Below are positions 1 to 64,000 of a DNA stretch of 64,000 bases, piece by piece (the first letter of the stretch is position 1; each line of letters starts with the position of its first letter). The notes beneath the pieces are model-generated. The model was not told the DNA's origin, searched no databases, and worked only from the letters and a program-made list of their open reading frames with translations. The stretch is from Candidatus Omnitrophota bacterium (GTDB taxonomy: Bacteria; Omnitrophota; Gorgyraeia; Zapsychrales; Aceulaceae). Where the stretch lies: contig JAKQPK010000050.1 in assembly GCA_029564765.1 (NCBI GenBank), positions 210,977 to 274,976 on the forward strand, read 5' to 3'. The position numbers and the translations under genes are program-made.

Positions 1-237
1 CTCTTTATCGGCGAGATCCACACGCCCGCCTTGTTCAAACTGGGCGATCGACTCCTGACGCTGTTTGATTTGCTTTTTAATGACCGCAATGATATCCAGA
101 TCGTCAACTTTTTCAACACGCTTATCGATGCGGACATTCTTGATCTGAGCGCGCAAAAAACTTAGTGTAGCGCTCTTGACCGAATCTTTATCTTTCATGG
201 CCTGGATATAATCAGCAGATATTCTTTGTTCTAACAT
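1..237 (-). CDS. GatB/YqeY-domain protein; N-terminal part only, the rest runs off the left edge
   Basis: Reverse-complement of 1-237 translates as MLEQRISADYIQAMKDKDSVKSATLSFLRAQIKNVRIDKRVEKVDDLDIIAVIKKQIKQRQESIAQFEQGGRVDLADKE, a typical YqeY/GatB_Yqey N-terminus. ATG is at 235-237 with GGAGC about 8 nt upstream. Confidence 0.6.
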   Translation of the reverse strand, partial: MLEQRISADYIQAMKDKDSVKSATLSFLRAQIKNVRIDKRVEKVDDLDIIAVIKKQIKQRQESIAQFEQGGRVDLADKE

Positions 238-250
238 GTTAGGCTCCTAT

Positions 251-484
251 TTAAATTCCTTCTATCATAATCGTTTTGCGTCTGGATTTCAATCCGCTTA
301 TAATAGTAATATTAGTTTTAGTAATTTTATAATATTCTGATAAAAAATCAACTAGTGCTTTGTTCGCCTTTCCATCTACAGCGGGCGCTGTCAGATAAAC
401 ACGCAAGGGTGAAGCATCGGCCTTGATCATGTTCTTTCTGGCGCCAGCAACAACTTTGATCTCAAGTCTCATAATAATCCTCAC
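251..484 (-). CDS. YggU/DUF167 family protein
   Basis: 77 aa; conserved VDGKANKALVDFLS and the ...SG..SR.K.I ending typical of UPF0235/YggU. Confidence 0.7.
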   Translation of the reverse strand: MRIIMRLEIKVVAGARKNMIKADASPLRVYLTAPAVDGKANKALVDFLSEYYKITKTNITIISGLKSRRKTIMIEGI

Positions 485-1236
485 GAAGAAAAACGCATGC
501 GCGGCGCATTATCTTTAAGCCAGCCCACACATTCCTGATATGCAGCGCAGCAGGATCGCACGCGCTGCCAGAATCTTGAAGAATGATTGGGTTCCAGCAA
601 ATGACAAAATTCGTGGATAAGTACATAGTCCACGACCTGTGGCGGCGCCATGATAATTTTCCAGTTAATATAGATCATTCTCTTCCTTGGATAACAGCTG
701 CCCCAGAGATGCTTCTGGGTTTTGACCATAACTTGTTCAGGGCTGATGTGAAAAGGCCTGCCAAGATCTAAAACACGCTGCGCGATCATCGTCTTGGCCT
801 GTTTTCGATACCAAGCCTTGAGCGCATGCGCGATAGAAGGCTCAATATCATCGCAGGGCATGGCCCAAGGAACAGATATCTGCAAAGAATCCTGCCATAA
901 GCGAACCGTGGCTTTCTTACCTTCGTAAGGATAATAACGTAAAGGATATGTTTTTCCTAAGAACAGAAACATGGCCCCATCGCTATACACAAGGCCTCCC
1001 GATCCTTTCTCAGAAGACTTATCACAAATAATATGACGGTTGATCCACGCTGTTTTCTTGCTCAAAAAATCTTTAACCGTATCTTCTGATATGTTCCGGG
1101 GAACAAAGACTTTTACGCGCTGACCATCTTCAATATAGATGGCCATCGTCTTGCGCCTAGTAGAGCGAACTAGAAAATAATTTAAATGCCTGTCCGCTGT
1201 CACCAGCTGACAGGCTTGTATTTTGGGGTATCGCAA
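481..1236 (-). CDS. YgjP-like metal-dependent hydrolase (DUF45/WLM, M48 family)
   Basis: HEFCHLLEPNHSSRFW zinc-hydrolase motif (HExxH...NH..FW) and RSTRRKT near the N-terminus. 4-nt overlap with the YggU gene. Confidence 0.75.
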   Translation of the reverse strand: MRYPKIQACQLVTADRHLNYFLVRSTRRKTMAIYIEDGQRVKVFVPRNISEDTVKDFLSKKTAWINRHIICDKSSEKGSGGLVYSDGAMFLFLGKTYPLRYYPYEGKKATVRLWQDSLQISVPWAMPCDDIEPSIAHALKAWYRKQAKTMIAQRVLDLGRPFHISPEQVMVKTQKHLWGSCYPRKRMIYINWKIIMAPPQVVDYVLIHEFCHLLEPNHSSRFWQRVRSCCAAYQECVGWLKDNAPRMRFSS

Positions 1237-1257
1237 TAAAAATTAACGATTGATTAG

Positions 1258-2394
1258 TTAGAAGAAAGAAACGTCAATATTGACTTTTTTTGCCGGTGAC
1301 CCTACAGTCTTCGCTTCTGGCGGAGTAAAAGCTTTTCCGTCTTTAACAATAAATCCACGATTTCCTTGGGTCAACGCAATCTCATCATGCTTACGTTGCG
1401 CCTCCCGTCGAGCGAGAGCGGCTTGCTGCTTCAGTTGCGACATCCTACCCTTCGCTGCTCGGATCTGCTTGTGATGATCACCTATCCTTGCAAGCAAAGT
1501 TTCATATTTAAGATCTTTGATACGAGCGTCGAGACTATCAAGTTGACTGCTGTAACCTGGGGCCTGATTTTGCCATGCGACATAGTCTTGAGCTGCTAGA
1601 GCGTTGATCTCATCTTGCAATGCTTGCAGATCGCTGCGCAAGCCCTCACGTTGCACCATCAGCATCTTCACATTTTCTCCCAAAGCATCCGCTTTCGCCT
1701 GAGCCAAGGCGGTCTTTAGGGTTACAACCTCTTGCTGTGCCTGCGTATATTGTCTCTGGGTTTCTGCCAATAAATTCTCTGTTTGGGCAAGCAATATTCT
1801 CGCTGAGGCATATTCAAGCTGTAATTCTGAGTACAAACCTTCCAGGGCTTTATGCTGAGCTATCAAACCTTGATAAAGTATCGCCTGCTGGCCTGACGCG
1901 CTAAGGATCAGGGTGTTTGATTGCTCAACGGTCCGCGCGATGGATGCGCGCTGAGCCAAAACCAAGCCACCAAGTGAAAGCATAACCACAACTAAAAATA
2001 TCGTGACCACGGCAAGCACTGTTTCTTTGCGGTCCATGGATGCAATACGGCTCTCAATGCGTTTCTTAAGACGGTCCACGACCTGTGATGGCGCGTCAAT
2101 GAATTCTACTCCGCATAGTGATCCTCGGCGGAACATGCCTCTTGGCTTAGACCAAACAACGCGTCCCTGAGGCGGCAAAACCCCTGTGCCCTGATCAAAG
2201 GAGATCACCGTTCCTTCCGCCAAAGGATGTTGCGCCTTGATCAAAGCACCCGTCGCGCTTAAGTCACAGACACAGCCAAACCCGCTTCCAATACCACCAA
2301 CGCTCCACTTCACGGAGGTCTTTTCGCTCACGCGAAAACTTCGGCGAGAATCCTGATACAATCTCTTAGGAAATCCGAATAAATTCCTTGTCAT
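1258..2394 (-). CDS. PilZ-domain protein with one TM helix and a long C-terminal coiled coil
   Basis: N-terminal RRSFRV...GGIGSGFGCVCDLSATGALIK PilZ signature. Hydrophobic segment LAVVTIFLVVVMLSLGGLVLA. Then about 200 aa of Q/A/L-rich heptad-like sequence. Confidence 0.65.
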   Translation of the reverse strand: MTRNLFGFPKRLYQDSRRSFRVSEKTSVKWSVGGIGSGFGCVCDLSATGALIKAQHPLAEGTVISFDQGTGVLPPQGRVVWSKPRGMFRRGSLCGVEFIDAPSQVVDRLKKRIESRIASMDRKETVLAVVTIFLVVVMLSLGGLVLAQRASIARTVEQSNTLILSASGQQAILYQGLIAQHKALEGLYSELQLEYASARILLAQTENLLAETQRQYTQAQQEVVTLKTALAQAKADALGENVKMLMVQREGLRSDLQALQDEINALAAQDYVAWQNQAPGYSSQLDSLDARIKDLKYETLLARIGDHHKQIRAAKGRMSQLKQQAALARREAQRKHDEIALTQGNRGFIVKDGKAFTPPEAKTVGSPAKKVNIDVSFF

Positions 2395-2404
2395 ACACTC
2401 CTCC

Positions 2405-2440
2405 TTAATAAAGACAAAAGGCAGCCGTTAGCGGCTGCCT
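2405..2440 (-). terminator. Terminator-like hairpin plus U-tract that abuts the SD of the PilZ/coiled-coil gene (possible leader attenuator)
   Basis: Minus-strand RNA reads AGGCAGCCG-cuaa-CGGCUGCCU (9-bp GC-rich stem, 2419-2440), then UUUGUCUUUAUU, then AAGGAGGAG-ugu-AUG. Confidence 0.5.
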
Positions 2441-2702
2441 TAATCTATGGTCTATTATGTGGGTATATGATCATTATAATGATAAAATGTTCTATAATAA
2501 TTTTATCATTTTACGATAACAGGGCAAGAATTTTTCCTTTTTTTTCACCACTTCCACCCCATCGAGCCTTGGGATTGCTGCTCTTGTATCTTTCGTTCAC
2601 GCTCATATTTCTTCTCCTGAAGATCATAATCTCTTTGGGTGAACGCGCAGCCGGCCAAAAAAGCCGTAACTAATATAAAAATGTGTGCCTTACATTTCTT
2701 CA

Positions 2703-3497
2703 TTAAAATAAGAATTCCTTTTGTTGCTCAAATGTCATCAAGCGATTTTCTTGCGCACTCTCAATTCCTTGATAATATTGGCAGTATTCGCAATCGGAAG
2801 AATAATCTGGGATCGTTTCGCTCTTTAAACACTGGTACGCCTTGCAAATCACATCCTCGACCCAGCTGTCATCCCCAGCGTACGCGATGATCTGAAGATC
2901 AAAAACAAGCTTTCCATCGAACGCACGCTTATCCTTATTCGCGTTGGCGAACAAAAAATAACCGGTTGAGGCAACGCGCAGATTTTGCTTGCGCAAAAGC
3001 CATTGGTAGATCTCTATTTGCCTCTTATACGCTTGCTTGTATTCAGAGTCTAGGTCAATAGGATCCCGCGTACTTGTCGACTTGTAATCAACAACAAATA
3101 TCTCTCCTGAAGAGGCCTGCCAAAGATCATCCACAGCTCCTGTGACAATAAGATTTGTATCAAGATGATGGTGCTGTACACCTTTAAAGTTTTCCTGCCA
3201 TTGGGAAAGCATAGGATGGGCAAAGGGAACGGCATCAATACCGTACTGCACCATGAGGGGATGGGCTTTCTTCTGCCCACGATAAATATCAAACTCTTTT
3301 TTTAGAAGTTCATCGACCGCACTGTTGAGCGTGAAAGCCGGAATGCTCGGTTGGGACACGCCCAATCGCCTATCCAGATAAAAACAACGCGGGCACTTCA
3401 TAAAATTTTCCAACTTTGAACGGCTCAGCTTAAAAGGCGTTTTTGCTTGCGGATCAAAAAGATTTTTTTTGCGTGCGAATGATGTATTGTTTTTCAT
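2703..3497 (-). CDS. PD-(D/E)XK nuclease superfamily protein (Cas4/RecB-like, DUF83 type)
   Basis: VVDYKST (D..E-x-K core). Cys pairs CPRC near the N-terminus and CEYCQYY near the C-terminus, as in Cas4/AddB Fe-S or Zn nucleases. No other cas genes in the window. Confidence 0.6.
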   Translation of the reverse strand: MKNNTSFARKKNLFDPQAKTPFKLSRSKLENFMKCPRCFYLDRRLGVSQPSIPAFTLNSAVDELLKKEFDIYRGQKKAHPLMVQYGIDAVPFAHPMLSQWQENFKGVQHHHLDTNLIVTGAVDDLWQASSGEIFVVDYKSTSTRDPIDLDSEYKQAYKRQIEIYQWLLRKQNLRVASTGYFLFANANKDKRAFDGKLVFDLQIIAYAGDDSWVEDVICKAYQCLKSETIPDYSSDCEYCQYYQGIESAQENRLMTFEQQKEFLF

Positions 3498-5311
3498 TTC
3501 TTAAAGATAGCATCCAAAACGTTGCCGATGATCTCCTTGCCAGGGATCGCTTGCGTCGAGCTTGAGCCATCTTCAGCGGTCTTTCCCCGATCTAGAGCCT
3601 TATCTAAAAGCCTGCCCAATTCTTCCCGGCCCCTTGCCTCAAAAAGCTGCCGCCCCAAATATTCCAGATCAGGCATATAGCTCAAGCGGTCCGGCGCCCG
3701 TCCTGAGATCGTCACAGGGATGGTGATCTGTCCTTGCGTATCTGTCAAGAAAACAAGTTCTTTAACGGCCGTCGCCATGCTCTCGGAAAGGTCCTTGGGA
3801 ATAATAAGACGCGCCGCAAGATTCATCTGAAGATCAAGATCGACCATGCCTTGGCCAGAGAGCAGGAATATATCTGCCTGAGCTTTTGCCGAGCGAATAT
3901 CCATCTGGCCCGATCGGATACCCACATCAAGATCAACGGAATGGATGTTCGTATTGTTTTGCTCAAGCTTTGATCGGTATTGTTCAGGCAAACTCTGCTT
4001 TAATTTCTCGCTCAAGCCAGGCAACATGCTCATTTTATCAAGTACGACCTTTAAAATATTTATGTTGATCAGCTTTCCATCTTTTAACTGCACAGTAACG
4101 CTCCCGCTCGCAGGCTTCATAGCCGCCAAACTCTCAAAAGCCTTACCTTGCATAGTAGCTTTCCCAGACACAACCCCTTCTAGCAAAACTTCTTGACCTC
4201 CCTGGTTAACGACCTGGCCAACATCGATATCGCTGGCGTCGATCTGAAAAGCATACTCTTGGCTCGATAGATAACGGTCGATCGTGGCATTCATTTGAAC
4301 GCGGCCTTTTCCTAAGGCGCAAGAAGCCTGAGGGATACTGAGGTTTTCACCGATGATCTCCATGTTCGCTTCTAAGTTCTGTACAGGGACTTTTAAAAAA
4401 AGTGTTTTTGCTTCGCCACCGCTTAAGCTCCCCTGCATTTTTTTGATCTGGGCACCCTTGGCGCTCAGCCTTATTTCATCCGCAACACATTGAAAGCGCC
4501 CTTTAAAAGGATTCTGCAGCTTAGCTGCCGCCATAGCCGGAACGATCTTCTCGATGAGCCTGGCATCGAGAGTGCCGATATCAACCTGTGCCCGCAAATC
4601 TTTTAGAATACCGGCGGCATGCAATACGTCCACCTCTGCCATGCTCGTTGCCGTCACGTTCTGTTGCGCGCTTAAACAAGCCGCCTTTAAAAAGACTTTA
4701 AAAGGTCTTGTGAGCGAAAAATCAGAGATCTTAAAATCGATCTGCGCCAGCTGCAGACTTTTGTCTTCTTCCCAATGATCCTCAAAATCTAAAACGCCGT
4801 TTGAAATAAAAATGTTCTGAATAAGAATGGCCGCTAACGCGCCGGCCGGGGCCGCGGAAGACGCGGCAGAAGATCGATCATTGCTTTCCTTAAGGATCGC
4901 CAATGTCTGAAAATTAAACATACCTTCAGCATTACGCACCAAAGAGATCCTAGGCTCCAGGATCTCTACCGTGGAAACGTTAATTTGCCGCTTGGTCACG
5001 ACCCCTAAAAGATCAAGGCCTAGGCTCACCTTTCCTAAAGAAGCAAAAGGCTTCTTAGAAAACTGTGGATCATCGGCGATCACGAATCCATCCACGTTCA
5101 CAGATAATCCTTGCGATAACGAGATCTTCACTTTCATATCACCGACCTGCACTTGACGCCCCAAGGCCTGCTGCGCCTGACTGATGATCTGAGGCTTAAA
5201 TGCGTTAGGGTCAAAATTCTTCAGGACAAAAAATGCTGTCACGCCTGCTGCTAAGGATAGCAACAGAACAATGGCTAAAATAACAACAACGACTTTCAAG
5301 ATTTTCTTCAT
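3494..5311 (-). CDS. AsmA family outer-membrane assembly protein
   Basis: 605 aa. N-terminal signal-anchor MKKILKVVVVILAIVLLLSLAAG followed by AsmA-like repetitive beta-rich sequence. ATGA-type overlap with the downstream nuclease gene. Confidence 0.65.
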   Translation of the reverse strand: MKKILKVVVVILAIVLLLSLAAGVTAFFVLKNFDPNAFKPQIISQAQQALGRQVQVGDMKVKISLSQGLSVNVDGFVIADDPQFSKKPFASLGKVSLGLDLLGVVTKRQINVSTVEILEPRISLVRNAEGMFNFQTLAILKESNDRSSAASSAAPAGALAAILIQNIFISNGVLDFEDHWEEDKSLQLAQIDFKISDFSLTRPFKVFLKAACLSAQQNVTATSMAEVDVLHAAGILKDLRAQVDIGTLDARLIEKIVPAMAAAKLQNPFKGRFQCVADEIRLSAKGAQIKKMQGSLSGGEAKTLFLKVPVQNLEANMEIIGENLSIPQASCALGKGRVQMNATIDRYLSSQEYAFQIDASDIDVGQVVNQGGQEVLLEGVVSGKATMQGKAFESLAAMKPASGSVTVQLKDGKLININILKVVLDKMSMLPGLSEKLKQSLPEQYRSKLEQNNTNIHSVDLDVGIRSGQMDIRSAKAQADIFLLSGQGMVDLDLQMNLAARLIIPKDLSESMATAVKELVFLTDTQGQITIPVTISGRAPDRLSYMPDLEYLGRQLFEARGREELGRLLDKALDRGKTAEDGSSSTQAIPGKEIIGNVLDAIFKK

Positions 5312-6585
5312 TATCTGCTCCTTGTAAACTGAAATGGATTAAATTGTTCCTCAATAAAAACCCGCCAGCAGGTCCCAGACAAAGAGCCCGCAAGCCGTCC
5401 CCGCTCTCCTCGCTGAGGTGTCCGCCACCATGGAGCGAATGGAAAAACTTGCTCCCAGGCCTTCGTGGCATACGGATAGACCATTTGCTGATGACCCCGC
5501 ATGATCGCTTTTTGATCCAAATTCTGAACGATAATCGCCGCCTTGTTGGACATCGTCACGGCCTCTTGGCTAACAGCTTGGTCGTTCATGAGATCTGCAA
5601 GTTGGGCAAAATAGTTTCCTACCCTTAGGTAAGCCAAAGCGATCATGGCTGACCACTCGATCGAGATCATCGGCTGTCGTTCAAACGATTGTCGAGAAAC
5701 TTTATCTGTAAAATCATAACCGACAATATCATCAGTATCAACAAAAAAATTCTCCTCTAAGATCGTGAACATCTCCTGCGCGCTCACGCCTAAGACGCTT
5801 TCAAGGTCTCCCGGAGAAAACGCGAGCAGCGCGAACGCAAAAACATCAGAAGCCATCACAGCATTATCCGGCCCGACAGGGATCCTGGGCTTGCGCGCAA
5901 AGATCTTTTGCTTTAAAAAAGCCTTGATCCCCGCGGCTTTACGATCAAAAACAGCTTTCTGACCACTATCAAATGTTACTGGCTGGATACCCGCAAAGAC
6001 ACCAAAGGCACTGATATTGTTCTCAGAAGAAAAAATTTCCCTCCAGTTAGCGCCCCAATCTGCCCACGGACCCATAGCCAATCCACCCGCAGAATCCTGC
6101 GGCAGCTGCGCGATCCACAAAGCGATCTTGCATGCCAACTCATAAAATCGTCGTCTCCCTGTGATCGCGTCATACTGCAAGGCCGCAATCGCGATCCACG
6201 CATTAGGACCCAAATGGGTCGTTGTTTCTAATCCTACATCTCCGGTCTTTGTATGATAAAAATTCGCAAACCCAACTCCAGTCCATTTTGCATGAAAAAA
6301 ATTTAGAATACTCGCCGCTGCTTCAAGATCATTGTTCAACAAAAACGTCATAGCTGCCAAAGATTGATCGTACGTTGACGCCTGATGAAGCAACATCTCG
6401 TCAGCTGTGTCTGTAAAACTATTGACAAGTCCTGTCTGAGGGTTCTGCTGCGCTTTCAGATAGCGATAGATCTTTTCTTTGCTATAAACTTGGGCTGAGG
6501 AAGTATCGACAGCGATTACAAAATATGCTGTCGCCACAAAAACGGCAGAAAAAAGAGTTCTTCTTGAGAAGTGTTTTGCTGGCAT
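5311..6585 (-). CDS. Secreted hypothetical protein, possibly an (alpha/alpha)6-barrel glycosidase-like fold
   Basis: 424 aa. Sec signal peptide (FSAVFVATAYFVIAVDTSSAQ). No strong motif recognised. The fold guess comes only from W/G/A-rich helical repeats. Confidence 0.4.
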   Translation of the reverse strand: MPAKHFSRRTLFSAVFVATAYFVIAVDTSSAQVYSKEKIYRYLKAQQNPQTGLVNSFTDTADEMLLHQASTYDQSLAAMTFLLNNDLEAAASILNFFHAKWTGVGFANFYHTKTGDVGLETTTHLGPNAWIAIAALQYDAITGRRRFYELACKIALWIAQLPQDSAGGLAMGPWADWGANWREIFSSENNISAFGVFAGIQPVTFDSGQKAVFDRKAAGIKAFLKQKIFARKPRIPVGPDNAVMASDVFAFALLAFSPGDLESVLGVSAQEMFTILEENFFVDTDDIVGYDFTDKVSRQSFERQPMISIEWSAMIALAYLRVGNYFAQLADLMNDQAVSQEAVTMSNKAAIIVQNLDQKAIMRGHQQMVYPYATKAWEQVFPFAPWWRTPQRGERGRLAGSLSGTCWRVFIEEQFNPFQFTRSR

Positions 6586-6591
6586 TAAATT

Positions 6592-8097
6592 TTACGGAAA
6601 ATCCTTTTCGGAAAAGACTTGTGCGCTAAAAATTTCGAGGGTCACAGAAGGATCTTTCCAGGCGTTAGCAGGAAGGCCTGCTTTCTCTGAACAAAGATAT
6701 GACAAAAACTGCTCTTTCGTCCAGCCCTGTTCTGTCGCGACTTGAGGCAAAAATAATCCTTTATTGAAAGGCCCACGACTAACGATCACCCCGTGGACGC
6801 CCAACGTGATCTCTTCAGGATCCTTGATGCGCCAAGGCTTGGAAAGAACAGAGATCTCGACCTCCAATTCCCTAAGCTCATCTTTAGAGACAGGCCGAAA
6901 ACGTGGATCTTGGGTCGCCGACGCAATAGCCATATCGCGCACGGTTTCGATCAACGGGCCTCGTCCAAAAATATTACCGATACATCCTCTTAAGCGCCCA
7001 TGTTTATGTAGCGTGACAAAGGCGCCTTCTTCCTGAAGAAGGCGCGGATCTTTTTCTTTAACATCAAACACTTTTCCATCTTGAATATGCGCAAAGATCG
7101 TCTTGCGAGCAACTTCTAAAAGTTTCTGCTTCTGCTCCTTCGTTAGTTCATCCTTTATGCCCCGCTGAGAACCTTTATCCTGAACTGAGGCAACGAACAC
7201 AGCAGAAAAATATCCCACAACCGCCTGCTTATCCCCGCTCACATCGCCGGAATCCGCGTAGCGCAGAATATCGACCTGCAATCCTTTATCTTTCGCGTAC
7301 AGCATGGCTGTAGCGACAGGAAGGAATCCACATAATTCGATCGCTTTAGTAGCGCAACCTTCCCAAAACTCCTGCACATTCAGCTCTTGAACCAAGCGAA
7401 TAGCCTTCTGGTCCATATTCTTTGCTTGATGCGCGCTGTGATAATGGGACATGTCCGTGCTGATCACGATCAGGACGTCTTGTCTGTCGCCGATAGTCTG
7501 ACGTAAAGCCTTGGCTAAAAGCGCGCACCCTTCGATACCAGGCTGCCCCATCACGATCGGCACGATCTTAAAATCCGCAAAAACTTTCTGCAGAAACGGC
7601 AGTTGAACTTCCAGAGAATGTTCTTTCGCGAAAGCGGTAGGGACAAACTCAAATTCCTTAGATCGCGCAATAAGATCAGTAGCAAAATCTTGATCAACAG
7701 GTATCGATCCCAAAGGGGTTTCAAAAGATCCTTGAGGCCATACCGATGCCCCAGCAAATCCAACATGATGGCTAGGCGCGATCACGACAATCGTTCGATA
7801 AGGGGTCTTACTGGCTGCTTTATACGCGTAAGCGGCCACAGCCCCGGAATACACATAACCAGCATGAGGGACGATCACCACCTCAACTCTTTTTTCAGAA
7901 GGCTGAATGTCCACTTTTTTCAAGAATTCATCAATCTGGTGTGATAACGCTTTTGGGTCCGCGGAATAGAACTGTCCGCTGACATTAGGTTTTTTAACTA
8001 ATTGATCAGCATAAGCCATAGACACCCAAAAGAAAATAAGAACTAAAGGATAAAAGAATTGTATTTTTCTCACAGCGATGCGGGTCTTATCGGACAA
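6592..8097 (-). CDS. Memo (AmmeMemoRadiSam protein B-like) fused to an AMMECR1 domain
   Basis: Memo signature VVIVPHAGYVYSGAVAAYAY...VIAPSHH. C-terminal AMMECR1 signature AFVTLHKHGRLRGCIGNIF. The first codon at 8097 is TTG; an in-frame ATG (MAYADQ...) lies at 8019. Confidence 0.75.
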   Translation of the reverse strand: MSDKTRIAVRKIQFFYPLVLIFFWVSMAYADQLVKKPNVSGQFYSADPKALSHQIDEFLKKVDIQPSEKRVEVVIVPHAGYVYSGAVAAYAYKAASKTPYRTIVVIAPSHHVGFAGASVWPQGSFETPLGSIPVDQDFATDLIARSKEFEFVPTAFAKEHSLEVQLPFLQKVFADFKIVPIVMGQPGIEGCALLAKALRQTIGDRQDVLIVISTDMSHYHSAHQAKNMDQKAIRLVQELNVQEFWEGCATKAIELCGFLPVATAMLYAKDKGLQVDILRYADSGDVSGDKQAVVGYFSAVFVASVQDKGSQRGIKDELTKEQKQKLLEVARKTIFAHIQDGKVFDVKEKDPRLLQEEGAFVTLHKHGRLRGCIGNIFGRGPLIETVRDMAIASATQDPRFRPVSKDELRELEVEISVLSKPWRIKDPEEITLGVHGVIVSRGPFNKGLFLPQVATEQGWTKEQFLSYLCSEKAGLPANAWKDPSVTLEIFSAQVFSEKDFP

Positions 8098-8467
8098 TAC
8101 GGCTTTGATCTTTGTGGGTTTCAGTAAAGCCTAAAAGCTGCTGAGAATAAAAATCCATGAACGCCTTGCCATCTTCTGATCTGGTATCAGAAAGCCGTAA
8201 ACCTATTTCATAGTCACCACGGTCTGCCTCCTGGCACCAAACGACTTTTGCCGCCAGCATCACAGGCCTTCCTCCAGGCAAAGAGATCACAAGATGGACT
8301 TCTTCATCAACTCCGGGCCTATCTTTCACGCGAAAACGCAAACCATTGGCGCTCACATCTAGAGTTGAAGATTTGGTCATACCCTCTTGAAAAGCGGCAA
8401 ATTTATACTGGACGGGAAGCTCTATATTGAAACGCCGGTAGGATCTTCTATCCTCCATGACCTTCAA
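8087..8467 (-). CDS. PilZ domain protein
   Basis: 126 aa; RRSYRRFNIELPVQYKF...DVSANGLRF, canonical RxxxR / DxSxxG PilZ motifs. Confidence 0.75.
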   Translation of the reverse strand: MKVMEDRRSYRRFNIELPVQYKFAAFQEGMTKSSTLDVSANGLRFRVKDRPGVDEEVHLVISLPGGRPVMLAAKVVWCQEADRGDYEIGLRLSDTRSEDGKAFMDFYSQQLLGFTETHKDQSRIVR

Positions 8468-8499
8468 CTCCTTTCATGACAGCTTTTGGATTCCTTTTA

Positions 8500-8545
8500 T
8501 CAATACCACTAAAAAGCCCCTCTGTCAAACGTCAAAGGGGCTTTT
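8500..8545 (-). terminator. Intrinsic terminator of giant gene 1
   Basis: Minus-strand RNA: AAAAGCCCCU...AGGGGCUUUU 10-bp stem (8512-8545, 14-nt loop) followed by UUUUUAGUGG. Begins about 30 nt downstream of the 8576 stop. Confidence 0.6.
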
Positions 8546-8575
8546 GCTGCTTCATGGATTATATCTTACTGTAAT

Positions 8576-11500
8576 CTATCCAGATGCTCTCACGACCTGC
8601 GCGCTATCTATCTGTGGCGTTTCAAATCCTAAGATCAAGGGAAGGTTATGCGCTGGGACCATCTGGATAATGATTGGCGCAAGGCTGTCAAAATGGATCC
8701 TTTCCATATCCTGGAATTGAACTGCCAAAGGAAGGCCCTGATCATCAGTTTTGATGTTCAGGTCTTGGTACAGGGTCGCGAAATCAATACCACCAGTAGG
8801 CGATAGATTATCCGCTCTTTTTTTCTGGAATTGCTTTTCTGCCTCAGCATAAGCCTCAGCATAACCATTCGCGAAAAGGGTCTGAGCTGTTTCATAAAGA
8901 TCAGCTAACGTTACCGAAAAGCCAAAAACAGACTCGATGATCTGCGTGGCATCTTCACCTTTGTACTGCCGTGCCATCACAGCATCTAAAACTACTCGCT
9001 GCCTTCCATCTTCACCCGCTTTAAAACCAGCACTATACAACCCTAAGCGGCTTCCCGCAAAACTAGATGAACCCATCAAAGCCACTAAGCTTTCAACAAT
9101 TTGCTCTTTCACAGTAGAGGAAGCGACTCCGCCTTGATCAGGTATCAAATTTCCAGCAACAGGAACAATTTTTCCTGTTAAAGGATGAACATAGAAAACA
9201 AGCTCAGTATCTTTATTCTGTGGAGGCAGACCTCTTGCCTGATGAGCAAGATCGCCAATATAACTTTCCAAAGAAGTGTCAACATAAAAAGGAATACCTG
9301 CCTTTTTCGCGGCTGTAGCCAAGATCATGACAGGACGTATCAGTTGATATTTTTGATCTTTTTCAGTGATATCATTGCCATTAATATTATTTCTCTCAAG
9401 CGCCATCAAATCGGAGGTAAATCGCAACGGATTCAAAAGAGATATCTCAGAAATATTGGCTTGCGCGTTTAGGATTTCATTAATCTCATAAAGATTAGCA
9501 GCAACTTCAACATCCACAGAAAGAGGAATATTAAGCCCGATCTCGCTCATAAGGCTTTTTACCTGATCGATCTCTTTAAAACTTCTCACAACCCTTAGCT
9601 GCAACACAATGCCTTTCTGGCCATTTACATCATCGACCAAGCGCTTGATAGCAGAAAGTTGTGCCCTTAAAAAATCTCGATCATTGCTTAAAGATTTAAC
9701 AAGGCCATGGACCCCATATTCCGGGTTGGCTTCACTTGGTTCATATAGCTCACCAAAAAGCAATTCTCGATATTCATTCGAGAAAAGAGCGTCCGTTGTA
9801 ATGATAAGCCGCTTTCCTTCCGTCTTTGCCTGAGAGAAAGATTTTCCAAGCGCCTCCAGAAGTCCACGCTCGTAAAACTTCATTCCGATCCCAGGTTCAT
9901 CAAGGCGCTCAACATATCCTTGATCACGCATAGAACGACGGATCTCCGTATACACTTTCCTCTCCTCGGCAGATAATGGCTGGTTTTTGAGAACCCTGGG
10001 AAGAAGGATTTCATCGTAGGACTTCAAGGCCTTATAATGAAATCCTAAAGTTAGACCAAAATCCGTCCCTATCTTGAATTGAGAATCCTCAAAAAGCTTC
10101 ACATCCGCAACGGCCTGTGGATCGATCTCAAAATCAAATCCGATCGCTTGCTGGGCTTCCGCAGGGATCTCAACGTCCTGACGGGCAAGGTTTTCCACGC
10201 CAAGCTTGATCGATTCTGGCGTCATGGAAACAGCTTCGTAACCTTCTTGCGCAAGAATCACTCCATAATTTTCCTGCCCCTTAACAGATGGCGCATTACC
10301 GCAAAAAGCATTCTTAATTTTGTTAACCGAATTGCGGAAGATCGCGTTAAATTTTTTCGTGATCTTTGGCATGCGACCATTCCAGCGCAAAATAGAAAGA
10401 CTATAATCCGTAACTACTTCTTTTAAGGACGCATTGCTCGTATTTCGATCCACTCTGGCCAATGTTTGCAAACCGTCATTGCCGCCAGTCGAGGTAAAAA
10501 AGTCAACGCTCCCAGCCTTTTTCCCTGAGCGCTGCTCAAAGATCGTGACTGCCGCCAAAAAATCCTCAATGTTAATCGAATTGGTAGGAAGCTCTGTCAT
10601 GATACCTACCTTAATATTGTCATCGATCAAGCCTTCTTCATCAAGGATCTCCAAAAATTTGACAACATCTATGGGCCTTCTGACAACAGGCGCGAAAATC
10701 CCAAACTTTGCTTTTTTTGTGTCAATGGCCTTTTTGATCGCTTCAAGCTGCCAGCGCAACGTCTGAGGATTCTTGAACATTAGATCCAACCCTCGAAAAC
10801 CTTTCATGGGATTTGCTTCACGATTAATGTACTCTTCCGCGCCATAAACATTCTGATATTCATCGCTTTTGCGGTCATCGAGTCGAATATAGTGACGTTT
10901 ATCCAAAAGCTTAACGATATCTGAAACGATCTGGGCGTCAGATCCATCCCTTATGCCACCTTCGGCGGCTTGTGCCAACTCGCTGAAAATGCTCTCAAGC
11001 TCTCGCAATGGAAAAATTTCACCGATGCCCTGCCGATAATAATTTTTAACAATATCTAACACCTTAACGCGAAGCTCGGCGTCCACAATGGTCTGAGCAT
11101 GTATCAAAACCCGCTTTAAAGGTGGGACTGTTGTAATGGATTTTGTCAATATAGATTCTGAAAGGACAGAAATATAAAAATCTTCAGCAGAATTATACCC
11201 TTCGATCGCCTTCTCAAGAAAGGAGATCTTTTCAGAATCACTAACGCGATCGAGGACCGGACCTTCATGCGGTTGCCGTTTTTCTTTCTTGACCATATTA
11301 TCATACGCCAGAAGAAGATCAGGATAGATGCCGATATCGTTTGTCAGCGTCAGCTCTTGACGATCAAGTCCTATGCCGTAAAAATCGATCATTAAGCGCA
11401 GAGGTGCTACTTTCAGGGCAGATGGCGGTGTGGCCGCGAAAACACCCACTCTTGCTTTGGTGCGCGGAAGGTCGATCGGACGAAAATCCTTGCCTTCAAC

Positions 11501-14500
11501 CTGCAAAACATAATCAGTGCCTAATAATATTTTTCCGCGGTTGGCGTCAATGGTCACCTTTACTCCATTAGGCAAAGCGTCCTGCAACTCTTCAAATGTC
11601 GCGTTAGAAACACCAGTGATCGCGACCAACCCATATTCTGAGGCAACGATCATCGTGTGCGAATTAGGCCCACCCTTAAGAGCCAAAATGCCCTTTGCCG
11701 CGATCATCGCCGAATTCATGTCAGGATCGCTTTGTTCAGCGAACATGATCTTTCCGATCGTCTGTGCCAGCGTGTCCGGTCTCTTGTCTAAGACCCAAAA
11801 GACCTGGCCTTGCGCGACCCCGCCTGTCTTGGCGATAAAATTAAAAGGCAAAACCTTTCCCTGGGCTTGTGCTTGCTGGAACGATTTATCCGTAACAAGG
11901 ATCTGTTTCATGAAGATCTTATGCGGATCACGGCGCGACCAAACCGTTTCGGGTCTGGCTTGAGTGCTGACGATCATCCAATCATATCGCGGAAAACCGC
12001 GCTCATCTAAAAGGGCTTTACCATTCTCATCCTTTAGCGTGATCATGTTCCCCTGAGCATCCCTTTTGATACGCAAAGCCCCCTCGAGATCAACGTAACC
12101 ACCGTAAAATTCATGCAAAGACCTAAAATAATCTGCGATCTTCCTTATAACCTCTTTGTCCGTGATCGAAAATTCTTGCTTGACGTCATCAGGGATCTCG
12201 ACTTCGATCTTACCCAACCCATCAGGTGTTTCAACGATCATGTGTGATCGTAAACCTCTTTTTCTGTTGAGTGGCTCGCCATCATACATCATGAAGAACT
12301 GACTTCCGGTCTCGCGTCCAGAAACGAGCATCTCTCCTTGCCCTTCTGTAGCCGATAGCGTCATTACAGGGAAACCTGTTTCGCGATCGACCGAAAAACC
12401 AATAAAACTTATCCCAGATAAAAACATTTCCTGGAATAACGTGCTGATCTCCACATGCTCATCAAAAGTAGGTAAACCAAAATCAAAACGATAATCAACA
12501 GCGCGCTTATTGAACAATGACGCTTGATTGAAGATCCAATTAGTAATGATAAAATCAAGCCCTTCAGGATCCTTTTTGGTTGCAAATGGCGTCACAAAGA
12601 TATATGTGTCCTGACGGCCAGCGAACGACGCGGCCTCGCTGTCTTCACCGACAGCTGAAGAACGGATCGCCAAAACAAGCTTATGAAGCGGGATACCGAT
12701 CCTCTGGGCAAGCTTTCGAAGATTACTTTTCATCTCTTCTTCGACAGCTCGGGGAACGATCATGGCTCGCCCGCCAATCAACAACTTACCAGAGATCATT
12801 GCTGTGATCTTTTCGTATTCAAGCTGTTTTCCCTGCAGCTGCTCCTCAAGCTGGGAGATCTTTTTGTTGATATCTACCTGATCTTCTTGCCCTTTTTTCT
12901 GGATCTCCAGCTCGGCGATCTCTTGAGCCAACTCTGTTTTCTTTTCCTTGATCAGCCGAACTTCTCGATCAAGATGATCACCCTGGGCTTTAAAATAATC
13001 TCTCAAGTTTTCATATGATCCGCTCTGTAGATCATCCAAAATAGACCTCATGACCGACAAAGTATCCTGGATCTGAGAAAAAACGCCCTCTCCTTTTTTT
13101 GTTTCAACAGCGACCCGCAAAAGAGAAAGATCTTTTGTGAGCTGATCGACCTCTTCTTCTGAAAGGCTTTGGCCAAGCGCAAGCTTCGGATGATCATCGC
13201 GATAGCGTATGATCTGCTTGATCAAGCGATCAAGGTGGGCCACGTACGCCTTCGTTGAATTACTGACAAAAAGATTTTGAAATGTTTCCCCGGCAGAAGC
13301 AAAATTAGGAAGCGTCACGATATCAGGGATGAACCCCATTTCTCCTGTATGTGCTGTCTTGCCTCCAAAGCCAACCTCATCCTGACGCTCAGCTTCGATA
13401 TCCCACACCGTAATACGGTCCTTAAAAGCGGGATCCTTGGTATATTCTTTGTGCAAGCTATAAACAAGGTTCTTCTGATCGCTTGCTTTCTGAGCTTCAT
13501 CTGCTCCAACGATCAGTTTTGTATTCGGATCAAGCTTCGCCTTGATATTCGCGATGGGATCCTCGATAGACTCCTCAGAAACCCTAACAATATTAGAGTG
13601 CTGCCGGTAAAACCTATCCAGAAGTTCTTGGGCCTTTTGTTCAGAGATCTTGCCGTATATCAAAAACTCATCGGTGAGCTTTTCCACAAGAACACGCTTA
13701 TCAAGTATCTTTCCTCGATGCAGCATATCCGAAACAAAAAGAATAATATCTGAATCGTTCAAGAAGTAAGGATCAAAAGCGCCTTCAAGCGTATCATTAC
13801 GAATGACCTTGTTCTTGATCTGATACATTGCCTTCACATCGTCCAATCGCGAGCCTTGCGGGATCAAAAGACTTTTCTTGTTGGCTCCGATAAGGATCTC
13901 CAGGTCCTTGATGCTGATATCACGCAAAACATCTTGCTGCATGATCTGAGCAAGCAAGCCAGCGATAAAGGACATCGTGATCTTCTTGCTTCCGGTCTGA
14001 AAAAGATAGTCTAAAAACTGGGTATTGATCGTGACCTTATTATTGGCAACATCAACATCCGCATACTCACCTTTTGTTTGTCCAACAAAGAATTGGACTT
14101 GGTCCATATAGCTGGCTAACAAACGCAATATTTTGTATTCTTGTTTTTCTCCGCCATAAAAAGAAAAAAAGTTCTTGGTCAAAGGGTACAGTTTGTCGTA
14201 TTTGCCAAAAAACATTTGTCCAGGCTCAAGATCACGATGGCCTGGAAATTTTTCTTTTTTGGAAAGAGCGATCGCTGAGGACATAGGAGCCGACACAAAG
14301 CCCTCATCCTTCGGAAGCTGGATGAAATCAACCGCCAGATCAGCATCATCAACGATACTCAGCTTCCAACTGACATCATGTATGCCCTTGGAAGTGCTGA
14401 CAAGCAAACCGTCGTAAGAGATCTTTACTTCTGAAATGTATTTTTTCAGGTTCTGATCAAGTCTTTGATAAGGATGCCATCCGTAATCTGTCCCTGGAGC

Positions 14501-16129
14501 ATGGCCAAGCATGGCCAAAACTTCTTTAGGTTTTTGCCCGATGGCCTGATGGATAAGGTCAAGATTGCTCTCCAAAGATCTTTTTGCGTCTAAATACGGG
14601 ATCTTAATCGCTGAGCTCAGCGATGATGATGTGCGTGTTTTTCGCTGGTAAACATAGACGATCCAACGGTCTGTGGGATTCTTTAAAGCCTTGTAGTACC
14701 CTCGAGGGGCGATCGCAACATAGCGTTGATCACCTGCGATCATGATGACAGGACTTTTAGGTGCGTCACCGGTATCAACATCAACACTCTTGTGAGCATA
14801 CTTTTCAACAAGGTAATTCTTAACTTGCTCTTGATTCCATATGTTGGCACCGTCCTCAAGAATGAAATGCCAACTCTTGCGCTCCCACTGCCCAGAAGAC
14901 CTCTCAAGAGGCGAGCTATTGCTTTTTTTATCTGTAGATAGGGCTGCCGTAATGCGCGTATTATCCCCACCGCGGACAATATTGTTCTGCTGCTGCGGGC
15001 TTGTGGATGTGATCTCCTCAAGATTCTCTGCGATCTTCGTCAAGACATCAATGCCGCCGGAGAAATATTTTCTTGGAATATGTCTTTTGGTGTGATCATC
15101 ATATTCCGCGCGAATAAAATTGTAGACGCCCTGTTTATAGGCTAAAAGATAGGACTCGTAGATCTTTTGTTTGATCTCTTTATCCTCAAGATCAATACCG
15201 GCGACCTTGGATCGATCGACGTAGATCTTTCCTAAAAGACTCTCTTTCAAGTTCTTCTTAAACCACATGCCTAAGACAAGAGCGTTGTAGGCTTGACGCA
15301 AAGACGCAAAATTCTTTCCCGTATTGACCTCTTTTTCAAGCTCTGGGATAACGATGTCGCGGATAATGGAAGAAGCGATTGAGCTTGTTGAGCTTGTTGC
15401 GTTTGTTGGGTTGGACGAACTCAAAGAACCCGATGAACTCAATAAACTCGATGAACCGTTCGAACGCGACAGCGCGAGGTAATCTTCTTCCAACATGACC
15501 TTTAACGATGCCTCAGCAACAAATGCCATATTGCCATGACGATAAACAACAACTTTATCCGGCATGATCCATACCTTATTAAAAGTGTCTACCGGGATCT
15601 CAGTGGTCTGGTATATTGCGTAAGCCTTTTGGTAAACCTTGTCCCAGAATTTCTTTCCAAGATCGGTCTGCGGGTGGATCAAGGAGGCGGTCAGTTGTTT
15701 TAAAATGTAATCTTGCGCTAGCAAGTCTCGCCCCAGATCGGTCTGCGCTAAGGCATCAGGAATGATGCGGTCCTGTTCGAAGGGAGAAAGGTTGACCCAC
15801 AGATCTTTCTCGGGGATCGTTAGCGATGCCAAGAAATACTTGATCAGCTTCTCTGATTCCTGCTTTAACGCATCACCTGCAAGATCCTCATCGCCATCAT
15901 TGATGATAAAATCGAACTTAAAAGGATTGTCGGGATAAACTTCGAGGCCTACCATCATCGCAGGATAAAATACCGGCGTTGTCGAAAGAATGGCGCCGGG
16001 CTGCGGCAATCCTAAAGCTTGGGCAAATCCAGGTGAAGGGACAATAAGATTGATCAAAAAACAGATCGAAACAAAACAACGAACAACTCGAGAGGATGCC
16101 GTTGTGGCATTCTTTTTGAAGGTGAGCAT
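8576..16129 (-). CDS. Giant secreted multidomain protein (2517 aa): signal peptide, shared N-module, PEP-synthase/PPDK-type phosphotransferase core, shared C-module
   Basis: Signal peptide MLTFKKNATTASSRVVRCFVSICFLINLIVPSPGFAQA. The N-module (about aa 40-400) is about 50% identical to that of the 33540-39197 protein. Coiled coil ELAQEIAELEIQKKGQEDQ... PPDK_N/PEPS ATP-grasp signature AIRSSAVGEDSEAASFAGRQDTY. Swivel phospho-His signature GGPNSHTMIVASEYGLVAITGV. PEP-utilizer TIM-barrel-like VDFFTSTGGNDGLQT. Ser-rich linkers. The C-terminal ~60 aa are shared with the paralog. Confidence 0.85.
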   Translation of the reverse strand: MLTFKKNATTASSRVVRCFVSICFLINLIVPSPGFAQALGLPQPGAILSTTPVFYPAMMVGLEVYPDNPFKFDFIINDGDEDLAGDALKQESEKLIKYFLASLTIPEKDLWVNLSPFEQDRIIPDALAQTDLGRDLLAQDYILKQLTASLIHPQTDLGKKFWDKVYQKAYAIYQTTEIPVDTFNKVWIMPDKVVVYRHGNMAFVAEASLKVMLEEDYLALSRSNGSSSLLSSSGSLSSSNPTNATSSTSSIASSIIRDIVIPELEKEVNTGKNFASLRQAYNALVLGMWFKKNLKESLLGKIYVDRSKVAGIDLEDKEIKQKIYESYLLAYKQGVYNFIRAEYDDHTKRHIPRKYFSGGIDVLTKIAENLEEITSTSPQQQNNIVRGGDNTRITAALSTDKKSNSSPLERSSGQWERKSWHFILEDGANIWNQEQVKNYLVEKYAHKSVDVDTGDAPKSPVIMIAGDQRYVAIAPRGYYKALKNPTDRWIVYVYQRKTRTSSSLSSAIKIPYLDAKRSLESNLDLIHQAIGQKPKEVLAMLGHAPGTDYGWHPYQRLDQNLKKYISEVKISYDGLLVSTSKGIHDVSWKLSIVDDADLAVDFIQLPKDEGFVSAPMSSAIALSKKEKFPGHRDLEPGQMFFGKYDKLYPLTKNFFSFYGGEKQEYKILRLLASYMDQVQFFVGQTKGEYADVDVANNKVTINTQFLDYLFQTGSKKITMSFIAGLLAQIMQQDVLRDISIKDLEILIGANKKSLLIPQGSRLDDVKAMYQIKNKVIRNDTLEGAFDPYFLNDSDIILFVSDMLHRGKILDKRVLVEKLTDEFLIYGKISEQKAQELLDRFYRQHSNIVRVSEESIEDPIANIKAKLDPNTKLIVGADEAQKASDQKNLVYSLHKEYTKDPAFKDRITVWDIEAERQDEVGFGGKTAHTGEMGFIPDIVTLPNFASAGETFQNLFVSNSTKAYVAHLDRLIKQIIRYRDDHPKLALGQSLSEEEVDQLTKDLSLLRVAVETKKGEGVFSQIQDTLSVMRSILDDLQSGSYENLRDYFKAQGDHLDREVRLIKEKKTELAQEIAELEIQKKGQEDQVDINKKISQLEEQLQGKQLEYEKITAMISGKLLIGGRAMIVPRAVEEEMKSNLRKLAQRIGIPLHKLVLAIRSSAVGEDSEAASFAGRQDTYIFVTPFATKKDPEGLDFIITNWIFNQASLFNKRAVDYRFDFGLPTFDEHVEISTLFQEMFLSGISFIGFSVDRETGFPVMTLSATEGQGEMLVSGRETGSQFFMMYDGEPLNRKRGLRSHMIVETPDGLGKIEVEIPDDVKQEFSITDKEVIRKIADYFRSLHEFYGGYVDLEGALRIKRDAQGNMITLKDENGKALLDERGFPRYDWMIVSTQARPETVWSRRDPHKIFMKQILVTDKSFQQAQAQGKVLPFNFIAKTGGVAQGQVFWVLDKRPDTLAQTIGKIMFAEQSDPDMNSAMIAAKGILALKGGPNSHTMIVASEYGLVAITGVSNATFEELQDALPNGVKVTIDANRGKILLGTDYVLQVEGKDFRPIDLPRTKARVGVFAATPPSALKVAPLRLMIDFYGIGLDRQELTLTNDIGIYPDLLLAYDNMVKKEKRQPHEGPVLDRVSDSEKISFLEKAIEGYNSAEDFYISVLSESILTKSITTVPPLKRVLIHAQTIVDAELRVKVLDIVKNYYRQGIGEIFPLRELESIFSELAQAAEGGIRDGSDAQIVSDIVKLLDKRHYIRLDDRKSDEYQNVYGAEEYINREANPMKGFRGLDLMFKNPQTLRWQLEAIKKAIDTKKAKFGIFAPVVRRPIDVVKFLEILDEEGLIDDNIKVGIMTELPTNSINIEDFLAAVTIFEQRSGKKAGSVDFFTSTGGNDGLQTLARVDRNTSNASLKEVVTDYSLSILRWNGRMPKITKKFNAIFRNSVNKIKNAFCGNAPSVKGQENYGVILAQEGYEAVSMTPESIKLGVENLARQDVEIPAEAQQAIGFDFEIDPQAVADVKLFEDSQFKIGTDFGLTLGFHYKALKSYDEILLPRVLKNQPLSAEERKVYTEIRRSMRDQGYVERLDEPGIGMKFYERGLLEALGKSFSQAKTEGKRLIITTDALFSNEYRELLFGELYEPSEANPEYGVHGLVKSLSNDRDFLRAQLSAIKRLVDDVNGQKGIVLQLRVVRSFKEIDQVKSLMSEIGLNIPLSVDVEVAANLYEINEILNAQANISEISLLNPLRFTSDLMALERNNINGNDITEKDQKYQLIRPVMILATAAKKAGIPFYVDTSLESYIGDLAHQARGLPPQNKDTELVFYVHPLTGKIVPVAGNLIPDQGGVASSTVKEQIVESLVALMGSSSFAGSRLGLYSAGFKAGEDGRQRVVLDAVMARQYKGEDATQIIESVFGFSVTLADLYETAQTLFANGYAEAYAEAEKQFQKKRADNLSPTGGIDFATLYQDLNIKTDDQGLPLAVQFQDMERIHFDSLAPIIIQMVPAHNLPLILGFETPQIDSAQVVRASG

Positions 16130-16224
16130 GGGGTAACTCTCCGTTTCTCCGTGGCGTGAGAAAATAAAAATAAGGCTTTATGTTTTGACTTTATGGAAAC
16201 GTTTTCTGCGCTTGACTTTGTAAA

Positions 16225-16253
16225 AGGATAGCATTTGAAAGGACGTGTGACAA
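16225..16253 (-). promoter_or_regulatory. Candidate sigma70 promoter for giant gene 1
   Basis: Minus strand TTGTCA (16253-16248), 17-nt spacer, TATCCT (16230-16225), about 95 nt upstream of the ATG. The leader holds two AAAGTCAA direct repeats. Confidence 0.3.
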
Positions 16254-16376
16254 GGGTGTGAATTCTTTACAAAGAAGGCATAAATTATTATTTTTCAATA
16301 AGTTATGCCTCTATGAATAAAAAATCTTCAATTTCGTTGAGAATTAAGCCGACAACAACACAAATGATCGTGTAAA

Positions 16377-16826
16377 CTATCTTTTCGTCGAAAGCATGTA
16401 GCCGATAACTTTTTCGCTGACTTTATTGTCTTTTAAATATTGAACGGTCTGTTCATCCATAACAAAAACAGAACCTGTTTTCTGGATCTGATCAATGATG
16501 ACATCATCCGGCGTGCCTTCCCTGCTCATGTCAACAACCTTTAAGATCGTAAGCTGATGAGAAGCGGACTCTGTTGACGGTGTCTCAGGGTTTGATTGGT
16601 CATCCATGCCGCTGCCGATCAGTCCTCCAGCGCCAGCACCGACCGCCCCGCCGATCAGCGCGCCCTCAACGCCATGGCCTGTCTGATGCCCAACAACACC
16701 ACCTGCGACAGCCCCTAGAACACCGCCGATACCGATACCTTTTTTGGTATTAGAGCCCATAGATTCGCAGCCTATCAAAGCAAAGCTTGCTAAAACAGCA
16801 ACAGTAACAATAATTTTTGATCTCAT
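16377..16826 (-). CDS. Glycine-zipper lipoprotein (17-kDa-antigen / YMGG-like)
   Basis: Lipobox LIGC after the signal peptide. GIGIGGVLGAVAGGVVG...GALIGGAVGAGAGGLIG glycine zipper. Confidence 0.65.
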   Translation of the reverse strand: MRSKIIVTVAVLASFALIGCESMGSNTKKGIGIGGVLGAVAGGVVGHQTGHGVEGALIGGAVGAGAGGLIGSGMDDQSNPETPSTESASHQLTILKVVDMSREGTPDDVIIDQIQKTGSVFVMDEQTVQYLKDNKVSEKVIGYMLSTKR

Positions 16827-16866
16827 TTCTCTCTCCTTGTTAAGATTAAATGTTGAACGATTGCTA

Positions 16867-17553
16867 TCACGCCGAAAAATTCTTTAAAAGAATAACTGCT
16901 TTAACAAAAAAGAAAGCGCTGGTTAGAAATAAAATGCCGGCAAAGGCTTGTCGGATCCTAACAAGCCAGGGTCCAGGCTTGGGCAAGCGCGCTAGCAAGC
17001 CGGTAAATGTTCCGATCAGGATCAATGAAAATCCAACGCCATAGGCAAAAACGAACAATAAACTTAGCCCGTGAAATAAATTCTTTTTTGAACCAACATA
17101 CAAAAGGATAGAGCCCAACAGAGGCGCTGTGCAAGGACCGATCGCAAAGCCAGAAACAAGGCCTGCAAAAAAGATCCCTACGATATTTCTTGGACGCAAA
17201 GATCCCTTAGCTCCTAAATGCAGGATGGGCAATGGAAGGATATCCGCCATAACAAGGCTGAAAAAAAGAAGAAGGAGCGAAACCGCGAAGAAAACATATG
17301 GATTGCTGTGAAGATGTCCGAATAATCGCCCTGTGAGAACCGCAAGGGCTCCCAAGGCGCTATACGACACAGCAGTCCCAAAGACATAAACGCAGGACAA
17401 AGAAAATCCAGCTAATTTTGTTCCGTGAATATTGGCGCGTCCGACTATAGAGGCGACGATAGGAATAAGCGGATAAACGCATGGCGTAAAGCTAACAGCA
17501 ACGCCAGCGGCAAAAGCGGCAAAATAATCATTGATATACTGTGCGACCATCAT
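16867..17553 (-). CDS. ccdA: Cytochrome c biogenesis / thiol-disulfide transporter CcdA (DsbD family)
   Basis: Polytopic membrane protein with the two conserved Cys motifs TPCVYPLIP and GPCTAPLLG. Confidence 0.8.
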   Translation of the reverse strand: MMVAQYINDYFAAFAAGVAVSFTPCVYPLIPIVASIVGRANIHGTKLAGFSLSCVYVFGTAVSYSALGALAVLTGRLFGHLHSNPYVFFAVSLLLLFFSLVMADILPLPILHLGAKGSLRPRNIVGIFFAGLVSGFAIGPCTAPLLGSILLYVGSKKNLFHGLSLLFVFAYGVGFSLILIGTFTGLLARLPKPGPWLVRIRQAFAGILFLTSAFFFVKAVILLKNFSA

Positions 17554-17581
17554 GTCCTTTGATAGGATCCTGAGCAGGTCT

Positions 17582-17620
17582 TAGCAAAAAGGGCGCCTTT
17601 TGATGATCAAAAGGCGCCCT
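17582..17620 (-). terminator. Intrinsic terminator of the PFOR gene
   Basis: AGGGCGCCUUUUGA / UCAAAAGGCGCCCU 14-bp stem, 3-nt loop (17590-17620), then UUUUUGCU on the minus strand. 17 nt downstream of the 17637 stop. Confidence 0.75.
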
Positions 17621-17636
17621 CGTCACATTCTCCTGC

Positions 17637-20600
17637 TTACGCCTTTTTCTTTGGCGCAAACGCTTCTGAAGCCAAGGCCTCATAAATAGCCCAGCGCTCG
17701 TTCACATCATTTTGCGCTTGCTCTAACAAAACTTTAGACTTCTCAGGGTTGCTAGCCGCCAAGGTCTTGAAACGTGTTTCCTTAAGCGCGTATTCAGCAA
17801 ATCCCATCTTTGGTGCCTGAGAATCCAGAACTAAAGGATTCTTACCTTCATCTTTAAACAATGGATTATATCTGAACAATGGCCAATAACCGCACGCGAC
17901 CGCGTCTTTTTGATAATCCAACCCTCGCCCCATGTTGATCCCGTGCGCGATACAATGGGAATACGCAATGATCAGCGATGGACCTGGATAATGTTCAGCC
18001 TCTAAAAATGATTTAACAGTATGCTCATCCCGCGCGCCGAGCGCGACATTGGCCACGTAAACATTACCATAGCTCATGATCATACGAGCAAGGTCTTTTT
18101 TAGGAGCAGGTTTTCCAGAAGCCGCGAATTTCGCGACAGCCCCGCGAGGAGTTGCTTTGGACATCTGTCCGCCGGTATTAGAATAAACCTCAGTGTCCAG
18201 GACCAAAACATTGACGTCAAAACCTGAGGCCAGAACATGATCAAGGCCGCCAAAGCCGATGTCATAAGCCCATCCATCACCACCCATGATCCAAACGCTT
18301 TTCTTGACCAACGTATCTACGATGCTCAAAAGCTGCTTCGCGTCGCTCGATGCGTCATTTTTGATCTTTTCCTTTAAGGTCTCAACGCGTTGACGCTGTT
18401 CAAAAATATCAGATTCTTCCACCTGCTTGGCTTCAACGATCGCCTGCGCAAGCTCTGTGCCGATCTTGCTTTCCAATCTTTTGACCAGCTCACAGGCGTA
18501 CTCTTGCTGCTTATTAAGCGCCAAACGAAAACCAAGGCCAAACTCAGCATTATCCTCAAAGAGCGAATTCGACCATGCCGGGCCTCGACCTTGTGCATTC
18601 TGCGCCCATGGCGTTGTTGGTAGATTGCCGCCGTAGATCGAGGTACAACCTGTAGCGTTAGCAACGACCATGCGGTCACCGAAAAGCTGTGACACAAGAC
18701 GAATATATGGTGTTTCTCCGCAACCACCGCACGCTCCTGAAAACTCAAACAACGGTTGTAAAAATTGAGAGCTGCGCACCGTTGGCTTAACCTTAGTACG
18801 ATCTAAAACAGGGATCGATGAGAAAAACTTCCAATTCTTAGCCTCTTCCTCCCTTAACGGGGGCTGAGGATGCATATTAATCGCTTTTTTGTTCGGATCT
18901 GCCTTGTCTTTCACAGGACATGTCGTCACGCACAAGCCGCATCCCGTACAATCCTCGACAGCGACTTGCAAAGTAAACTCCATCCCGCTGAGATCTTTAT
19001 CTTTAGCTGGAACATGCTTAAAGGCCGCAGGAGCGCCGGAAAGCACCTTTGGATCATAGGCCTTCGCGCGAATGACCGCGTGAGGGCATACGGTACTGCA
19101 CTTTCCGCACTGAATACAGATATCTTTTTCCCAGACAGGAACCTGTAGCGCGATGTTTCTTTTTTCCCATTGCGTTGTTCCTGTTGGAAAAGTTCCATCG
19201 CAAGGAAAAGCGCTTGTAGGAAGCTCATCACCGCAATTCGCCATGATCTTCGCGAGAACTTTTCTAACGAATTCCGGAGCTTCCTCTGAAACAACCGGCG
19301 GCATATCGATCATGCTTGTGACCTTATTGGGATATTCAACCTTATGTAGATTCTCAAGGGTCTTATCAACGGCAGCGAAATTCATTTTAACAACATCCGC
19401 GCCTTTCTTGCCATAGGCATGCTCGATCGATTTTTTAATCTCCGCGATCGCTTGTTCTCGAGGGAGAACGCCGGATATCGCGAAAAAGCATGTCTGCATG
19501 ATCGTGTTCACACGTCCACCCATACCGCTGGCTTCGGCCACCTTGTAACCATCAATGACATAAAACTGCAACTTCTTATTAATGATCTGCTGCTGGACTT
19601 GTTTTGGTAAATGGTCCCAAACCTCATCTTTTCCATAATAGCTATTCAACAAAAATACCCCATTATCATCAACATGGCGCAAGATATCATATTTCTCAAG
19701 GAACACAAATTGGTGACAAGCGAGAAAATTCGCGCGGGTGATCAAATACGGCGCGCGAATAGGATCAGGCCCAAAACGCAAATGGGATACCGTCATGCTT
19801 CCGGATTTCTTAGAATCATAAACAAAATACCCTTGCGCGTAATTAGGCGTGTTTTCCCCAATGATCTTAATGGACTGATGATTAGCGCCGACGGTTCCAT
19901 CTGAGCCAAGCCCGTAAAAAACCGCGCGTACACTTTTTGGGTTTTCGGTTGAAAATGATGGGTCAAATGAAAGAGATGTCTTAGTAACATCTTCTGTGAT
20001 GCCTACTGTAAAATGATTTTTCGGTTCTTTCTTTGCCATCTCATCAAAGACACCCTTGACCATCGCAGGGGTGAATTCTTTGGATGAAAGGCCGTAGCGA
20101 CCCCCGATCACCTTAGGAAGGCTGGCAAAATTTGAAGCGCCTTTCTCAAATAAAGCGTTCGTGACATCAAGATACATCGGCTCTCCGCCAGCACCAGGCT
20201 CTTTGCAGCGATCCAAGACTGCGATCGTTCGTGTTGTCTTTGGCAGGGCGTCAATAAACGCTTCAACAGCAAACGGACGATATAGGCGTACATTCAGAAC
20301 ACCGACCTTCTCACCTTTTTTCGTTAAGTGGTCCACTGTTTCTCTGCAGACTTCTGTCCCGGAACCCATCATAACGATCACGCGCTCAGCATCTAAAGCG
20401 CCGACATACTCAAAAAGCTTATATTGACGGCCTGTCAGCTTGGCAAATTTGTCCATAGCGCTTTGAACGATCGCTGGACACTTATCATAATACGCATTGA
20501 CGATCTCGCGAGCCTGGAAAAACACATCTGGATTCTGCGCAGTTCCGCGAATAACAGGATTGTCCGGAGAGAGAGCACGAGCGCGATGCGCAAAAACCTG

Positions 20601-21194
20601 CTCATCGTTGATCATCGACTTGATATCTTCATCCGTTAACAATTCGATCTTAGCAAGTTCATGGGAGGTGCGAAAACCATCAAAGAAATGCACAAAAGGA
20701 ACCCGTGATTCGAGCGTTGCGGCATGCGCGATCAAGGCAAGATCCATGACTTCCTGAACTGAATTAGACGATAACAGCGCGAACCCTGTCGAACGGGCCG
20801 CCATCACATCCGCATGATCACCAAAAATAGACAAAGCGTGCGTGGCGATCGTACGTGCAGCGATATGAAAAACGGTTGGGGTCAACTCACCGGAGATCTT
20901 AAACATATTAGGGATCATCAAAAGAAGTCCTTGGGAAGCCGTAAAAGTTGTCGCTAAAGCGCCTCGCTGCAATGCGCCATGGATCGCGCCTGCCGCGCCA
21001 CCTTCGCTTTGCATCTCTTGGACTAAAGGCGTTGTGCCCCAAATATTCTTTAAATTCTTAGCTGCCCATGCATCCGCCCACTCTCCCATATTGGAAGACG
21101 GGGTGATCGGATAGATCGCGATCACTTCGCTTACCTTAAAAGCGACATGCGCCGCGGCCTCATTACCGTCCATCATAATTTGTTTTCGTGCCAT
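17637..21194 (-). CDS. nifJ: Pyruvate:ferredoxin (flavodoxin) oxidoreductase, single-polypeptide NifJ/Por type
   Basis: About 1185 aa with the canonical N-terminus MARKQIMMDGNEAAAHVAF. Two 4Fe-4S CxxCxxCxxxCP motifs (CIQCGKCSTVCP, CTGCGLCVTTCP). TPP-domain GDGWAYDIGFGGLDH. The ORF track starts 18 codons upstream at 21248; the ATG at 21194 has AGGAAAG about 4 nt upstream. Confidence 0.9.
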   Translation of the reverse strand: MARKQIMMDGNEAAAHVAFKVSEVIAIYPITPSSNMGEWADAWAAKNLKNIWGTTPLVQEMQSEGGAAGAIHGALQRGALATTFTASQGLLLMIPNMFKISGELTPTVFHIAARTIATHALSIFGDHADVMAARSTGFALLSSNSVQEVMDLALIAHAATLESRVPFVHFFDGFRTSHELAKIELLTDEDIKSMINDEQVFAHRARALSPDNPVIRGTAQNPDVFFQAREIVNAYYDKCPAIVQSAMDKFAKLTGRQYKLFEYVGALDAERVIVMMGSGTEVCRETVDHLTKKGEKVGVLNVRLYRPFAVEAFIDALPKTTRTIAVLDRCKEPGAGGEPMYLDVTNALFEKGASNFASLPKVIGGRYGLSSKEFTPAMVKGVFDEMAKKEPKNHFTVGITEDVTKTSLSFDPSFSTENPKSVRAVFYGLGSDGTVGANHQSIKIIGENTPNYAQGYFVYDSKKSGSMTVSHLRFGPDPIRAPYLITRANFLACHQFVFLEKYDILRHVDDNGVFLLNSYYGKDEVWDHLPKQVQQQIINKKLQFYVIDGYKVAEASGMGGRVNTIMQTCFFAISGVLPREQAIAEIKKSIEHAYGKKGADVVKMNFAAVDKTLENLHKVEYPNKVTSMIDMPPVVSEEAPEFVRKVLAKIMANCGDELPTSAFPCDGTFPTGTTQWEKRNIALQVPVWEKDICIQCGKCSTVCPHAVIRAKAYDPKVLSGAPAAFKHVPAKDKDLSGMEFTLQVAVEDCTGCGLCVTTCPVKDKADPNKKAINMHPQPPLREEEAKNWKFFSSIPVLDRTKVKPTVRSSQFLQPLFEFSGACGGCGETPYIRLVSQLFGDRMVVANATGCTSIYGGNLPTTPWAQNAQGRGPAWSNSLFEDNAEFGLGFRLALNKQQEYACELVKRLESKIGTELAQAIVEAKQVEESDIFEQRQRVETLKEKIKNDASSDAKQLLSIVDTLVKKSVWIMGGDGWAYDIGFGGLDHVLASGFDVNVLVLDTEVYSNTGGQMSKATPRGAVAKFAASGKPAPKKDLARMIMSYGNVYVANVALGARDEHTVKSFLEAEHYPGPSLIIAYSHCIAHGINMGRGLDYQKDAVACGYWPLFRYNPLFKDEGKNPLVLDSQAPKMGFAEYALKETRFKTLAASNPEKSKVLLEQAQNDVNERWAIYEALASEAFAPKKKA

Positions 21195-21311
21195 TGCTTT
21201 CCTACCCTTTCTTAAATATCTGCCCTGGCAAAGTGATTTTGCGGGCATTGGTTCTATGATTTAATCCTGGTGATTGTCTTTGCAAATGCAGGTCTGTTAA
21301 AGAATTCTGAA

Positions 21312-21345
21312 ATTATAGCACGATTTGGCCAAATGAAAAGCATAA
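21312..21345 (-). promoter_or_regulatory. Candidate extended -10 promoter for the PFOR gene
   Basis: Minus strand TGcTATAAT (21320-21312), TTTTCA -35-like element 16 nt upstream, about 120-nt leader. Confidence 0.35.
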
Positions 21346-21387
21346 AATTAAAAGAATAGGGGCCTTTTTGCTTCGCAAAAGGCCCCT
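21340..21387 (-). terminator. Intrinsic terminator after the anti-sigma/vWA gene
   Basis: AGGGGCCUUUU / AAAAGGCCCCU 11-bp stem (21358-21387), 8-nt loop, then AUUCUUUUAAUUUU on the minus strand. Confidence 0.7.
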
Positions 21388-21416
21388 TCCTCAAACACCT
21401 CTACCTATATTAAAGC

Positions 21417-23516
21417 CTACTCTGTCGACCCTCCTTTAAACTGAATACCAACAGCCCCAAAGCTGGCATCTAGCAATTGAGCTTTCTTGACCAGATCAAT
21501 GAGTTCCGCGCGATAACCCCACGTATCGTTTCCCTTGGCCGCCGTTGCCGCGCTTATGACATGCTCATAAGAAGCTTTGCCCTTGTATTCTGATTTTCTA
21601 AGCAAAAGACCGAACTCTGCAACAGCTGAGGCGAACTGAAAATTATTTGATAATGGCTTATCAAAAATGTCACCTTTCTTAAGCGACTGCTCGATCAGCT
21701 GGCTCACATCCGCATCCGGCGCTTTATAGCGAAGCTTGATCGTCAAAAGGTCGTCGCTTGGGCTTACGGTTTGTTTCTGATATTTCAAGGCATCAACGTT
21801 GGACACTGCTTCGCTGGACCCCGCGGGAATAACCTCGTATAGCGCGGTCACCGTATGTCCCGCTCCGAGCTCGCCAGCATCCTTGGTATCATCATTAAAA
21901 TCCTCTTTGGCAAGGATACGGTTTTCATATCCAATCAACCGATACGCTTTAACATGGGCCGGATTGAATTCGATCTGGATCTTTACGTCCTTAGCGATCG
22001 TGAACAATGTTGAACCCAACTCGCTGACCAAAACCTTTTTCCCTTCATTCAGGTTGTCAATATAATAAAAATTACCGTTTCCTTTGTTTGCCAACTGCTC
22101 CATCTTAGCGTCTTGATAATTACCCGCACCAAAACCCAAGACGGTCAAGAAAACTCCTTCTTTACGTTTTTCCTCGATCAAACGCACAAGCTCGGCATCT
22201 GAAGAGACACCGACATTGAAATCACCGTCAGTCGCCAAGACGATCCGATTATTGCCATTAGATATAAAATTCTTTTTGGCGATCTCGTACGCAAGCTTGA
22301 TTCCTGCTCCTCCCGCGGTGGACCCTCCGGCATACAAATTATTGATCGCGCCAAGGATCATTTCTTTCTGATTTCCTGGTGTTGAATCTAAAACCAAGCC
22401 GGCGCTTCCGGCATACGTCACAATAGCCACGCGTTCGTTGGCTGTCAGCTGTTGAACTAAAAGACGGAATGACTGCTTAAGAAGCTCAAGCTTGTTTACG
22501 GACTGCATGGACCCTGAAGTATCGATCAAAAAGACCAAATTACTCGCAGGCAGCTTTTGCGCATCAAGCTTCTTTCCCTGAATCCCGACTAAAACAAGCT
22601 GGTGTTCAGCATTCCACGGACAAGTGCTTCCTTCAAGCGTTACGGAAAAAGGATCATCACCTTTTGGCTGTGGATAATCATAGGAAAAATAATTGATCAT
22701 CTCCTCAATGCGGGCTGCATCCTGAGGCGGCATCTGGTTGTTATTCAGGAACCTACGAATATTACTATAGGAAGCAGTGTCAACATCGATCGAGAAAGTT
22801 GACAGCGGATTCTGGGCGACTTCCAAGAATTTATTGTCATAGATGCGATTGTATCCTTCACGGCTGAATTCTGCAGGCGTCTGAGGATAAGGGAGCGGAC
22901 AGCCGATCACGCTCTCTTCTCTTGTGAGGCCAGCAGCCATCGATAGTGTTCTCTTGTCTGCCGCCAACCCAAAATGAGCTGATGTTTGCAGGGCTACCCC
23001 TTCGCTACGGCCGGTCCTCACGCTCGAAGCTTGATAATACGGTTCGTACTGCTGGGCGCTGATATCGTCTGCGCTTGACCGTAGCGCGCCTGTAATCGTA
23101 CGCGGAGAAACAGCTGAGGCAACGGTCTTGGCAAGCTGGACCGGTGCAGATACAAAAGTTGCCGCGTCCCGCAGCTGAGCACGTAATCCTTTTTGCGCAT
23201 AGAGCTGTAGACCGCCAACCAAAACCACCAAAACAACAACAGTTAATACTGCCTCTAAATATTTTTTGTTTTTCATCGAAGAACCTCCCGTTTGTCGACG
23301 AATGTCGAACTTATTCTGAAACTGTTTTTCCAGATCGGGAGAGGGAAGTTCATCTTTCCATGTTCGCAAAAGGGAAGAAATTTTTCGCAGCTTATCTGCG
23401 TACGCGCGGCACGAAGGACAACTCTTGAGGTGCTCGGCGACAAGAAGCTTTTGCGGTTCGGTCGCTTCATTGTCCATCATAAGCGAAATTAATTGTTTAC
23501 ATTCATGATGCCTCAT
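21417..23516 (-). CDS. Anti-sigma factor (zinc-finger type) fused to a membrane anchor and a C-terminal von Willebrand factor A (YfbK-like) domain
   Basis: N-terminal HLKSCPSCRAY zinc-binding anti-sigma motif. TM helix LEAVLTVVVLVVLVGGL. vWA MIDAS motif LVFLIDTSGSMQ plus the YfbK-like C-terminus. 14-nt overlap with the upstream ECF sigma gene. Confidence 0.7.
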   Translation of the reverse strand: MRHHECKQLISLMMDNEATEPQKLLVAEHLKSCPSCRAYADKLRKISSLLRTWKDELPSPDLEKQFQNKFDIRRQTGGSSMKNKKYLEAVLTVVVLVVLVGGLQLYAQKGLRAQLRDAATFVSAPVQLAKTVASAVSPRTITGALRSSADDISAQQYEPYYQASSVRTGRSEGVALQTSAHFGLAADKRTLSMAAGLTREESVIGCPLPYPQTPAEFSREGYNRIYDNKFLEVAQNPLSTFSIDVDTASYSNIRRFLNNNQMPPQDAARIEEMINYFSYDYPQPKGDDPFSVTLEGSTCPWNAEHQLVLVGIQGKKLDAQKLPASNLVFLIDTSGSMQSVNKLELLKQSFRLLVQQLTANERVAIVTYAGSAGLVLDSTPGNQKEMILGAINNLYAGGSTAGGAGIKLAYEIAKKNFISNGNNRIVLATDGDFNVGVSSDAELVRLIEEKRKEGVFLTVLGFGAGNYQDAKMEQLANKGNGNFYYIDNLNEGKKVLVSELGSTLFTIAKDVKIQIEFNPAHVKAYRLIGYENRILAKEDFNDDTKDAGELGAGHTVTALYEVIPAGSSEAVSNVDALKYQKQTVSPSDDLLTIKLRYKAPDADVSQLIEQSLKKGDIFDKPLSNNFQFASAVAEFGLLLRKSEYKGKASYEHVISAATAAKGNDTWGYRAELIDLVKKAQLLDASFGAVGIQFKGGSTE

Positions 23517-24090
23517 AGCGTTCCTCTGTGATTAAAAATGCCAAATGCTTTTTTAAGTTTTCCCGGGCGCGGAAAATAAGGATCTTAACTTTTTCCAAAG
23601 AACAATCCAAGACCAGGCTGATCTCCTGGTAGCTTAGGTTTTGATATTCACGCAGAACGATCACTTCCTTCTGTAGTGCAGGAAGCTTGTTGAGCGCCTT
23701 TTGGACGGCAGATGACAGTTCTTCTTCAGCCGTCACTTTTTCCGGATTCAGGCTAATGTCTGGAATATCCATCTGATGATATTCATCCTCTTTTTTGTCC
23801 TTTACCCAGAACGCAAAGAACCTGCGCTTCTGACGTAAACGCGTAAAACACATATGACGGGCAACCGTATACAGCCAAGTCGAAAACTTTGCCTGCGGCT
23901 TGTAGCTATCTTTCTTGACAAAAAGCGTGATAAAAATATCACTGACGATATCTTCCGCCTCGGCTCTATCGCTTAAGATCCGCAGGGCGTAGTTGAATAT
24001 CGGCTTTTTGTAGCGATGAAAGATCACCTCAAGCGCCTCCTTGTCGCCATCTTGATACGCCAAGATTAAGTCTTCATCACGGCTTTCCAT
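23503..24090 (-). CDS. ECF (sigma-24 family) RNA polymerase sigma factor
   Basis: 195 aa. Region-2 FNYALRILSDRAEAEDIVSDIFI. Region-4 HTH EVIVLREYQNLSYQEISLVLDCSLEKVKI. Confidence 0.85.
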   Translation of the reverse strand: MESRDEDLILAYQDGDKEALEVIFHRYKKPIFNYALRILSDRAEAEDIVSDIFITLFVKKDSYKPQAKFSTWLYTVARHMCFTRLRQKRRFFAFWVKDKKEDEYHQMDIPDISLNPEKVTAEEELSSAVQKALNKLPALQKEVIVLREYQNLSYQEISLVLDCSLEKVKILIFRARENLKKHLAFLITEERYEAS

Positions 24091-24142
24091 CTTGTCCTTA
24101 TCTTCCCTCTCCTACGTATTAAACGCGCCAGAGGACAAAAAG

Positions 24143-24817
24143 TTACACATTTTTTTCCCAGCGTTCCTGAAGGGCTTGAAACTCTTCTTCTGTGTAAGGC
24201 CTAGCGTCTTTCAAGAGGCTATCAAGAATTGGAGTTTTGGTTGAAAAAGTCTGGAGGAAATATTTCTTCGCGCCTTTAAGGCTATTTATGATATCTTGTA
24301 AATCATTGTTAGATATAAATTTACACACAAGTGTTGTGCGAAAATGATAATCTAATCCTGAGTTAATGATCATTCTGATGCTTTCTTGAATATGACTTAC
24401 ATCCACATCAATACCAGCTGCCTCGCGATAACGGCCCAAGGACGTTTTGATGTCCATCGCAATGTAATCAACAAGCCTATTATTGATCAACCTCTTTAAA
24501 GCTTTAGGATTATTGCCATTGGTATCAAGTTTTACCGCGAAACCGAGCTCTTTGATCTTTGCGAGGAACTCTGGCAGATCAGCGTGGATAGTCGGCTCAC
24601 CTCCTGTCACGACAACGCCCGTAAGCTGATCTTGTCGTTTTCGCAGGAATTTTAAGATTTCTTCTTGGTCTACGGGAGGGAGGAATCTTTCGGGGAGAAC
24701 CAAGTCGGGATTATGACAAAAAGGGCAGCGGAAATCGCACCCTTGGGTGAAGATGACCGCTGCCACTTTTTGAGGATAGTCGATCAGAGAAAACTTTTGA
24801 AATCCACCTATTCGCAT
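24143..24817 (-). CDS. nrdG: Anaerobic ribonucleoside-triphosphate reductase activating protein (radical SAM)
   Basis: CDFRCPFCHNP CxxxCxxC cluster motif plus VVVTGGEP. Directly downstream of nrdD. Confidence 0.85.
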   Translation of the reverse strand: MRIGGFQKFSLIDYPQKVAAVIFTQGCDFRCPFCHNPDLVLPERFLPPVDQEEILKFLRKRQDQLTGVVVTGGEPTIHADLPEFLAKIKELGFAVKLDTNGNNPKALKRLINNRLVDYIAMDIKTSLGRYREAAGIDVDVSHIQESIRMIINSGLDYHFRTTLVCKFISNNDLQDIINSLKGAKKYFLQTFSTKTPILDSLLKDARPYTEEEFQALQERWEKNV

Positions 24818-24916
24818 GCTTGTCCTGTTAGAGAACAGCTCTCTGTCTTCTTTGCTGAAAGGGGTCTGGTGCTGATCACGTTTTCAATTGAATATCGCTT
24901 TTGCTGGCACTTTTCT

Positions 24917-27034
24917 CTAACAGGATGAACAAATGCGATATGTTTTTCTCTGTGCAAATTCTTGCTTCTTACCTTTATTCCATTGCTGAACCGGCCGCAA
25001 ATATCCAACAACGCGTGAATAGATCTCACATTCAGCTTGGCACTTTGGGCAATGCTGATGCTCACCGGCGACATAGCCACAGCTAGGGCACACGCTAAAG
25101 GTTGGCGTGATCGTGAAGTATGGCAACTTATACTTATGACAAACTGTTTTAATAAGGGCTTTGAGACTTTCCGTGTCGTCTATCTTCTCGCCGACAAACC
25201 CGTGCAAGACCGTGCCGCCCGTGTAGCGGCTCTGTAGATCATCTTGCTGATCAAGAACCTCGAAGATATCATCCGAATAGCCGACAGGAAGGTGTGTCGA
25301 GTTGGTATAAAAAGGTTCCTTGCCTTTTTGGTATTCTTCTTCGTTAGCGCAAATGATATCCGGGAAATTATCCTTATCAACTCGCGCCAGGCGGTATGAA
25401 ACACCTTCAGCGGGCGTGGCTTCCAAATTATAGTTATTGCCGGTTTCTTCCTGGAATTCTGTCATGCGTGCGCGCATATAATCCAAAACCTTAGCGGCAA
25501 AAGCACGGCCTTTTTCAGAGGCAATGTTTTCCTGGAAAAGATTAAGGCAAGCTTCATTCATCCCAACTAAACCGATCGTTGAGAAATGATTCTTCCAATA
25601 TTCACCCAAGCGTTGCTTAACACCACGCAAATAGAATTTAATATAAGGGTAAAGATTGTTTTCTGTAAAGCTCTCCAAGACTTTTCGTTTGATCTCAAGG
25701 CTCTCTTTAGACAACAGCATCAATTCATCAAGCCCTTTAAAAAATGTTTTTTCATCTTTGGACGTATAGGCCAAACGCGGCATGTTGATGGTCACAACGC
25801 CGATCGATCCCGTTAGAGGTGAAGAACCAAACAGTCCTCCCCCACGCTTACGTAGCTCGCGATTATCCAGACGCAAGCGACAACACATACTGCGCGCGTC
25901 ATCAGGGCTCATATCCGAATTAATAAAGTTGGCAAAATATGGGATACCGTATTTGGCAGTCACTTCCCAAAGAGGTTTTAAATTTGGATTATCCCAATCA
26001 AAGTCCTTAGAGATATTATAGGTCGGGATCGGGAACGTAAAGACCCTTCCTTTGGCGTCTCCTTCGATCAAGACCTCAAGAAAAGCCTTGTTGAACATAT
26101 CCATCTCAACCTGGAATTCTTTATAGGTCTCTTTCTTCATTTCCCCGCCGATGATAACGTTTTGGTCCTTAAAATGTGACGGCGGATGAAGGTCGCAGGT
26201 GACATTGGTAAAAGGTGTTTGGAAACCAACTCTTGTTGGCACATTGACATTAAAGACAAACTCTTGCAGTACTTGCTTGACATCTTTATAGGCTAATCCA
26301 TCATAGCGGATAAAAGGCGCTAATAACGTGTCGAAGTTAGAAAAAGCCTGGGCCCCGGATGCTTCGCCTTGAAGTGTGTAAAAGAAGTTCACGAGCTGCC
26401 CTAAGGCGCTGCGCATGTGCTTAGCAGGTTTTGATTCCATTTTTCCTGAGGCACCCTTAAAACCAACCGTGAGCAGGTCCTGTAGGTCCCAACCGACGCA
26501 ATAAACGCTTAAAAGCCCTAGGTCATGAACATGAAAGTCTCCGGCGTTGTGGGCGTCCTTAACCTCTAAGGGATAAATTTTGTTTAACCAGTACACCTTG
26601 CTGATCTCAGAGGAAACATAATTATTCAATCCCTGCAAAGAAAAAGCCATATTGCTATTTTCGTTGACTTTCCAGTCCGCCTGCGTGAGGTATTGTTCAA
26701 CAAGGCTGACGTTACTGGCGGATGTGATCTCGCGGATCTTGGCATGTTGATCACGATAAATAATGTAAGCTTTTGCGGTTTTGCGGTACGGGGAGGATAT
26801 CAAAACTTCTTCGACAATATCTTGAATATCTTCAACTGTTGGCGCCGTGTCCGGACTCATGAGCTGCTGAGCAATGTTAATCACACGAAGTGTTAACTTC
26901 TGCGCAACATCTCGACCAAATTCACCTGTCGCTTCTCCGGCCTTTTCGATGGCCTTTATGATCTTCTCGGTGTTAAACGTTTCTTCAACACCATTACGTT
27001 TAACGATCTTGGTCAAGACCTCCGTGGTTTGCAT
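24917..27034 (-). CDS. nrdD: Anaerobic (class III) ribonucleoside-triphosphate reductase
   Basis: 705 aa. N-terminal ATP-cone. C-terminal Zn ribbon CPSCGYVAGEHQHCPKC. Glycyl-radical motif RVVGYLRPV. Confidence 0.9.
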   Translation of the reverse strand: MQTTEVLTKIVKRNGVEETFNTEKIIKAIEKAGEATGEFGRDVAQKLTLRVINIAQQLMSPDTAPTVEDIQDIVEEVLISSPYRKTAKAYIIYRDQHAKIREITSASNVSLVEQYLTQADWKVNENSNMAFSLQGLNNYVSSEISKVYWLNKIYPLEVKDAHNAGDFHVHDLGLLSVYCVGWDLQDLLTVGFKGASGKMESKPAKHMRSALGQLVNFFYTLQGEASGAQAFSNFDTLLAPFIRYDGLAYKDVKQVLQEFVFNVNVPTRVGFQTPFTNVTCDLHPPSHFKDQNVIIGGEMKKETYKEFQVEMDMFNKAFLEVLIEGDAKGRVFTFPIPTYNISKDFDWDNPNLKPLWEVTAKYGIPYFANFINSDMSPDDARSMCCRLRLDNRELRKRGGGLFGSSPLTGSIGVVTINMPRLAYTSKDEKTFFKGLDELMLLSKESLEIKRKVLESFTENNLYPYIKFYLRGVKQRLGEYWKNHFSTIGLVGMNEACLNLFQENIASEKGRAFAAKVLDYMRARMTEFQEETGNNYNLEATPAEGVSYRLARVDKDNFPDIICANEEEYQKGKEPFYTNSTHLPVGYSDDIFEVLDQQDDLQSRYTGGTVLHGFVGEKIDDTESLKALIKTVCHKYKLPYFTITPTFSVCPSCGYVAGEHQHCPKCQAECEIYSRVVGYLRPVQQWNKGKKQEFAQRKTYRICSSC

Positions 27035-27110
27035 CTACACCCCCTTCTATGAATAAATTAAAATGAGGAAATTATGCCGACGACAACCAAATCTGTAAAA
27101 TATCTTATAC

Positions 27111-27155
27111 CACAAGATATGGTATGTCAAGAATTTTGTTTCACAATATATAGTG
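27111..27155. promoter_or_regulatory. Tandem NrdR boxes upstream of nrdDG
   Basis: CACAAGATATGGTATG (27111-27126) and CACAATATATAGTG (27142-27155) match the NrdR consensus aCACwAtATaTwGTGt. Box starts are 31 bp apart. They lie 75-120 nt upstream of the nrdD start. Confidence 0.6.
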
Positions 27156-27170
27156 GAATCTGAAAGATAG

Positions 27171-27953
27171 CTATTTCTGAAAACTCCCATGGCGGGATGC
27201 CGTTGCTGTCTCATCGAAAGGATGGTACGGCTTGGAAGGGACATCATAGACACAGAGCGCGTGAAACGATGAATAATATCTTTTAATATCATTCATTTCT
27301 TTCTTTGTCAATGGCTTTGTTGCGCAAGGACGCAAAGGTGTGTTCAGCTGGACTTCGTCAGGATGTATTTTTTGAGCTATCTCGGCGATATCTTTTGCGT
27401 GCACCATGTTATGTTTCACGAACATGATCTGAAGCCCGAGCTTACCTTTAAATTTCTTGCGAAAGGCGCGCAATCCTTTAACAACATCAGCAAAAACAAC
27501 ATCTGCGATCCCGCGATTCACGGCCGCAAAATCTTTAGCGTTATGCGCGTCGAGCTTTGCAAGAACAAAATCTGCCAACATCAGATCTTTTTGAACATCC
27601 GCGCGCGCTATCAGAGTCGAATTAGTGATGACAGCGATCTTTTCTGGACGGATCTTGCGGACCTCTCGGATCATTTCTCCAAGATTCTTTGCAAGCGTGG
27701 GCTCTCCTCGCCCAGAAAAAGTGATGTAGTCAATACCTCCGGGGCCAAGGGATCGGATCTCCGCAATAATTCTGCGAGTCGGGACAAAAACTTCACGCAC
27801 TGTCTGCAAAACATCTGTCTCGCCTAGCTGACAATAAATACAATTAAAGTTGCAGATCTTTTTGCTCTGCGAGATAGGGTCAACGCCAAGCGACATGCCA
27901 AGCCGCCAAGAATATACAGGGCCAAAAATATAACGAAAGGATGTTCTTTTCAT
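27171..27953 (-). CDS. Radical SAM domain protein (small, function unknown)
   Basis: GPVYSWRLGMSLGVDP...CNFNCIYCQLG CxxxCxxC motif near the N-terminus; 260 aa. Confidence 0.6.
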   Translation of the reverse strand: MKRTSFRYIFGPVYSWRLGMSLGVDPISQSKKICNFNCIYCQLGETDVLQTVREVFVPTRRIIAEIRSLGPGGIDYITFSGRGEPTLAKNLGEMIREVRKIRPEKIAVITNSTLIARADVQKDLMLADFVLAKLDAHNAKDFAAVNRGIADVVFADVVKGLRAFRKKFKGKLGLQIMFVKHNMVHAKDIAEIAQKIHPDEVQLNTPLRPCATKPLTKKEMNDIKRYYSSFHALCVYDVPSKPYHPFDETATASRHGSFQK

Positions 27954-27984
27954 GAAGCGCTCGAAATGCGGGACTATGAAGATA

Positions 27985-28362
27985 TTATTTTAAAATATTC
28001 TGAACCTTTAACAGCAGATCATTTCGATCATAGGGCTTGGCGATCGTTTCGTACCAGCAATCATCAATGTTGATCTTTAAGGGTGATCCGATCTCTTCCT
28101 CAGGCTTGATCATCGCCGTTAAGAAGATCACCGGCGTCAGGCGCAGCTGGGGATATCCTTTGAGCACTTTGACCGCCTCCGCTCCACCAATATCCGGCAA
28201 GATCAAATCCATCAAGATAAGGTCGGGCAAGATATCCTTGACTTTCTGAAGGGCTTCTCTGGCGTTGACAGCCGTTGTCACATGATAACCGGCAACGGTA
28301 AGCTCTTTGGCAAGAACCTTAAGAACATCTGGCTCATCATCCACAACGAGAATCTTTTTCAT
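27985..28362 (-). CDS. Single-domain response regulator (CheY-like receiver)
   Basis: MKKILVVDDEPDV...LILMDLILPDIGG...FLTA. Phospho-acceptor Asp and conserved Lys are in place. Confidence 0.8.
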   Translation of the reverse strand: MKKILVVDDEPDVLKVLAKELTVAGYHVTTAVNAREALQKVKDILPDLILMDLILPDIGGAEAVKVLKGYPQLRLTPVIFLTAMIKPEEEIGSPLKINIDDCWYETIAKPYDRNDLLLKVQNILK

Positions 28363-28375
28363 ACCACTCCTTGAG

Positions 28376-28795
28376 CTATGACAACGCGATGTTGATCACA
28401 TCATGCCGGCCAAGAACGCCAACAAGCTTGTCCCCATTGTAAACAGGGATCGTGTGGACATTCTTGCGGTGCATGATCGCGATCGCCTTTACGACCTTAT
28501 CATCCTGCTGCAAGCTAAAGACCTTTTTGCTGGCCAGCTCTCCTACGGGACGCTGGGAAACTTTTTGAAGCTCATCGATGCGATGGATCCCCTTAGAGAT
28601 CGATTCCGCCATTAACCGCAAAAGATCTGTTGTCGTAAATATTCCAATAAGTTTATTAGGGTTTTTATCGCTAACGACCAAAATACCGTTAATTTGATAA
28701 CGGAACAGCAAGTGCGCGACATTGCCGACCGATACGCTTTCCTTTACCTTGATCGGATGATCGCACATGACATCCTTGAGAGCAATCTTAAGCAT
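28376..28795 (-). CDS. CBS-pair domain protein
   Basis: Two CBS motifs (GILVVSD...LIGIFTTTDLLR and VHTIPVYNGDKLVGVLGRHDV). Confidence 0.7.
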   Translation of the reverse strand: MLKIALKDVMCDHPIKVKESVSVGNVAHLLFRYQINGILVVSDKNPNKLIGIFTTTDLLRLMAESISKGIHRIDELQKVSQRPVGELASKKVFSLQQDDKVVKAIAIMHRKNVHTIPVYNGDKLVGVLGRHDVINIALS

Positions 28796-28816
28796 GTTGA
28801 TTTTCCCTTTTAAAAA

Positions 28817-29353
28817 CTAAGCTCCCGCCTCGTCAGTCACCTGCCCCAACAAAGAGGCTAATGTAGGCATCGGCCTGGCGCCAAGCTCTTTATCAAGCAT
28901 CAAAATGCCCTGGCCTTTATCTCCTACATATTTTAGCTTTGCCAAAATGTCTAAAGCGTTCTTTTCTTCTTCGACCTGCTCGGTGACAAACCATTCCAAA
29001 AAGATCAACGAGGCATTATCGTTTTGTTTCTGAGCTAAAGAATAGAGATTGTTAATATTTTTGGTGACAAACTTCTCGTGATCCAGGGTCTTCTCAAAAA
29101 CTTCCTGAACAGACTTAAAAGACCCCTCAGGTTTTTCAATCGCATCGAGCGTAACCACCCCGCCTCGATCAAAGATATAAGAATAGAACTTCATGGCATG
29201 GGCCATCTCTTCGATCGCCTGGGCTTTCATCCATTGAGCAAAACCACCCAAACTTTCCGCGTCAAAATATGCCGCCATGGCCAAATATAAATAGGATGAA
29301 AACATTTCACGGTTGATCTGCGCGTTCATCTCTTTTTCCATTTTTTTATCCAT
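28817..29353 (-). CDS. Non-haem ferritin
   Basis: Ferroxidase-centre residues in the EMFSSYLYLAMAAYF...EEMAHAMKFY context; 178 aa. Confidence 0.8.
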   Translation of the reverse strand: MDKKMEKEMNAQINREMFSSYLYLAMAAYFDAESLGGFAQWMKAQAIEEMAHAMKFYSYIFDRGGVVTLDAIEKPEGSFKSVQEVFEKTLDHEKFVTKNINNLYSLAQKQNDNASLIFLEWFVTEQVEEEKNALDILAKLKYVGDKGQGILMLDKELGARPMPTLASLLGQVTDEAGA

Positions 29354-29477
29354 AACAAAACTCCTTTATAAAATTAACGTCCATGTCTGACTTTTTGAGT
29401 ATACTACGTTTTACATGTTTGAAGATATTTTTTCTGTTTTGATCGGGCAGCCTGGCATCAGGCTGCCCGACTACCCG

Positions 29478-30020
29478 TTACTCCTGAAAGCTAAGATCCG
29501 ACGGCTCAAAATATTCCTTAGGATGCTTGCAGGACGGACACGCGGTCGGCGGTTCCTTGCCCTCATGGATGAAGCCGCATTTACTGCATTTCCACTGGAT
29601 GGGCTTTTCTCTTTTGTAGACCGTTCCGCTCTCAACCATGGCCAACAATTTTTTATAACGCTCTTCATGATGCTTTTCCACTTTCGCGACCTGATCAAAA
29701 AGCCGAGCGACATCTTCAAATCCTTCCGCGCGGGCATCCTTGGCAAAATTCGGATACATTTCCGTTGTCTCATAGTGCTCGCCGCCCATCGCTTCCTTCA
29801 GGTTAGCGACCGTATCTCCGATGCCACCTAAGAACTTAAACTCATCCTTGGCATGCTGCATCTCGTTATCAGCTGTTTCACGGAAAAGTTTTCCGATATA
29901 CAAATACCCTTCTTTTTCCGCGGCCTTAGCAAAGTACGTATACTTATTTCTTGCTTGGGACTCACCGGCAAAAGCCGCCATGAGATTTTTTTCCGTTTTT
30001 GATCCTTTTAACTCAGCCAT
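29478..30020 (-). CDS. rbr: Rubrerythrin with C-terminal rubredoxin-like domain
   Basis: Di-iron ExxH motifs ([17 protein letters not shown], ...EKHHEERY). C-terminal [10 protein letters not shown]...CPSCKHP rubredoxin centre. Confidence 0.85.
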
Positions 30021-30150
30021 TTCTCCTCCGTATTTAAGTTGATTGTGTTAGTTGTGTTGATTGAGTCCTTTGAGTTGTTTAAGCTTAAGGCTATTGCATA
30101 GATCCATAACCCAACAACCTCAATAAACCCAAGGAACCCTACAAACCTTT

Positions 30151-30861
30151 TTAATACCCTACAAAATTCTCTGATTTTATATTTTCCGGCAAGCAGCCAA
30201 GCGCTCGACAAGCCTGGTTCATCGCGCTGACCATGGCCGGCGGCCCTGAAATAAGAAAAATTCGTTCCTTCAGATCAGGGATCTCGCAAGAAATCATTTC
30301 TGACGTGATCATCCCCTGCCGATAACTGTTATTATGCGGCTTTTCATCAACGATCGTGTGAACAACATGGATACTCGGATCATGGTTCGTCCACGCGTCC
30401 AGATCCGAGCGAAATGGTATATCGCTTTCCAACAAATTAGAATAAAGCATGATTACGTCACATGGAAGACGGCTGAAGACAACATGCTCTAATATAGATA
30501 TCGCGGGTGTAATGCCAATGCCTCCGATCAAAAAAGCCACCTTATGGTGTTGATCGTCTAACGTGCAACTTCCCATAGGGCCTTTTAGCAAAACGTCTTC
30601 GCCCTTAGCAAGGCTCCAAAGCCTCCGCGAGAAATCACTTCCTGAAAAACGCTTGGTCAGCTCCACATACTCTTTTCCTGGGCGACAAGAAAATGATAGA
30701 TATTTGTTCAACTTTTTATTATTTCGATCCTGCTCATCAAAAACGACCTGCGCGAACTGTCCTGGGACAAAATCGATCTTTTCACAAGGACAAAAACGAA
30801 AACTGTACACAGTGTCCGTGCGCTGGATACGCTCAAGAAATTTTAGCCGATACTCATTCAT
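30151..30861 (-). CDS. FAD/NAD(P)H oxidoreductase of the ferredoxin-NADP reductase family
   Basis: FAD-binding KYLSFS (RxYS-like), GPMGS, and NAD(P)-binding LIGGIGITP. Context suggests an NAD(P)H:rubredoxin reductase role (inference). Confidence 0.6.
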   Translation of the reverse strand: MNEYRLKFLERIQRTDTVYSFRFCPCEKIDFVPGQFAQVVFDEQDRNNKKLNKYLSFSCRPGKEYVELTKRFSGSDFSRRLWSLAKGEDVLLKGPMGSCTLDDQHHKVAFLIGGIGITPAISILEHVVFSRLPCDVIMLYSNLLESDIPFRSDLDAWTNHDPSIHVVHTIVDEKPHNNSYRQGMITSEMISCEIPDLKERIFLISGPPAMVSAMNQACRALGCLPENIKSENFVGY

Positions 30862-30867
30862 TGCGAT

Positions 30868-31281
30868 TTATCTTTTTTTTGACGAACAATCCTTGCAGAC
30901 CCCGTAAAAATACCCTTGAAAATTCTCAATGGCATGGCCTTGCACGCTTTTACGATCGAGCACTGGGCATCGCGGCATCTCAACATCTAAAACCTTTCGA
31001 CATAGACGGCATAAAAAGTGATGATGATCTTCGTCTGTCCTCTCGTACAGCGATCGGCTAAAATCGATCTTGATCTCATTGAGCAGATGCTTGCTTGTGA
31101 AATTCTCCAAGATCGCGTAAACCGTTCCCAAAGAGATCGCAGGAACCTGCGCCTTCACTTTCTGGAAGATCTCTTCAGCGCTCAAATGGCACTTGCCATT
31201 ATTGAAAACACCATATACCGCCAGCCGTTGCGGCGTGACCTTAACTTTGTGCTGACGTAAAATTTGCTCAGATCGCTTCAT
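30868..31281 (-). CDS. Fur-family metalloregulator, probably PerR-type
   Basis: Fur DNA-binding helix plus HHHFLCRLCRK...CKDC metal sites. Embedded among peroxide/oxygen defence genes. Confidence 0.75.
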   Translation of the reverse strand: MKRSEQILRQHKVKVTPQRLAVYGVFNNGKCHLSAEEIFQKVKAQVPAISLGTVYAILENFTSKHLLNEIKIDFSRSLYERTDEDHHHFLCRLCRKVLDVEMPRCPVLDRKSVQGHAIENFQGYFYGVCKDCSSKKR

Positions 31282-31757
31282 TATTTTTCTTTCACAGGAT
31301 CCACGTGAGGCGGCGCAAGATCAACGACGTTCTCAACATTGACCTTGATTAAATATTTTGGATGTAAAGGAAGATGGGCTTCGTGGTGTTTTCTGGATTT
31401 AAACCCTGCCTGAACACTGCGTGCGATACGCTTAGAAATACGATGAACGACCCTTTTCTCCCACTCTTCAAAGATCTTTTCATGCAACTGGTCGCGGGTG
31501 ATGATCTCGGCTTGCCCTTGAAGCGTGTACCCTTTGAACAAATGATCGTCAAATGCCGTAATGCTGATCATGGGGTTGCGCTTAAGATTGCGAAATGTCC
31601 GATAAAGATAGAGGTCGATCAAGAAAAGATTATCTGGGCTCTCAGCGCTGATGATCCCCTTGATCGAACAATGGATACACCCTTTTTCATCCAGGGTTGA
31701 GACGATAACACTGTCTTGGCTTTCAAAGAAATTGATAATTTCTTTATCGATCCGCAT
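31281..31757 (-). CDS. Pyridoxamine-5'-phosphate-oxidase-like split-barrel flavin-binding protein
   Basis: 158 aa. Weak similarity pattern only (N-terminal VIVSTLDEKG...ISIT). Start overlaps the PerR stop. Confidence 0.4.
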   Translation of the reverse strand: MRIDKEIINFFESQDSVIVSTLDEKGCIHCSIKGIISAESPDNLFLIDLYLYRTFRNLKRNPMISITAFDDHLFKGYTLQGQAEIITRDQLHEKIFEEWEKRVVHRISKRIARSVQAGFKSRKHHEAHLPLHPKYLIKVNVENVVDLAPPHVDPVKEK

Positions 31758-31761
31758 GTCT

Positions 31762-32961
31762 CTATTGTCCGATCAATGTCTTGGCAGTAGTTACTGCGTA
31801 AGCGAGGCCCTCTAGATCACTTGCGCTTGGAATAAACTGAACATATTTTCCTTGGCCGACAAGCTCAAAGCCAGCATCCTGAATAGATGTTTCCAATTCT
31901 TTAAAACCAACCATCGACCACCCATAAGAACCAAAAGTCATCGCATATTTATTTCTGCATTTCAGGCCTTTTAAGTACATCAACAGCCCAGCCATTGTTG
32001 GAAGCATGCGATTATTCAAGATCGGCGTTCCAAAAATAACAAGCTTTGATGTTAAAATATCTGTCACGATATCCGACATATGCCCCGCTTGCAGGCTGAC
32101 AAGCTTAACAAAGATCCCTTCTCTATCAAAAATTTCTTGAAGCTTCTCTGCCATTTGCTTGGTCGAATTCCACATCGTGTCATAAACGATCAACACTTTT
32201 TTATCCGCCTGGTAATTAGCCCATTTCTCGTACAAATGGACGATCTTAGCGATATCTTCTTTCCGCCTCCAGATCAATCCGTGCGAAGGGCAGATCATGT
32301 CGATCACCATCGGCTTGAGCGCTTCTAAAGCCTTGAGCACTTGGTTTCCATATGGCATCACGATATTAGCGTAATACTTGGCCGCATCCTCAAAAATGAC
32401 ATCCGCGCCAGCCTCATCCGCATAACGCTCGACCGATGCGCGATGCTGGCCAAAGGCGTCATTAGGAAAAAGGATCTTGTCCTGCGGCGAATACGTTGCC
32501 ATAGAATCCGGCCAATGGACCATCGGCATAAGGAAGAATTTCAACGTTCGCTTACCAATGTTGAGCTCATCACCGGTGTTGACAACTTTAAAATTCCAGT
32601 CTTTTTCGCTTCGCGTACCACTAGGCAGGAAATGTTTCCTTAGCCCCTCGCATCCTTTGGGCGAGCAAACAACTTGCGCTTGAGGGCAAAACTTCAGCAA
32701 GCTGTCGATGGACCCAGAATGGTCCATTTCGGTATGATTAGAAATGATGTATTGAATCTTATCAGGGTCGATCACTTCCTTGATGCGAGAGATCATCTCA
32801 TCAAAGCCGTAATACTTGACCGTATCGATCAACGTCGGCTTTTCATCAAGGATCAAATAAGAGTTGTATGTAGAGCCTGAGGGCGTGTCATAGCCGTGAA
32901 AATTACGCAGGTCCCAATCAATGTATCCGGTCCAATAAATATCAGGAGAGATAGAGTGCAT
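31762..32961 (-). CDS. Flavodiiron protein (rubredoxin:oxygen/NO oxidoreductase, FprA/Roo type)
   Basis: Metallo-beta-lactamase di-iron motif NHTEMDHSGS plus a C-terminal flavodoxin domain (KVLIVYDTMWNSTKQMAE); 399 aa. Confidence 0.85.
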   Translation of the reverse strand: MHSISPDIYWTGYIDWDLRNFHGYDTPSGSTYNSYLILDEKPTLIDTVKYYGFDEMISRIKEVIDPDKIQYIISNHTEMDHSGSIDSLLKFCPQAQVVCSPKGCEGLRKHFLPSGTRSEKDWNFKVVNTGDELNIGKRTLKFFLMPMVHWPDSMATYSPQDKILFPNDAFGQHRASVERYADEAGADVIFEDAAKYYANIVMPYGNQVLKALEALKPMVIDMICPSHGLIWRRKEDIAKIVHLYEKWANYQADKKVLIVYDTMWNSTKQMAEKLQEIFDREGIFVKLVSLQAGHMSDIVTDILTSKLVIFGTPILNNRMLPTMAGLLMYLKGLKCRNKYAMTFGSYGWSMVGFKELETSIQDAGFELVGQGKYVQFIPSASDLEGLAYAVTTAKTLIGQ

Positions 32962-32988
32962 AATTAAATGAAAGGGTTAAAGAGTTAA

Positions 32989-33160
32989 GAGTATTTAGTC
33001 GATAGTATTTAGTAAAAACAAAAATAAAGAATCTGAAACGAAAAAGATTTATTCTACTCTTCTAAAGATTTTCTCAATTCGCAATTCTTTTATGCTTGTC
33101 GTTTTACGCTTTATTTCTTAACTTTTTTCACTATATACTAAATACTATCGGCTAAATACT
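32989..33160. repeat. 24-bp inverted repeat (1 mismatch) flanking a 123-bp AT-rich spacer between the rubredoxin and flavodiiron genes
   Basis: Left arm AGTATTTAGTCGATAGTATTTAGT (32990-33013). Right arm ACTAAATACTATCGGCTAAATACT (33137-33160), the reverse complement with one mismatch. Each arm carries AGTATTTAG twice with a 14-bp period. Confidence 0.6.
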
Positions 33161-33163
33161 TTT

Positions 33164-33328
33164 TTATCCTTCTACTGCCTCAAAATCCGCCTTTGACACC
33201 CCGCACTCTGGGCACACCCAAGAATCAGGAATAGCTTCAAATGCTGTGCCGGGTGCAATATTGCCGTCTGGATCCCCTTTTTCCGGGTCATAGATGTAGC
33301 CGCAAACAGTGCATTTATATTTTTTCAT
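33164..33328 (-). CDS. Rubredoxin
   Basis: [22 protein letters not shown]...WVCPECG, two CxxCG knuckles. ATG at 33328 has AAAGGAGG 7 nt upstream; the ORF track starts 8 codons earlier. Confidence 0.9.
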
Positions 33329-33539
33329 AAACAGCCTCCTTTGCGTGAGCACACAACTTACGCGACTGAAAGGAGCGTCAAGTTGTCCGTGCGAATTTAT
33401 CCCGGTGAAGCTGCGACCTAGCAGCTGAATCGGGAAACATTAAATAGATTTTAATATTACCACAGAACGTTATACAAATATCAATATTTTCTAATCAGGA
33501 ATAGTTATTATATAGGAATATCCTTAGATGTCAAGAAAG

Positions 33540-36500
33540 TTATCGAGCAAGGCTCAGCCGTGGTTGGCTTTCTTGGCGAACACCGAGCAAAAGCGGAAGA
33601 TTTGTAACCGGCGCGATATTGATAATAACAGGATAGAGCCCATCAATCTCAATATTCTCAAAATTCTCAAGGTCAAATTGTATAGGGCTTGCGCCTCCCT
33701 GACGTTCAAGGTCGAAATGAGCAGGATTAAGATCGATACCGCCGACTTCGTTTGGCTTCACTTGAGCTTGTTCGTATCCAGTCCTAACATCCTTAAGAGA
33801 ATCAATAAGATCAGAATAAGAATCATACCCTAAAGCCCAAGCCAAAGCCTGTTTCTTGCTGCTTGAGAATTCCTCATTTTTAAATTCTAAGTAATTCTGG
33901 ATCACATCCCAAACAGCTTTCTTAGACTCAATGGTTAAGTACCGAAGTTGGACATCTTGTGTGATCGTCGCTTCACCTGCTGATCGATCGATCACGATTC
34001 CGCTGTCTTCGAATGTCTTTTTTGCAAAAATCAAATTAATACCACCAAAACCATTCAAAAGACGAACACGCGTCATCTGCCCCTCTCCGCCGGGATTCAC
34101 GAATATTCTTTGTGCCTGAGAACCGATCATTTTCCCGTCGCTCTCAAAAATCATCTTATACAAATTCTCTAAAGTGGTTACTGTGCCGTAAGCCTCTTTT
34201 ATGGCTGAATAATTTTTTGCAAGCCAGCCTTCAACATCAAAAAATGATCGACCATGTTCTTGTGCGATAGCCTGCAACGCAACATCTACTTCAATTCCTG
34301 GTCTAAGACGATCCATTCGTTCAACACTCGATGTAATTCTCAGCTTATCAGCCGCATCATTAACTGGTATAAAATCACGATATTTTTCAAGCCATTCCTT
34401 TGTTTTTTGGATAAAAGCCAAGGCTTCCCTTGCACCCATACCAGAAATAAGCCCGTTTTGAATCTTTTGAGAAATCGCATCCCACTGCTCCTTTATTTCG
34501 CCTTGAGATACAGCTGACGATACCGGACTCCCGTCAGGATTAAAAAGCTCTAGCTGTTCGCCTGCCTTCCTGAAGAATACTTTTTCTCCAGCCGCGAGCT
34601 TATTTAAAAGCGGCTGTGAGACCGTATAAACGCCATCGCCAGCAAGCTGCATCTTTACTTTGATGCTCTGCTGAAGGGCACGATACGCCCCTTGAACGAT
34701 ATCGTTGGTCAGTGTATTCTCGGGAAACACCCACATCTCAAGACTACTCGAAAAGAAATCCGCAGTCGTGATAACAAATTTTCCATCAGAGGCCTTGCGC
34801 GCTTGATATTTAAGACCCAAGGTTCTTGTAATATTTTCGTTGATCCCCTGAGCTGCTTTAAAATGCTCCATAATATTGCCGTTGGGCTCTTGATAGCGCT
34901 CGCTAAAGAAGACAACGATGTTGCTATTGTTTGTTGTGTCAACAACAGCCTTGAATTTCCAGATGCCGTCCTTGTCCAGTGTGGCTATCTTTTCGATCGT
35001 CTTGTCATTTAGCTCTAACGCCCTTCCATTTTCAAGCAAGACATCCTCTGTGAGATCGCGCGTTGAACGAGAAATGCGATCATTGAAATAAAGCGCATGC
35101 AGCGTTGGTATAAACTGCTTCTTTTCCTGAATAACCTTTTGGACTTCCTGATATATCCTAGCCTTATTCTTTTCAGGATATTGACGATCAAGCGCTAAGA
35201 TAATATTTTCCGCTGTTGGACGGGAAACCCTGATGCGTCCACCTTCTGTGATGATAAAATTTCGGAAAGCTGGAACATTCTCATAATATTCTTCAATCGT
35301 AAAGATGCCCTTCCAGAAAAAATCTTCTGGCAAATCCAGCTTGCTCCTGCTCTTAAACTGCAAAAGCTGTGTGTCAATAACATAAGCCCCATCGATCTCA
35401 ATAATTTCATGAGTAATGCCTAACTCTTCTTCGCGAATCCTGTCTGCATTGGGTGGAATGTATATCGTTTTTGGCTCAAAACCATAGTTGAGGCGCAAAT
35501 GGCTGCTGTTTTCCCAGATGCCCATGATCTCGTTGGTGGCTAAGGCGCACTGATTAGAATGCTTCGGATCGTACTTCTTGATGATCGACTCCGCCAAATT
35601 CTTTAATTCGGCTGGGATGCTCGAGGAAGAAGCCGAAACATACAGATCTCCGACACCATAATCAACAACCCCACCATCAATAGAAATGCCTAAAATATCT
35701 CGTTGGCTGACTTTCTTAAAACCGCTCAATCCTTCAAAATACGCCTGATCGACCTTGGCTGGAGCATAATAAATCTTGCCATCTGATCTCATCTTTTTTC
35801 TTAGATTTCCACTATTGTGCCATTTCTCAAAAAAGTTCGCCACCTGCGGCGAAGGGTTGATCACGGACAAATAGTCGATCGCGCCATCAGGAATATGGTA
35901 AAGAAGATCGGCAAACTCCCCTTTAAGGATCACAAGATTCTCTTTTTCTTCTTTAAGACCATCTAATTTTTTTTGGTCCCATAGTTCTCGGTAATAATAC
36001 CCCGACTCTGCAAATGAATCAAAACCAATAACACCTATATCCCTATTTTGACCAGCCACAGCCAAAGGAAATCGTCCTTGGCCTGTTCCAGCATCTACAT
36101 AGATCTGGCCATGCTTCTGCAGGATCGAAACAGCCTTTGCGACCGCCTCCTGAGAATTCCCTTGCCTGACAAGATATTGTTCAAAATTCCTGATTTCTGA
36201 TGAAATAGCTGAAGAGACATCGCTATCAGCGTAACGTTTCTTTCCATCCTGGGACAGGACGACCATTCTCGTTCCATCTGCAGGTCGGATAGGAAGTAGA
36301 GAGTCGAAAGTCGCGTTGATCAGCATGTAATCTTCTTCGGGATAAAACGCTTTAATATTTTTCATAAAAAGATTAAATTTGTTTTGCCGCTCTTCTTGTG
36401 TCATGCGGCTATAAGCAACCCACTCGAGGATGTTGGAGACATGGACCACAGAAGCTTGTCCTGAAATTTGCGCTTTTTGTAAGAATTCTCTTATCATTTC

Positions 36501-39197
36501 TTCGCTTGACTCGCCAAACCAATCGAGTGTTAAGAAATGGATCTTGCCTGTTTGGACCATATTTTTTATTTTTAAGAAATTTTCCTCGCTTCCCAACCAG
36601 CTAAAAATATCTTGGGATTCTTCTATGGCTTTTCTAACGACAACCGACCAATTCAACATTCCACTTTTATTTTGAAAGACCCCATCCCAAAAGTTCTTCG
36701 CGCGCTCATTGCTCTCGAGGTCCGGTCTTACCTCGATCATTTTCTGCCAGATCTCGTTTTTACGCGCATAGCTGTTTGCGACGCCCGAAAGACCCAAGGA
36801 AACATCTTCTTGTGGCAAATATCCCTGTAAGAGATTTAAATACTCTTGTCGATTTCCTGAAATAGAAATGAGAGCGGCTTTGATGGGCAAAAATGCCTCT
36901 GTTACAAAAGGATTAAAATCAACCAAAACACCATCACTAAAATCACCGTTGGCAATCCAAGAAAAATCCTGCCCCGTGCCAACATAAGCACCCTGAGCAC
37001 TTTTAACTTCTTGATATGTCGGACCCCACCCCTCATTCGAACTTGACCATTGCAAAGCTGAACGCATGTCAAGTAAAGCCTGATCTTCAGCTCCCGAACG
37101 TTGTCCGCTTGGAGAAATTGATAGGCTTGGTATATTCCTAACGGAAACCATCTTCTCGTCTGTTGGAACGTAACTGACAGACTTAAAGGTATAACTTCTT
37201 CGCCCATTATCAATTGGCAAGGTGATCGATCTTTCGCTACCCGGTTTCATGTTCAAGGTGATCTCTTGATTGCCGCGACGCACTGCAGAAACGAATAAGA
37301 GACGCTCTCCAGTTTCAGCACCATTAACGATAAGATTCTTTACTCTCAGATTAATATCGATCCCTGCTTTCCGCATCTGTTCAAGGATCACAATATAATC
37401 TGTCTCATTGCGCAACCCCTGTGCGTCATTAAAAAACAAGAGCTGGCTGACAAAGGTTCCTCCATCGTTTAGCTGATGAAAAAGATTGAGCCACGCGGCA
37501 AGCGGATCAGAAAGATACTGCAAAACAAAAAAAGAAGTGATCAGGTCCATCTTGACGGGCTTTCCGTCTTTGTCATATATTCTTTTTGTCGTTATGTCGT
37601 TTTCAGGGCCTTTAAAAAAATTAACCTTGGGGGCCATCAATTCATACATCTCTTTGCCATCTGGCCCATATTCATTCAAGAACCCTTCGAGCGCTTGAGG
37701 ACCCATATCCTTAATTTGAGATTCTTTTTTGTCGATCCCATAAGCATCGATCAAGCTGCCATACGAATACTTAATATTGATCAACGACATCCCCAGCCCG
37801 CATCCGGCATCTAGGATCTTCGCCGGGACTTTTGTTCTGCTAGCCTTTGCGGCTAGGTTCTCAACGATCTTTCCTAAGGGATTTTCTCCTTGAACATTCT
37901 GGATCTCCACCCCAAAAAGATTAAGAATACCATCGTAGCGATAATAATCACGGTAATTAGTGTGGTTGCTCTCATCGGACAATTGGGAAGTTTTTTGTAA
38001 TGGCGATGCGGAGGAGCTCTGAAGCCCACTTGTGACAACTCGCAAAGATGATGAGCCGAGACTGCCAAGGCCATCTGTTTTTTCAATGATGCCGCTACCG
38101 TCAAAATGCGTTTTCATTTCAATGCCGCCGGAAAAATATTTTCTCGGGATCGCCTTGCGAATATAAGGGTCGAATTCAACCTTCATGATATCGCAAACAC
38201 CTTTTTTATAGGCAGCCAGATACTGTGCGTAGATCTTCTGGTGAACATCCTTGTCGTCAACATCAACACCCTTGACCTTGCTTTGATCACTGTACTTTTT
38301 ATTGATGATCGAATCCTTGAGCGCCTGCTTAAACCACGCCGCCAGAATAAAAGAGCTGTAAACTTGGCGCAACACAGCAAAATTCTTACCCTCATTGACC
38401 TCTTTCTCAAGCTCCGGCAACAACACTTCCCGAGCGATCTGAGAAGAAAGGGAGTTTTTAGCCGTTAGTATTTGGTCGTTAGTATTTTGTAAAGGCTTTG
38501 CACTAGATAGGCTATCGACTTGTTGCTTTGCCTGTAAAGCAACATAATCCTCCTCCAGCATGACCTTCAGCTTCGATTCGATAATAAAAGCTTTATCATG
38601 ATTCTCGTAGACCTTCGCCTTGGCAGGAACGATCCATACCTTATTGAACGTATTCGCCGGAATATTAGTCGTCCCAAAAAGCTCGTAGGATCTTTTATAA
38701 ACCTTATCCCAAAATACCTTTCCTGTCTTGCTCTCAGGATGCGTTAATGATGCCGTTATCTGCTTTAAAAGATAGTCCTGAGCTAAAAGGTCTCGCCCCA
38801 TTTCAGTTTCGCCAAAATCACCAGCAATAATGCGTTCTTTTTCGTAAGGGCTGAGATTAACCCATAAATTCTTCTCAGGAACGGTCAAAGACGCCAAAAA
38901 ATACCGAACAAGCTTCTGGGCCTCAATATTAAAGGCCTCGCCTTCCAGGCCCGAATCTCCCACATCCACGATAAAATCGAATTGAAAAGGGTTGTCGGGA
39001 TAGGCCCTGATCCCGCGAAGCATCGCAGGCATAAAGCTGTTGCTTAACAAAACAGGTGTTCCAGGCGCTGGCAAGCCTAAAAGCCCTTGGGCTAAGGCCT
39101 GAGGAGGAAAGACCGTTGTTAGCAAGAACACGCCTGCGACAAGCCAAGACAGGCTCTTTAATATACGCTTTTTTATTCGGCTATTTATCGTTTTCAT
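33540..39197 (-). CDS. Giant secreted multidomain protein (1885 aa): signal peptide, shared N-module, two class I SAM-methyltransferase domains, shared C-module
   Basis: Signal peptide MKTINSRIKKRILKSLSWLVAGVFLLTTVFPPQALA. N-module paralogous to the 8576-16129 protein (LTVPEKNLWVNLSPYEKERII, GRDLLAQDYLLKQITASLTHP, IPRKYFSGGIE). MTase motif I twice (KILDAGCGLGMSL, IYVDAGTGQGRF). C-terminal GGIDL...PVIINIAPVTNLPLLLGV matches the paralog's GGIDF...PIIIQMVPAHNLPLILGF. Confidence 0.85.
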   Translation of the reverse strand: MKTINSRIKKRILKSLSWLVAGVFLLTTVFPPQALAQGLLGLPAPGTPVLLSNSFMPAMLRGIRAYPDNPFQFDFIVDVGDSGLEGEAFNIEAQKLVRYFLASLTVPEKNLWVNLSPYEKERIIAGDFGETEMGRDLLAQDYLLKQITASLTHPESKTGKVFWDKVYKRSYELFGTTNIPANTFNKVWIVPAKAKVYENHDKAFIIESKLKVMLEEDYVALQAKQQVDSLSSAKPLQNTNDQILTAKNSLSSQIAREVLLPELEKEVNEGKNFAVLRQVYSSFILAAWFKQALKDSIINKKYSDQSKVKGVDVDDKDVHQKIYAQYLAAYKKGVCDIMKVEFDPYIRKAIPRKYFSGGIEMKTHFDGSGIIEKTDGLGSLGSSSLRVVTSGLQSSSASPLQKTSQLSDESNHTNYRDYYRYDGILNLFGVEIQNVQGENPLGKIVENLAAKASRTKVPAKILDAGCGLGMSLINIKYSYGSLIDAYGIDKKESQIKDMGPQALEGFLNEYGPDGKEMYELMAPKVNFFKGPENDITTKRIYDKDGKPVKMDLITSFFVLQYLSDPLAAWLNLFHQLNDGGTFVSQLLFFNDAQGLRNETDYIVILEQMRKAGIDINLRVKNLIVNGAETGERLLFVSAVRRGNQEITLNMKPGSERSITLPIDNGRRSYTFKSVSYVPTDEKMVSVRNIPSLSISPSGQRSGAEDQALLDMRSALQWSSSNEGWGPTYQEVKSAQGAYVGTGQDFSWIANGDFSDGVLVDFNPFVTEAFLPIKAALISISGNRQEYLNLLQGYLPQEDVSLGLSGVANSYARKNEIWQKMIEVRPDLESNERAKNFWDGVFQNKSGMLNWSVVVRKAIEESQDIFSWLGSEENFLKIKNMVQTGKIHFLTLDWFGESSEEMIREFLQKAQISGQASVVHVSNILEWVAYSRMTQEERQNKFNLFMKNIKAFYPEEDYMLINATFDSLLPIRPADGTRMVVLSQDGKKRYADSDVSSAISSEIRNFEQYLVRQGNSQEAVAKAVSILQKHGQIYVDAGTGQGRFPLAVAGQNRDIGVIGFDSFAESGYYYRELWDQKKLDGLKEEKENLVILKGEFADLLYHIPDGAIDYLSVINPSPQVANFFEKWHNSGNLRKKMRSDGKIYYAPAKVDQAYFEGLSGFKKVSQRDILGISIDGGVVDYGVGDLYVSASSSSIPAELKNLAESIIKKYDPKHSNQCALATNEIMGIWENSSHLRLNYGFEPKTIYIPPNADRIREEELGITHEIIEIDGAYVIDTQLLQFKSRSKLDLPEDFFWKGIFTIEEYYENVPAFRNFIITEGGRIRVSRPTAENIILALDRQYPEKNKARIYQEVQKVIQEKKQFIPTLHALYFNDRISRSTRDLTEDVLLENGRALELNDKTIEKIATLDKDGIWKFKAVVDTTNNSNIVVFFSERYQEPNGNIMEHFKAAQGINENITRTLGLKYQARKASDGKFVITTADFFSSSLEMWVFPENTLTNDIVQGAYRALQQSIKVKMQLAGDGVYTVSQPLLNKLAAGEKVFFRKAGEQLELFNPDGSPVSSAVSQGEIKEQWDAISQKIQNGLISGMGAREALAFIQKTKEWLEKYRDFIPVNDAADKLRITSSVERMDRLRPGIEVDVALQAIAQEHGRSFFDVEGWLAKNYSAIKEAYGTVTTLENLYKMIFESDGKMIGSQAQRIFVNPGGEGQMTRVRLLNGFGGINLIFAKKTFEDSGIVIDRSAGEATITQDVQLRYLTIESKKAVWDVIQNYLEFKNEEFSSSKKQALAWALGYDSYSDLIDSLKDVRTGYEQAQVKPNEVGGIDLNPAHFDLERQGGASPIQFDLENFENIEIDGLYPVIINIAPVTNLPLLLGVRQESQPRLSLAR

Positions 39198-39300
39198 AAA
39201 ATACGCGCTCTATCCCCTGTCCATCCAAGACATAATAAGTATAATATATAATTTTATTGATAAAAGAGGATGTCTGTCGTTTTGGGAAAGCGCTACCTTA

Positions 39301-39340
39301 GATAGTAAAAGGGCGGCTTGAGAACATTCTCAAGCCGCCC
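39301..39340 (-). terminator. Intrinsic terminator of pspC-like gene
   Basis: GGGCGGCUUGAGA-acau-UCUCAAGCCGCCC 13-bp stem (39311-39340), then UUUUACUAUC on the minus strand. Confidence 0.75.
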
Positions 39341-39373
39341 CAATCCATTACAAATACTTAGTCTATATATTTT

Positions 39374-39580
39374 TTATACAGGTTTTTTAGGCACAATGAA
39401 CCACATGATCAAGTAGACAAGGATCCCACATCCAGGAGGAAAAAGCGTGATCAAAACAAAGCCGACACGAAAAAATACCGGATCAAGCCCAAAATATTCT
39501 CCCAGGCCTGCGCAAACACCACCGATCTTCTTCTCTTCCATGACACGATAAATTCTTTTCATAAATTTTATTATACACAA
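39374..39580 (-). CDS. PspC-domain membrane protein
   Basis: KKIGGVCAGLGEYFGLDPVFFRVGFVL PspC signature followed by a TM helix. Start may be the internal MKRIYR at 39562. Confidence 0.75.
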   Translation of the reverse strand: MCIIKFMKRIYRVMEEKKIGGVCAGLGEYFGLDPVFFRVGFVLITLFPPGCGILVYLIMWFIVPKKPV

Positions 39581-39657
39581 AATCTTTTTAAAATCAATTA
39601 AGCCCCTAAACTTATACGCCTCTTAAAGAACATCAAGCAGCCAGCGTAAATTTATCC

Positions 39658-40365
39658 TTAGGCCTTTCCCTGTAAATACGCCTGACGCTTCGATTCAGAA
39701 AACCGCTCGATCGCGTAACGCAACATCGTGCGCGGCATCCCTTTATAATGCTTTGCAAGGAATCGCTCCTCGCAGATTTGATCGCGTTTGCCAACCTCGC
39801 GCAACATCCATCCTACGGCTTTGTGGATAAGGTCTTCTTTATCATAAAGCAAGATTTTAGCGATCTTTAGCGTGTCTGCAAACTTGTTTTGTCTGATAAA
39901 ATGGAACGTGGAAACGATCGCGATCCGCCTTTCCCATAACGAGCTTGAATTGGCTAAACGATAAAGAACATCCTTAGGCCTATCTGCGAGGAAAGTTCCA
40001 ACGATCTTAGCCGCGCTTAGGTCCACAAGATCCCAATTGTTAATGTGACGTGCATGCTGAAGGTAGAGCTTAAAGACGCGTGCGCGTTCAGCCTCATTAC
40101 CTTTCGCAAATCTTATGACAAGGATCAAGAGTGCCGTCAGGCGTTCTTCATGGATCTTCGATTTTAGAAGCCGAACGATCTTGGCCATCGGCAGGTCTTG
40201 AAATTCATTTGCAACTTCTCGGACCGCAGGAACTTGGACACCAATAAAAATATCGCCTTCCCCGTATTCACCGGGTTCTGCTTTAAAAAATCCCCGCAGA
40301 ATCTTCGCCTTGGCCGGAGAGGCGTACCGCTGAAGCTCCTTTTGAATACCGCCGAGAGTCATCAA
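39658..40365 (-). CDS. DNA alkylation repair protein (AlkD-like HEAT-repeat glycosylase family)
   Basis: 235 aa. FLGVQVPAVREVA...LLKSKIHEERLTALLIL...NNWDLVDLSA pattern typical of the DNA_alkylation family. Confidence 0.65.
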   Translation of the reverse strand: MMTLGGIQKELQRYASPAKAKILRGFFKAEPGEYGEGDIFIGVQVPAVREVANEFQDLPMAKIVRLLKSKIHEERLTALLILVIRFAKGNEAERARVFKLYLQHARHINNWDLVDLSAAKIVGTFLADRPKDVLYRLANSSSLWERRIAIVSTFHFIRQNKFADTLKIAKILLYDKEDLIHKAVGWMLREVGKRDQICEERFLAKHYKGMPRTMLRYAIERFSESKRQAYLQGKA

Positions 40366-40547
40366 CCCTTAACGCCACATCGGCGCAGGATCGTCATCAT
40401 CAGACACCAATTCGTGAACGCGGATTGCAAAAGATTAGCACCTACAAAAGCCGTGAACCATAACCATCGGCTATCAACAAAGACCGCTAAAGCGACGCTG
40501 ATCAGAACAACTGCTCCCGCGATACCGCGTAAATATCGCTCGACCAT
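40362..40547 (-). CDS. DUF2892 (YgaP-like) small membrane protein
   Basis: 61 aa; ERYLRGIAGAVVLISVALAVF...NLLQSAFTNWCLMMTIL, two TM segments and a conserved Cys. Confidence 0.55.
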   Translation of the reverse strand: MVERYLRGIAGAVVLISVALAVFVDSRWLWFTAFVGANLLQSAFTNWCLMMTILRRCGVKG

Positions 40548-40558
40548 AGACCCTCCTT

Positions 40559-41830
40559 TTAAAAACTATATTTAACCCTCAAGTAAATATTTTTATTGCG
40601 CTTCATCTGCCCGAATTCCGTTCGATCATCCTCTCCCCAAGGCAAATTCATCCCCGCTGTGACCTTCCATTGGTCTGTGATATCGTAGCTGACCGAGGGC
40701 CGCACATATCCATCCTTATCCGATGGAGAATAAAAAGTGAAAAGGGTGACATTCACCGTTTGACCCTTAAATAGCTTAGTGATGCGGTTGGTTAGAAGGT
40801 GCCGGAATTCATCCCAGCGGTAATCTGAAGGCATTAAGTTATCGTCATAAGCTCCCTGATTAAGCCGTTCTTCCACTAAATACTGAAAACCTATTTTAAG
40901 ATCATTGCCCAAATCTCGACTATATCCTGCCATCAGCTTAAGCCAGGAATTCTCAACTGTACGATTTGAACCATTGGTATCTTCGCGGGAGCGAATATAG
41001 CCAAACTCCAGGTTGCCGATACCCCTGGCAAAAGGTCCTTGCAAGCTTGCGCCATAAACATCCACGGGTGAATAATAAAGCTCTCTATTTGCCTCATCCT
41101 TATAGCTGCGGGGATTCTTGTCGAACCCGTGAAAATAATAGAACGCGGCTTCATTACTGCCAAAGCTGCGGTACATCCTTAAGGCGTATTCATTGTTCGA
41201 CATTTGAAAAGGCGGGCTCACAATATGCCGATCCGAATTCGTTCCCGCGATACCGCCCTGGAAGCTGTCAAAAAAAGACAGACGGTCGCCTGTGGCGATC
41301 GTGTTGGGGGTAAAATAAGGAATGATAACAAGATCAATATTAGCAAGCTTTGGATAAAAAGATGTCTTAATGGCATCCGATGGCTTCTTCAAATACTCAT
41401 CGTCGCGTCCAATAAAAAAAGACTCGTAGTCTTTTGGGAATTGGTCATTGATAAAAAGATAATCTCCTGTTCCCCATGTCAGGACCTGTCGCCCAAGCTT
41501 GATATCCATCTTTGAGAATGGGCTCATGGAAAGACTCATCTCGCGAAGATCAAAATCCGTCTTTCCGCTGTAATATTCATCAACGGTAAAATCCCCACGA
41601 AAATTAACGACAGCACCTTTTTCAGCCCAATAATTCGCACCTTGAGCGTAATACGTTGTTTTTAGCTGGAATCTCTGTTCCAGCATGTTGTAATTATCAC
41701 GCTTAGTGGTATCGTTGCTCAACTTAATACCGATATCATTTTCCACAAAACCATGCAATCCGGAAAATGATGCCAAAGCAACCGATGGGCAGAAAAACAA
41801 AAAAAACAAAAAGAACAATATTTTCTTCAT
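40559..41830 (-). CDS. Outer-membrane beta-barrel protein (partner of the MMPL/LolA-like pair)
   Basis: Signal peptide MKKILFFLFFLFFCPSVALA. Alternating beta-strand pattern. C-terminal ...YLRVKYSF with terminal Phe. Start taken at the internal ATG 41830. Confidence 0.6.
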   Translation of the reverse strand: MKKILFFLFFLFFCPSVALASFSGLHGFVENDIGIKLSNDTTKRDNYNMLEQRFQLKTTYYAQGANYWAEKGAVVNFRGDFTVDEYYSGKTDFDLREMSLSMSPFSKMDIKLGRQVLTWGTGDYLFINDQFPKDYESFFIGRDDEYLKKPSDAIKTSFYPKLANIDLVIIPYFTPNTIATGDRLSFFDSFQGGIAGTNSDRHIVSPPFQMSNNEYALRMYRSFGSNEAAFYYFHGFDKNPRSYKDEANRELYYSPVDVYGASLQGPFARGIGNLEFGYIRSREDTNGSNRTVENSWLKLMAGYSRDLGNDLKIGFQYLVEERLNQGAYDDNLMPSDYRWDEFRHLLTNRITKLFKGQTVNVTLFTFYSPSDKDGYVRPSVSYDITDQWKVTAGMNLPWGEDDRTEFGQMKRNKNIYLRVKYSF

Positions 41831-41831
41831 A

Positions 41832-42611
41832 TCACTGGACCCATTGTGTCGGTGGTTGGCGAAGATACCGCTCAGTAAAGATACCATCCTCGATGCCTAC
41901 GTCATAAACAACATTCGTAAAATCAATGATCGTGCTGCCTTTGCGTTCGACATCCGTCGCCTGGGACTTAACCGCCGTAGGATAGCCTTGAACATCTTTG
42001 ATCTCCAATGCTTCCACAGTGCGCAAAAGCTTGCCAGAAGCATTATAATATTCCGCTTTCATCGGTAAAAAGTTTGTTTTGTCGATCCAAACAAAATAAT
42101 AAGCAAATTCAACACCTTTTGCTTCCTTAGGCGTATTCTTTATCTTAAAAAGGCCTCCCTCATCGCCGATTAGCTCATGGATATCCGCGTCAACCCCGCG
42201 GCCGGACACATCCTCATAAACAAAATGGGAACCCGCAAAACTTGAACGCTTATCCGTTGCGGCAACTCGCTTGACAAGGTCCAAGGCCGGCAAGTAAAGC
42301 CAGCGGTCGTCATCTTTGCCAATATTCTTCCAGACCATGTAAACCATTCGGGCAACATCTGTCGGGCGGCGAAAATACACATAAAACTTCTGTTCTCCAC
42401 CCTCTTTAACGTTCAGACGCAAGATGCGAAACTCCCTTGTCCTCTGTCGGCCTTGCGCATCCGTGATCGTCATTACGACATCTGATTGACCGCTTTTCCC
42501 CGCGTAATACGAGGCAAGATTGGCTTTGTTAACGATCTCCTCCACTGTCTGAGCCCAGGCAGGAGTGGTCCCTACAAAAAATAGAAAAAGAAGCAGTCCA
42601 TATCTTTTCAT
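41832..42611 (-). CDS. Outer-membrane lipoprotein-sorting (LolA-like, DUF1571-type) protein
   Basis: Signal peptide plus the LolA-like fold pattern often encoded beside MMPL/RND exporters; 259 aa. Confidence 0.55.
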   Translation of the reverse strand: MKRYGLLLFLFFVGTTPAWAQTVEEIVNKANLASYYAGKSGQSDVVMTITDAQGRQRTREFRILRLNVKEGGEQKFYVYFRRPTDVARMVYMVWKNIGKDDDRWLYLPALDLVKRVAATDKRSSFAGSHFVYEDVSGRGVDADIHELIGDEGGLFKIKNTPKEAKGVEFAYYFVWIDKTNFLPMKAEYYNASGKLLRTVEALEIKDVQGYPTAVKSQATDVERKGSTIIDFTNVVYDVGIEDGIFTERYLRQPPTQWVQ

Positions 42612-45127
42612 TTTTCACCTCTTTCATTAAAACATATATTACGTTTTGACGCGATATGGCAAAGCGCTGCCAACCCCACGATCACCAAAATACTGATCCA
42701 TGTCGTTGCTTTCCATCCCAACGGCGTATAGCCTAACAGCACGTAAGCAACCGCTAAAGCGACGAACAGCGCGACTAGCATGCAGCTTCCGCAATGACAG
42801 CTAACAGTTTTTTTGTTTTCATCCAGAACCCACTGAGGCTTAAAGTAAACGATCGCAGGCAAAATAAAAAGGGTCGCGATGCTTGAAAAAGCCATGATCG
42901 TGAACATAAAAAACCCTACGGTCTTGTAAGGCACTAGCGGCGCGGCTAAAAGCGGTAAAAAACCGATCGCAACGACCAGAGCATTGCGGATGATCGCTCG
43001 CCCAGGGCCTGTGAACATTTCAGTTGCGGCTTTTTTCCAGTCTTTTGTGTGATGGTTCACTTCGCTGATCCGCTGGATGTAATGGATCGCGAAATCAACA
43101 GACAGCCCTAGTGTCAGTGCTGAAAGAACAGCCACGGGCATATCGTAATCTTTGCCAAAAAAACCAAGAAGGCTGTAAATAAAAAGGATCGTCACCGATA
43201 AAGGGATCATAGAGATCAAGGCCTTAACCGGTGAACGGAACAAGAAAAGCATCATAAAAAGCACGATAATAAAACTTCCTAGAAAATTGTTGAGCATGCC
43301 AACGACCATGTTATTCTGCCAGACCACATTAATATATGTGAGCCCTGCCCAGCGCGCGGTCATTGCTTGCGGCGCAGGATGATCTTGCATATACTGCTCA
43401 ACAAACTTAACTACCTTGGCCATATATTTATTATCCCCGCTTTTAAGCTGGAGCCAAATATTGACTTTTGAATAATCAGGAGTTGTCATGTGCCAAAGAT
43501 CATCCGGCTTGTGGGAATTCTCAAAAGAGATCAAGCATTGAGCCACAGCCTCTTTGGTCGGCGGAATGACATTGTTAACCTTATCCCCTCCTAAAAGCTC
43601 ATAATAGATCTTCTTGGTAACATCAACCAATGATGTCGTTTTTCCGACGAGCCCTGTCGCCAACAAAGCTTCTTGCAAGCTTTCCACATAGCGCATGACC
43701 TGCGGCTGAATAAAGATCTCCTCTGACTTATCCGCAGCTTCCAGCACCAGATACGCTTCATATGTCCCGGCAAAGTGATCGTTCAAGACGCGATCCGCGA
43801 TACGCAAAGAGTGCGTTGGCGCGAACCAGCGCACGGGGTTATCGTTGACCTGGATACGCGCAATGCCATAAATGGCGACAGCGACAAGGATAGTCGTCGC
43901 CGCAAGGATCTTTTTCGCATGACGGGACACTAAAAACTGAACGGCACTTAATATCTTGTCCAGATAAGGGCTTTTTTCCTCATCGCCTGTCTTGCGAAAT
44001 CCCGAAAACTTCTTAGGGTCCATCAGCATGATATACGCTGGGATAAATGTCATCGTTAAGGCCCACGCGATCGCGACTCCCACAGCGACCGCGATCCCAA
44101 AGACCTGAACAGGCGGGATCGCCGAGAACGAAAGAGAAAAGAATCCCGCGAAGGTCGTAAGCGTCGTATACAACATCGGTGAAAATAATTCATCCATGAC
44201 AGCTGTGATCGTCTTCTTTTGATCATGAAAAAAACGGTATTTCTCAGAAAAATCGCTCAAAATATGAACACAATCCAAAACCGCGATCGGCATCAAGAAA
44301 ATAGGGATCATCGAACTCATAATGTGAACCGGAAAACCAAAGCCGATCAACAATCCCATGGTGACAACCACGGTCGCGATCGCCACAAGCATAGGCGCGA
44401 CGATCAAGACAAGAGACTTAAAAAAGAACCACATCAGCAAGAATATTGCTAAGCCAGCCAACGGAGCTGATACCGCCATCTGCTTGAACATCTCAACGCC
44501 AAACTGATCATTGGCGACAGGCAAACCCGTAAAATGGAATTCTTCATCTCCTGGATAGCGAGCGACGATCTTCTTAATATCCTGGACTACGCGATAGCTA
44601 AGGTCTTTTCGCTCAACAGGAATATACAAGCACAGCGCTTGCCCATCCTCAGAAACAACACTACCATAAAGCATAGGATGATCTTGGGCCTGTGCGCGGA
44701 TCGCTAAGGCTTCTTCACGGCTCGCAGGCGGTTGCGCCATCAGCCAGTCAAACTTCACCTCCCCAATGCCGCCCTGCTCGATATTGTCCTTTGTTGATAG
44801 CGAATAGATCTCTGAAGAAATGACGCCAGGAACATCCTTTATCTCTTCTGTGATCTGGTAGATCTTCGTCAGCGTTTCAACGTTAAATACTCCTTCCGGA
44901 TCTTTTTTATTAACAATTCCAACAACAACCATATCGTAGACAGCGAACTCTTGCTTTACTTCCCGGTGAAAGACTCGCGCGGAGGCCGTGTCAGGCAACA
45001 TATTCTCCGGATCCGTATCAACTTGAATGCGCGGATACGACAGCAAAGACGCGACGACGACAAGAAGCGTCATCCATAAAATAACCTTTGGCCGATCAAT
45101 ACCGAACGTTACGATCCTCTTAAGCAT
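42608..45127 (-). CDS. MMPL/RND-superfamily exporter (HpnN-like)
   Basis: 839 aa, 12 predicted TM helices in two 6-TM bundles, each preceded by a large periplasmic loop. 4-nt overlap with the LolA-like gene. Confidence 0.8.
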   Translation of the reverse strand: MLKRIVTFGIDRPKVILWMTLLVVVASLLSYPRIQVDTDPENMLPDTASARVFHREVKQEFAVYDMVVVGIVNKKDPEGVFNVETLTKIYQITEEIKDVPGVISSEIYSLSTKDNIEQGGIGEVKFDWLMAQPPASREEALAIRAQAQDHPMLYGSVVSEDGQALCLYIPVERKDLSYRVVQDIKKIVARYPGDEEFHFTGLPVANDQFGVEMFKQMAVSAPLAGLAIFLLMWFFFKSLVLIVAPMLVAIATVVVTMGLLIGFGFPVHIMSSMIPIFLMPIAVLDCVHILSDFSEKYRFFHDQKKTITAVMDELFSPMLYTTLTTFAGFFSLSFSAIPPVQVFGIAVAVGVAIAWALTMTFIPAYIMLMDPKKFSGFRKTGDEEKSPYLDKILSAVQFLVSRHAKKILAATTILVAVAIYGIARIQVNDNPVRWFAPTHSLRIADRVLNDHFAGTYEAYLVLEAADKSEEIFIQPQVMRYVESLQEALLATGLVGKTTSLVDVTKKIYYELLGGDKVNNVIPPTKEAVAQCLISFENSHKPDDLWHMTTPDYSKVNIWLQLKSGDNKYMAKVVKFVEQYMQDHPAPQAMTARWAGLTYINVVWQNNMVVGMLNNFLGSFIIVLFMMLFLFRSPVKALISMIPLSVTILFIYSLLGFFGKDYDMPVAVLSALTLGLSVDFAIHYIQRISEVNHHTKDWKKAATEMFTGPGRAIIRNALVVAIGFLPLLAAPLVPYKTVGFFMFTIMAFSSIATLFILPAIVYFKPQWVLDENKKTVSCHCGSCMLVALFVALAVAYVLLGYTPLGWKATTWISILVIVGLAALCHIASKRNICFNERGEK

Positions 45128-45143
45128 GTTTTTCCTCTCTGTC

Positions 45144-45404
45144 TTAAGCGTTCAACATGTGGATGATTTTCTTAACTTTGTCGTGAGTGACGTGATAACA
45201 AGTTTCAACGCCTTTCTTTTCCGGCGTCAGAATCCCTGCTTTTTTTAAGATGCCCAAATGCTGTGAGATCGTGGATTGCGGCAACCCTGTCTTTTCAACG
45301 ATCTTTGTGACATTGCAATGATCCTTGATCAGGCCTTCCACCATCCGCAAGCGCATAGGATGGGCCAGGGCCTTGAGAATATCGCTCTCTTTCTGATAAT
45401 CCAT
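45144..45404 (-). CDS. ArsR/SmtB-family transcriptional regulator
   Basis: ILKALAHPMRLRMVEGL...CNVTKIVEKTGLPQSTISQHLGILKKAGIL wHTH. Start set at MDYQKES (45404), which has AGGAGG 5 nt upstream. Confidence 0.8.
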   Translation of the reverse strand: MDYQKESDILKALAHPMRLRMVEGLIKDHCNVTKIVEKTGLPQSTISQHLGILKKAGILTPEKKGVETCYHVTHDKVKKIIHMLNA

Positions 45405-45448
45405 GATTCCTCCTTGAAAGAATGATATTTTATCACAAAACATCATTC

Positions 45449-45793
45449 TTAGGTTTTTTGAAGGCACAAGGCCACTGTTTCGACGCATCCCGCACAGCTT
45501 AGCTTACGCAAACGACGGATTTCCCTGCATGTAATAGCCCCGGCCTCCAACGACAGAGCCGCCTCACATTCTTTGATCTTTTCTGGATGCTCTCTGAGAA
45601 TAACATAGGCAGCATGTAGAGCCCCGCATCGACCCTCAGGCGCTTTTCCACCGCCATGACTCTTCGCATCGTAAATTTCTTTAATGGAAATACGCCCCTG
45701 AACGTTAAACGCGCTTAAGACCGCCTGGCAACAATTTAGCTTTTGATATCCTTCTTTACCTAAAAAATAATTATAGGCCTTTTGGACAAACAT
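45449..45793 (-). CDS. C_GCAxxG_C_C family protein (putative redox-active Cys protein)
   Basis: LNCCQAVL...GRCGALHAAY...CAGCVETVALC match the family signature. Confidence 0.7.
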   Translation of the reverse strand: MFVQKAYNYFLGKEGYQKLNCCQAVLSAFNVQGRISIKEIYDAKSHGGGKAPEGRCGALHAAYVILREHPEKIKECEAALSLEAGAITCREIRRLRKLSCAGCVETVALCLQKT

Positions 45794-45831
45794 GAATTTT
45801 CACCTTCTCTATTCTAGTTTTATAAATTATA

Positions 45832-45851
45832 ATATCGTAATATTACGATAT
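45832..45851. promoter_or_regulatory. Perfect 20-bp palindrome; candidate ArsR/SmtB operator overlapping the promoter of the C_GCAxxG_C_C - arsR operon
   Basis: ATATCGTAATATTACGATAT, 39-58 nt upstream of the 45793 start. A minus-strand TATAAT (45828-45833) starts 1 bp beyond its promoter-distal end. A GAAGGTGA SD follows downstream. Confidence 0.5.
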
Positions 45852-45892
45852 AATGATGCGGATGTCAATACCTATTCACAAATCTACTCAAT

Positions 45893-46876
45893 TTATTTCT
45901 TAAGCGTGTGACCGAAACCTATGCCGATCTTGCGACCAGCGGCGAGGATCATTTTTTCTACGCACTTGCGGCAAGTGGAAGCATCTTCAGATAAGCATAT
46001 TTTATCTGGATAGATCTCGTAGAATTTACGATATTGCATGGGTGTGATGTTAGGCATGATAATATTAGCGCCGCAGGCAAGGGCTTTTTGTCGTCCCTGC
46101 GCGTCAAGCGTGCCGACAGCGGTCGTCGCCGGAATGTGGGCATCACAGGTGATGATGCGGGTTAATGCGATAACCTTGAGCACTGTCTCGATTTTGACAT
46201 CCTTATCTCCTGCCAAAGGCGTATTTGGATGCGGCAAAAATGGTCCGATGCCGATCATATCAAGCTCAAGGGACCTAAAAAGCAAAATATCGTCTGCAAT
46301 ACTTTCAGGTGTCTGCCCTGGCAAGCCTACCATGATCCCAGAACCAACCTGATAACCTAACTCTTTAAGCCAATGAAGGCATTGCAAACGTTCGCTAAAG
46401 AGATGTCCAGGCCTTAAACGAGCGTACAACTTCTCATCTGAGGTTTCAAAGCGTAAAAGATAGCGGTCGGCCCCCGCTTCTTTAAGCTTTCGATAATCCT
46501 CTTTGGGGCGCTCGCCAATGGACAATGTGATCGCGATATTGAATTTCTTGATCTCATGGATCATGCGACAGAAATCATCCACATGATAAAAAAGATCTTC
46601 TCCGGACTGCAAAACGATCGTCGGGATCCCAAGTTCAACCGCCCTGCGTGCGTTTAAAACGATCTCATCAAACGTCATACGATAACGCGCAACCTTTTCG
46701 TTGCCTTGGCGCAGTCCGCAATACAAACAATTTTGGCCGCAATAATTTGAAAACTCAATGATGCCGCGCAAATGGACCGCTTCGCCACAGTATTGTTTGC
46801 GGACTTGGTCAGCGCGCGCAAAAAGATCTGAAGTTTCTACTGATCGAAACTGTTCAACAATTCGTTCTTTATTCAT
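45893..46876 (-). CDS. hydE: [FeFe]-hydrogenase maturase HydE (radical SAM, BioB-like)
   Basis: SNYCGQNCLYCGLRQGN CxxxCxxC motif; 327 aa. Clustered with hydG and hydF. Confidence 0.8.
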   Translation of the reverse strand: MNKERIVEQFRSVETSDLFARADQVRKQYCGEAVHLRGIIEFSNYCGQNCLYCGLRQGNEKVARYRMTFDEIVLNARRAVELGIPTIVLQSGEDLFYHVDDFCRMIHEIKKFNIAITLSIGERPKEDYRKLKEAGADRYLLRFETSDEKLYARLRPGHLFSERLQCLHWLKELGYQVGSGIMVGLPGQTPESIADDILLFRSLELDMIGIGPFLPHPNTPLAGDKDVKIETVLKVIALTRIITCDAHIPATTAVGTLDAQGRQKALACGANIIMPNITPMQYRKFYEIYPDKICLSEDASTCRKCVEKMILAAGRKIGIGFGHTLKK

Positions 46877-46882
46877 GATCGA

Positions 46883-48370
46883 TCACAGATAAAGATCCCT
46901 TTCGCCTTTTTGGATGCGCGTGTAGTAGTCTATGAGTTTTGGAAAAAGCTTTGGCATTTTTTGCCTAACTTCCTCGATCTCCCGCGCCAAGACCGGCTCG
47001 GCGATTCTTTTTGTTTCTTCTGAGGCAAAGTCATCCAGCCATTCACGAAATGTCAGGATCGCATTCAGTTTGCAAAACTTCCCTTCTGTGCCGTCACGCA
47101 AAAGATCCATGATGCATTTTCCGGTACGTCCGCAACGATAACCAGCCGTACAAAAAGAAGTAATGTACCCTTTCTGCGCGAACTCCTTGATCACTTCATC
47201 CAAGCTCCTTGTATCACCAAGGAGGAACTGTTGCTTTTCTTTCTTCTGCTTTTCTTCTGGACTGTCATAGGCACCCACACCAATACGGCTTGAGGCGTCG
47301 GTTTGCGTAATGCCAAGCTCCAGAACATCTCGGCGTATTTGCTCATTTTCGCGCGCGGTAACAATAAGGCCGGCGTGCGGAACACTTAGACGGAGGATCA
47401 TAACAATTTTTTTAAAATCCTCATCATTTACACGGTAACGGGAAAAGTGATCAAGCTCGACTTTATGCGCTGGCTCAAGCCGCGGAAATGATATCGTATG
47501 CGGCCCAATGCCAAGTTTTTTCTCAAGTTCGATCGCGTGATACAGAAGCCCTAGGACTTCAAACCGCCAGTCATAAAGCCCGAATAAAATACCAATCCCG
47601 ACATCATCGATCCCGGCCTCTAGGGCTCGATGCATGCAATACAGCCGCCACGCATAGTTCCCTTTGATCGTATTAGCCGGATGAACACGTGCGTACGTTG
47701 CATGATGATACGTTTCTTGAAAAACCTGATACGTCCCCAACCCGACTTCTTTTAGGCGAACAAGATCTTCAATGGAAAATGGTGGCGCATTCACATTGAC
47801 ACGGCGGATATTGCCAACACCATGTTTTGTCTTGCTTTGAACGCTGTAGATCGTTCTGATTGTTTCTAAAATATAATTAATATCATTCTTGGGGTGTTCT
47901 CCGTACACAACAACCAACCGCTTATGCCCAATGCCGCCTGCCAGGGCCTCCACTTCTTTCTTGATCTCTTCCGCAGACAGGACACGACGGGCAACATCTT
48001 GATTGTCAGCTTTCAGGCCGCAATACGCGCAGTTGTTCACGCAAAAATTCCCTAAATATAAAGGCGCAAAGGTAACGATGCGATTGTCATAAACTTTCTT
48101 CTTAACCTCAAGCGCTGCCTTTTTCATCTCATCCAACAGATCCGGATCGCGAACATTCATTAAAAGAACCGTCTCTTGGGGTGAGAGTGTTTGAACAGAT
48201 AAGGATTTCGCCAAGATATCTTTTAACTCACGAAGATCAGGGCTGCGCTTGTTCTGCAAAAAGAACGTCATCTGGTCTTCGTTGATAAAATCTTTACCGT
48301 TATCGAGATACTTATCTATCTCATCTTGCTTAATAGGATTCTTGAACTTTGCTGTGACAGCTGCACTCAT
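46883..48370 (-). CDS. hydG: [FeFe]-hydrogenase maturase HydG (radical SAM tyrosine lyase)
   Basis: CVNNCAYCGLKADN radical-SAM motif. C-terminal extra Cys cluster (FCTAGYRCGRTGKCIMD...FCKLN). Start set at the internal ATG 48370, which has GAGGU 8 nt upstream and avoids overlap with hydF. Confidence 0.8.
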   Translation of the reverse strand: MSAAVTAKFKNPIKQDEIDKYLDNGKDFINEDQMTFFLQNKRSPDLRELKDILAKSLSVQTLSPQETVLLMNVRDPDLLDEMKKAALEVKKKVYDNRIVTFAPLYLGNFCVNNCAYCGLKADNQDVARRVLSAEEIKKEVEALAGGIGHKRLVVVYGEHPKNDINYILETIRTIYSVQSKTKHGVGNIRRVNVNAPPFSIEDLVRLKEVGLGTYQVFQETYHHATYARVHPANTIKGNYAWRLYCMHRALEAGIDDVGIGILFGLYDWRFEVLGLLYHAIELEKKLGIGPHTISFPRLEPAHKVELDHFSRYRVNDEDFKKIVMILRLSVPHAGLIVTARENEQIRRDVLELGITQTDASSRIGVGAYDSPEEKQKKEKQQFLLGDTRSLDEVIKEFAQKGYITSFCTAGYRCGRTGKCIMDLLRDGTEGKFCKLNAILTFREWLDDFASEETKRIAEPVLAREIEEVRQKMPKLFPKLIDYYTRIQKGERDLYL

Positions 48371-48374
48371 TTTA

Positions 48375-49628
48375 CTACCTCTGTTTCTTTGCCTTTTCAT
48401 CTTGAAACGCCTTGAGCGCCTGAGGAAATGGTGTTAAAACCCTTTCCAGAACACCCTGCAAAAAAGAAATGCATACACCATAATTGGTAACCGAAACACC
48501 AGCCTGTTGTGCATGATACATGCGCGATAACGTTTCTCGACGCGTAAGCATACAAGAACCGCAAAGAATTGCCAGCTTGTATCCTTTTAGATATTCGGGA
48601 TAATCACGGCCAGCGCAGACATCAATTTTTAGGTCTAAGCCTGTGTATTTTTTCAACCAGCGCGGGATCTTCACCCGGCCGATATCGTCCTCAACCGCAT
48701 GATGACTGCAAGACTCTGCGATCAAAATACGATCACCCTTCTTAAGGTTGTCGATGGCAACAACTCCGCGCGACATCTCGCTTAGATCCCCTTTCATACG
48801 CGCGAAGAGGATCGAAAATGTCGTGCAAGATACGTTTTTAGGAGTTTCCTTGACCATGCGGTCAACTACTTGCGAGTCGCAAACAACGATATCTGGAGGG
48901 GTTTTCAGATCGCCCAAAACTTTCAAATACTCAGTTTCTTTCACGATAATGCTCACGCCGCTCGCATCGAGCGTATCCCTGATAACTTGTACCTGCGGCA
49001 AAATGATGCGCCCTTTTGGCGCTTCCAAGTCAATAGGGATAATGAGCAAGGCTGTTCCGCCTTTGGGCATGAGATCTCCCACAAGAGCCGGAGGCTTGAT
49101 AAAATCTTCCGGGCAACACGTCACAAGCTGTTCCTTGAGGCCATTGACAAAGCTATCACGTTTATCTTTCTGAACACTGCTCACGCAAACGACTTTTTCT
49201 GTCTTTTTTCGCAATCTTTCTAGAAGTGTCTTTTGAGGAGCCTCGACATCGATCTTATTAACAACAACGACATAAGGGATGTTGCGCTTTAGCGCCTCAG
49301 AGCAAACATAATCCTCAAAATCAGTCCAAATGTTTGGCTCTGTGACCAGCAAAATGATATCTGAGCGATCAAAGATCTTTTTTGTCTTCTTGATACGTAG
49401 ATCTGAAAGCGTCGACACGTCATCTAGTCCGGCCGTATCTAAAAAAACCACCGGACCTAAAGGTAGAAGCTCCATAACCTTTTCGACAACATCCGTGGTT
49501 GTCCCTGGCACAGGTGACGTGATGGCGACATCTTGACCGGCCACCATATTCAGAAAACTTGACTTTCCGACATTCGTTCGGCCAAAAAGACCGATCTGTA
49601 AACGTAATGATTTTGGTGTTTTTTCCAT
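48375..49628 (-). CDS. hydF: [FeFe]-hydrogenase maturase GTPase HydF
   Basis: G1 GRTNVGKSS, G2 TT, G3 DTAG, G4 NKID. C-terminal CxH...C cluster region; 417 aa. Confidence 0.8.
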   Translation of the reverse strand: MEKTPKSLRLQIGLFGRTNVGKSSFLNMVAGQDVAITSPVPGTTTDVVEKVMELLPLGPVVFLDTAGLDDVSTLSDLRIKKTKKIFDRSDIILLVTEPNIWTDFEDYVCSEALKRNIPYVVVVNKIDVEAPQKTLLERLRKKTEKVVCVSSVQKDKRDSFVNGLKEQLVTCCPEDFIKPPALVGDLMPKGGTALLIIPIDLEAPKGRIILPQVQVIRDTLDASGVSIIVKETEYLKVLGDLKTPPDIVVCDSQVVDRMVKETPKNVSCTTFSILFARMKGDLSEMSRGVVAIDNLKKGDRILIAESCSHHAVEDDIGRVKIPRWLKKYTGLDLKIDVCAGRDYPEYLKGYKLAILCGSCMLTRRETLSRMYHAQQAGVSVTNYGVCISFLQGVLERVLTPFPQALKAFQDEKAKKQR

Positions 49629-49643
49629 AATTATCTTTTCTTT

Positions 49644-49895
49644 TTACGCTACTTTGACTAATGCGGACTTAACAGAAACACCCTTGATCTCGCCCAAGCG
49701 TCCTGTCAGAGCGCCGATTTCATCGGTCGTGGCATCCACGATCAAGGTGATCACACCGATATTTTTCTCTTTGTAGGGGATCCCCATGCGCCCGACGAAC
49801 ATCTTGGCATGCTGGTGCAGAATGTGGTTGACCGCCTCTGCGCTTTGTTCTCTGTCATGGATAATGATCCCAATAAAACCCAAACGATTATTCAT
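49644..49895 (-). CDS. TM1266-like putative iron-only hydrogenase system regulator (ACT-like)
   Basis: About 83 aa starting MNNRLGFIGIII...NIGVITLIVDA. Start at 49895 has AAGGAAGGGAAGG just upstream. Confidence 0.55.
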   Translation of the reverse strand: MNNRLGFIGIIIHDREQSAEAVNHILHQHAKMFVGRMGIPYKEKNIGVITLIVDATTDEIGALTGRLGEIKGVSVKSALVKVA

Positions 49896-49942
49896 GGCCT
49901 TCCCTTCCTTGATATGTACCAAACCTGCCGGACAGGTCGATC

Positions 49943-49982
49943 AATAAAAAATCCCGAACCGCCTAAAGACAGCAGCTCGGGA
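49943..49982 (-). terminator. Hairpin plus U-tract downstream of the AhpD-like gene
   Basis: AUCCCGA...UCGGGAU 7-bp stem with 18-nt loop (49951-49982), followed by UUUUUAUU on the minus strand. The large loop makes it weaker. Confidence 0.4.
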
Positions 49983-50106
49983 TCAATACAAAAAGACCTT
50001 ATCAGCAAAAATCTGTTGATATGGACTCCCTTGTCCTCAGGGCAAAATACCCCTCGTCTTTAGGCAATACGGAAATCTTAAGGTATTTTAAAGAGCCTTA
50101 TATGCT

Positions 50107-50451
50107 TTACTTCTTCATCAACTCATCAATGGTCTGGTCAACCATTGTAACATACGTCATAGCGCTTGCGCCGCCCACCAAGACAGCGACCATGCACGCT
50201 TCCAGCATTTCTTCCTTGGTCCAGCCCTGCTTTAAACAGTTCGTGACGGCGCGGGCAAGGCAAACAGGACATTTCTGGCTAACGCTAGAGACAAGCATCA
50301 GCAACCATTTTGTTTTTTCAGGAAGACGATTTGATCTTAAAATTGTTTCTTTTTCTTTAATGAACGCCTCATACTCGGCAGGAACGGTCTTGCGAATATC
50401 GCTCATGCGTTCATTGAAATCGCTCAAGATCACCTTTGGGTCATAGACCAT
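50107..50451 (-). CDS. Carboxymuconolactone decarboxylase / AhpD-like family protein
   Basis: CPVCLARAV CxxC core in the AhpD-like context; 114 aa. Confidence 0.65.
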   Translation of the reverse strand: MVYDPKVILSDFNERMSDIRKTVPAEYEAFIKEKETILRSNRLPEKTKWLLMLVSSVSQKCPVCLARAVTNCLKQGWTKEEMLEACMVAVLVGGASAMTYVTMVDQTIDELMKK

Positions 50452-50506
50452 CGCGCACCTCTGCTGTTATCATGACTGGCCAACAAAATTCTTAAGCGTT
50501 AATCTA

Positions 50507-52285
50507 TCAAATTTTATCACTTCGGTCAACATAATGTGTATGTAAAAGCTCATGGCTTTTATGCCCACAGGGCCCGTCCTTGAAAAACTCTTCATATAAC
50601 TTTTTAACATCTGGATTTTCATGTGACTTGCGAAGACTCTTGCCCTCATCTTCTTTATAGATCGCTTGGATACGTGCCTGGCGCACCTCATCCGTTGTGA
50701 ATCGTGGCTGTCCACCGCCACCGATACATCCCCCAGGACAGGTCATGACCTCAACAAAATGATACTGTGCCTTGCCAGCCTTGATCAGGTCCAATAATGC
50801 TGCCGCGTTCGATAAGCCATGAGCCACAGCGACCTTAAGCTCTACCCCTTCTAAGAAAGACCATGCGGGAAGGACTTTTTCAAGCTTAAGCGCTGCTTCT
50901 TTGATCCCTTGAAGCCCTGCCAGGGGCTGAATATGCAAATTCTCTGTTGGCAGCCCGCGTCCCGTGACAATCTCGTAAGCGGTGCGGATCGCGGCTTCCA
51001 TAACGCCACCGCTGTTGGCAAAAATATCCGCGGCCCCGGATGAAAGCCCAAGGGGTGAATCCATCTGTCCGTCTTCCAATGCGCGAAAGTCAATACCAGC
51101 AGCCTCGATCATCTGACCCAGTTCCCGGGTTGTCAAAACATAATCAACATCCTTAACACCGCTGCTGCTCATTTCTGGACGAGTTGATTCAAATTTCTTG
51201 GCTGTGCACGGCATCACGGAAACGACCACCATATCTTCCGGACGCACGCCTTTTTTCTGGGCGTAAAATGTTTTGGCGATAGCCCCGAACATTTGCTGCG
51301 GAGATTTGCAAGAAGAAAGATTGGACAAAAACTCAGGATAAAAATACTCAGTAAACTTGATCCATCCCGGGGAGCAACTGGAAAATTGCGGCAACGCAAC
51401 AGGTTGCTTATCCACCAAAGCTTTCTTTAATCTCATTAAAAGCTCTGTCCCTTCTTCCATGATCGTTAAGTCTGCGGTAAAATTCGTATCAAAGACCGCG
51501 TGAAAACCCATGCGGCGAAGAGCTGTGATCATTTTGCCCGTCACCAAAGTTCCCGGCGGATAATCAAAGCACTCTCCCAGCGCTGCGCGGATCGCCGGAG
51601 CTGTCTGCACGATGACATGTTTTGTTTTATCTTCTAAGGCGGCCCAAACCATATCGACATGACTTTTCTCAACGATCGCGCCCACAGGGCAGACAGCTGC
51701 GCACTGGCCGCACTGCACGCACGGCACATCATCCAACCCCAACTCAAAAGCAGGCCCGATCAACGTTTTGTATCCACGATTTTGAGGGAACAACGCCCCC
51801 ACTCTTTGGATCTCATTGCAAACGGTCACACACCGTCGACATTTAATGCATTTTCCTGAATCACGCATTAATGCTGCCGTTGTCGTGTCTAAAGATCTTT
51901 TTGGTTTCTCACCAACATAATGCGATTCCCGGATCCCCAAGCTATAAGCTAAAGTTTTCAATTCACAGTCATCTGCCCGATCACAAATCTGACAATCCCC
52001 TTCATGCTCACTCAAAAGAAGTTCAACGACGAGTTTGCGCGCCTTACGGACACGCGGGCTATTGGTAAAAACAACCATCCCTTCGTTGACTGGTGTTGAG
52101 CACGAAGAGACCAAATTGCGGCCTCCTTGAATTTCTACAACACAGACACGGCACGCGCCAATAGGGTCTTTGCCCTGCAAATAACACAAAGTTGGGATAA
52201 TAATGCCTATCTTTTTTGCCGCCTGTAGGATCGTTGTTTCAGGGGGAACTTCTACGCAGTTGCGATCAATCGTTAGCTTTATCAT
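50507..52285 (-). CDS. hydA: [FeFe]-hydrogenase catalytic subunit paralog (M3 architecture) with a non-canonical L1 motif SSCSPGW
   Basis: N-terminal [2Fe-2S] plus 4Fe-4S domains. L2 MPCTAKKFE and L3 EVMTCPGGCIGGGGQP are canonical. L1 reads FSSCSPGW (DNA agt-tgc-tcc checked) where the canonical motif is TSCCPxW. It aligns residue-for-residue with ITSCCPSW of the plus-strand HydA. Confidence 0.8.
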   Translation of the reverse strand: MIKLTIDRNCVEVPPETTILQAAKKIGIIIPTLCYLQGKDPIGACRVCVVEIQGGRNLVSSCSTPVNEGMVVFTNSPRVRKARKLVVELLLSEHEGDCQICDRADDCELKTLAYSLGIRESHYVGEKPKRSLDTTTAALMRDSGKCIKCRRCVTVCNEIQRVGALFPQNRGYKTLIGPAFELGLDDVPCVQCGQCAAVCPVGAIVEKSHVDMVWAALEDKTKHVIVQTAPAIRAALGECFDYPPGTLVTGKMITALRRMGFHAVFDTNFTADLTIMEEGTELLMRLKKALVDKQPVALPQFSSCSPGWIKFTEYFYPEFLSNLSSCKSPQQMFGAIAKTFYAQKKGVRPEDMVVVSVMPCTAKKFESTRPEMSSSGVKDVDYVLTTRELGQMIEAAGIDFRALEDGQMDSPLGLSSGAADIFANSGGVMEAAIRTAYEIVTGRGLPTENLHIQPLAGLQGIKEAALKLEKVLPAWSFLEGVELKVAVAHGLSNAAALLDLIKAGKAQYHFVEVMTCPGGCIGGGGQPRFTTDEVRQARIQAIYKEDEGKSLRKSHENPDVKKLYEEFFKDGPCGHKSHELLHTHYVDRSDKI

Positions 52286-55200
52286 TATGCCTGACCCCCT
52301 TTCTGCTCAACGCACTTCCCATAGTCACAGCGCAAACATCTTTTTGCCTGGCGTCGGGCTACCCCTTCGTTCCAAGATTGTTCTACCTCGTCAAAATTAT
52401 GCTTTCGCCGTGCAACGTCGATCAAGCGCAAAGGCTCCCGCGGATAAGGCACGGGATCCGCATCAGGATCAAAATCAACCTTGGTCTCTTTTTGCTTGCG
52501 CCAAAAGGCATGCGCTTCCCCTGTCAGGTACTGATCGATGCCAACGGCCGCACGCTCTCCAGAGGCAATAGCCATGACAACAGAGGACGGCCCTGTAGCC
52601 ACATCCCCTCCGGCAAAAATCCCTTCTGCTGACGTCTTGCCCGATACAGGATCCGCGATAATAAAACTTTTTTCAGAAAGCTTAACAACAGAACCGTCAA
52701 GGATCTTTTTTGCATCCATCTTCTGTCCTATCGCCACGATCACTTGATCTGTTTCAATATCAAAAACATCCTCTGTGTTAGCTGTTGGCCGACGGCGCCC
52801 TGTCTGATCAAAATCCCCAAGCTTCATATGGATACACTTTAGTCCACAGACCTTTCCGTTCTTGTCTTTTTTGATCTCGATCGGATGGGTGAGAGGTAAT
52901 ATCTTAACGCCTTCATGAACCGCCTCATCCACTTCTTCAGCATAAGCCGGCATTTCATTCTGGCTGCGTCGATAAATGACCGTGACCTCTTGCGCTCCTA
53001 AGCGCAAGGCGCTTCGCGACGCATCGATCGCCGCGTTACCACCTCCAACGACAATGACCTTTTTACCAACGGGAACTGACCCGCGGATATTATAAGTCCT
53101 TAAGAAATCCAAGGCATCCACAACACCCTGAGCGTCCTCACCATCGAGACCTAAGCGCACACTCTCTGGAGCACCCACAGCGACAAAGATCGCCTCATAA
53201 CCATGCTTCTTCAAGGATTCAATCGTAAAATCACGCCCTAAGGCCTTTCCTGTCTCAATATCAACGCCTAGCTGCTCGATCATGCGGATCTCCCTAGCTA
53301 ATGTTTCTCTTGGCAGGCGGTAGGCCGGGATCGTCTGCACGAGCATCCCTCCGGGGCGCATCTCTTTTTCAAAAACCTTAGGACGATAACCAAGCCGTGC
53401 GAGAAAATAAGCGCACGATAGCCCCGCGGGCCCCGCTCCAATAATAGCGATCTTTTTTGTGGCATTCTTTTCATTCTGATGCATTTCAGGGATCTGGACA
53501 ACGATCTCCTGGTCAACCATGAAACGCTTAACACCGCGGATGGAAACAGAAGTATCGAGTGTTGCGCGACGACATTTGTCTTCACACGTGTGAAAACAGA
53601 CGCGAGCGCAAACAGCGGCGAACGGATTGCGTTCACGGTGCAGCTTTAAGGCCTCCGCATACCGCTCTTCACCCGTTAACGCGACAAATCCCGGAACATC
53701 AACGCCGGCAGGGCAAGCACTTTGACAAGGAGCGCGAACAAGATCCGGACAAACCCCCGCCTCACAATGCTTATCGCGAATATGTTCTTCATATTCCTTA
53801 GGAAAATGACGCAATGTCGAACGAACAGGATTCGCGGAAGTATAGCCTAAACCGCACAAGGCCGAATCTTTAATGCCTTCGCCCAGTTCTACGAGTTTTT
53901 TCAGATCAGCTGGCTCCCCTTCTCCCCGGCATATTTTTTCAAGGATCTCAAGCATACGCTTGGACCCTACCCGGCACGGCACACATTTCCCGCAAGATTC
54001 ATCTTGCACGAACTCAAGAAAAAATCTCGCGACATCCACGATACAGGAATCATCATCCATAACAATGAGGCCGCCAGAACCCATGATGGCCCCAAGCTCA
54101 ACAAGCGTATCGTAATCCAAAGGAACATTTAGATGTTGTTTAGGGATGCATCCTCCTGATGGCCCTCCGATCTGAGCAGCTTTGAACTCTTTTCCATTTT
54201 TAATACCGCCACCGATATCATAGATCAGCTCCCCTAAAGATGTTCCGATCGGAACCTCAACGAGCCCTGTATTGTTCACAGCACCTGCCAAAGCGAAGAC
54301 CTTTGTTCCCTTGCTCTTCTCGGATCCCATTGAAGCAAACCAATCCGCACCCTTTAAAAGGATCACAGGGACATTGACATATGTTTCCACATTATTCAAA
54401 AGACTTGGCTTTCCCCACAACCCTTTGATCGCTGGAAACGGTGGCCGAGGACGTGGTTCGCCGCGTTTGCCTTCCAAGGACGCCATAAGCGCGGTCTCTT
54501 CCCCACACACAAAAGCCCCGGAACCCATACGAATATCAAGATCAAAAGAAAAATCTGTTCCAAGGATCTTATCCCCTAAAAGACCACAGGCACGCGCCTG
54601 CTCGATCGCCTTCATTAATCGTGAAACAGCCAACGGATATTCTGCGCGCACATAAACAAATCCTTGTTTCGCACCGATCGCTAAAGCAGCGATCATCATC
54701 CCTTCGATAACGCTATGAGGATCTCCTTCAAGAACGCTGCGGTTCATGAACGCTCCGGGGTCACCTTCATCCGCATTGCAAATGACATATTTCACATCCC
54801 CTAAAGCCTTACGCGCGAAATCCCACTTCATGCCGGTAGAAAAACCTGCCCCTCCGCGACCGCGCAAGCCCGATCTCTTGACTTCGTCGATGATCTGATC
54901 AGCTGTTAACGAGGTTAACGCTTTTGCTAATGCCTGATACCCGTCAACCCGGATATAGTCAACGATATTCTGAGGATCGATCGTCCCGCAATGACGCAAA
55001 ACAACCTTTGTCTGCCGCTTAAAAAAATCAACATCCTTGATATCCTGAACAGCTTGGTTCGTTTCGTAATTCCGGTGCAAAAGACGCTCGACAACTTTTC
55101 CTTTGAACAGATGTTCTTCAAAGATCTGATCAACATCCTGAAGGGAAACATTCTCATAAAAAACATGTCCCGGGTTAACGACCATCACAGGCCCCTTCGC

Positions 55201-55422
55201 GCAAGGCCCTAAGCATCCGGTTTCCACAATATCGATCACGACACCATTTTTTTCTATTTTCTCCTGAAGCCGCTTCTTGATCTCCAACGCGCCGCTGGCA
55301 ATACATCCTCCTCCCGTGCAAATGAGGACTTCCTTGTATATGCTTCGCCTTGCCTTTTCTGCAACAGCGGCATCCTTGATGCGATCCAACTCTTTTAGTG
55401 ATGTGATCCTCTCAGTTAACAT
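52285..55422 (-). CDS. NuoF-like NAD(H)-binding hydrogenase subunit (HydB/HndC) fused to a GltD-like NAD(P)H:FAD oxidoreductase domain
   Basis: N-terminal Trx-like [2Fe-2S]. NuoF core GRGGAGFSTGMKWDF, ESCGKCVPCR. Two ferredoxin-like 4Fe-4S sites. C-terminal about 450 aa carry IAIIGAGPAGLSCAYFLA...VIVVGGGNAAIDASRSA (GltD/NfnB/SudA-type). Confidence 0.8.
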   Translation of the reverse strand: MLTERITSLKELDRIKDAAVAEKARRSIYKEVLICTGGGCIASGALEIKKRLQEKIEKNGVVIDIVETGCLGPCAKGPVMVVNPGHVFYENVSLQDVDQIFEEHLFKGKVVERLLHRNYETNQAVQDIKDVDFFKRQTKVVLRHCGTIDPQNIVDYIRVDGYQALAKALTSLTADQIIDEVKRSGLRGRGGAGFSTGMKWDFARKALGDVKYVICNADEGDPGAFMNRSVLEGDPHSVIEGMMIAALAIGAKQGFVYVRAEYPLAVSRLMKAIEQARACGLLGDKILGTDFSFDLDIRMGSGAFVCGEETALMASLEGKRGEPRPRPPFPAIKGLWGKPSLLNNVETYVNVPVILLKGADWFASMGSEKSKGTKVFALAGAVNNTGLVEVPIGTSLGELIYDIGGGIKNGKEFKAAQIGGPSGGCIPKQHLNVPLDYDTLVELGAIMGSGGLIVMDDDSCIVDVARFFLEFVQDESCGKCVPCRVGSKRMLEILEKICRGEGEPADLKKLVELGEGIKDSALCGLGYTSANPVRSTLRHFPKEYEEHIRDKHCEAGVCPDLVRAPCQSACPAGVDVPGFVALTGEERYAEALKLHRERNPFAAVCARVCFHTCEDKCRRATLDTSVSIRGVKRFMVDQEIVVQIPEMHQNEKNATKKIAIIGAGPAGLSCAYFLARLGYRPKVFEKEMRPGGMLVQTIPAYRLPRETLAREIRMIEQLGVDIETGKALGRDFTIESLKKHGYEAIFVAVGAPESVRLGLDGEDAQGVVDALDFLRTYNIRGSVPVGKKVIVVGGGNAAIDASRSALRLGAQEVTVIYRRSQNEMPAYAEEVDEAVHEGVKILPLTHPIEIKKDKNGKVCGLKCIHMKLGDFDQTGRRRPTANTEDVFDIETDQVIVAIGQKMDAKKILDGSVVKLSEKSFIIADPVSGKTSAEGIFAGGDVATGPSSVVMAIASGERAAVGIDQYLTGEAHAFWRKQKETKVDFDPDADPVPYPREPLRLIDVARRKHNFDEVEQSWNEGVARRQAKRCLRCDYGKCVEQKGGQA

Positions 55423-55979
55423 GCCGCAGCCTCCTGTGTCGGTTGTTTCGCGTCACGATACGCGCCCAAAAGCTCTTTGATCTTCGCCGGCTTAACGCGT
55501 TGGTGCACATCATCGTTGATCATGACAACGGGGGCTAAGCCGCAAGCCCCAAAACAACGCCCAACCTCAAGAGAAAACATCTTATCCTCGGTCGTTTCGC
55601 CAATATTAATCCCTAAGGTTTTCTGCATGGCAGATAAAACTTCCTTGCCTCCTCGAACATAACACGCGGTCCCTAGGCAAACACGTACCAAATTCTTTCC
55701 GCGAGGGTTTGTTGAAAAGAAAGAATAAAAAGAAACAACACCAGCCACCTGGCTATAAGGAATATGTAGTCGCTCACCGATACGGCGTAGGACATTTTTC
55801 GGAAGATATCCAAACAAATTCTGAGCAGCCTGCAAGATGGGGATCAACGCGCCATCCGTAGATTGATACGTATCAATGATCACGTCTAATCGCTTGAGCA
55901 TCTCGCTTTCTGAAAGCTCGCTGCAACCGCAGGAAGCTGTGGGTGGATTCTCTGACGGGTTCTGATGTGCTTGCTTCAC
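55416..55979 (-). CDS. NuoE-like [2Fe-2S] thioredoxin-fold hydrogenase subunit (HydC/HndA)
   Basis: CLGTACYVRGG...CFGACGLAPVVMIND. GTG start with AGGAGG 4 nt upstream. Overlaps the start of the NuoF-GltD gene by 7 nt. Confidence 0.75.
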   Translation of the reverse strand: MKQAHQNPSENPPTASCGCSELSESEMLKRLDVIIDTYQSTDGALIPILQAAQNLFGYLPKNVLRRIGERLHIPYSQVAGVVSFYSFFSTNPRGKNLVRVCLGTACYVRGGKEVLSAMQKTLGINIGETTEDKMFSLEVGRCFGACGLAPVVMINDDVHQRVKPAKIKELLGAYRDAKQPTQEAAAC

Positions 55980-56006
55980 GGGACCTCCTTTATATAAATG
56001 CCTATC

Positions 56007-56042
56007 AAAAGAAAAACCGGTTTACCGTTACCGATAAACCGG
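56007..56042 (-). terminator. Strong intrinsic terminator between the regulatory module and the hydC-hydB/gltD-hydA genes (candidate attenuator)
   Basis: Minus strand CCGGUUUAUCG-guaa-CGGUAAACCGG (11-bp stem incl. one G-U, GNRA-like loop, 56017-56042), then UUUUUCUUUU. Only about 17 nt separate the U-tract from the hydC SD. Confidence 0.65.
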
Positions 56043-56137
56043 AAAAAATAACTGCTGACGATACGCGAAGGACGCTCTACGCAAACAATGCTCCGTTTCT
56101 GAATACGTGTTCATCTTTTCGTTTTTGTATAGGAAAC

Positions 56138-56170
56138 ATTATACATAAAATGCCATAAAGCAAAAAGATT
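56138..56170 (-). promoter_or_regulatory. Candidate promoter upstream of the terminator/leader
   Basis: Minus strand TGTATAAT (-10 hexamer at 56143-56138) with a weak T-rich -35 region. Would create an approximately 150-nt leader containing the terminator hairpin. Confidence 0.3.
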
Positions 56171-56211
56171 TTTTATTGATCACATTTTTAAGAAAATACA
56201 TGCAGGATCAT

Positions 56212-56934
56212 TTACGTTAAACGGATCACGACTTTCTTTTGATTCAAGGCTTGTTTTAAATGTGCCAACGATAATGTTGGCATCTCGATCTCGTTATAGA
56301 CACAGCCAATGTCTTTCGGTAAATGCGCATCCGAGCTTGACACAAGGGCGTAGGGATGCTGTCCTAGGTCGACTGCGCTGCACTGCGCATGATACACCTC
56401 CAAGGCATCAACGATCGGCTCCGCGGGAATAAAACCAAGCTGGGAAACAAGGCCAAAGACCATCCGGTCGACATGCGCCGGAATGATCAGGCCGTTGCGC
56501 TTCCTGACGCTGGCGCAAAGATCATAAAAGCTGATCGTCGTCGCGTTGCCAAGATATTTTTCAACAAAACCCAGCACCTCTTCCTCCTCATTCACATAAA
56601 CCTGATCCCCAAAGATCTCAGGCTGATTACGAACATCCGGTAAATGCGCTTCCACATAAGAACCAAACTCCTGGATCGTTTCAAGATCTTGAAAAAGACA
56701 AAGGACATGACATTCTTCGCGCGTTGTGACTTCTGCGCCTCCCAGGCAAAATAGATTTGATCGCTGACACAAAGAAAAGAAGGCAGGACAATTACGAGTA
56801 CAGTTGTGGTCCGTCAAAGCGATCAACGACATCCCCTTCTTAAGCGCGGCAGCAACAATGTTCTGAGGAGACATCTCCAGGCTCGCGCAAGGCGAAACGG
56901 TTGAATGAATATGAAAATCCGCCTTAACGCGCAT
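56212..56934 (-). CDS. PHP-domain (polymerase/histidinol-phosphatase-like) metal-dependent phosphoesterase
   Basis: ADFHIHSTVSPCAS...ALTDHN PHP motifs I and II; 240 aa. Confidence 0.7.
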   Translation of the reverse strand: MRVKADFHIHSTVSPCASLEMSPQNIVAAALKKGMSLIALTDHNCTRNCPAFFSLCQRSNLFCLGGAEVTTREECHVLCLFQDLETIQEFGSYVEAHLPDVRNQPEIFGDQVYVNEEEEVLGFVEKYLGNATTISFYDLCASVRKRNGLIIPAHVDRMVFGLVSQLGFIPAEPIVDALEVYHAQCSAVDLGQHPYALVSSSDAHLPKDIGCVYNEIEMPTLSLAHLKQALNQKKVVIRLT

Positions 56935-57268
56935 GATCCTTTGCCAGCAATTGGCCGATCAACACGGACAGGTCGAACTGATTAAGCGTTGAGCAAAAAA
57001 TCGCGATGCGTTCTTTTTTAGCGGCCTGCGCCATATCTTCGAGGATCTCGCGATCGTTGGCAATGATCAACGCGCGAATACCAACTAATTTCGCGACAGC
57101 GATCGTATTGATATGGGCCTGGATAGTGATGAGCACGTTATCTGCTGCGGCATGCGCCATCACATCACTCAAAAGATCTGAGGTATAACCTCCAGTAATC
57201 ACCGCGTCATCAAAATCTTCCTGGACAAGCTTCAGCTGCGCGCACCGTGTGAGGTCTTTAATGGTCAT
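56924..57268 (-). CDS. DRTGG-domain protein
   Basis: 114 aa; ...ITGGYTSDLLSDVM... pattern of the DRTGG family found in hydrogenase-linked regulatory clusters. Confidence 0.5.
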   Translation of the reverse strand: MTIKDLTRCAQLKLVQEDFDDAVITGGYTSDLLSDVMAHAAADNVLITIQAHINTIAVAKLVGIRALIIANDREILEDMAQAAKKERIAIFCSTLNQFDLSVLIGQLLAKDHAR

Positions 57269-58199
57269 GCTCTTCTCCTTTTTTATTCTTAAAATAAATA
57301 ACAGCCCGAACGGTCGTCCCTTTGCCTAAAGAGGATTGAAACTCAAATTCATCCGAAACCCGGCGGATATTCGCCAGCCCCATCCCCGCTCCAAAACCTA
57401 AGGATTTGATCCATTCGTTAGCGGTTGAATACCCTTCTTGAAGGGCAAGCTCTGGGTTTTCAATCCCAGGGGCTGCGTCCTTGGCGACGATCTCCGCGCG
57501 ATCTTGATCGATCGCGACCGTCAGCGTCCCTCCTTCAGAATGGACGGTAATATTGATCTCCATTTCGTACATCGCGACAGCGACGCGACGGATATCCCGA
57601 GGATCATGCTTGCGTTCTGTTAAAAGCTTTTTGATCCGGTTAGAGGCGATCCCGGCATGCTCAAAATCATACTTACGGATGCGAAACACTTTACGAAAAT
57701 TCTTGGCATCCACCGGCGCATTCTGAGCCAACATTTCTTCCATGCGCGAAACTTCTTTATTGATCGCCATGAGAAGCCCCACATTGATGTCGCGGCTTGT
57801 GATCATGCCGACCAAAAGATTATCCTTGTCCACAACAGGAAAACGCCCATACTTAAACTTATCAAAATAAGATATCGCGAACGCCAAAGGCATATCTTCT
57901 TCTAAGATCACCAACTTCTTGGACATATATTTCTCAGCTAACTCATCCATATAGCCATTATCAAGCGCCTTAAAAATATCATCAATGCTTAAAATGCCTA
58001 AAAGTCGGTCTTTTTTGACGATCGGAATGCCAGTCACATTCCTCTGTTTCATCAATGTTTTGATATGATGGAGCGTGTCTTGAGCGCAGGCAACGACCAG
58101 ATCGCGGCTCATGACATCCTTGATCTTCAGCTGATAGATCAGATCAAGGATCAATGACGCAGAATCTTCGGCCTTGATCGGGATGTTCTTATCGATCAT
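57258..58199 (-). CDS. CBS-pair domain fused to a GHKL (HATPase_c, RsbW-type anti-sigma Ser kinase-like) domain
   Basis: Two CBS motifs (IKDVMSRDLVV...GIPIV; GRFPVVDKDNLLVGMITSRD). C-terminal HSEGGTL...GFGAGMGLANIRRVSDEF G1/G2 ATP-lid motifs. Confidence 0.65.
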   Translation of the reverse strand: MIDKNIPIKAEDSASLILDLIYQLKIKDVMSRDLVVACAQDTLHHIKTLMKQRNVTGIPIVKKDRLLGILSIDDIFKALDNGYMDELAEKYMSKKLVILEEDMPLAFAISYFDKFKYGRFPVVDKDNLLVGMITSRDINVGLLMAINKEVSRMEEMLAQNAPVDAKNFRKVFRIRKYDFEHAGIASNRIKKLLTERKHDPRDIRRVAVAMYEMEINITVHSEGGTLTVAIDQDRAEIVAKDAAPGIENPELALQEGYSTANEWIKSLGFGAGMGLANIRRVSDEFEFQSSLGKGTTVRAVIYFKNKKGEEHDH

Positions 58200-58540
58200 G
58201 CCGCGTGCTCCTTAAGGCGATGAATGATGCCGCAGGTCTGAAAAGTGGAAAGCTTGGTCCTTAATAACGTAATATCGAATTCTTTTGCAGCAGCCTTCAT
58301 ATCCGCAGAGACTGGTTTTCCATTGACGATCACAACGCCGATGGCGCTGACGATATCCGCGGTCCGGATCGCCTGGGCGGTCGATAAAGACGTGATCAGG
58401 ATATCGATCTCATTATCGACCAATAACACATCGCTCATCAAATCTGAGGCGATAAACGATCTTAAATCTTTTGTCCCACCTTCTTTGCGCCGGTACAAAA
58501 TTTCACAATCTAGCTCTTTGATAAGCGTATCACCCTTCAT
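58196..58540 (-). CDS. DRTGG-domain protein (second copy)
   Basis: Start set at MKGDTLIKE (ATG 58540), which has AAGGAAAGAGG upstream and lies 5 nt past the Rex stop. Same family pattern as the 56924-57268 protein. Confidence 0.5.
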   Translation of the reverse strand: MKGDTLIKELDCEILYRRKEGGTKDLRSFIASDLMSDVLLVDNEIDILITSLSTAQAIRTADIVSAIGVVIVNGKPVSADMKAAAKEFDITLLRTKLSTFQTCGIIHRLKEHAA

Positions 58541-59192
58541 GAAGCAACCTCTTTCCTTTATGATAATCGTGGTCCTTGCTGAGCGCATTTACAAAATAAA
58601 ACAAATTCTCGATCTTAAGCTCAATATTAACCGTATCGACAACCGTCCCTTCAGCTTCTCGAATGTAAACTCTGGCAAAATTCAGAACACCTTTAATGCC
58701 CGCTGCCGCCATCTTCTCATAGATCGTCGCGCAGTCGTTCTCAGGGACAGCGATAATACCGACCTTGATCTGATTCTTTTTGACAAAATCTTCCATTCTT
58801 TCAAGCGGATAGATCGGGACCTTCGCGTCCGGGTCCCACTTAGCCTTGTTGATATCAAAACCCGCCATGATCTTTAATTTTTCTCCGTGGAAACCGTTAT
58901 ACTCAATGAGCGCGCGGCCAATATTGCCACAACCTACAACGATCACGCGCTGCTTTTTGTCGCCTACAAGGATATGATCCAGCTTATCGATCAGCGCATC
59001 CACGCTATAGCCTCCACGCTTATTGCCGGTGATCTTAAAAGCGGAGAAATCCTTGCGCACTTGTGATGATGCCAATCCTGTGGCGTCCCCAAGGTTATCG
59101 GAAAACACCTTCACAAGCCCAAGTTTTTTAAAATTCGTTAACGCGTTCTTATACTTAAGCAATCTTGATATGAATTCCTTACTCTCAGTCAC
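58530..59192 (-). CDS. rex: Redox-sensing transcriptional repressor Rex
   Basis: N-terminal wHTH plus Rossmann NADH site VVGCGNIGRAL; 220 aa. Confidence 0.85.
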   Translation of the reverse strand: MTESKEFISRLLKYKNALTNFKKLGLVKVFSDNLGDATGLASSQVRKDFSAFKITGNKRGGYSVDALIDKLDHILVGDKKQRVIVVGCGNIGRALIEYNGFHGEKLKIMAGFDINKAKWDPDAKVPIYPLERMEDFVKKNQIKVGIIAVPENDCATIYEKMAAAGIKGVLNFARVYIREAEGTVVDTVNIELKIENLFYFVNALSKDHDYHKGKRLLHEG

Positions 59193-59260
59193 ATAAACCT
59201 CCTTATTTCGTATATTTTATGTAATGATAGTATCATAATCTATTATGTTGTCAATTTAAA

Positions 59261-59276
59261 TGTTATTGTAATAACA
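59261..59276. promoter_or_regulatory. Candidate Rex operator
   Basis: TGTTATT-gt-AATAACA inverted repeat (context aaaTGTTATTGTAATAACAaaa), close to the clostridial-type Rex consensus TTGTTAA-N4-TTAACAA. Ends 11 bp before the -35 element of the plus-strand hyd promoter, in the divergent region shared with rex. Confidence 0.5.
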
Positions 59277-59287
59277 AAACATTTTTC

Positions 59288-59316
59288 TTGATTAATTACG
59301 CCCTTTCACTTATAAT
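59288..59316 (+). promoter_or_regulatory. Near-consensus sigma70 promoter of the plus-strand hydrogenase operon
   Basis: TTGATT (59288-59293), 17 nt, TATAAT (59311-59316); about 37 nt before the ATG at 59354. Confidence 0.55.
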
Positions 59317-59353
59317 TTCCCCTATTCTTAAGCGTTGTGATCAGGAGGATAAA

Positions 59354-59824
59354 ATGGAAACGATCAAAAACCTTGAACTAAAACCTTCCCTTATTGACTA
59401 TATCGCTCAATGGAGAGATAAACCAGGAAACCTTATCATGATCTTGCATAAGGCCCAAGAAGAATACGGGTTTATCCCTCGCGATGTCGCTTTCAAGCTT
59501 GCTGAAGTTCTGGATGTTCCTCTGGCAAAGATCTATGGCGTTATTACCTTCTATCATTTCTTTAAATTAGAAAAACGAGGAAAGAATATCATTAATGTCT
59601 GTATGGGTACAGCCTGTTATCTAAAAGGCGGTGAAGACATCATTAAAGAACTTGAGATCATTTTGGGTGTTGGCCTGAACACGGTCACGCCCGATGGAAA
59701 ATTTTCCGTTGAGGCTGTACGTTGTTTAGGCTGTTGCGGCTTGGCTCCGGTCGTATCGATTAACGGGACCGTTTATGGTAAGCTGTCCAAAAACCAGCTC
59801 CCAGAAATTCTTTCTAAGTATTAA
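59354..59824 (+). CDS. NuoE-like [2Fe-2S] hydrogenase subunit HydC
   Basis: CMGTACYLKGG...CLGCCGLAPVVSING. AGGAGG 6 nt upstream of the ATG; the ORF track starts 22 codons earlier. Confidence 0.8.
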   Translation: METIKNLELKPSLIDYIAQWRDKPGNLIMILHKAQEEYGFIPRDVAFKLAEVLDVPLAKIYGVITFYHFFKLEKRGKNIINVCMGTACYLKGGEDIIKELEIILGVGLNTVTPDGKFSVEAVRCLGCCGLAPVVSINGTVYGKLSKNQLPEILSKY

Positions 59825-59827
59825 ACA

Positions 59828-60370
59828 ATGCATTTAACGCTTTGTGATTTCTTAAGCGATATCGTTGAGAACGCGATCGCGTCAGACGCGACAATGATCA
59901 TCGTGGATGTGATTGAAAGCGAGGAAGAATTTCGCTTTCTGATCGCGGATAACGGGAAAGGGATGGACCCGGAAACGCTGTCAAAGGTACACAGCCCTTT
60001 TACGACCGATGGCAAAAAACACCATCGGCCCCAAGGATTTGGCGTGTCGTTTCTAGCGCAAGCGGCTGACCATGGTTGCGGGACATGGGATATTCGGTCT
60101 GAAAAAGACCTTGGGACGTCGGTCATGTTCACCTTTCTTAAGGCACATATCGACACTCCCCCGCTGGGTGATGTGACCCAAACGCTCTTGCAGCTCCTCG
60201 CCTTTGACGGAAAGCATGATCTGTTGATCAATCGATCGCGCAAGGACAGAAAATATTCTGTCCTTCGCAGTGATCTGATAAAAACTTTAAGCGATTTGTC
60301 TTGCGCTGGCAATCTAATGTTAGCTAAACGATACATTGATAGCCTTGAGCAAGACATCAAAAAAACATAG
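59828..60370 (+). CDS. GHKL-type (HATPase_c) ATP-binding protein encoded inside the hyd operon
   Basis: IADNGKGMD...GFGVSF G1/G2-like motifs. Position between hydC and the [2Fe-2S] gene, as in Thermoanaerobacter-type hydABCD operons. Confidence 0.5.
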   Translation: MHLTLCDFLSDIVENAIASDATMIIVDVIESEEEFRFLIADNGKGMDPETLSKVHSPFTTDGKKHHRPQGFGVSFLAQAADHGCGTWDIRSEKDLGTSVMFTFLKAHIDTPPLGDVTQTLLQLLAFDGKHDLLINRSRKDRKYSVLRSDLIKTLSDLSCAGNLMLAKRYIDSLEQDIKKT

Positions 60371-60379
60371 GAGTTATTT

Positions 60380-60769
60380 ATGGGTAAGCTGACACTCGAC
60401 GATCTGCGCAAGATGCGCGAATCACTGAAGAACGAAATGGACAAGCGTGACGGCGAAAAGGATATCCGCATCGTCGTTGGTATGGGCACATGCGGTATTG
60501 CCGCGGGAGCGAAAAAAACCCTAGAAGCTTTTATCGAAGACCTCGATAAGCGCAGTTTAAAAAACGTTTCGGTAAAACAGACTGGTTGCATGGGCAACTG
60601 TAATGTTGAACCAACGGTCGAGGTCTTCATGCCAGAGATGCCGGCAACGCTTTACGGAAACGTTTCCGCGGATGTCGCCCGCAAGATCGTCCAGAAACAC
60701 ATCCTTGAGAGGACACTGCTCAACGACCACATTCAAGACAAACCTTCTATCGATATTGTTAAACACTAA
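60380..60769 (+). CDS. Thioredoxin-like [2Fe-2S] ferredoxin subunit (HydD-like)
   Basis: VGMGTCGIAAGA...GCMGNCNVEP, four Cys of a Trx-like 2Fe-2S site; 129 aa. Confidence 0.65.
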   Translation: MGKLTLDDLRKMRESLKNEMDKRDGEKDIRIVVGMGTCGIAAGAKKTLEAFIEDLDKRSLKNVSVKQTGCMGNCNVEPTVEVFMPEMPATLYGNVSADVARKIVQKHILERTLLNDHIQDKPSIDIVKH

Positions 60770-60780
60770 AGAGGTTTTTT

Positions 60781-62577
60781 ATGCCCTATAAACATTATAT
60801 CCTGATCTGCGCTGGAACAGCTTGCGAGTCAAGCCACGCGCAGGAAATTCATGATAATTTTATCAAGGAGATCAAGGACCGTCAGCTGGAAAGCGACGTG
60901 CAAGTCGTTAAAACAGGCTGCTTTGGGTTTTGTGAGCAGGGCCCGATCGTCAAGATCCTCCCGGACAACGCGTTTTACGTCAAACTAAAGCCTGAAGACG
61001 TGAAAGAAATCGTTGATGAGAACATCATTAAAGGGCGCGTCGTGCAACGCCTTCTCTATAGCCCTAAAGAAGATAAAGGCCGTCATCAAATGACCGATGT
61101 CGCCAATATTGATTTTTATCAAAAACAGTTCCGCATTGTCCTCAGGAACTGTGGCATCATTGACCCGGAAAAGATCGATGAATATATCGCTCGAGATGGC
61201 TACAAAGCGCTGGAAAAAGTCCTCTTTGAAATGTCCCCAACTCAAGTTATCGATGAAGTTTCTCGGTCGGGGCTTCGCGGCCGCGGAGGCGCAGGCTTTC
61301 CGACAGGACTGAAGTGGTCTTTCACGCAAAAAACTTCTAGCGATGTGAAATACATTGTCTGTAATGCGGATGAGGGAGATCCTGGAGCTTACATGGATCG
61401 AAGCACTCTTGAGGGTGACCCTCATTCTATTTTAGAAGCCATGACCATCGCCGGATATGCGGTTGGCGCCCACAAAGGTTATATCTATATCCGCGCCGAA
61501 TATCCTCTAGCGATCGAACGGCTTAACATCGCGATCGGACAAGCGCGTGATTACGGCCTACTGGGTGAAAAAATACTCGGTAGTAATTTCGATTTTGACA
61601 TTGAGATACGCTTAGGGGCAGGAGCTTTTGTTTGCGGCGAAGAAACAGCCCTTCTAGCTTCTGTCGAGGGTGAGCGCGGGATGCCAAGGCCTCGGCCACC
61701 TTTTCCAGCCGTCAAAGGGCTCTGGGGTAAACCAACGGTCATCAATAATGTGGAGACTTGGGCCAATATCCCCGTTATCATTCTCAAAGGCGCTTCATGG
61801 TTCGCCAAGATCGGGACCGAAAGATCAAAAGGAACAAAAGTTTTTGCGTTAACCGGAAAGATCAATAATTCTGGCTTGATCGAAGTGCCGATGGGAACGA
61901 CCCTTCGCGAGATCATTTTTGATATCGGCGGCGGGATCAAGGACGGCAAACAATTTAAGGCCGCTCAAACCGGAGGGCCATCGGGTGGGGTTATCCCTGC
62001 AGAATTCCTCGATACGCCGATCGATTACGACAATTTAACAGCGATCGGTTCGATGATGGGTTCCGGCGGCATGATCGTCATGGACGAAGATGATTGTATC
62101 GTTGATATTACAAAGTTCTATCTGCAGTTCTCTGTTGATGAATCTTGCGGAAAATGCGCTCCCTGCCGTATCGGTGGCTATCAGCTTCTGAACCTGCTTG
62201 AGAAGATCACAAGTGGTCGAGGAGAAATGGCTGATTTGAACAAACTTTTTAAGATCTCCCAAGCCATGCAAAAAGCGTCGTTATGCGGGCTCGGGCAAAC
62301 GGCCAGTAATCCTGTTTTGTCGACGATGAAATATTTTGGTGAAGAATACCAAGAACACATCCAAAACAACAAATGCCGGGCTCGTAAATGTGCCCAGCTA
62401 TTAAAATTTGAGATCCTTCCAGAAAAATGCGTCAAATGCGGCCTGTGCGCTAAAGTATGTCCCGTGGGCGCTATTTCTGGCGACCGCGAAAAAGGCTATG
62501 TGATCGATCAAGCCAAATGCATTCGCTGCGGCCAATGCCTTGAACGGTGTAAATTCAAAGCTATCACACGAGGTTAA
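60781..62577 (+). CDS. NuoF-like NADH-binding flavoprotein subunit HydB
   Basis: N-terminal Trx-like 2Fe-2S. GRGGAGFPTGLKWSF (FMN/NADH). ESCGKCAPCR. Two C-terminal 4Fe-4S ferredoxin motifs (CVKCGLCAKVCP, CIRCGQCLERC). Confidence 0.85.
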   Translation: MPYKHYILICAGTACESSHAQEIHDNFIKEIKDRQLESDVQVVKTGCFGFCEQGPIVKILPDNAFYVKLKPEDVKEIVDENIIKGRVVQRLLYSPKEDKGRHQMTDVANIDFYQKQFRIVLRNCGIIDPEKIDEYIARDGYKALEKVLFEMSPTQVIDEVSRSGLRGRGGAGFPTGLKWSFTQKTSSDVKYIVCNADEGDPGAYMDRSTLEGDPHSILEAMTIAGYAVGAHKGYIYIRAEYPLAIERLNIAIGQARDYGLLGEKILGSNFDFDIEIRLGAGAFVCGEETALLASVEGERGMPRPRPPFPAVKGLWGKPTVINNVETWANIPVIILKGASWFAKIGTERSKGTKVFALTGKINNSGLIEVPMGTTLREIIFDIGGGIKDGKQFKAAQTGGPSGGVIPAEFLDTPIDYDNLTAIGSMMGSGGMIVMDEDDCIVDITKFYLQFSVDESCGKCAPCRIGGYQLLNLLEKITSGRGEMADLNKLFKISQAMQKASLCGLGQTASNPVLSTMKYFGEEYQEHIQNNKCRARKCAQLLKFEILPEKCVKCGLCAKVCPVGAISGDREKGYVIDQAKCIRCGQCLERCKFKAITRG

Positions 62578-62579
62578 TC

Positions 62580-64000
62580 ATGCAACCAAAAACAATTAGA
62601 GCAAAAATCAACGGTAAAAATATTCGCGTGCCTGCGGGGTTAAGCATCCTGGATGCTGCCAAGCAAGCACAGATCAAGATCCCGACTCTCTGCAAGCACC
62701 CAGACCTGCCTGCCACAGCGGCCTGTGGGCTATGTATCGTCAAGATCAAAGACTCTAAAAAACTTTTACGGTCTTGCTGTACAACCCTTGAAGAAGGCAT
62801 GGATATCATTACCCACGATCCTGAAATCGTGGAAGTGCGCAAAACCGTTCTTGAACTCATCCTCTCTAACCATCCTAATGACTGCTTGCAGTGCGGCCGA
62901 AGCTATTATTGTGAGCTTCAGAAACTGACAGCAGATTTCGCGATCCAAGAAGAGCTTTTCGAGAAGATCGTTAAAAACAAGACAAAAGATACATCGACTA
63001 AAAGTATTGTTCTGGAGCCTGCCAAGTGTATCCGTTGCGGCCGATGCGTTGAAGTCTGCCAGCAGATCCAGGATGTTTGGGCCTTAGGATTCTTGTCCCG
63101 TGGCATCAACATGCGCATCGCTCCAGCCGGAGATCTGGAAACTGCTAATATCAACCTCGCAGAATCACCTTGCGTACGCTGCGGACAATGCTCAGCGCAT
63201 TGCCCGACCGGTGCTATTTTTGAATACGATCAGACAGAAACGACATGGGCTAAACTCCGCGATGAGAACAATTATTGTGTCGCCCAGATCGCGCCCGCAG
63301 TACGTGTGGCTATCGGTGAAAGCTTCGGATACCCCATCGGGACCAATCTGACCAAAAAGCTTTACGCGGTCTTACGTCGTTTAGGATTTAAGGCGGTATT
63401 CGATACCAACTTTGGCGCTGACGTGACGATTGTGGAAGAAGCTACAGAATTTGTTCAGCGCTTCGCTCACAAAAAAGGGCCTTTACCCCTGATCACAAGC
63501 TGCTGCCCCTCCTGGGTGGATTTTATGGAAAAATATATCCACGGCGCCATTGATCTTTTTTCCTCGTGTAAATCCCCCCATGAGATGGTCGGAGCCTTAG
63601 CTAAAACATATTTTGCCGAGAAAAATAAGATCGATCCCAAGCGCATCTGCGTGGTATCCATTATGCCATGCACATCCAAGAAATTCGAGATCATCCGCTC
63701 ACAAGAGATGTTCTCTTCCGGACAGCAAGATGTCGATCTGTCGCTCACAACGCGAGAGTTGGCCCGCATGATCCGCCAAGCTGGTATTGATTTTAAGAAC
63801 CTTCCAGATGAAGAACCTGATCATATCTTAGGGGATTACGCGGGAGGTGGAACGATCTTTGGCACCACGGGAGGCGTTATGGAGGCTGCCTTGAGAACCG
63901 CTTACAATATGATCACGGGTGAGAACTTGAAGAATGTCGAGATCGATATCGTACGCGGGCTACAAAGGGTCAAGGAAGGAACCATTGATATCAAGGGAAC
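62580..64000 (+). CDS. hydA: Canonical group-A [FeFe]-hydrogenase catalytic subunit HydA; C-terminus beyond window
   Basis: Own translation of frame +3 from ATG 62580 (GAGG 6 nt upstream). 2Fe-2S and 4Fe-4S N-domain. L1 TSCCPSW and L2 MPCTSKKFE present. L3 lies beyond the window edge. Confidence 0.85.
   Translation, partial: MQPKTIRAKINGKNIRVPAGLSILDAAKQAQIKIPTLCKHPDLPATAACGLCIVKIKDSKKLLRSCCTTLEEGMDIITHDPEIVEVRKTVLELILSNHPNDCLQCGRSYYCELQKLTADFAIQEELFEKIVKNKTKDTSTKSIVLEPAKCIRCGRCVEVCQQIQDVWALGFLSRGINMRIAPAGDLETANINLAESPCVRCGQCSAHCPTGAIFEYDQTETTWAKLRDENNYCVAQIAPAVRVAIGESFGYPIGTNLTKKLYAVLRRLGFKAVFDTNFGADVTIVEEATEFVQRFAHKKGPLPLITSCCPSWVDFMEKYIHGAIDLFSSCKSPHEMVGALAKTYFAEKNKIDPKRICVVSIMPCTSKKFEIIRSQEMFSSGQQDVDLSLTTRELARMIRQAGIDFKNLPDEEPDHILGDYAGGGTIFGTTGGVMEAALRTAYNMITGENLKNVEIDIVRGLQRVKEGTIDIKG

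What the first reader, a model, noticed from the sequence alone, without database searches (positions are those of the whole stretch)
50507..52285. HydA paralog with Ser replacing the [4Fe-4S]H-ligating Cys in the L1 motif
- The minus-strand catalytic subunit has L1 FSSCSPGW (codons agt-tgc-tcc) where group-A enzymes have TSCCPxW.
- Aligned to the plus-strand HydA in this same window (ITSCCPSW), the substituted position is the second Cys. In CpI numbering that is C300, one of four Cys ligating the cubane of the H-cluster.
- L2 (MPC) and L3 (CxxGCxxGGG) are intact.
- A Ser at this position would change or abolish H-cluster assembly or tune its potential.
- Possible readings: a divergent or sensory/regulatory hydrogenase, a Ser-ligated cluster, or a single-base (G to C) sequencing error.
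Basis: seen in the sequence. Interest (0 to 1): 0.55.

Follow-up and report, generated by a model that had tools for sequence, protein, structure and literature searches.

The report
Natural serine-ligand variant of HydA hydrogenase
The serine is real and conserved in every relative examined, but it is a documented natural variant of the catalytic subunit of multi-subunit [FeFe] hydrogenases, also present in the active, structurally solved Acetobacterium woodii enzyme, so the finding is ordinary.

Summary
The minus-strand HydA (50507..52285, 592 aa) has L1 = FSSCSPGW. Ser305 (codon TCC, 51373..51371) sits where CpI has Cys300, a ligand of the H-cluster cubane. L2, L3 and the proton-transfer residues are intact.

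It is not a sequencing error. All 120 closest database proteins and all 80 related genome loci, from more than ten phyla, carry Ser there, using six different Ser codons.

It is not a sensory hydrogenase. The gene is translationally coupled to hydC and hydB, lies next to hydF, hydG and hydE, keeps the proton-transfer Cys and has no PAS domain.

The variant is already documented:
- A. woodii HydA1 (PDB 7Q4V/7Q4W) has TSCSPGW. Ser301 was reported as a cubane ligand, with normal FTIR signatures and normal activity.
- A 2024 survey of Hydrogenedentota reports Ser as common at this position. It also describes the same HydB with a fused GltD-like FAD/NAD(P) module ("sub-type I BfuABC").
- The engineered C170S variant of Chlamydomonas HydA1 stays active and is biased towards H2 evolution.

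Verdict: a new member of a known kind, of low interest. What the Ser does for catalysis, and what the fused complex couples to, are both still untested.

The parts
50507..52285 (-). hydA: catalytic subunit of an M3-type group A [FeFe] hydrogenase, 592 aa
   Evidence: ORF. Pfam Fe_hyd_lg_C, Fe_hyd_SSU, Fer2_4, NADH-G_4Fe-4S_3 and Fer4 domains. NCBIfam NF040763 group A6 scores 868 bits against a cutoff of 765. The AF2 model superposes on HydA of T. kivui and A. woodii HydABC with TM 0.92.
51362..51385 (-). L1/P1 motif FSSCSPGW (aa 301-308). Cys304 corresponds to CpI C299, the proton-transfer Cys.
51371..51373 (-). Ser305 codon TCC, at the position of CpI C300 / CrHydA1 C170 / A. woodii Ser301 (ligand of the [4Fe-4S]H cubane)
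   Evidence: Ser is conserved in 120/120 proteins and 80/80 loci.
51188..51214 (-). L2 motif MPCTAKKFE (Cys360 corresponds to CpI C355)
50705..50752 (-). L3 motif EVMTCPGGCIGGGGQP (Cys516 and Cys520 correspond to CpI C499 and C503)
51674..52285 (-). N-terminal accessory-cluster domains of HydA: [2Fe-2S] (aa 1-76), NuoG-type [4Fe-4S] (aa 83-122), 2x[4Fe-4S] (aa 145-204)
   Evidence: Pfam domains; coordinates.
52285..55422 (-). hydB, 1045 aa. NuoF-like FMN/NADH subunit whose usual C-terminal 2x[4Fe-4S] domain is replaced by a GltD-like module (Fer4_20/DPD_II plus an FAD/NAD(P)-binding domain). Its stop codon overlaps the hydA start.
   Evidence: Pfam and NCBIfam. In PDB searches aa 28-564 match bifurcating HydB (7t2r_B, 7q4v_B) and aa 563-1037 match the GltD module of NfnA/StnC (9bov_A, 9n5u_A, 8oh5_C). 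The fusion lies upstream of hydA in 60 of 67 loci with at least 60% identity.
55416..55979 (-). hydC: NuoE-like thioredoxin-like [2Fe-2S] subunit. It overlaps the hydB start.
45893..49628 (-). H-cluster maturases: hydF (48375..49628), hydG (46883..48400), hydE (45893..46876)
   Evidence: NCBIfam equivalogs TIGR03918, TIGR03955 and TIGR03956, all above their cutoffs.
49644..49922 (-). TM1266-like putative iron-only hydrogenase system regulator, between hydA and hydF
   Evidence: Pfam PF21699.
62580..64000 (+). Comparator: second hydA, truncated by the window end, with canonical ITSCCPSW. It belongs to a hydC / HATPase / small 2Fe-2S protein / hydB / hydA cluster (59288..64000).

Best explanation
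The gene encodes a functional catalytic subunit (HydA/BfuA) of a multi-subunit NAD(P)H-linked [FeFe] hydrogenase. It belongs to a large natural lineage in which the L1 cubane ligand (CpI C300) is Ser instead of Cys. By analogy with A. woodii HydA1, Ser305 most likely binds one Fe of the [4Fe-4S]H subcluster through its oxygen as a serinate. Cys360, Cys516 and Cys520 supply the other three ligands, and Cys520 bridges to the [2Fe] site. Cys304, Glu278, Glu281, Arg285 and Ser324 form the usual proton path. The enzyme is matured by the adjacent HydE, HydF and HydG. It exchanges electrons through its accessory clusters with HydB (FMN plus a fused GltD-like FAD/NAD(P) module) and HydC. Shown here: the residue identity, its conservation, the intact remainder of the active site, the operon and the maturases. 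Inferred from precedent: that Ser is the ligand and that the enzyme is active. Speculative: that the oxygen ligand lowers the cubane potential and favours H2 evolution.
For: Ser sits at the C300 position in ungapped alignments anchored by invariant S303, C304, P306 and W308. All 120 closest proteins (69-99% identity) have [TS]SCSPGW. All 80 genome loci (51-96% identity; Omnitrophota, Planctomycetota, Spirochaetota, Verrucomicrobiota, Actinomycetota, Hydrogenedentota, Bacteroidota, Bacillota) have Ser, with codon counts TCG 45, TCC 11, TCA 7, TCT 5, AGC 11, AGT 1. That is synonymous drift over an unchanging amino acid. Among the 150 best 50%-identity cluster representatives, 27 have SCSP and 96 have SCCP. 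L2, L3 and the CpI-equivalent residues E279, E282, R286, C299, S319, M353, K358 and M497 are conserved. NCBIfam places the protein in group A6 above the cutoff, and HydF, HydG and HydE are adjacent. A. woodii HydA1 (7q4v/7q4w) has ITSCSPGW. The paper on that structure states that Ser301 replaces the Cys ligand of cluster A1, with no apparent influence on the FTIR signature and with activity similar to T. kivui HydABC (PMC10021017; chain identities). [quoted passage not shown] Hydrogenedentota BfuA sub-types commonly have Ser at this P1 position (PMC11406978).
Against: No enzyme of this clade, with the GltD-fused HydB, has been purified, so activity is an extrapolation. The engineered C170S in CrHydA1 matured slowly and only partly (about 10% occupancy after 1 h), so Ser is not neutral in every scaffold. 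I did not inspect the map quality of the A. woodii cryo-EM structure, so the Fe-O(Ser) bond may rest on modelling rather than resolved density; a water or hydroxide ligand cannot be excluded. No co-varying compensatory residue was found that would explain why Ser is well tolerated here.
Confidence: 0.85

Rival explanations
1. The cubane is bound by only three Cys. Ser305 is a second-sphere residue, hydrogen-bonding or holding a water/hydroxide ligand, rather than a direct ligand. The enzyme is still an active hydrogenase.
For: CrHydA1 C170A still holds a [4Fe-4S] cluster, and the authors discuss possible solvent ligation. I did not assess whether the A. woodii cryo-EM map resolves an Fe-O bond (one search gives only the authors' statement).
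Against: C170A did not accept the [2Fe] subcluster, whereas C170S and C170D did. This argues that an oxygen ligand from the side chain matters. Ser is strictly conserved; Ala, Gly or Thr never appear among the 200 relatives. The A. woodii authors model Ser301 as the ligand.
Confidence: 0.1
2. It is a sensory or regulatory hydrogenase (HydS-like, group C/D), or a paralogue with an altered, non-catalytic role.
For: Regulator genes lie nearby: PHP, DRTGG, CBS-HATPase and Rex at 56212..59192. The genome also holds a second, canonical HydA.
Against: There is no PAS or signalling domain. The proton-transfer Cys304 is retained, whereas, from my own knowledge and not checked here, HydS enzymes replace it. 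The architecture is M3 with an SSU-like C-terminus. The gene is translationally coupled to hydB and hydC. NCBIfam assigns group A6 above the cutoff. The same motif occurs in the catalytic A. woodii enzyme.
Confidence: 0.03
3. It is an H-cluster-free, HydA-like electron-transfer scaffold, like StnC/NfnA of the Stn/Nfn-Bfu transhydrogenases. The Ser would mark decay of the active site.
For: The partner HydB carries the same GltD-like module found in StnC/NfnA. Transhydrogenases of this family contain a HydA-like subunit (PMC10482914). That this subunit lacks the H-cluster is my own recollection, not a statement retrieved from that paper.
Against: Only one of the four ligand positions is changed, and to the one substitute known to work. 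L2, L3 and the proton path are invariant across the clade. hydE, hydF and hydG are adjacent. Purifying selection keeps Ser specifically.
Confidence: 0.02
4. It is a single-base sequencing or assembly error (TGC read as TCC).
For: TCC is one substitution from TGC.
Against: Independent assemblies give 120/120 proteins and 80/80 loci with Ser. They include a 99%-identical protein and a 96%-identical locus, and they use six different Ser codons.
Confidence: 0.005

Closest known systems
Acetobacterium woodii HydA1 of the electron-bifurcating HydABC(D) hydrogenase (PDB 7Q4V, 7Q4W, 8A5E; Katsyv et al. 2023, PMC10021017)
   Same: It has the same M3 architecture and the same L1 variant, ITSCSPGWIKF against FSSCSPGWIKF, with Ser301 at the C300 position. 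L2 and L3 are the same. The AF2 model superposes with TM 0.92 at 47% identity.
   Different: A. woodii HydB ends in the usual 2x[4Fe-4S] ferredoxin-like domain, not a GltD fusion. The first L1 residue is Thr rather than Ser. Sequence identity is only about 47%. In Bacillota relatives the Ser codon class is AGY, against TCN here; the A. woodii codon itself was not checked.
'Sub-type I' BfuABC group A3 [FeFe] hydrogenases of Hydrogenedentota (bioinformatic description, mSystems 2024, PMC11406978)
   Same: The BfuB B3/B4 domain is replaced by a DPD_II domain plus a C-terminal FAD/NAD(P)-binding domain. BfuA is M3a type. Ser is common at the fifth position of P1. Hydrogenedentota orthologues at 69-71% identity are among the hits and show the same hydC-hydB(GltD)-hydA order.
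   Different: The window's closest relatives are Omnitrophota and Planctomycetota MAGs, not Hydrogenedentota. I did not read the paper's supplementary figures, so the match in gene order and the sub-type assignment rest on the text alone. No member has been characterised biochemically.
Thermoanaerobacter kivui HydA1 of HydABC (PDB 8A6T)
   Same: It is the best overall sequence and fold match (615 bits, TM 0.92, 50% identity), with the same domain order.
   Different: It has canonical TSCCPSW, with Cys299 as the ligand.
Engineered C170S variant of Chlamydomonas reinhardtii HydA1 (Kertess et al. 2017, PMC5855289)
   Same: It has a Ser at the same ligand position. It shows that the cubane, [2Fe] insertion and turnover survive, with a bias towards H2 evolution.
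   Different: It is an artificial mutant of a minimal M1 enzyme. Maturation and activity are reduced, whereas the natural A. woodii Ser enzyme behaves normally.
Stn / Nfn-Bfu transhydrogenases (StnABC, NfnABC; PDB 8OH5, 9BOV, 9N5U)
   Same: They have the same HydBC-type bifurcating core and the same GltD-like NADPH/FAD module.
   Different: There the GltD module is fused to a HydA/NuoG-like subunit. Here it is fused to HydB, and HydA keeps the H-cluster motifs.

Membership tests
[FeFe] hydrogenase group A catalytic subunit (HydA; NCBIfam 'group A6', HydDB A3-like) | H-domain (PF02906) plus small-subunit-like C-terminus (PF02256), with a family HMM score above the curated cutoff | tested here: met
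   PF02906 E = 5e-94 and PF02256 E = 7e-27. NF040763 scores 868 bits against a cutoff of 765; TIGR02512 scores 513 against 406.
[FeFe] hydrogenase group A catalytic subunit (HydA; NCBIfam 'group A6', HydDB A3-like) | Canonical L1 TSCCPxW with both Cys (proton-transfer Cys and cubane ligand Cys) | tested here: not met
   L1 is SSCSPGW. The first Cys is kept and the ligand Cys is Ser305. The same departure occurs in accepted, active members such as A. woodii HydA1. The textbook motif is therefore too narrow, and this does not exclude the protein from the family.
[FeFe] hydrogenase group A catalytic subunit (HydA; NCBIfam 'group A6', HydDB A3-like) | L2 MPCxxKxxE and L3 ExMxCxxGCxxG | tested here: met
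   MPCTAKKFE at aa 358-366 and EVMTCPGGCIGG at aa 512-523.
[FeFe] hydrogenase group A catalytic subunit (HydA; NCBIfam 'group A6', HydDB A3-like) | Proton-transfer pathway residues (CpI E279, E282, R286, C299, S319) | tested here: met
   E278, E281, R285, C304 and S324 align without gaps and are invariant or nearly invariant in A1.
[FeFe] hydrogenase group A catalytic subunit (HydA; NCBIfam 'group A6', HydDB A3-like) | H-cluster maturases HydE, HydF and HydG encoded in the genome | tested here: met
   TIGR03956, TIGR03918 and TIGR03955 match above their cutoffs at 45893..49628.
[FeFe] hydrogenase group A catalytic subunit (HydA; NCBIfam 'group A6', HydDB A3-like) | H2 oxidation/evolution activity and H-cluster FTIR bands | not testable with these tools
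   This needs purified protein.
Canonical electron-bifurcating HydABC (BfuABC) hydrogenase | Adjacent NuoF-like HydB (FMN, NADH site, N-terminal 2Fe-2S) and NuoE-like HydC | tested here: met
   Pfam Complex1_51K, NADH_4Fe-4S and 2Fe-2S_thioredx are present in HydB, and 2Fe-2S_thioredx in HydC. The start and stop codons overlap. HydB aa 28-564 matches bifurcating HydB structures.
Canonical electron-bifurcating HydABC (BfuABC) hydrogenase | HydB C-terminal 2x[4Fe-4S] ferredoxin-like domain (clusters B3/B4, the proposed ferredoxin site) | tested here: not met
   After aa 564 the sequence is Fer4_20/DPD_II plus Pyr_redox_2, with no match to the C-terminus of A. woodii or T. kivui HydB. The complex should not be filed as a canonical ferredoxin-dependent bifurcating HydABC.
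Canonical electron-bifurcating HydABC (BfuABC) hydrogenase | Ferredoxin- and NAD-dependent bifurcating activity | not testable with these tools
   This needs a biochemical assay.
'Sub-type I' BfuABC (PMC11406978) | BfuB with B3/B4 replaced by DPD_II plus a C-terminal FAD/NAD(P)-binding domain | tested here: met
   compared with the description read.
'Sub-type I' BfuABC (PMC11406978) | BfuA of M3a type with Ser at the fifth position of P1 | tested here: met
   Domain set, with no C-terminal extra 2Fe-2S domain; Ser305; paper text.
'Sub-type I' BfuABC (PMC11406978) | Phylogenetic placement within the paper's sub-type I clade | not tested
   The paper's sequences and trees were not available. Hydrogenedentota orthologues at 69-71% identity with the same operon are among the hits.
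Sensory [FeFe] hydrogenases (HydS, groups C/D) | C-terminal PAS or other signalling domain, and loss of the proton-transfer Cys (CpI C299) | tested here: not met
   Pfam finds no PAS or kinase domain, and Cys304 is retained. The defining features themselves are from my own knowledge of the family.
H-cluster-free HydA-like subunits (StnC / NfnA of Bfu transhydrogenases) | Absence of the H-cluster binding motifs | tested here: not met
   L2, L3 and three of the four ligands are present, and the maturases are adjacent.

The most novel reading that the evidence does not exclude
Ser at the C300 position may be an adaptive setting that has evolved repeatedly, not a neutral variant. An oxygen ligand would lower the [4Fe-4S]H potential and shift the catalytic bias towards H2 evolution in NAD(P)H-coupled multi-subunit hydrogenases. 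The site would toggle between Cys and Ser over evolutionary time: TCN codons occur in the GltD-fusion clade and AGY codons in the Bacillota clade, and both classes are one step from TGY. In this clade the variant goes with an uncharacterised complex in which the ferredoxin-binding domain of HydB is replaced by an NADP(H)/FAD module. That would give a hydrogenase coupling H2 to NAD(H) and NADP(H) together, without ferredoxin.
Probability: 0.25. Interest if true: 0.5.

Novelty: new member of a known kind. Interest (0 to 1): 0.22.

Why it matters
The finding matters mainly as a correction. The textbook L1 motif TSCCPxW is too strict. About a fifth of the nearest 50%-identity clusters of group A HydA sequences carry Ser at the cubane-ligand position, as do whole clades across more than ten phyla. 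Annotation or screening rules that require both Cys would wrongly reject or flag these active-type enzymes. The unresolved part is quantitative: what a serinate ligand does to the potential, bias and oxygen sensitivity of the H-cluster in its native scaffold. The literature read here offers only one sentence on the A. woodii enzyme and one mutant study. The partner HydB-GltD fusion, which has been predicted but never purified, is the more interesting biochemical target in this locus.

Tried and rejected
1. Sequencing error: rejected on orthologue evidence.
2. Register shift of the alignment: rejected. The alignments to five solved enzymes are ungapped and the flanking residues are invariant. 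The AF2 model superposes at TM 0.92. The fold search gives no residue-level superposition and AF2 places no cofactors, so it cannot show ligation.
3. Search for a compensatory residue, for example a new Cys. Mutual information between the S/C state and every other column (15 S against 79 C representatives) found nothing above background. Cys326 in SSCKSP also occurs in the C-type plus-strand paralogue.
4. Neighbour-joining tree to count Cys/Ser switches. Ser types are scattered (14 parsimony steps), but the tree is star-like and unreliable at this depth, so I do not rely on the number.
5. Link between Ser and the GltD fusion: rejected as a strict link. Bacillota relatives and A. woodii have Ser with an ordinary HydB.
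6. Full-text searches for TSCSP and CSPGW gave only one relevant paper, on Melainabacteria (PMC3787301), which merely notes the motif. Two papers found with TSCCP plus serine were irrelevant.
7. Read support for the codon could not be checked, because no reads were available.
Full report
**1. What is there**

The minus-strand ORF 50507..52285 encodes a 592-aa protein. Pfam finds the full domain set of an M3-type [FeFe] hydrogenase:
- an N-terminal [2Fe-2S] domain;
- a NuoG-type [4Fe-4S] domain;
- a 2x[4Fe-4S] ferredoxin domain;
- the H-domain, Fe_hyd_lg_C (E = 5e-94);
- the small-subunit-like C-terminus.

NCBIfam places it in "NADH-dependent [FeFe] hydrogenase, group A6", at 868 bits against a cutoff of 765.

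The L1 motif reads F301-S-S-C304-S305-P-G-W308. The codons are agt-tgc-tcc, and the Ser305 codon TCC lies at 51373..51371. L2 (MPCTAKKFE) and L3 (EVMTCPGGCIGGGGQP) are intact. The plus-strand paralogue, starting at about 62580 and truncated by the window end, has ITSCCPSW. It aligns to the minus-strand protein at 45% identity, without gaps through L1.

**2. Which residue is replaced**

Ungapped phmmer alignments to CpI put Cys304 opposite CpI C299 and Ser305 opposite C300. From established knowledge of the family, C299 is the proton-transfer Cys and C300 is a cubane ligand.

S303, C304, P306 and W308 are invariant in a 38-sequence alignment reaching down to 38% identity. A one-residue register shift is therefore not credible.

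The CpI proton-path residues E279, E282, R286 and S319 are conserved, as are M353, C355, K358, M497, C499 and C503.

An AlphaFold2 model has mean pLDDT 90.3, and 91 over residues 301-310. It superposes on HydA of T. kivui (8a6t) and A. woodii (7q4w) with TM 0.92.

**3. Not an error, and not rare**

- All 120 closest database proteins (69-99% identity) have [TS]SCSPGW.
- All 80 related loci from species-representative genomes (51-96% identity) have Ser at this codon. They come from Omnitrophota, Planctomycetota, Spirochaetota, Verrucomicrobiota, Actinomycetota, Hydrogenedentota, Sumerlaeota, Bacteroidota and Bacillota.
- The codon counts in those loci are TCG 45, TCC 11, TCA 7, TCT 5, AGC 11 and AGT 1.

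Free synonymous variation over a fixed amino acid is the signature of purifying selection for Ser.

Among the 150 best representatives of 50%-identity clusters, 27 carry SCSP and 96 carry SCCP. Ser is therefore a substantial minority state of group A enzymes.

The TCN codons belong to the clade of the query. The AGY codons belong to a Bacillota clade at 51-60% identity. Both codon classes are one substitution from Cys TGY but two from each other. This suggests independent origins, or passage through Cys. A neighbour-joining tree scatters the Ser types among the Cys types, but it is too poorly resolved to count events.

**4. Already known**

- *Solved structure.* The only solved structure with this motif is A. 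woodii HydA1 (ITSCSPGW; 7q4v, 7q4w, 8a5e). Katsyv et al. (PMC10021017) state that in the A. woodii enzyme one Cys ligand of the H-cluster cubane (Cys299 in T. kivui) is replaced by Ser301. [quoted passage not shown] They also report that the A. woodii and T. kivui complexes have similar catalytic activities.
- *Genomic survey.* A 2024 survey of Hydrogenedentota (PMC11406978) writes P1 as xTSCxPxWx. [quoted passage not shown]
- *Earlier mention.* Di Rienzi et al. 2013 had already noted TSCSPGW in Melainabacteria.
- *Mutagenesis.* In Chlamydomonas HydA1, C170S (the same position) keeps the [4Fe-4S] cluster and accepts the [2Fe] subsite, though slowly. [quoted passage not shown] The authors attribute this to a lower cubane potential (PMC5855289). 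C170A, by contrast, is dead.

**5. Context and mechanism**

hydA is translationally coupled to hydB (52285..55422), and hydB to hydC (55416..55979). Downstream lie a CMD-family gene, a TM1266-like regulator gene, and hydF, hydG and hydE. This is a catalytic operon, not a sensor. There is no PAS domain, and the proton-transfer Cys is kept.

HydB is unusual. Residues 28-564 match bifurcating HydB structures. The usual C-terminal 2x[4Fe-4S] domain (clusters B3/B4, the proposed ferredoxin site) is replaced by a GltD-like module, made of a DPD_II/Fer4_20 domain plus an FAD/NAD(P)-binding domain. That module matches the NADPH module of NfnA and StnC.

The hydC / hydB-GltD / hydA(Ser) arrangement is present in 60 of 67 loci with at least 60% identity. 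Five of the other seven simply lack upstream DNA. It corresponds to the "sub-type I BfuABC" predicted in PMC11406978. Ser is not tied to the fusion: Bacillota relatives and A. woodii have Ser with an ordinary HydB.

My best explanation, at confidence 0.85, is a functional HydA. Ser305 acts as a serinate ligand of [4Fe-4S]H. Cys360, Cys516 and Cys520 are the other ligands, with Cys520 bridging to the [2Fe] site. The proton path is the normal one, maturation is by the adjacent HydEFG, and electrons pass to HydB and HydC.
- Shown: the residue identity, its conservation, the intact remainder of the site, the operon and the maturases.
- Inferred from A. woodii and from C170S: that Ser is the ligand and that the enzyme is active.
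- Speculative: a lower cubane potential and a bias towards H2 evolution.

**6. Rivals**

- Three-Cys cluster with Ser in the second sphere (0.10). C170A being dead while C170S is active argues against it, as does the strict conservation of Ser.
- Sensory hydrogenase (0.03). The architecture and the operon argue against it.
- H-cluster-free scaffold like StnC (0.02). The intact L2, L3 and proton path, and the adjacent maturases, argue against it.
- Sequencing error (below 0.01). The orthologue comparison refutes it.

**7. Verdict**

This is a new member of a known kind.

Interest is low (0.22), because both the Ser variant and the GltD-fused HydB are already in the literature. Two questions remain open:
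- the quantitative effect of the serinate ligand in its native scaffold;
- the coupling chemistry of the fused complex.

Neither can be settled computationally.

Noticed in passing
window 52285..55422 (-): HydB is a 1045-aa fusion of a NuoF-like bifurcating-type subunit with a GltD/NfnB-like DPD_II plus FAD/NAD(P) module. The module replaces the usual ferredoxin-site 2x[4Fe-4S] domain. The fusion is conserved upstream of hydA in 60 of 67 related loci across many phyla. It has been predicted in the literature ('sub-type I BfuABC') but never characterised. It may couple H2 to NAD(H) and NADP(H) without ferredoxin.
   Followed up: partly
window 56212..64000: A second, canonical hydrogenase cluster lies on the plus strand: hydC 59288..59824, a HATPase-like gene 59828..60370, a small 129-aa protein 60380..60769, hydB 60781..62577, and hydA from about 62580 with TSCCPSW. 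It is arranged divergently from the Ser-type operon. Between the two lie a Rex-like repressor (58530..59192), two DRTGG proteins, a CBS-HATPase protein and a PHP protein. The organism therefore carries a Cys-type and a Ser-type HydABC side by side under apparently shared redox regulation.
   Followed up: partly
loci L001-L080, Ser codon of L1: The Ser codon class splits by clade. It is TCN in all 68 loci outside the Bacillota group, which include every locus carrying the GltD fusion, and AGY in the 12 Bacillota loci. Both classes are one step from Cys TGY and two from each other, which hints at independent Cys-to-Ser replacements or toggling through Cys.
   Followed up: partly
L016, L018, L028, L035, L040, L044, L046, L047, L049, L054, L067: These loci carry a second HydA paralogue (about 50% identical) close to the first, with its own ordinary HydB and HydC. 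It also has TSCSPGW, so Ser types occur in several HydABC sub-types within one genome.
   Followed up: no
P0121 (representative library, 4122 aa): This is a 4122-aa predicted protein with seven tandem H-domains, each with TSCCA[SG]W (Pro of L1 replaced by Ala), MPCTVKK and CEGGCMNG. Six of the repeats are identical over the L1 and L2 stretches inspected. It is either an assembly artefact or an unusual poly-hydrogenase.
   Followed up: no
P0122, P0150, P0164, P0166, P0170, P0173 (representative library, about 1100-1195 aa): These are long HydA proteins carrying roughly 500-600 extra residues N- or C-terminal to a complete H-cluster-bearing HydA. They may be GltD-HydA fusions, that is StnC-like proteins with an H-cluster. 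Some are Ser-type (P0122 TSCSPAW, P0164 TSCSPGW). Their domain content was not checked.
   Followed up: no
window 8576..16129 (-): This is a 2517-aa ORF in which pyruvate-phosphate-dikinase/PEP-utilising domains occupy only residues about 1120-1980. About 1100 N-terminal and 540 C-terminal residues have no Pfam match.
   Followed up: no
window 33540..39197 (-): This is an 1885-aa ORF with a methyltransferase domain, DUF7790 and a weak NpmA-like stretch. It is otherwise unannotated.
   Followed up: no
window 50107..50451 and 49644..49922 (-): A carboxymuconolactone-decarboxylase-family (CMD/AhpD-like) protein and a TM1266-like putative hydrogenase regulator sit between hydA and hydF. Their role in this operon is unknown.
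   Followed up: no
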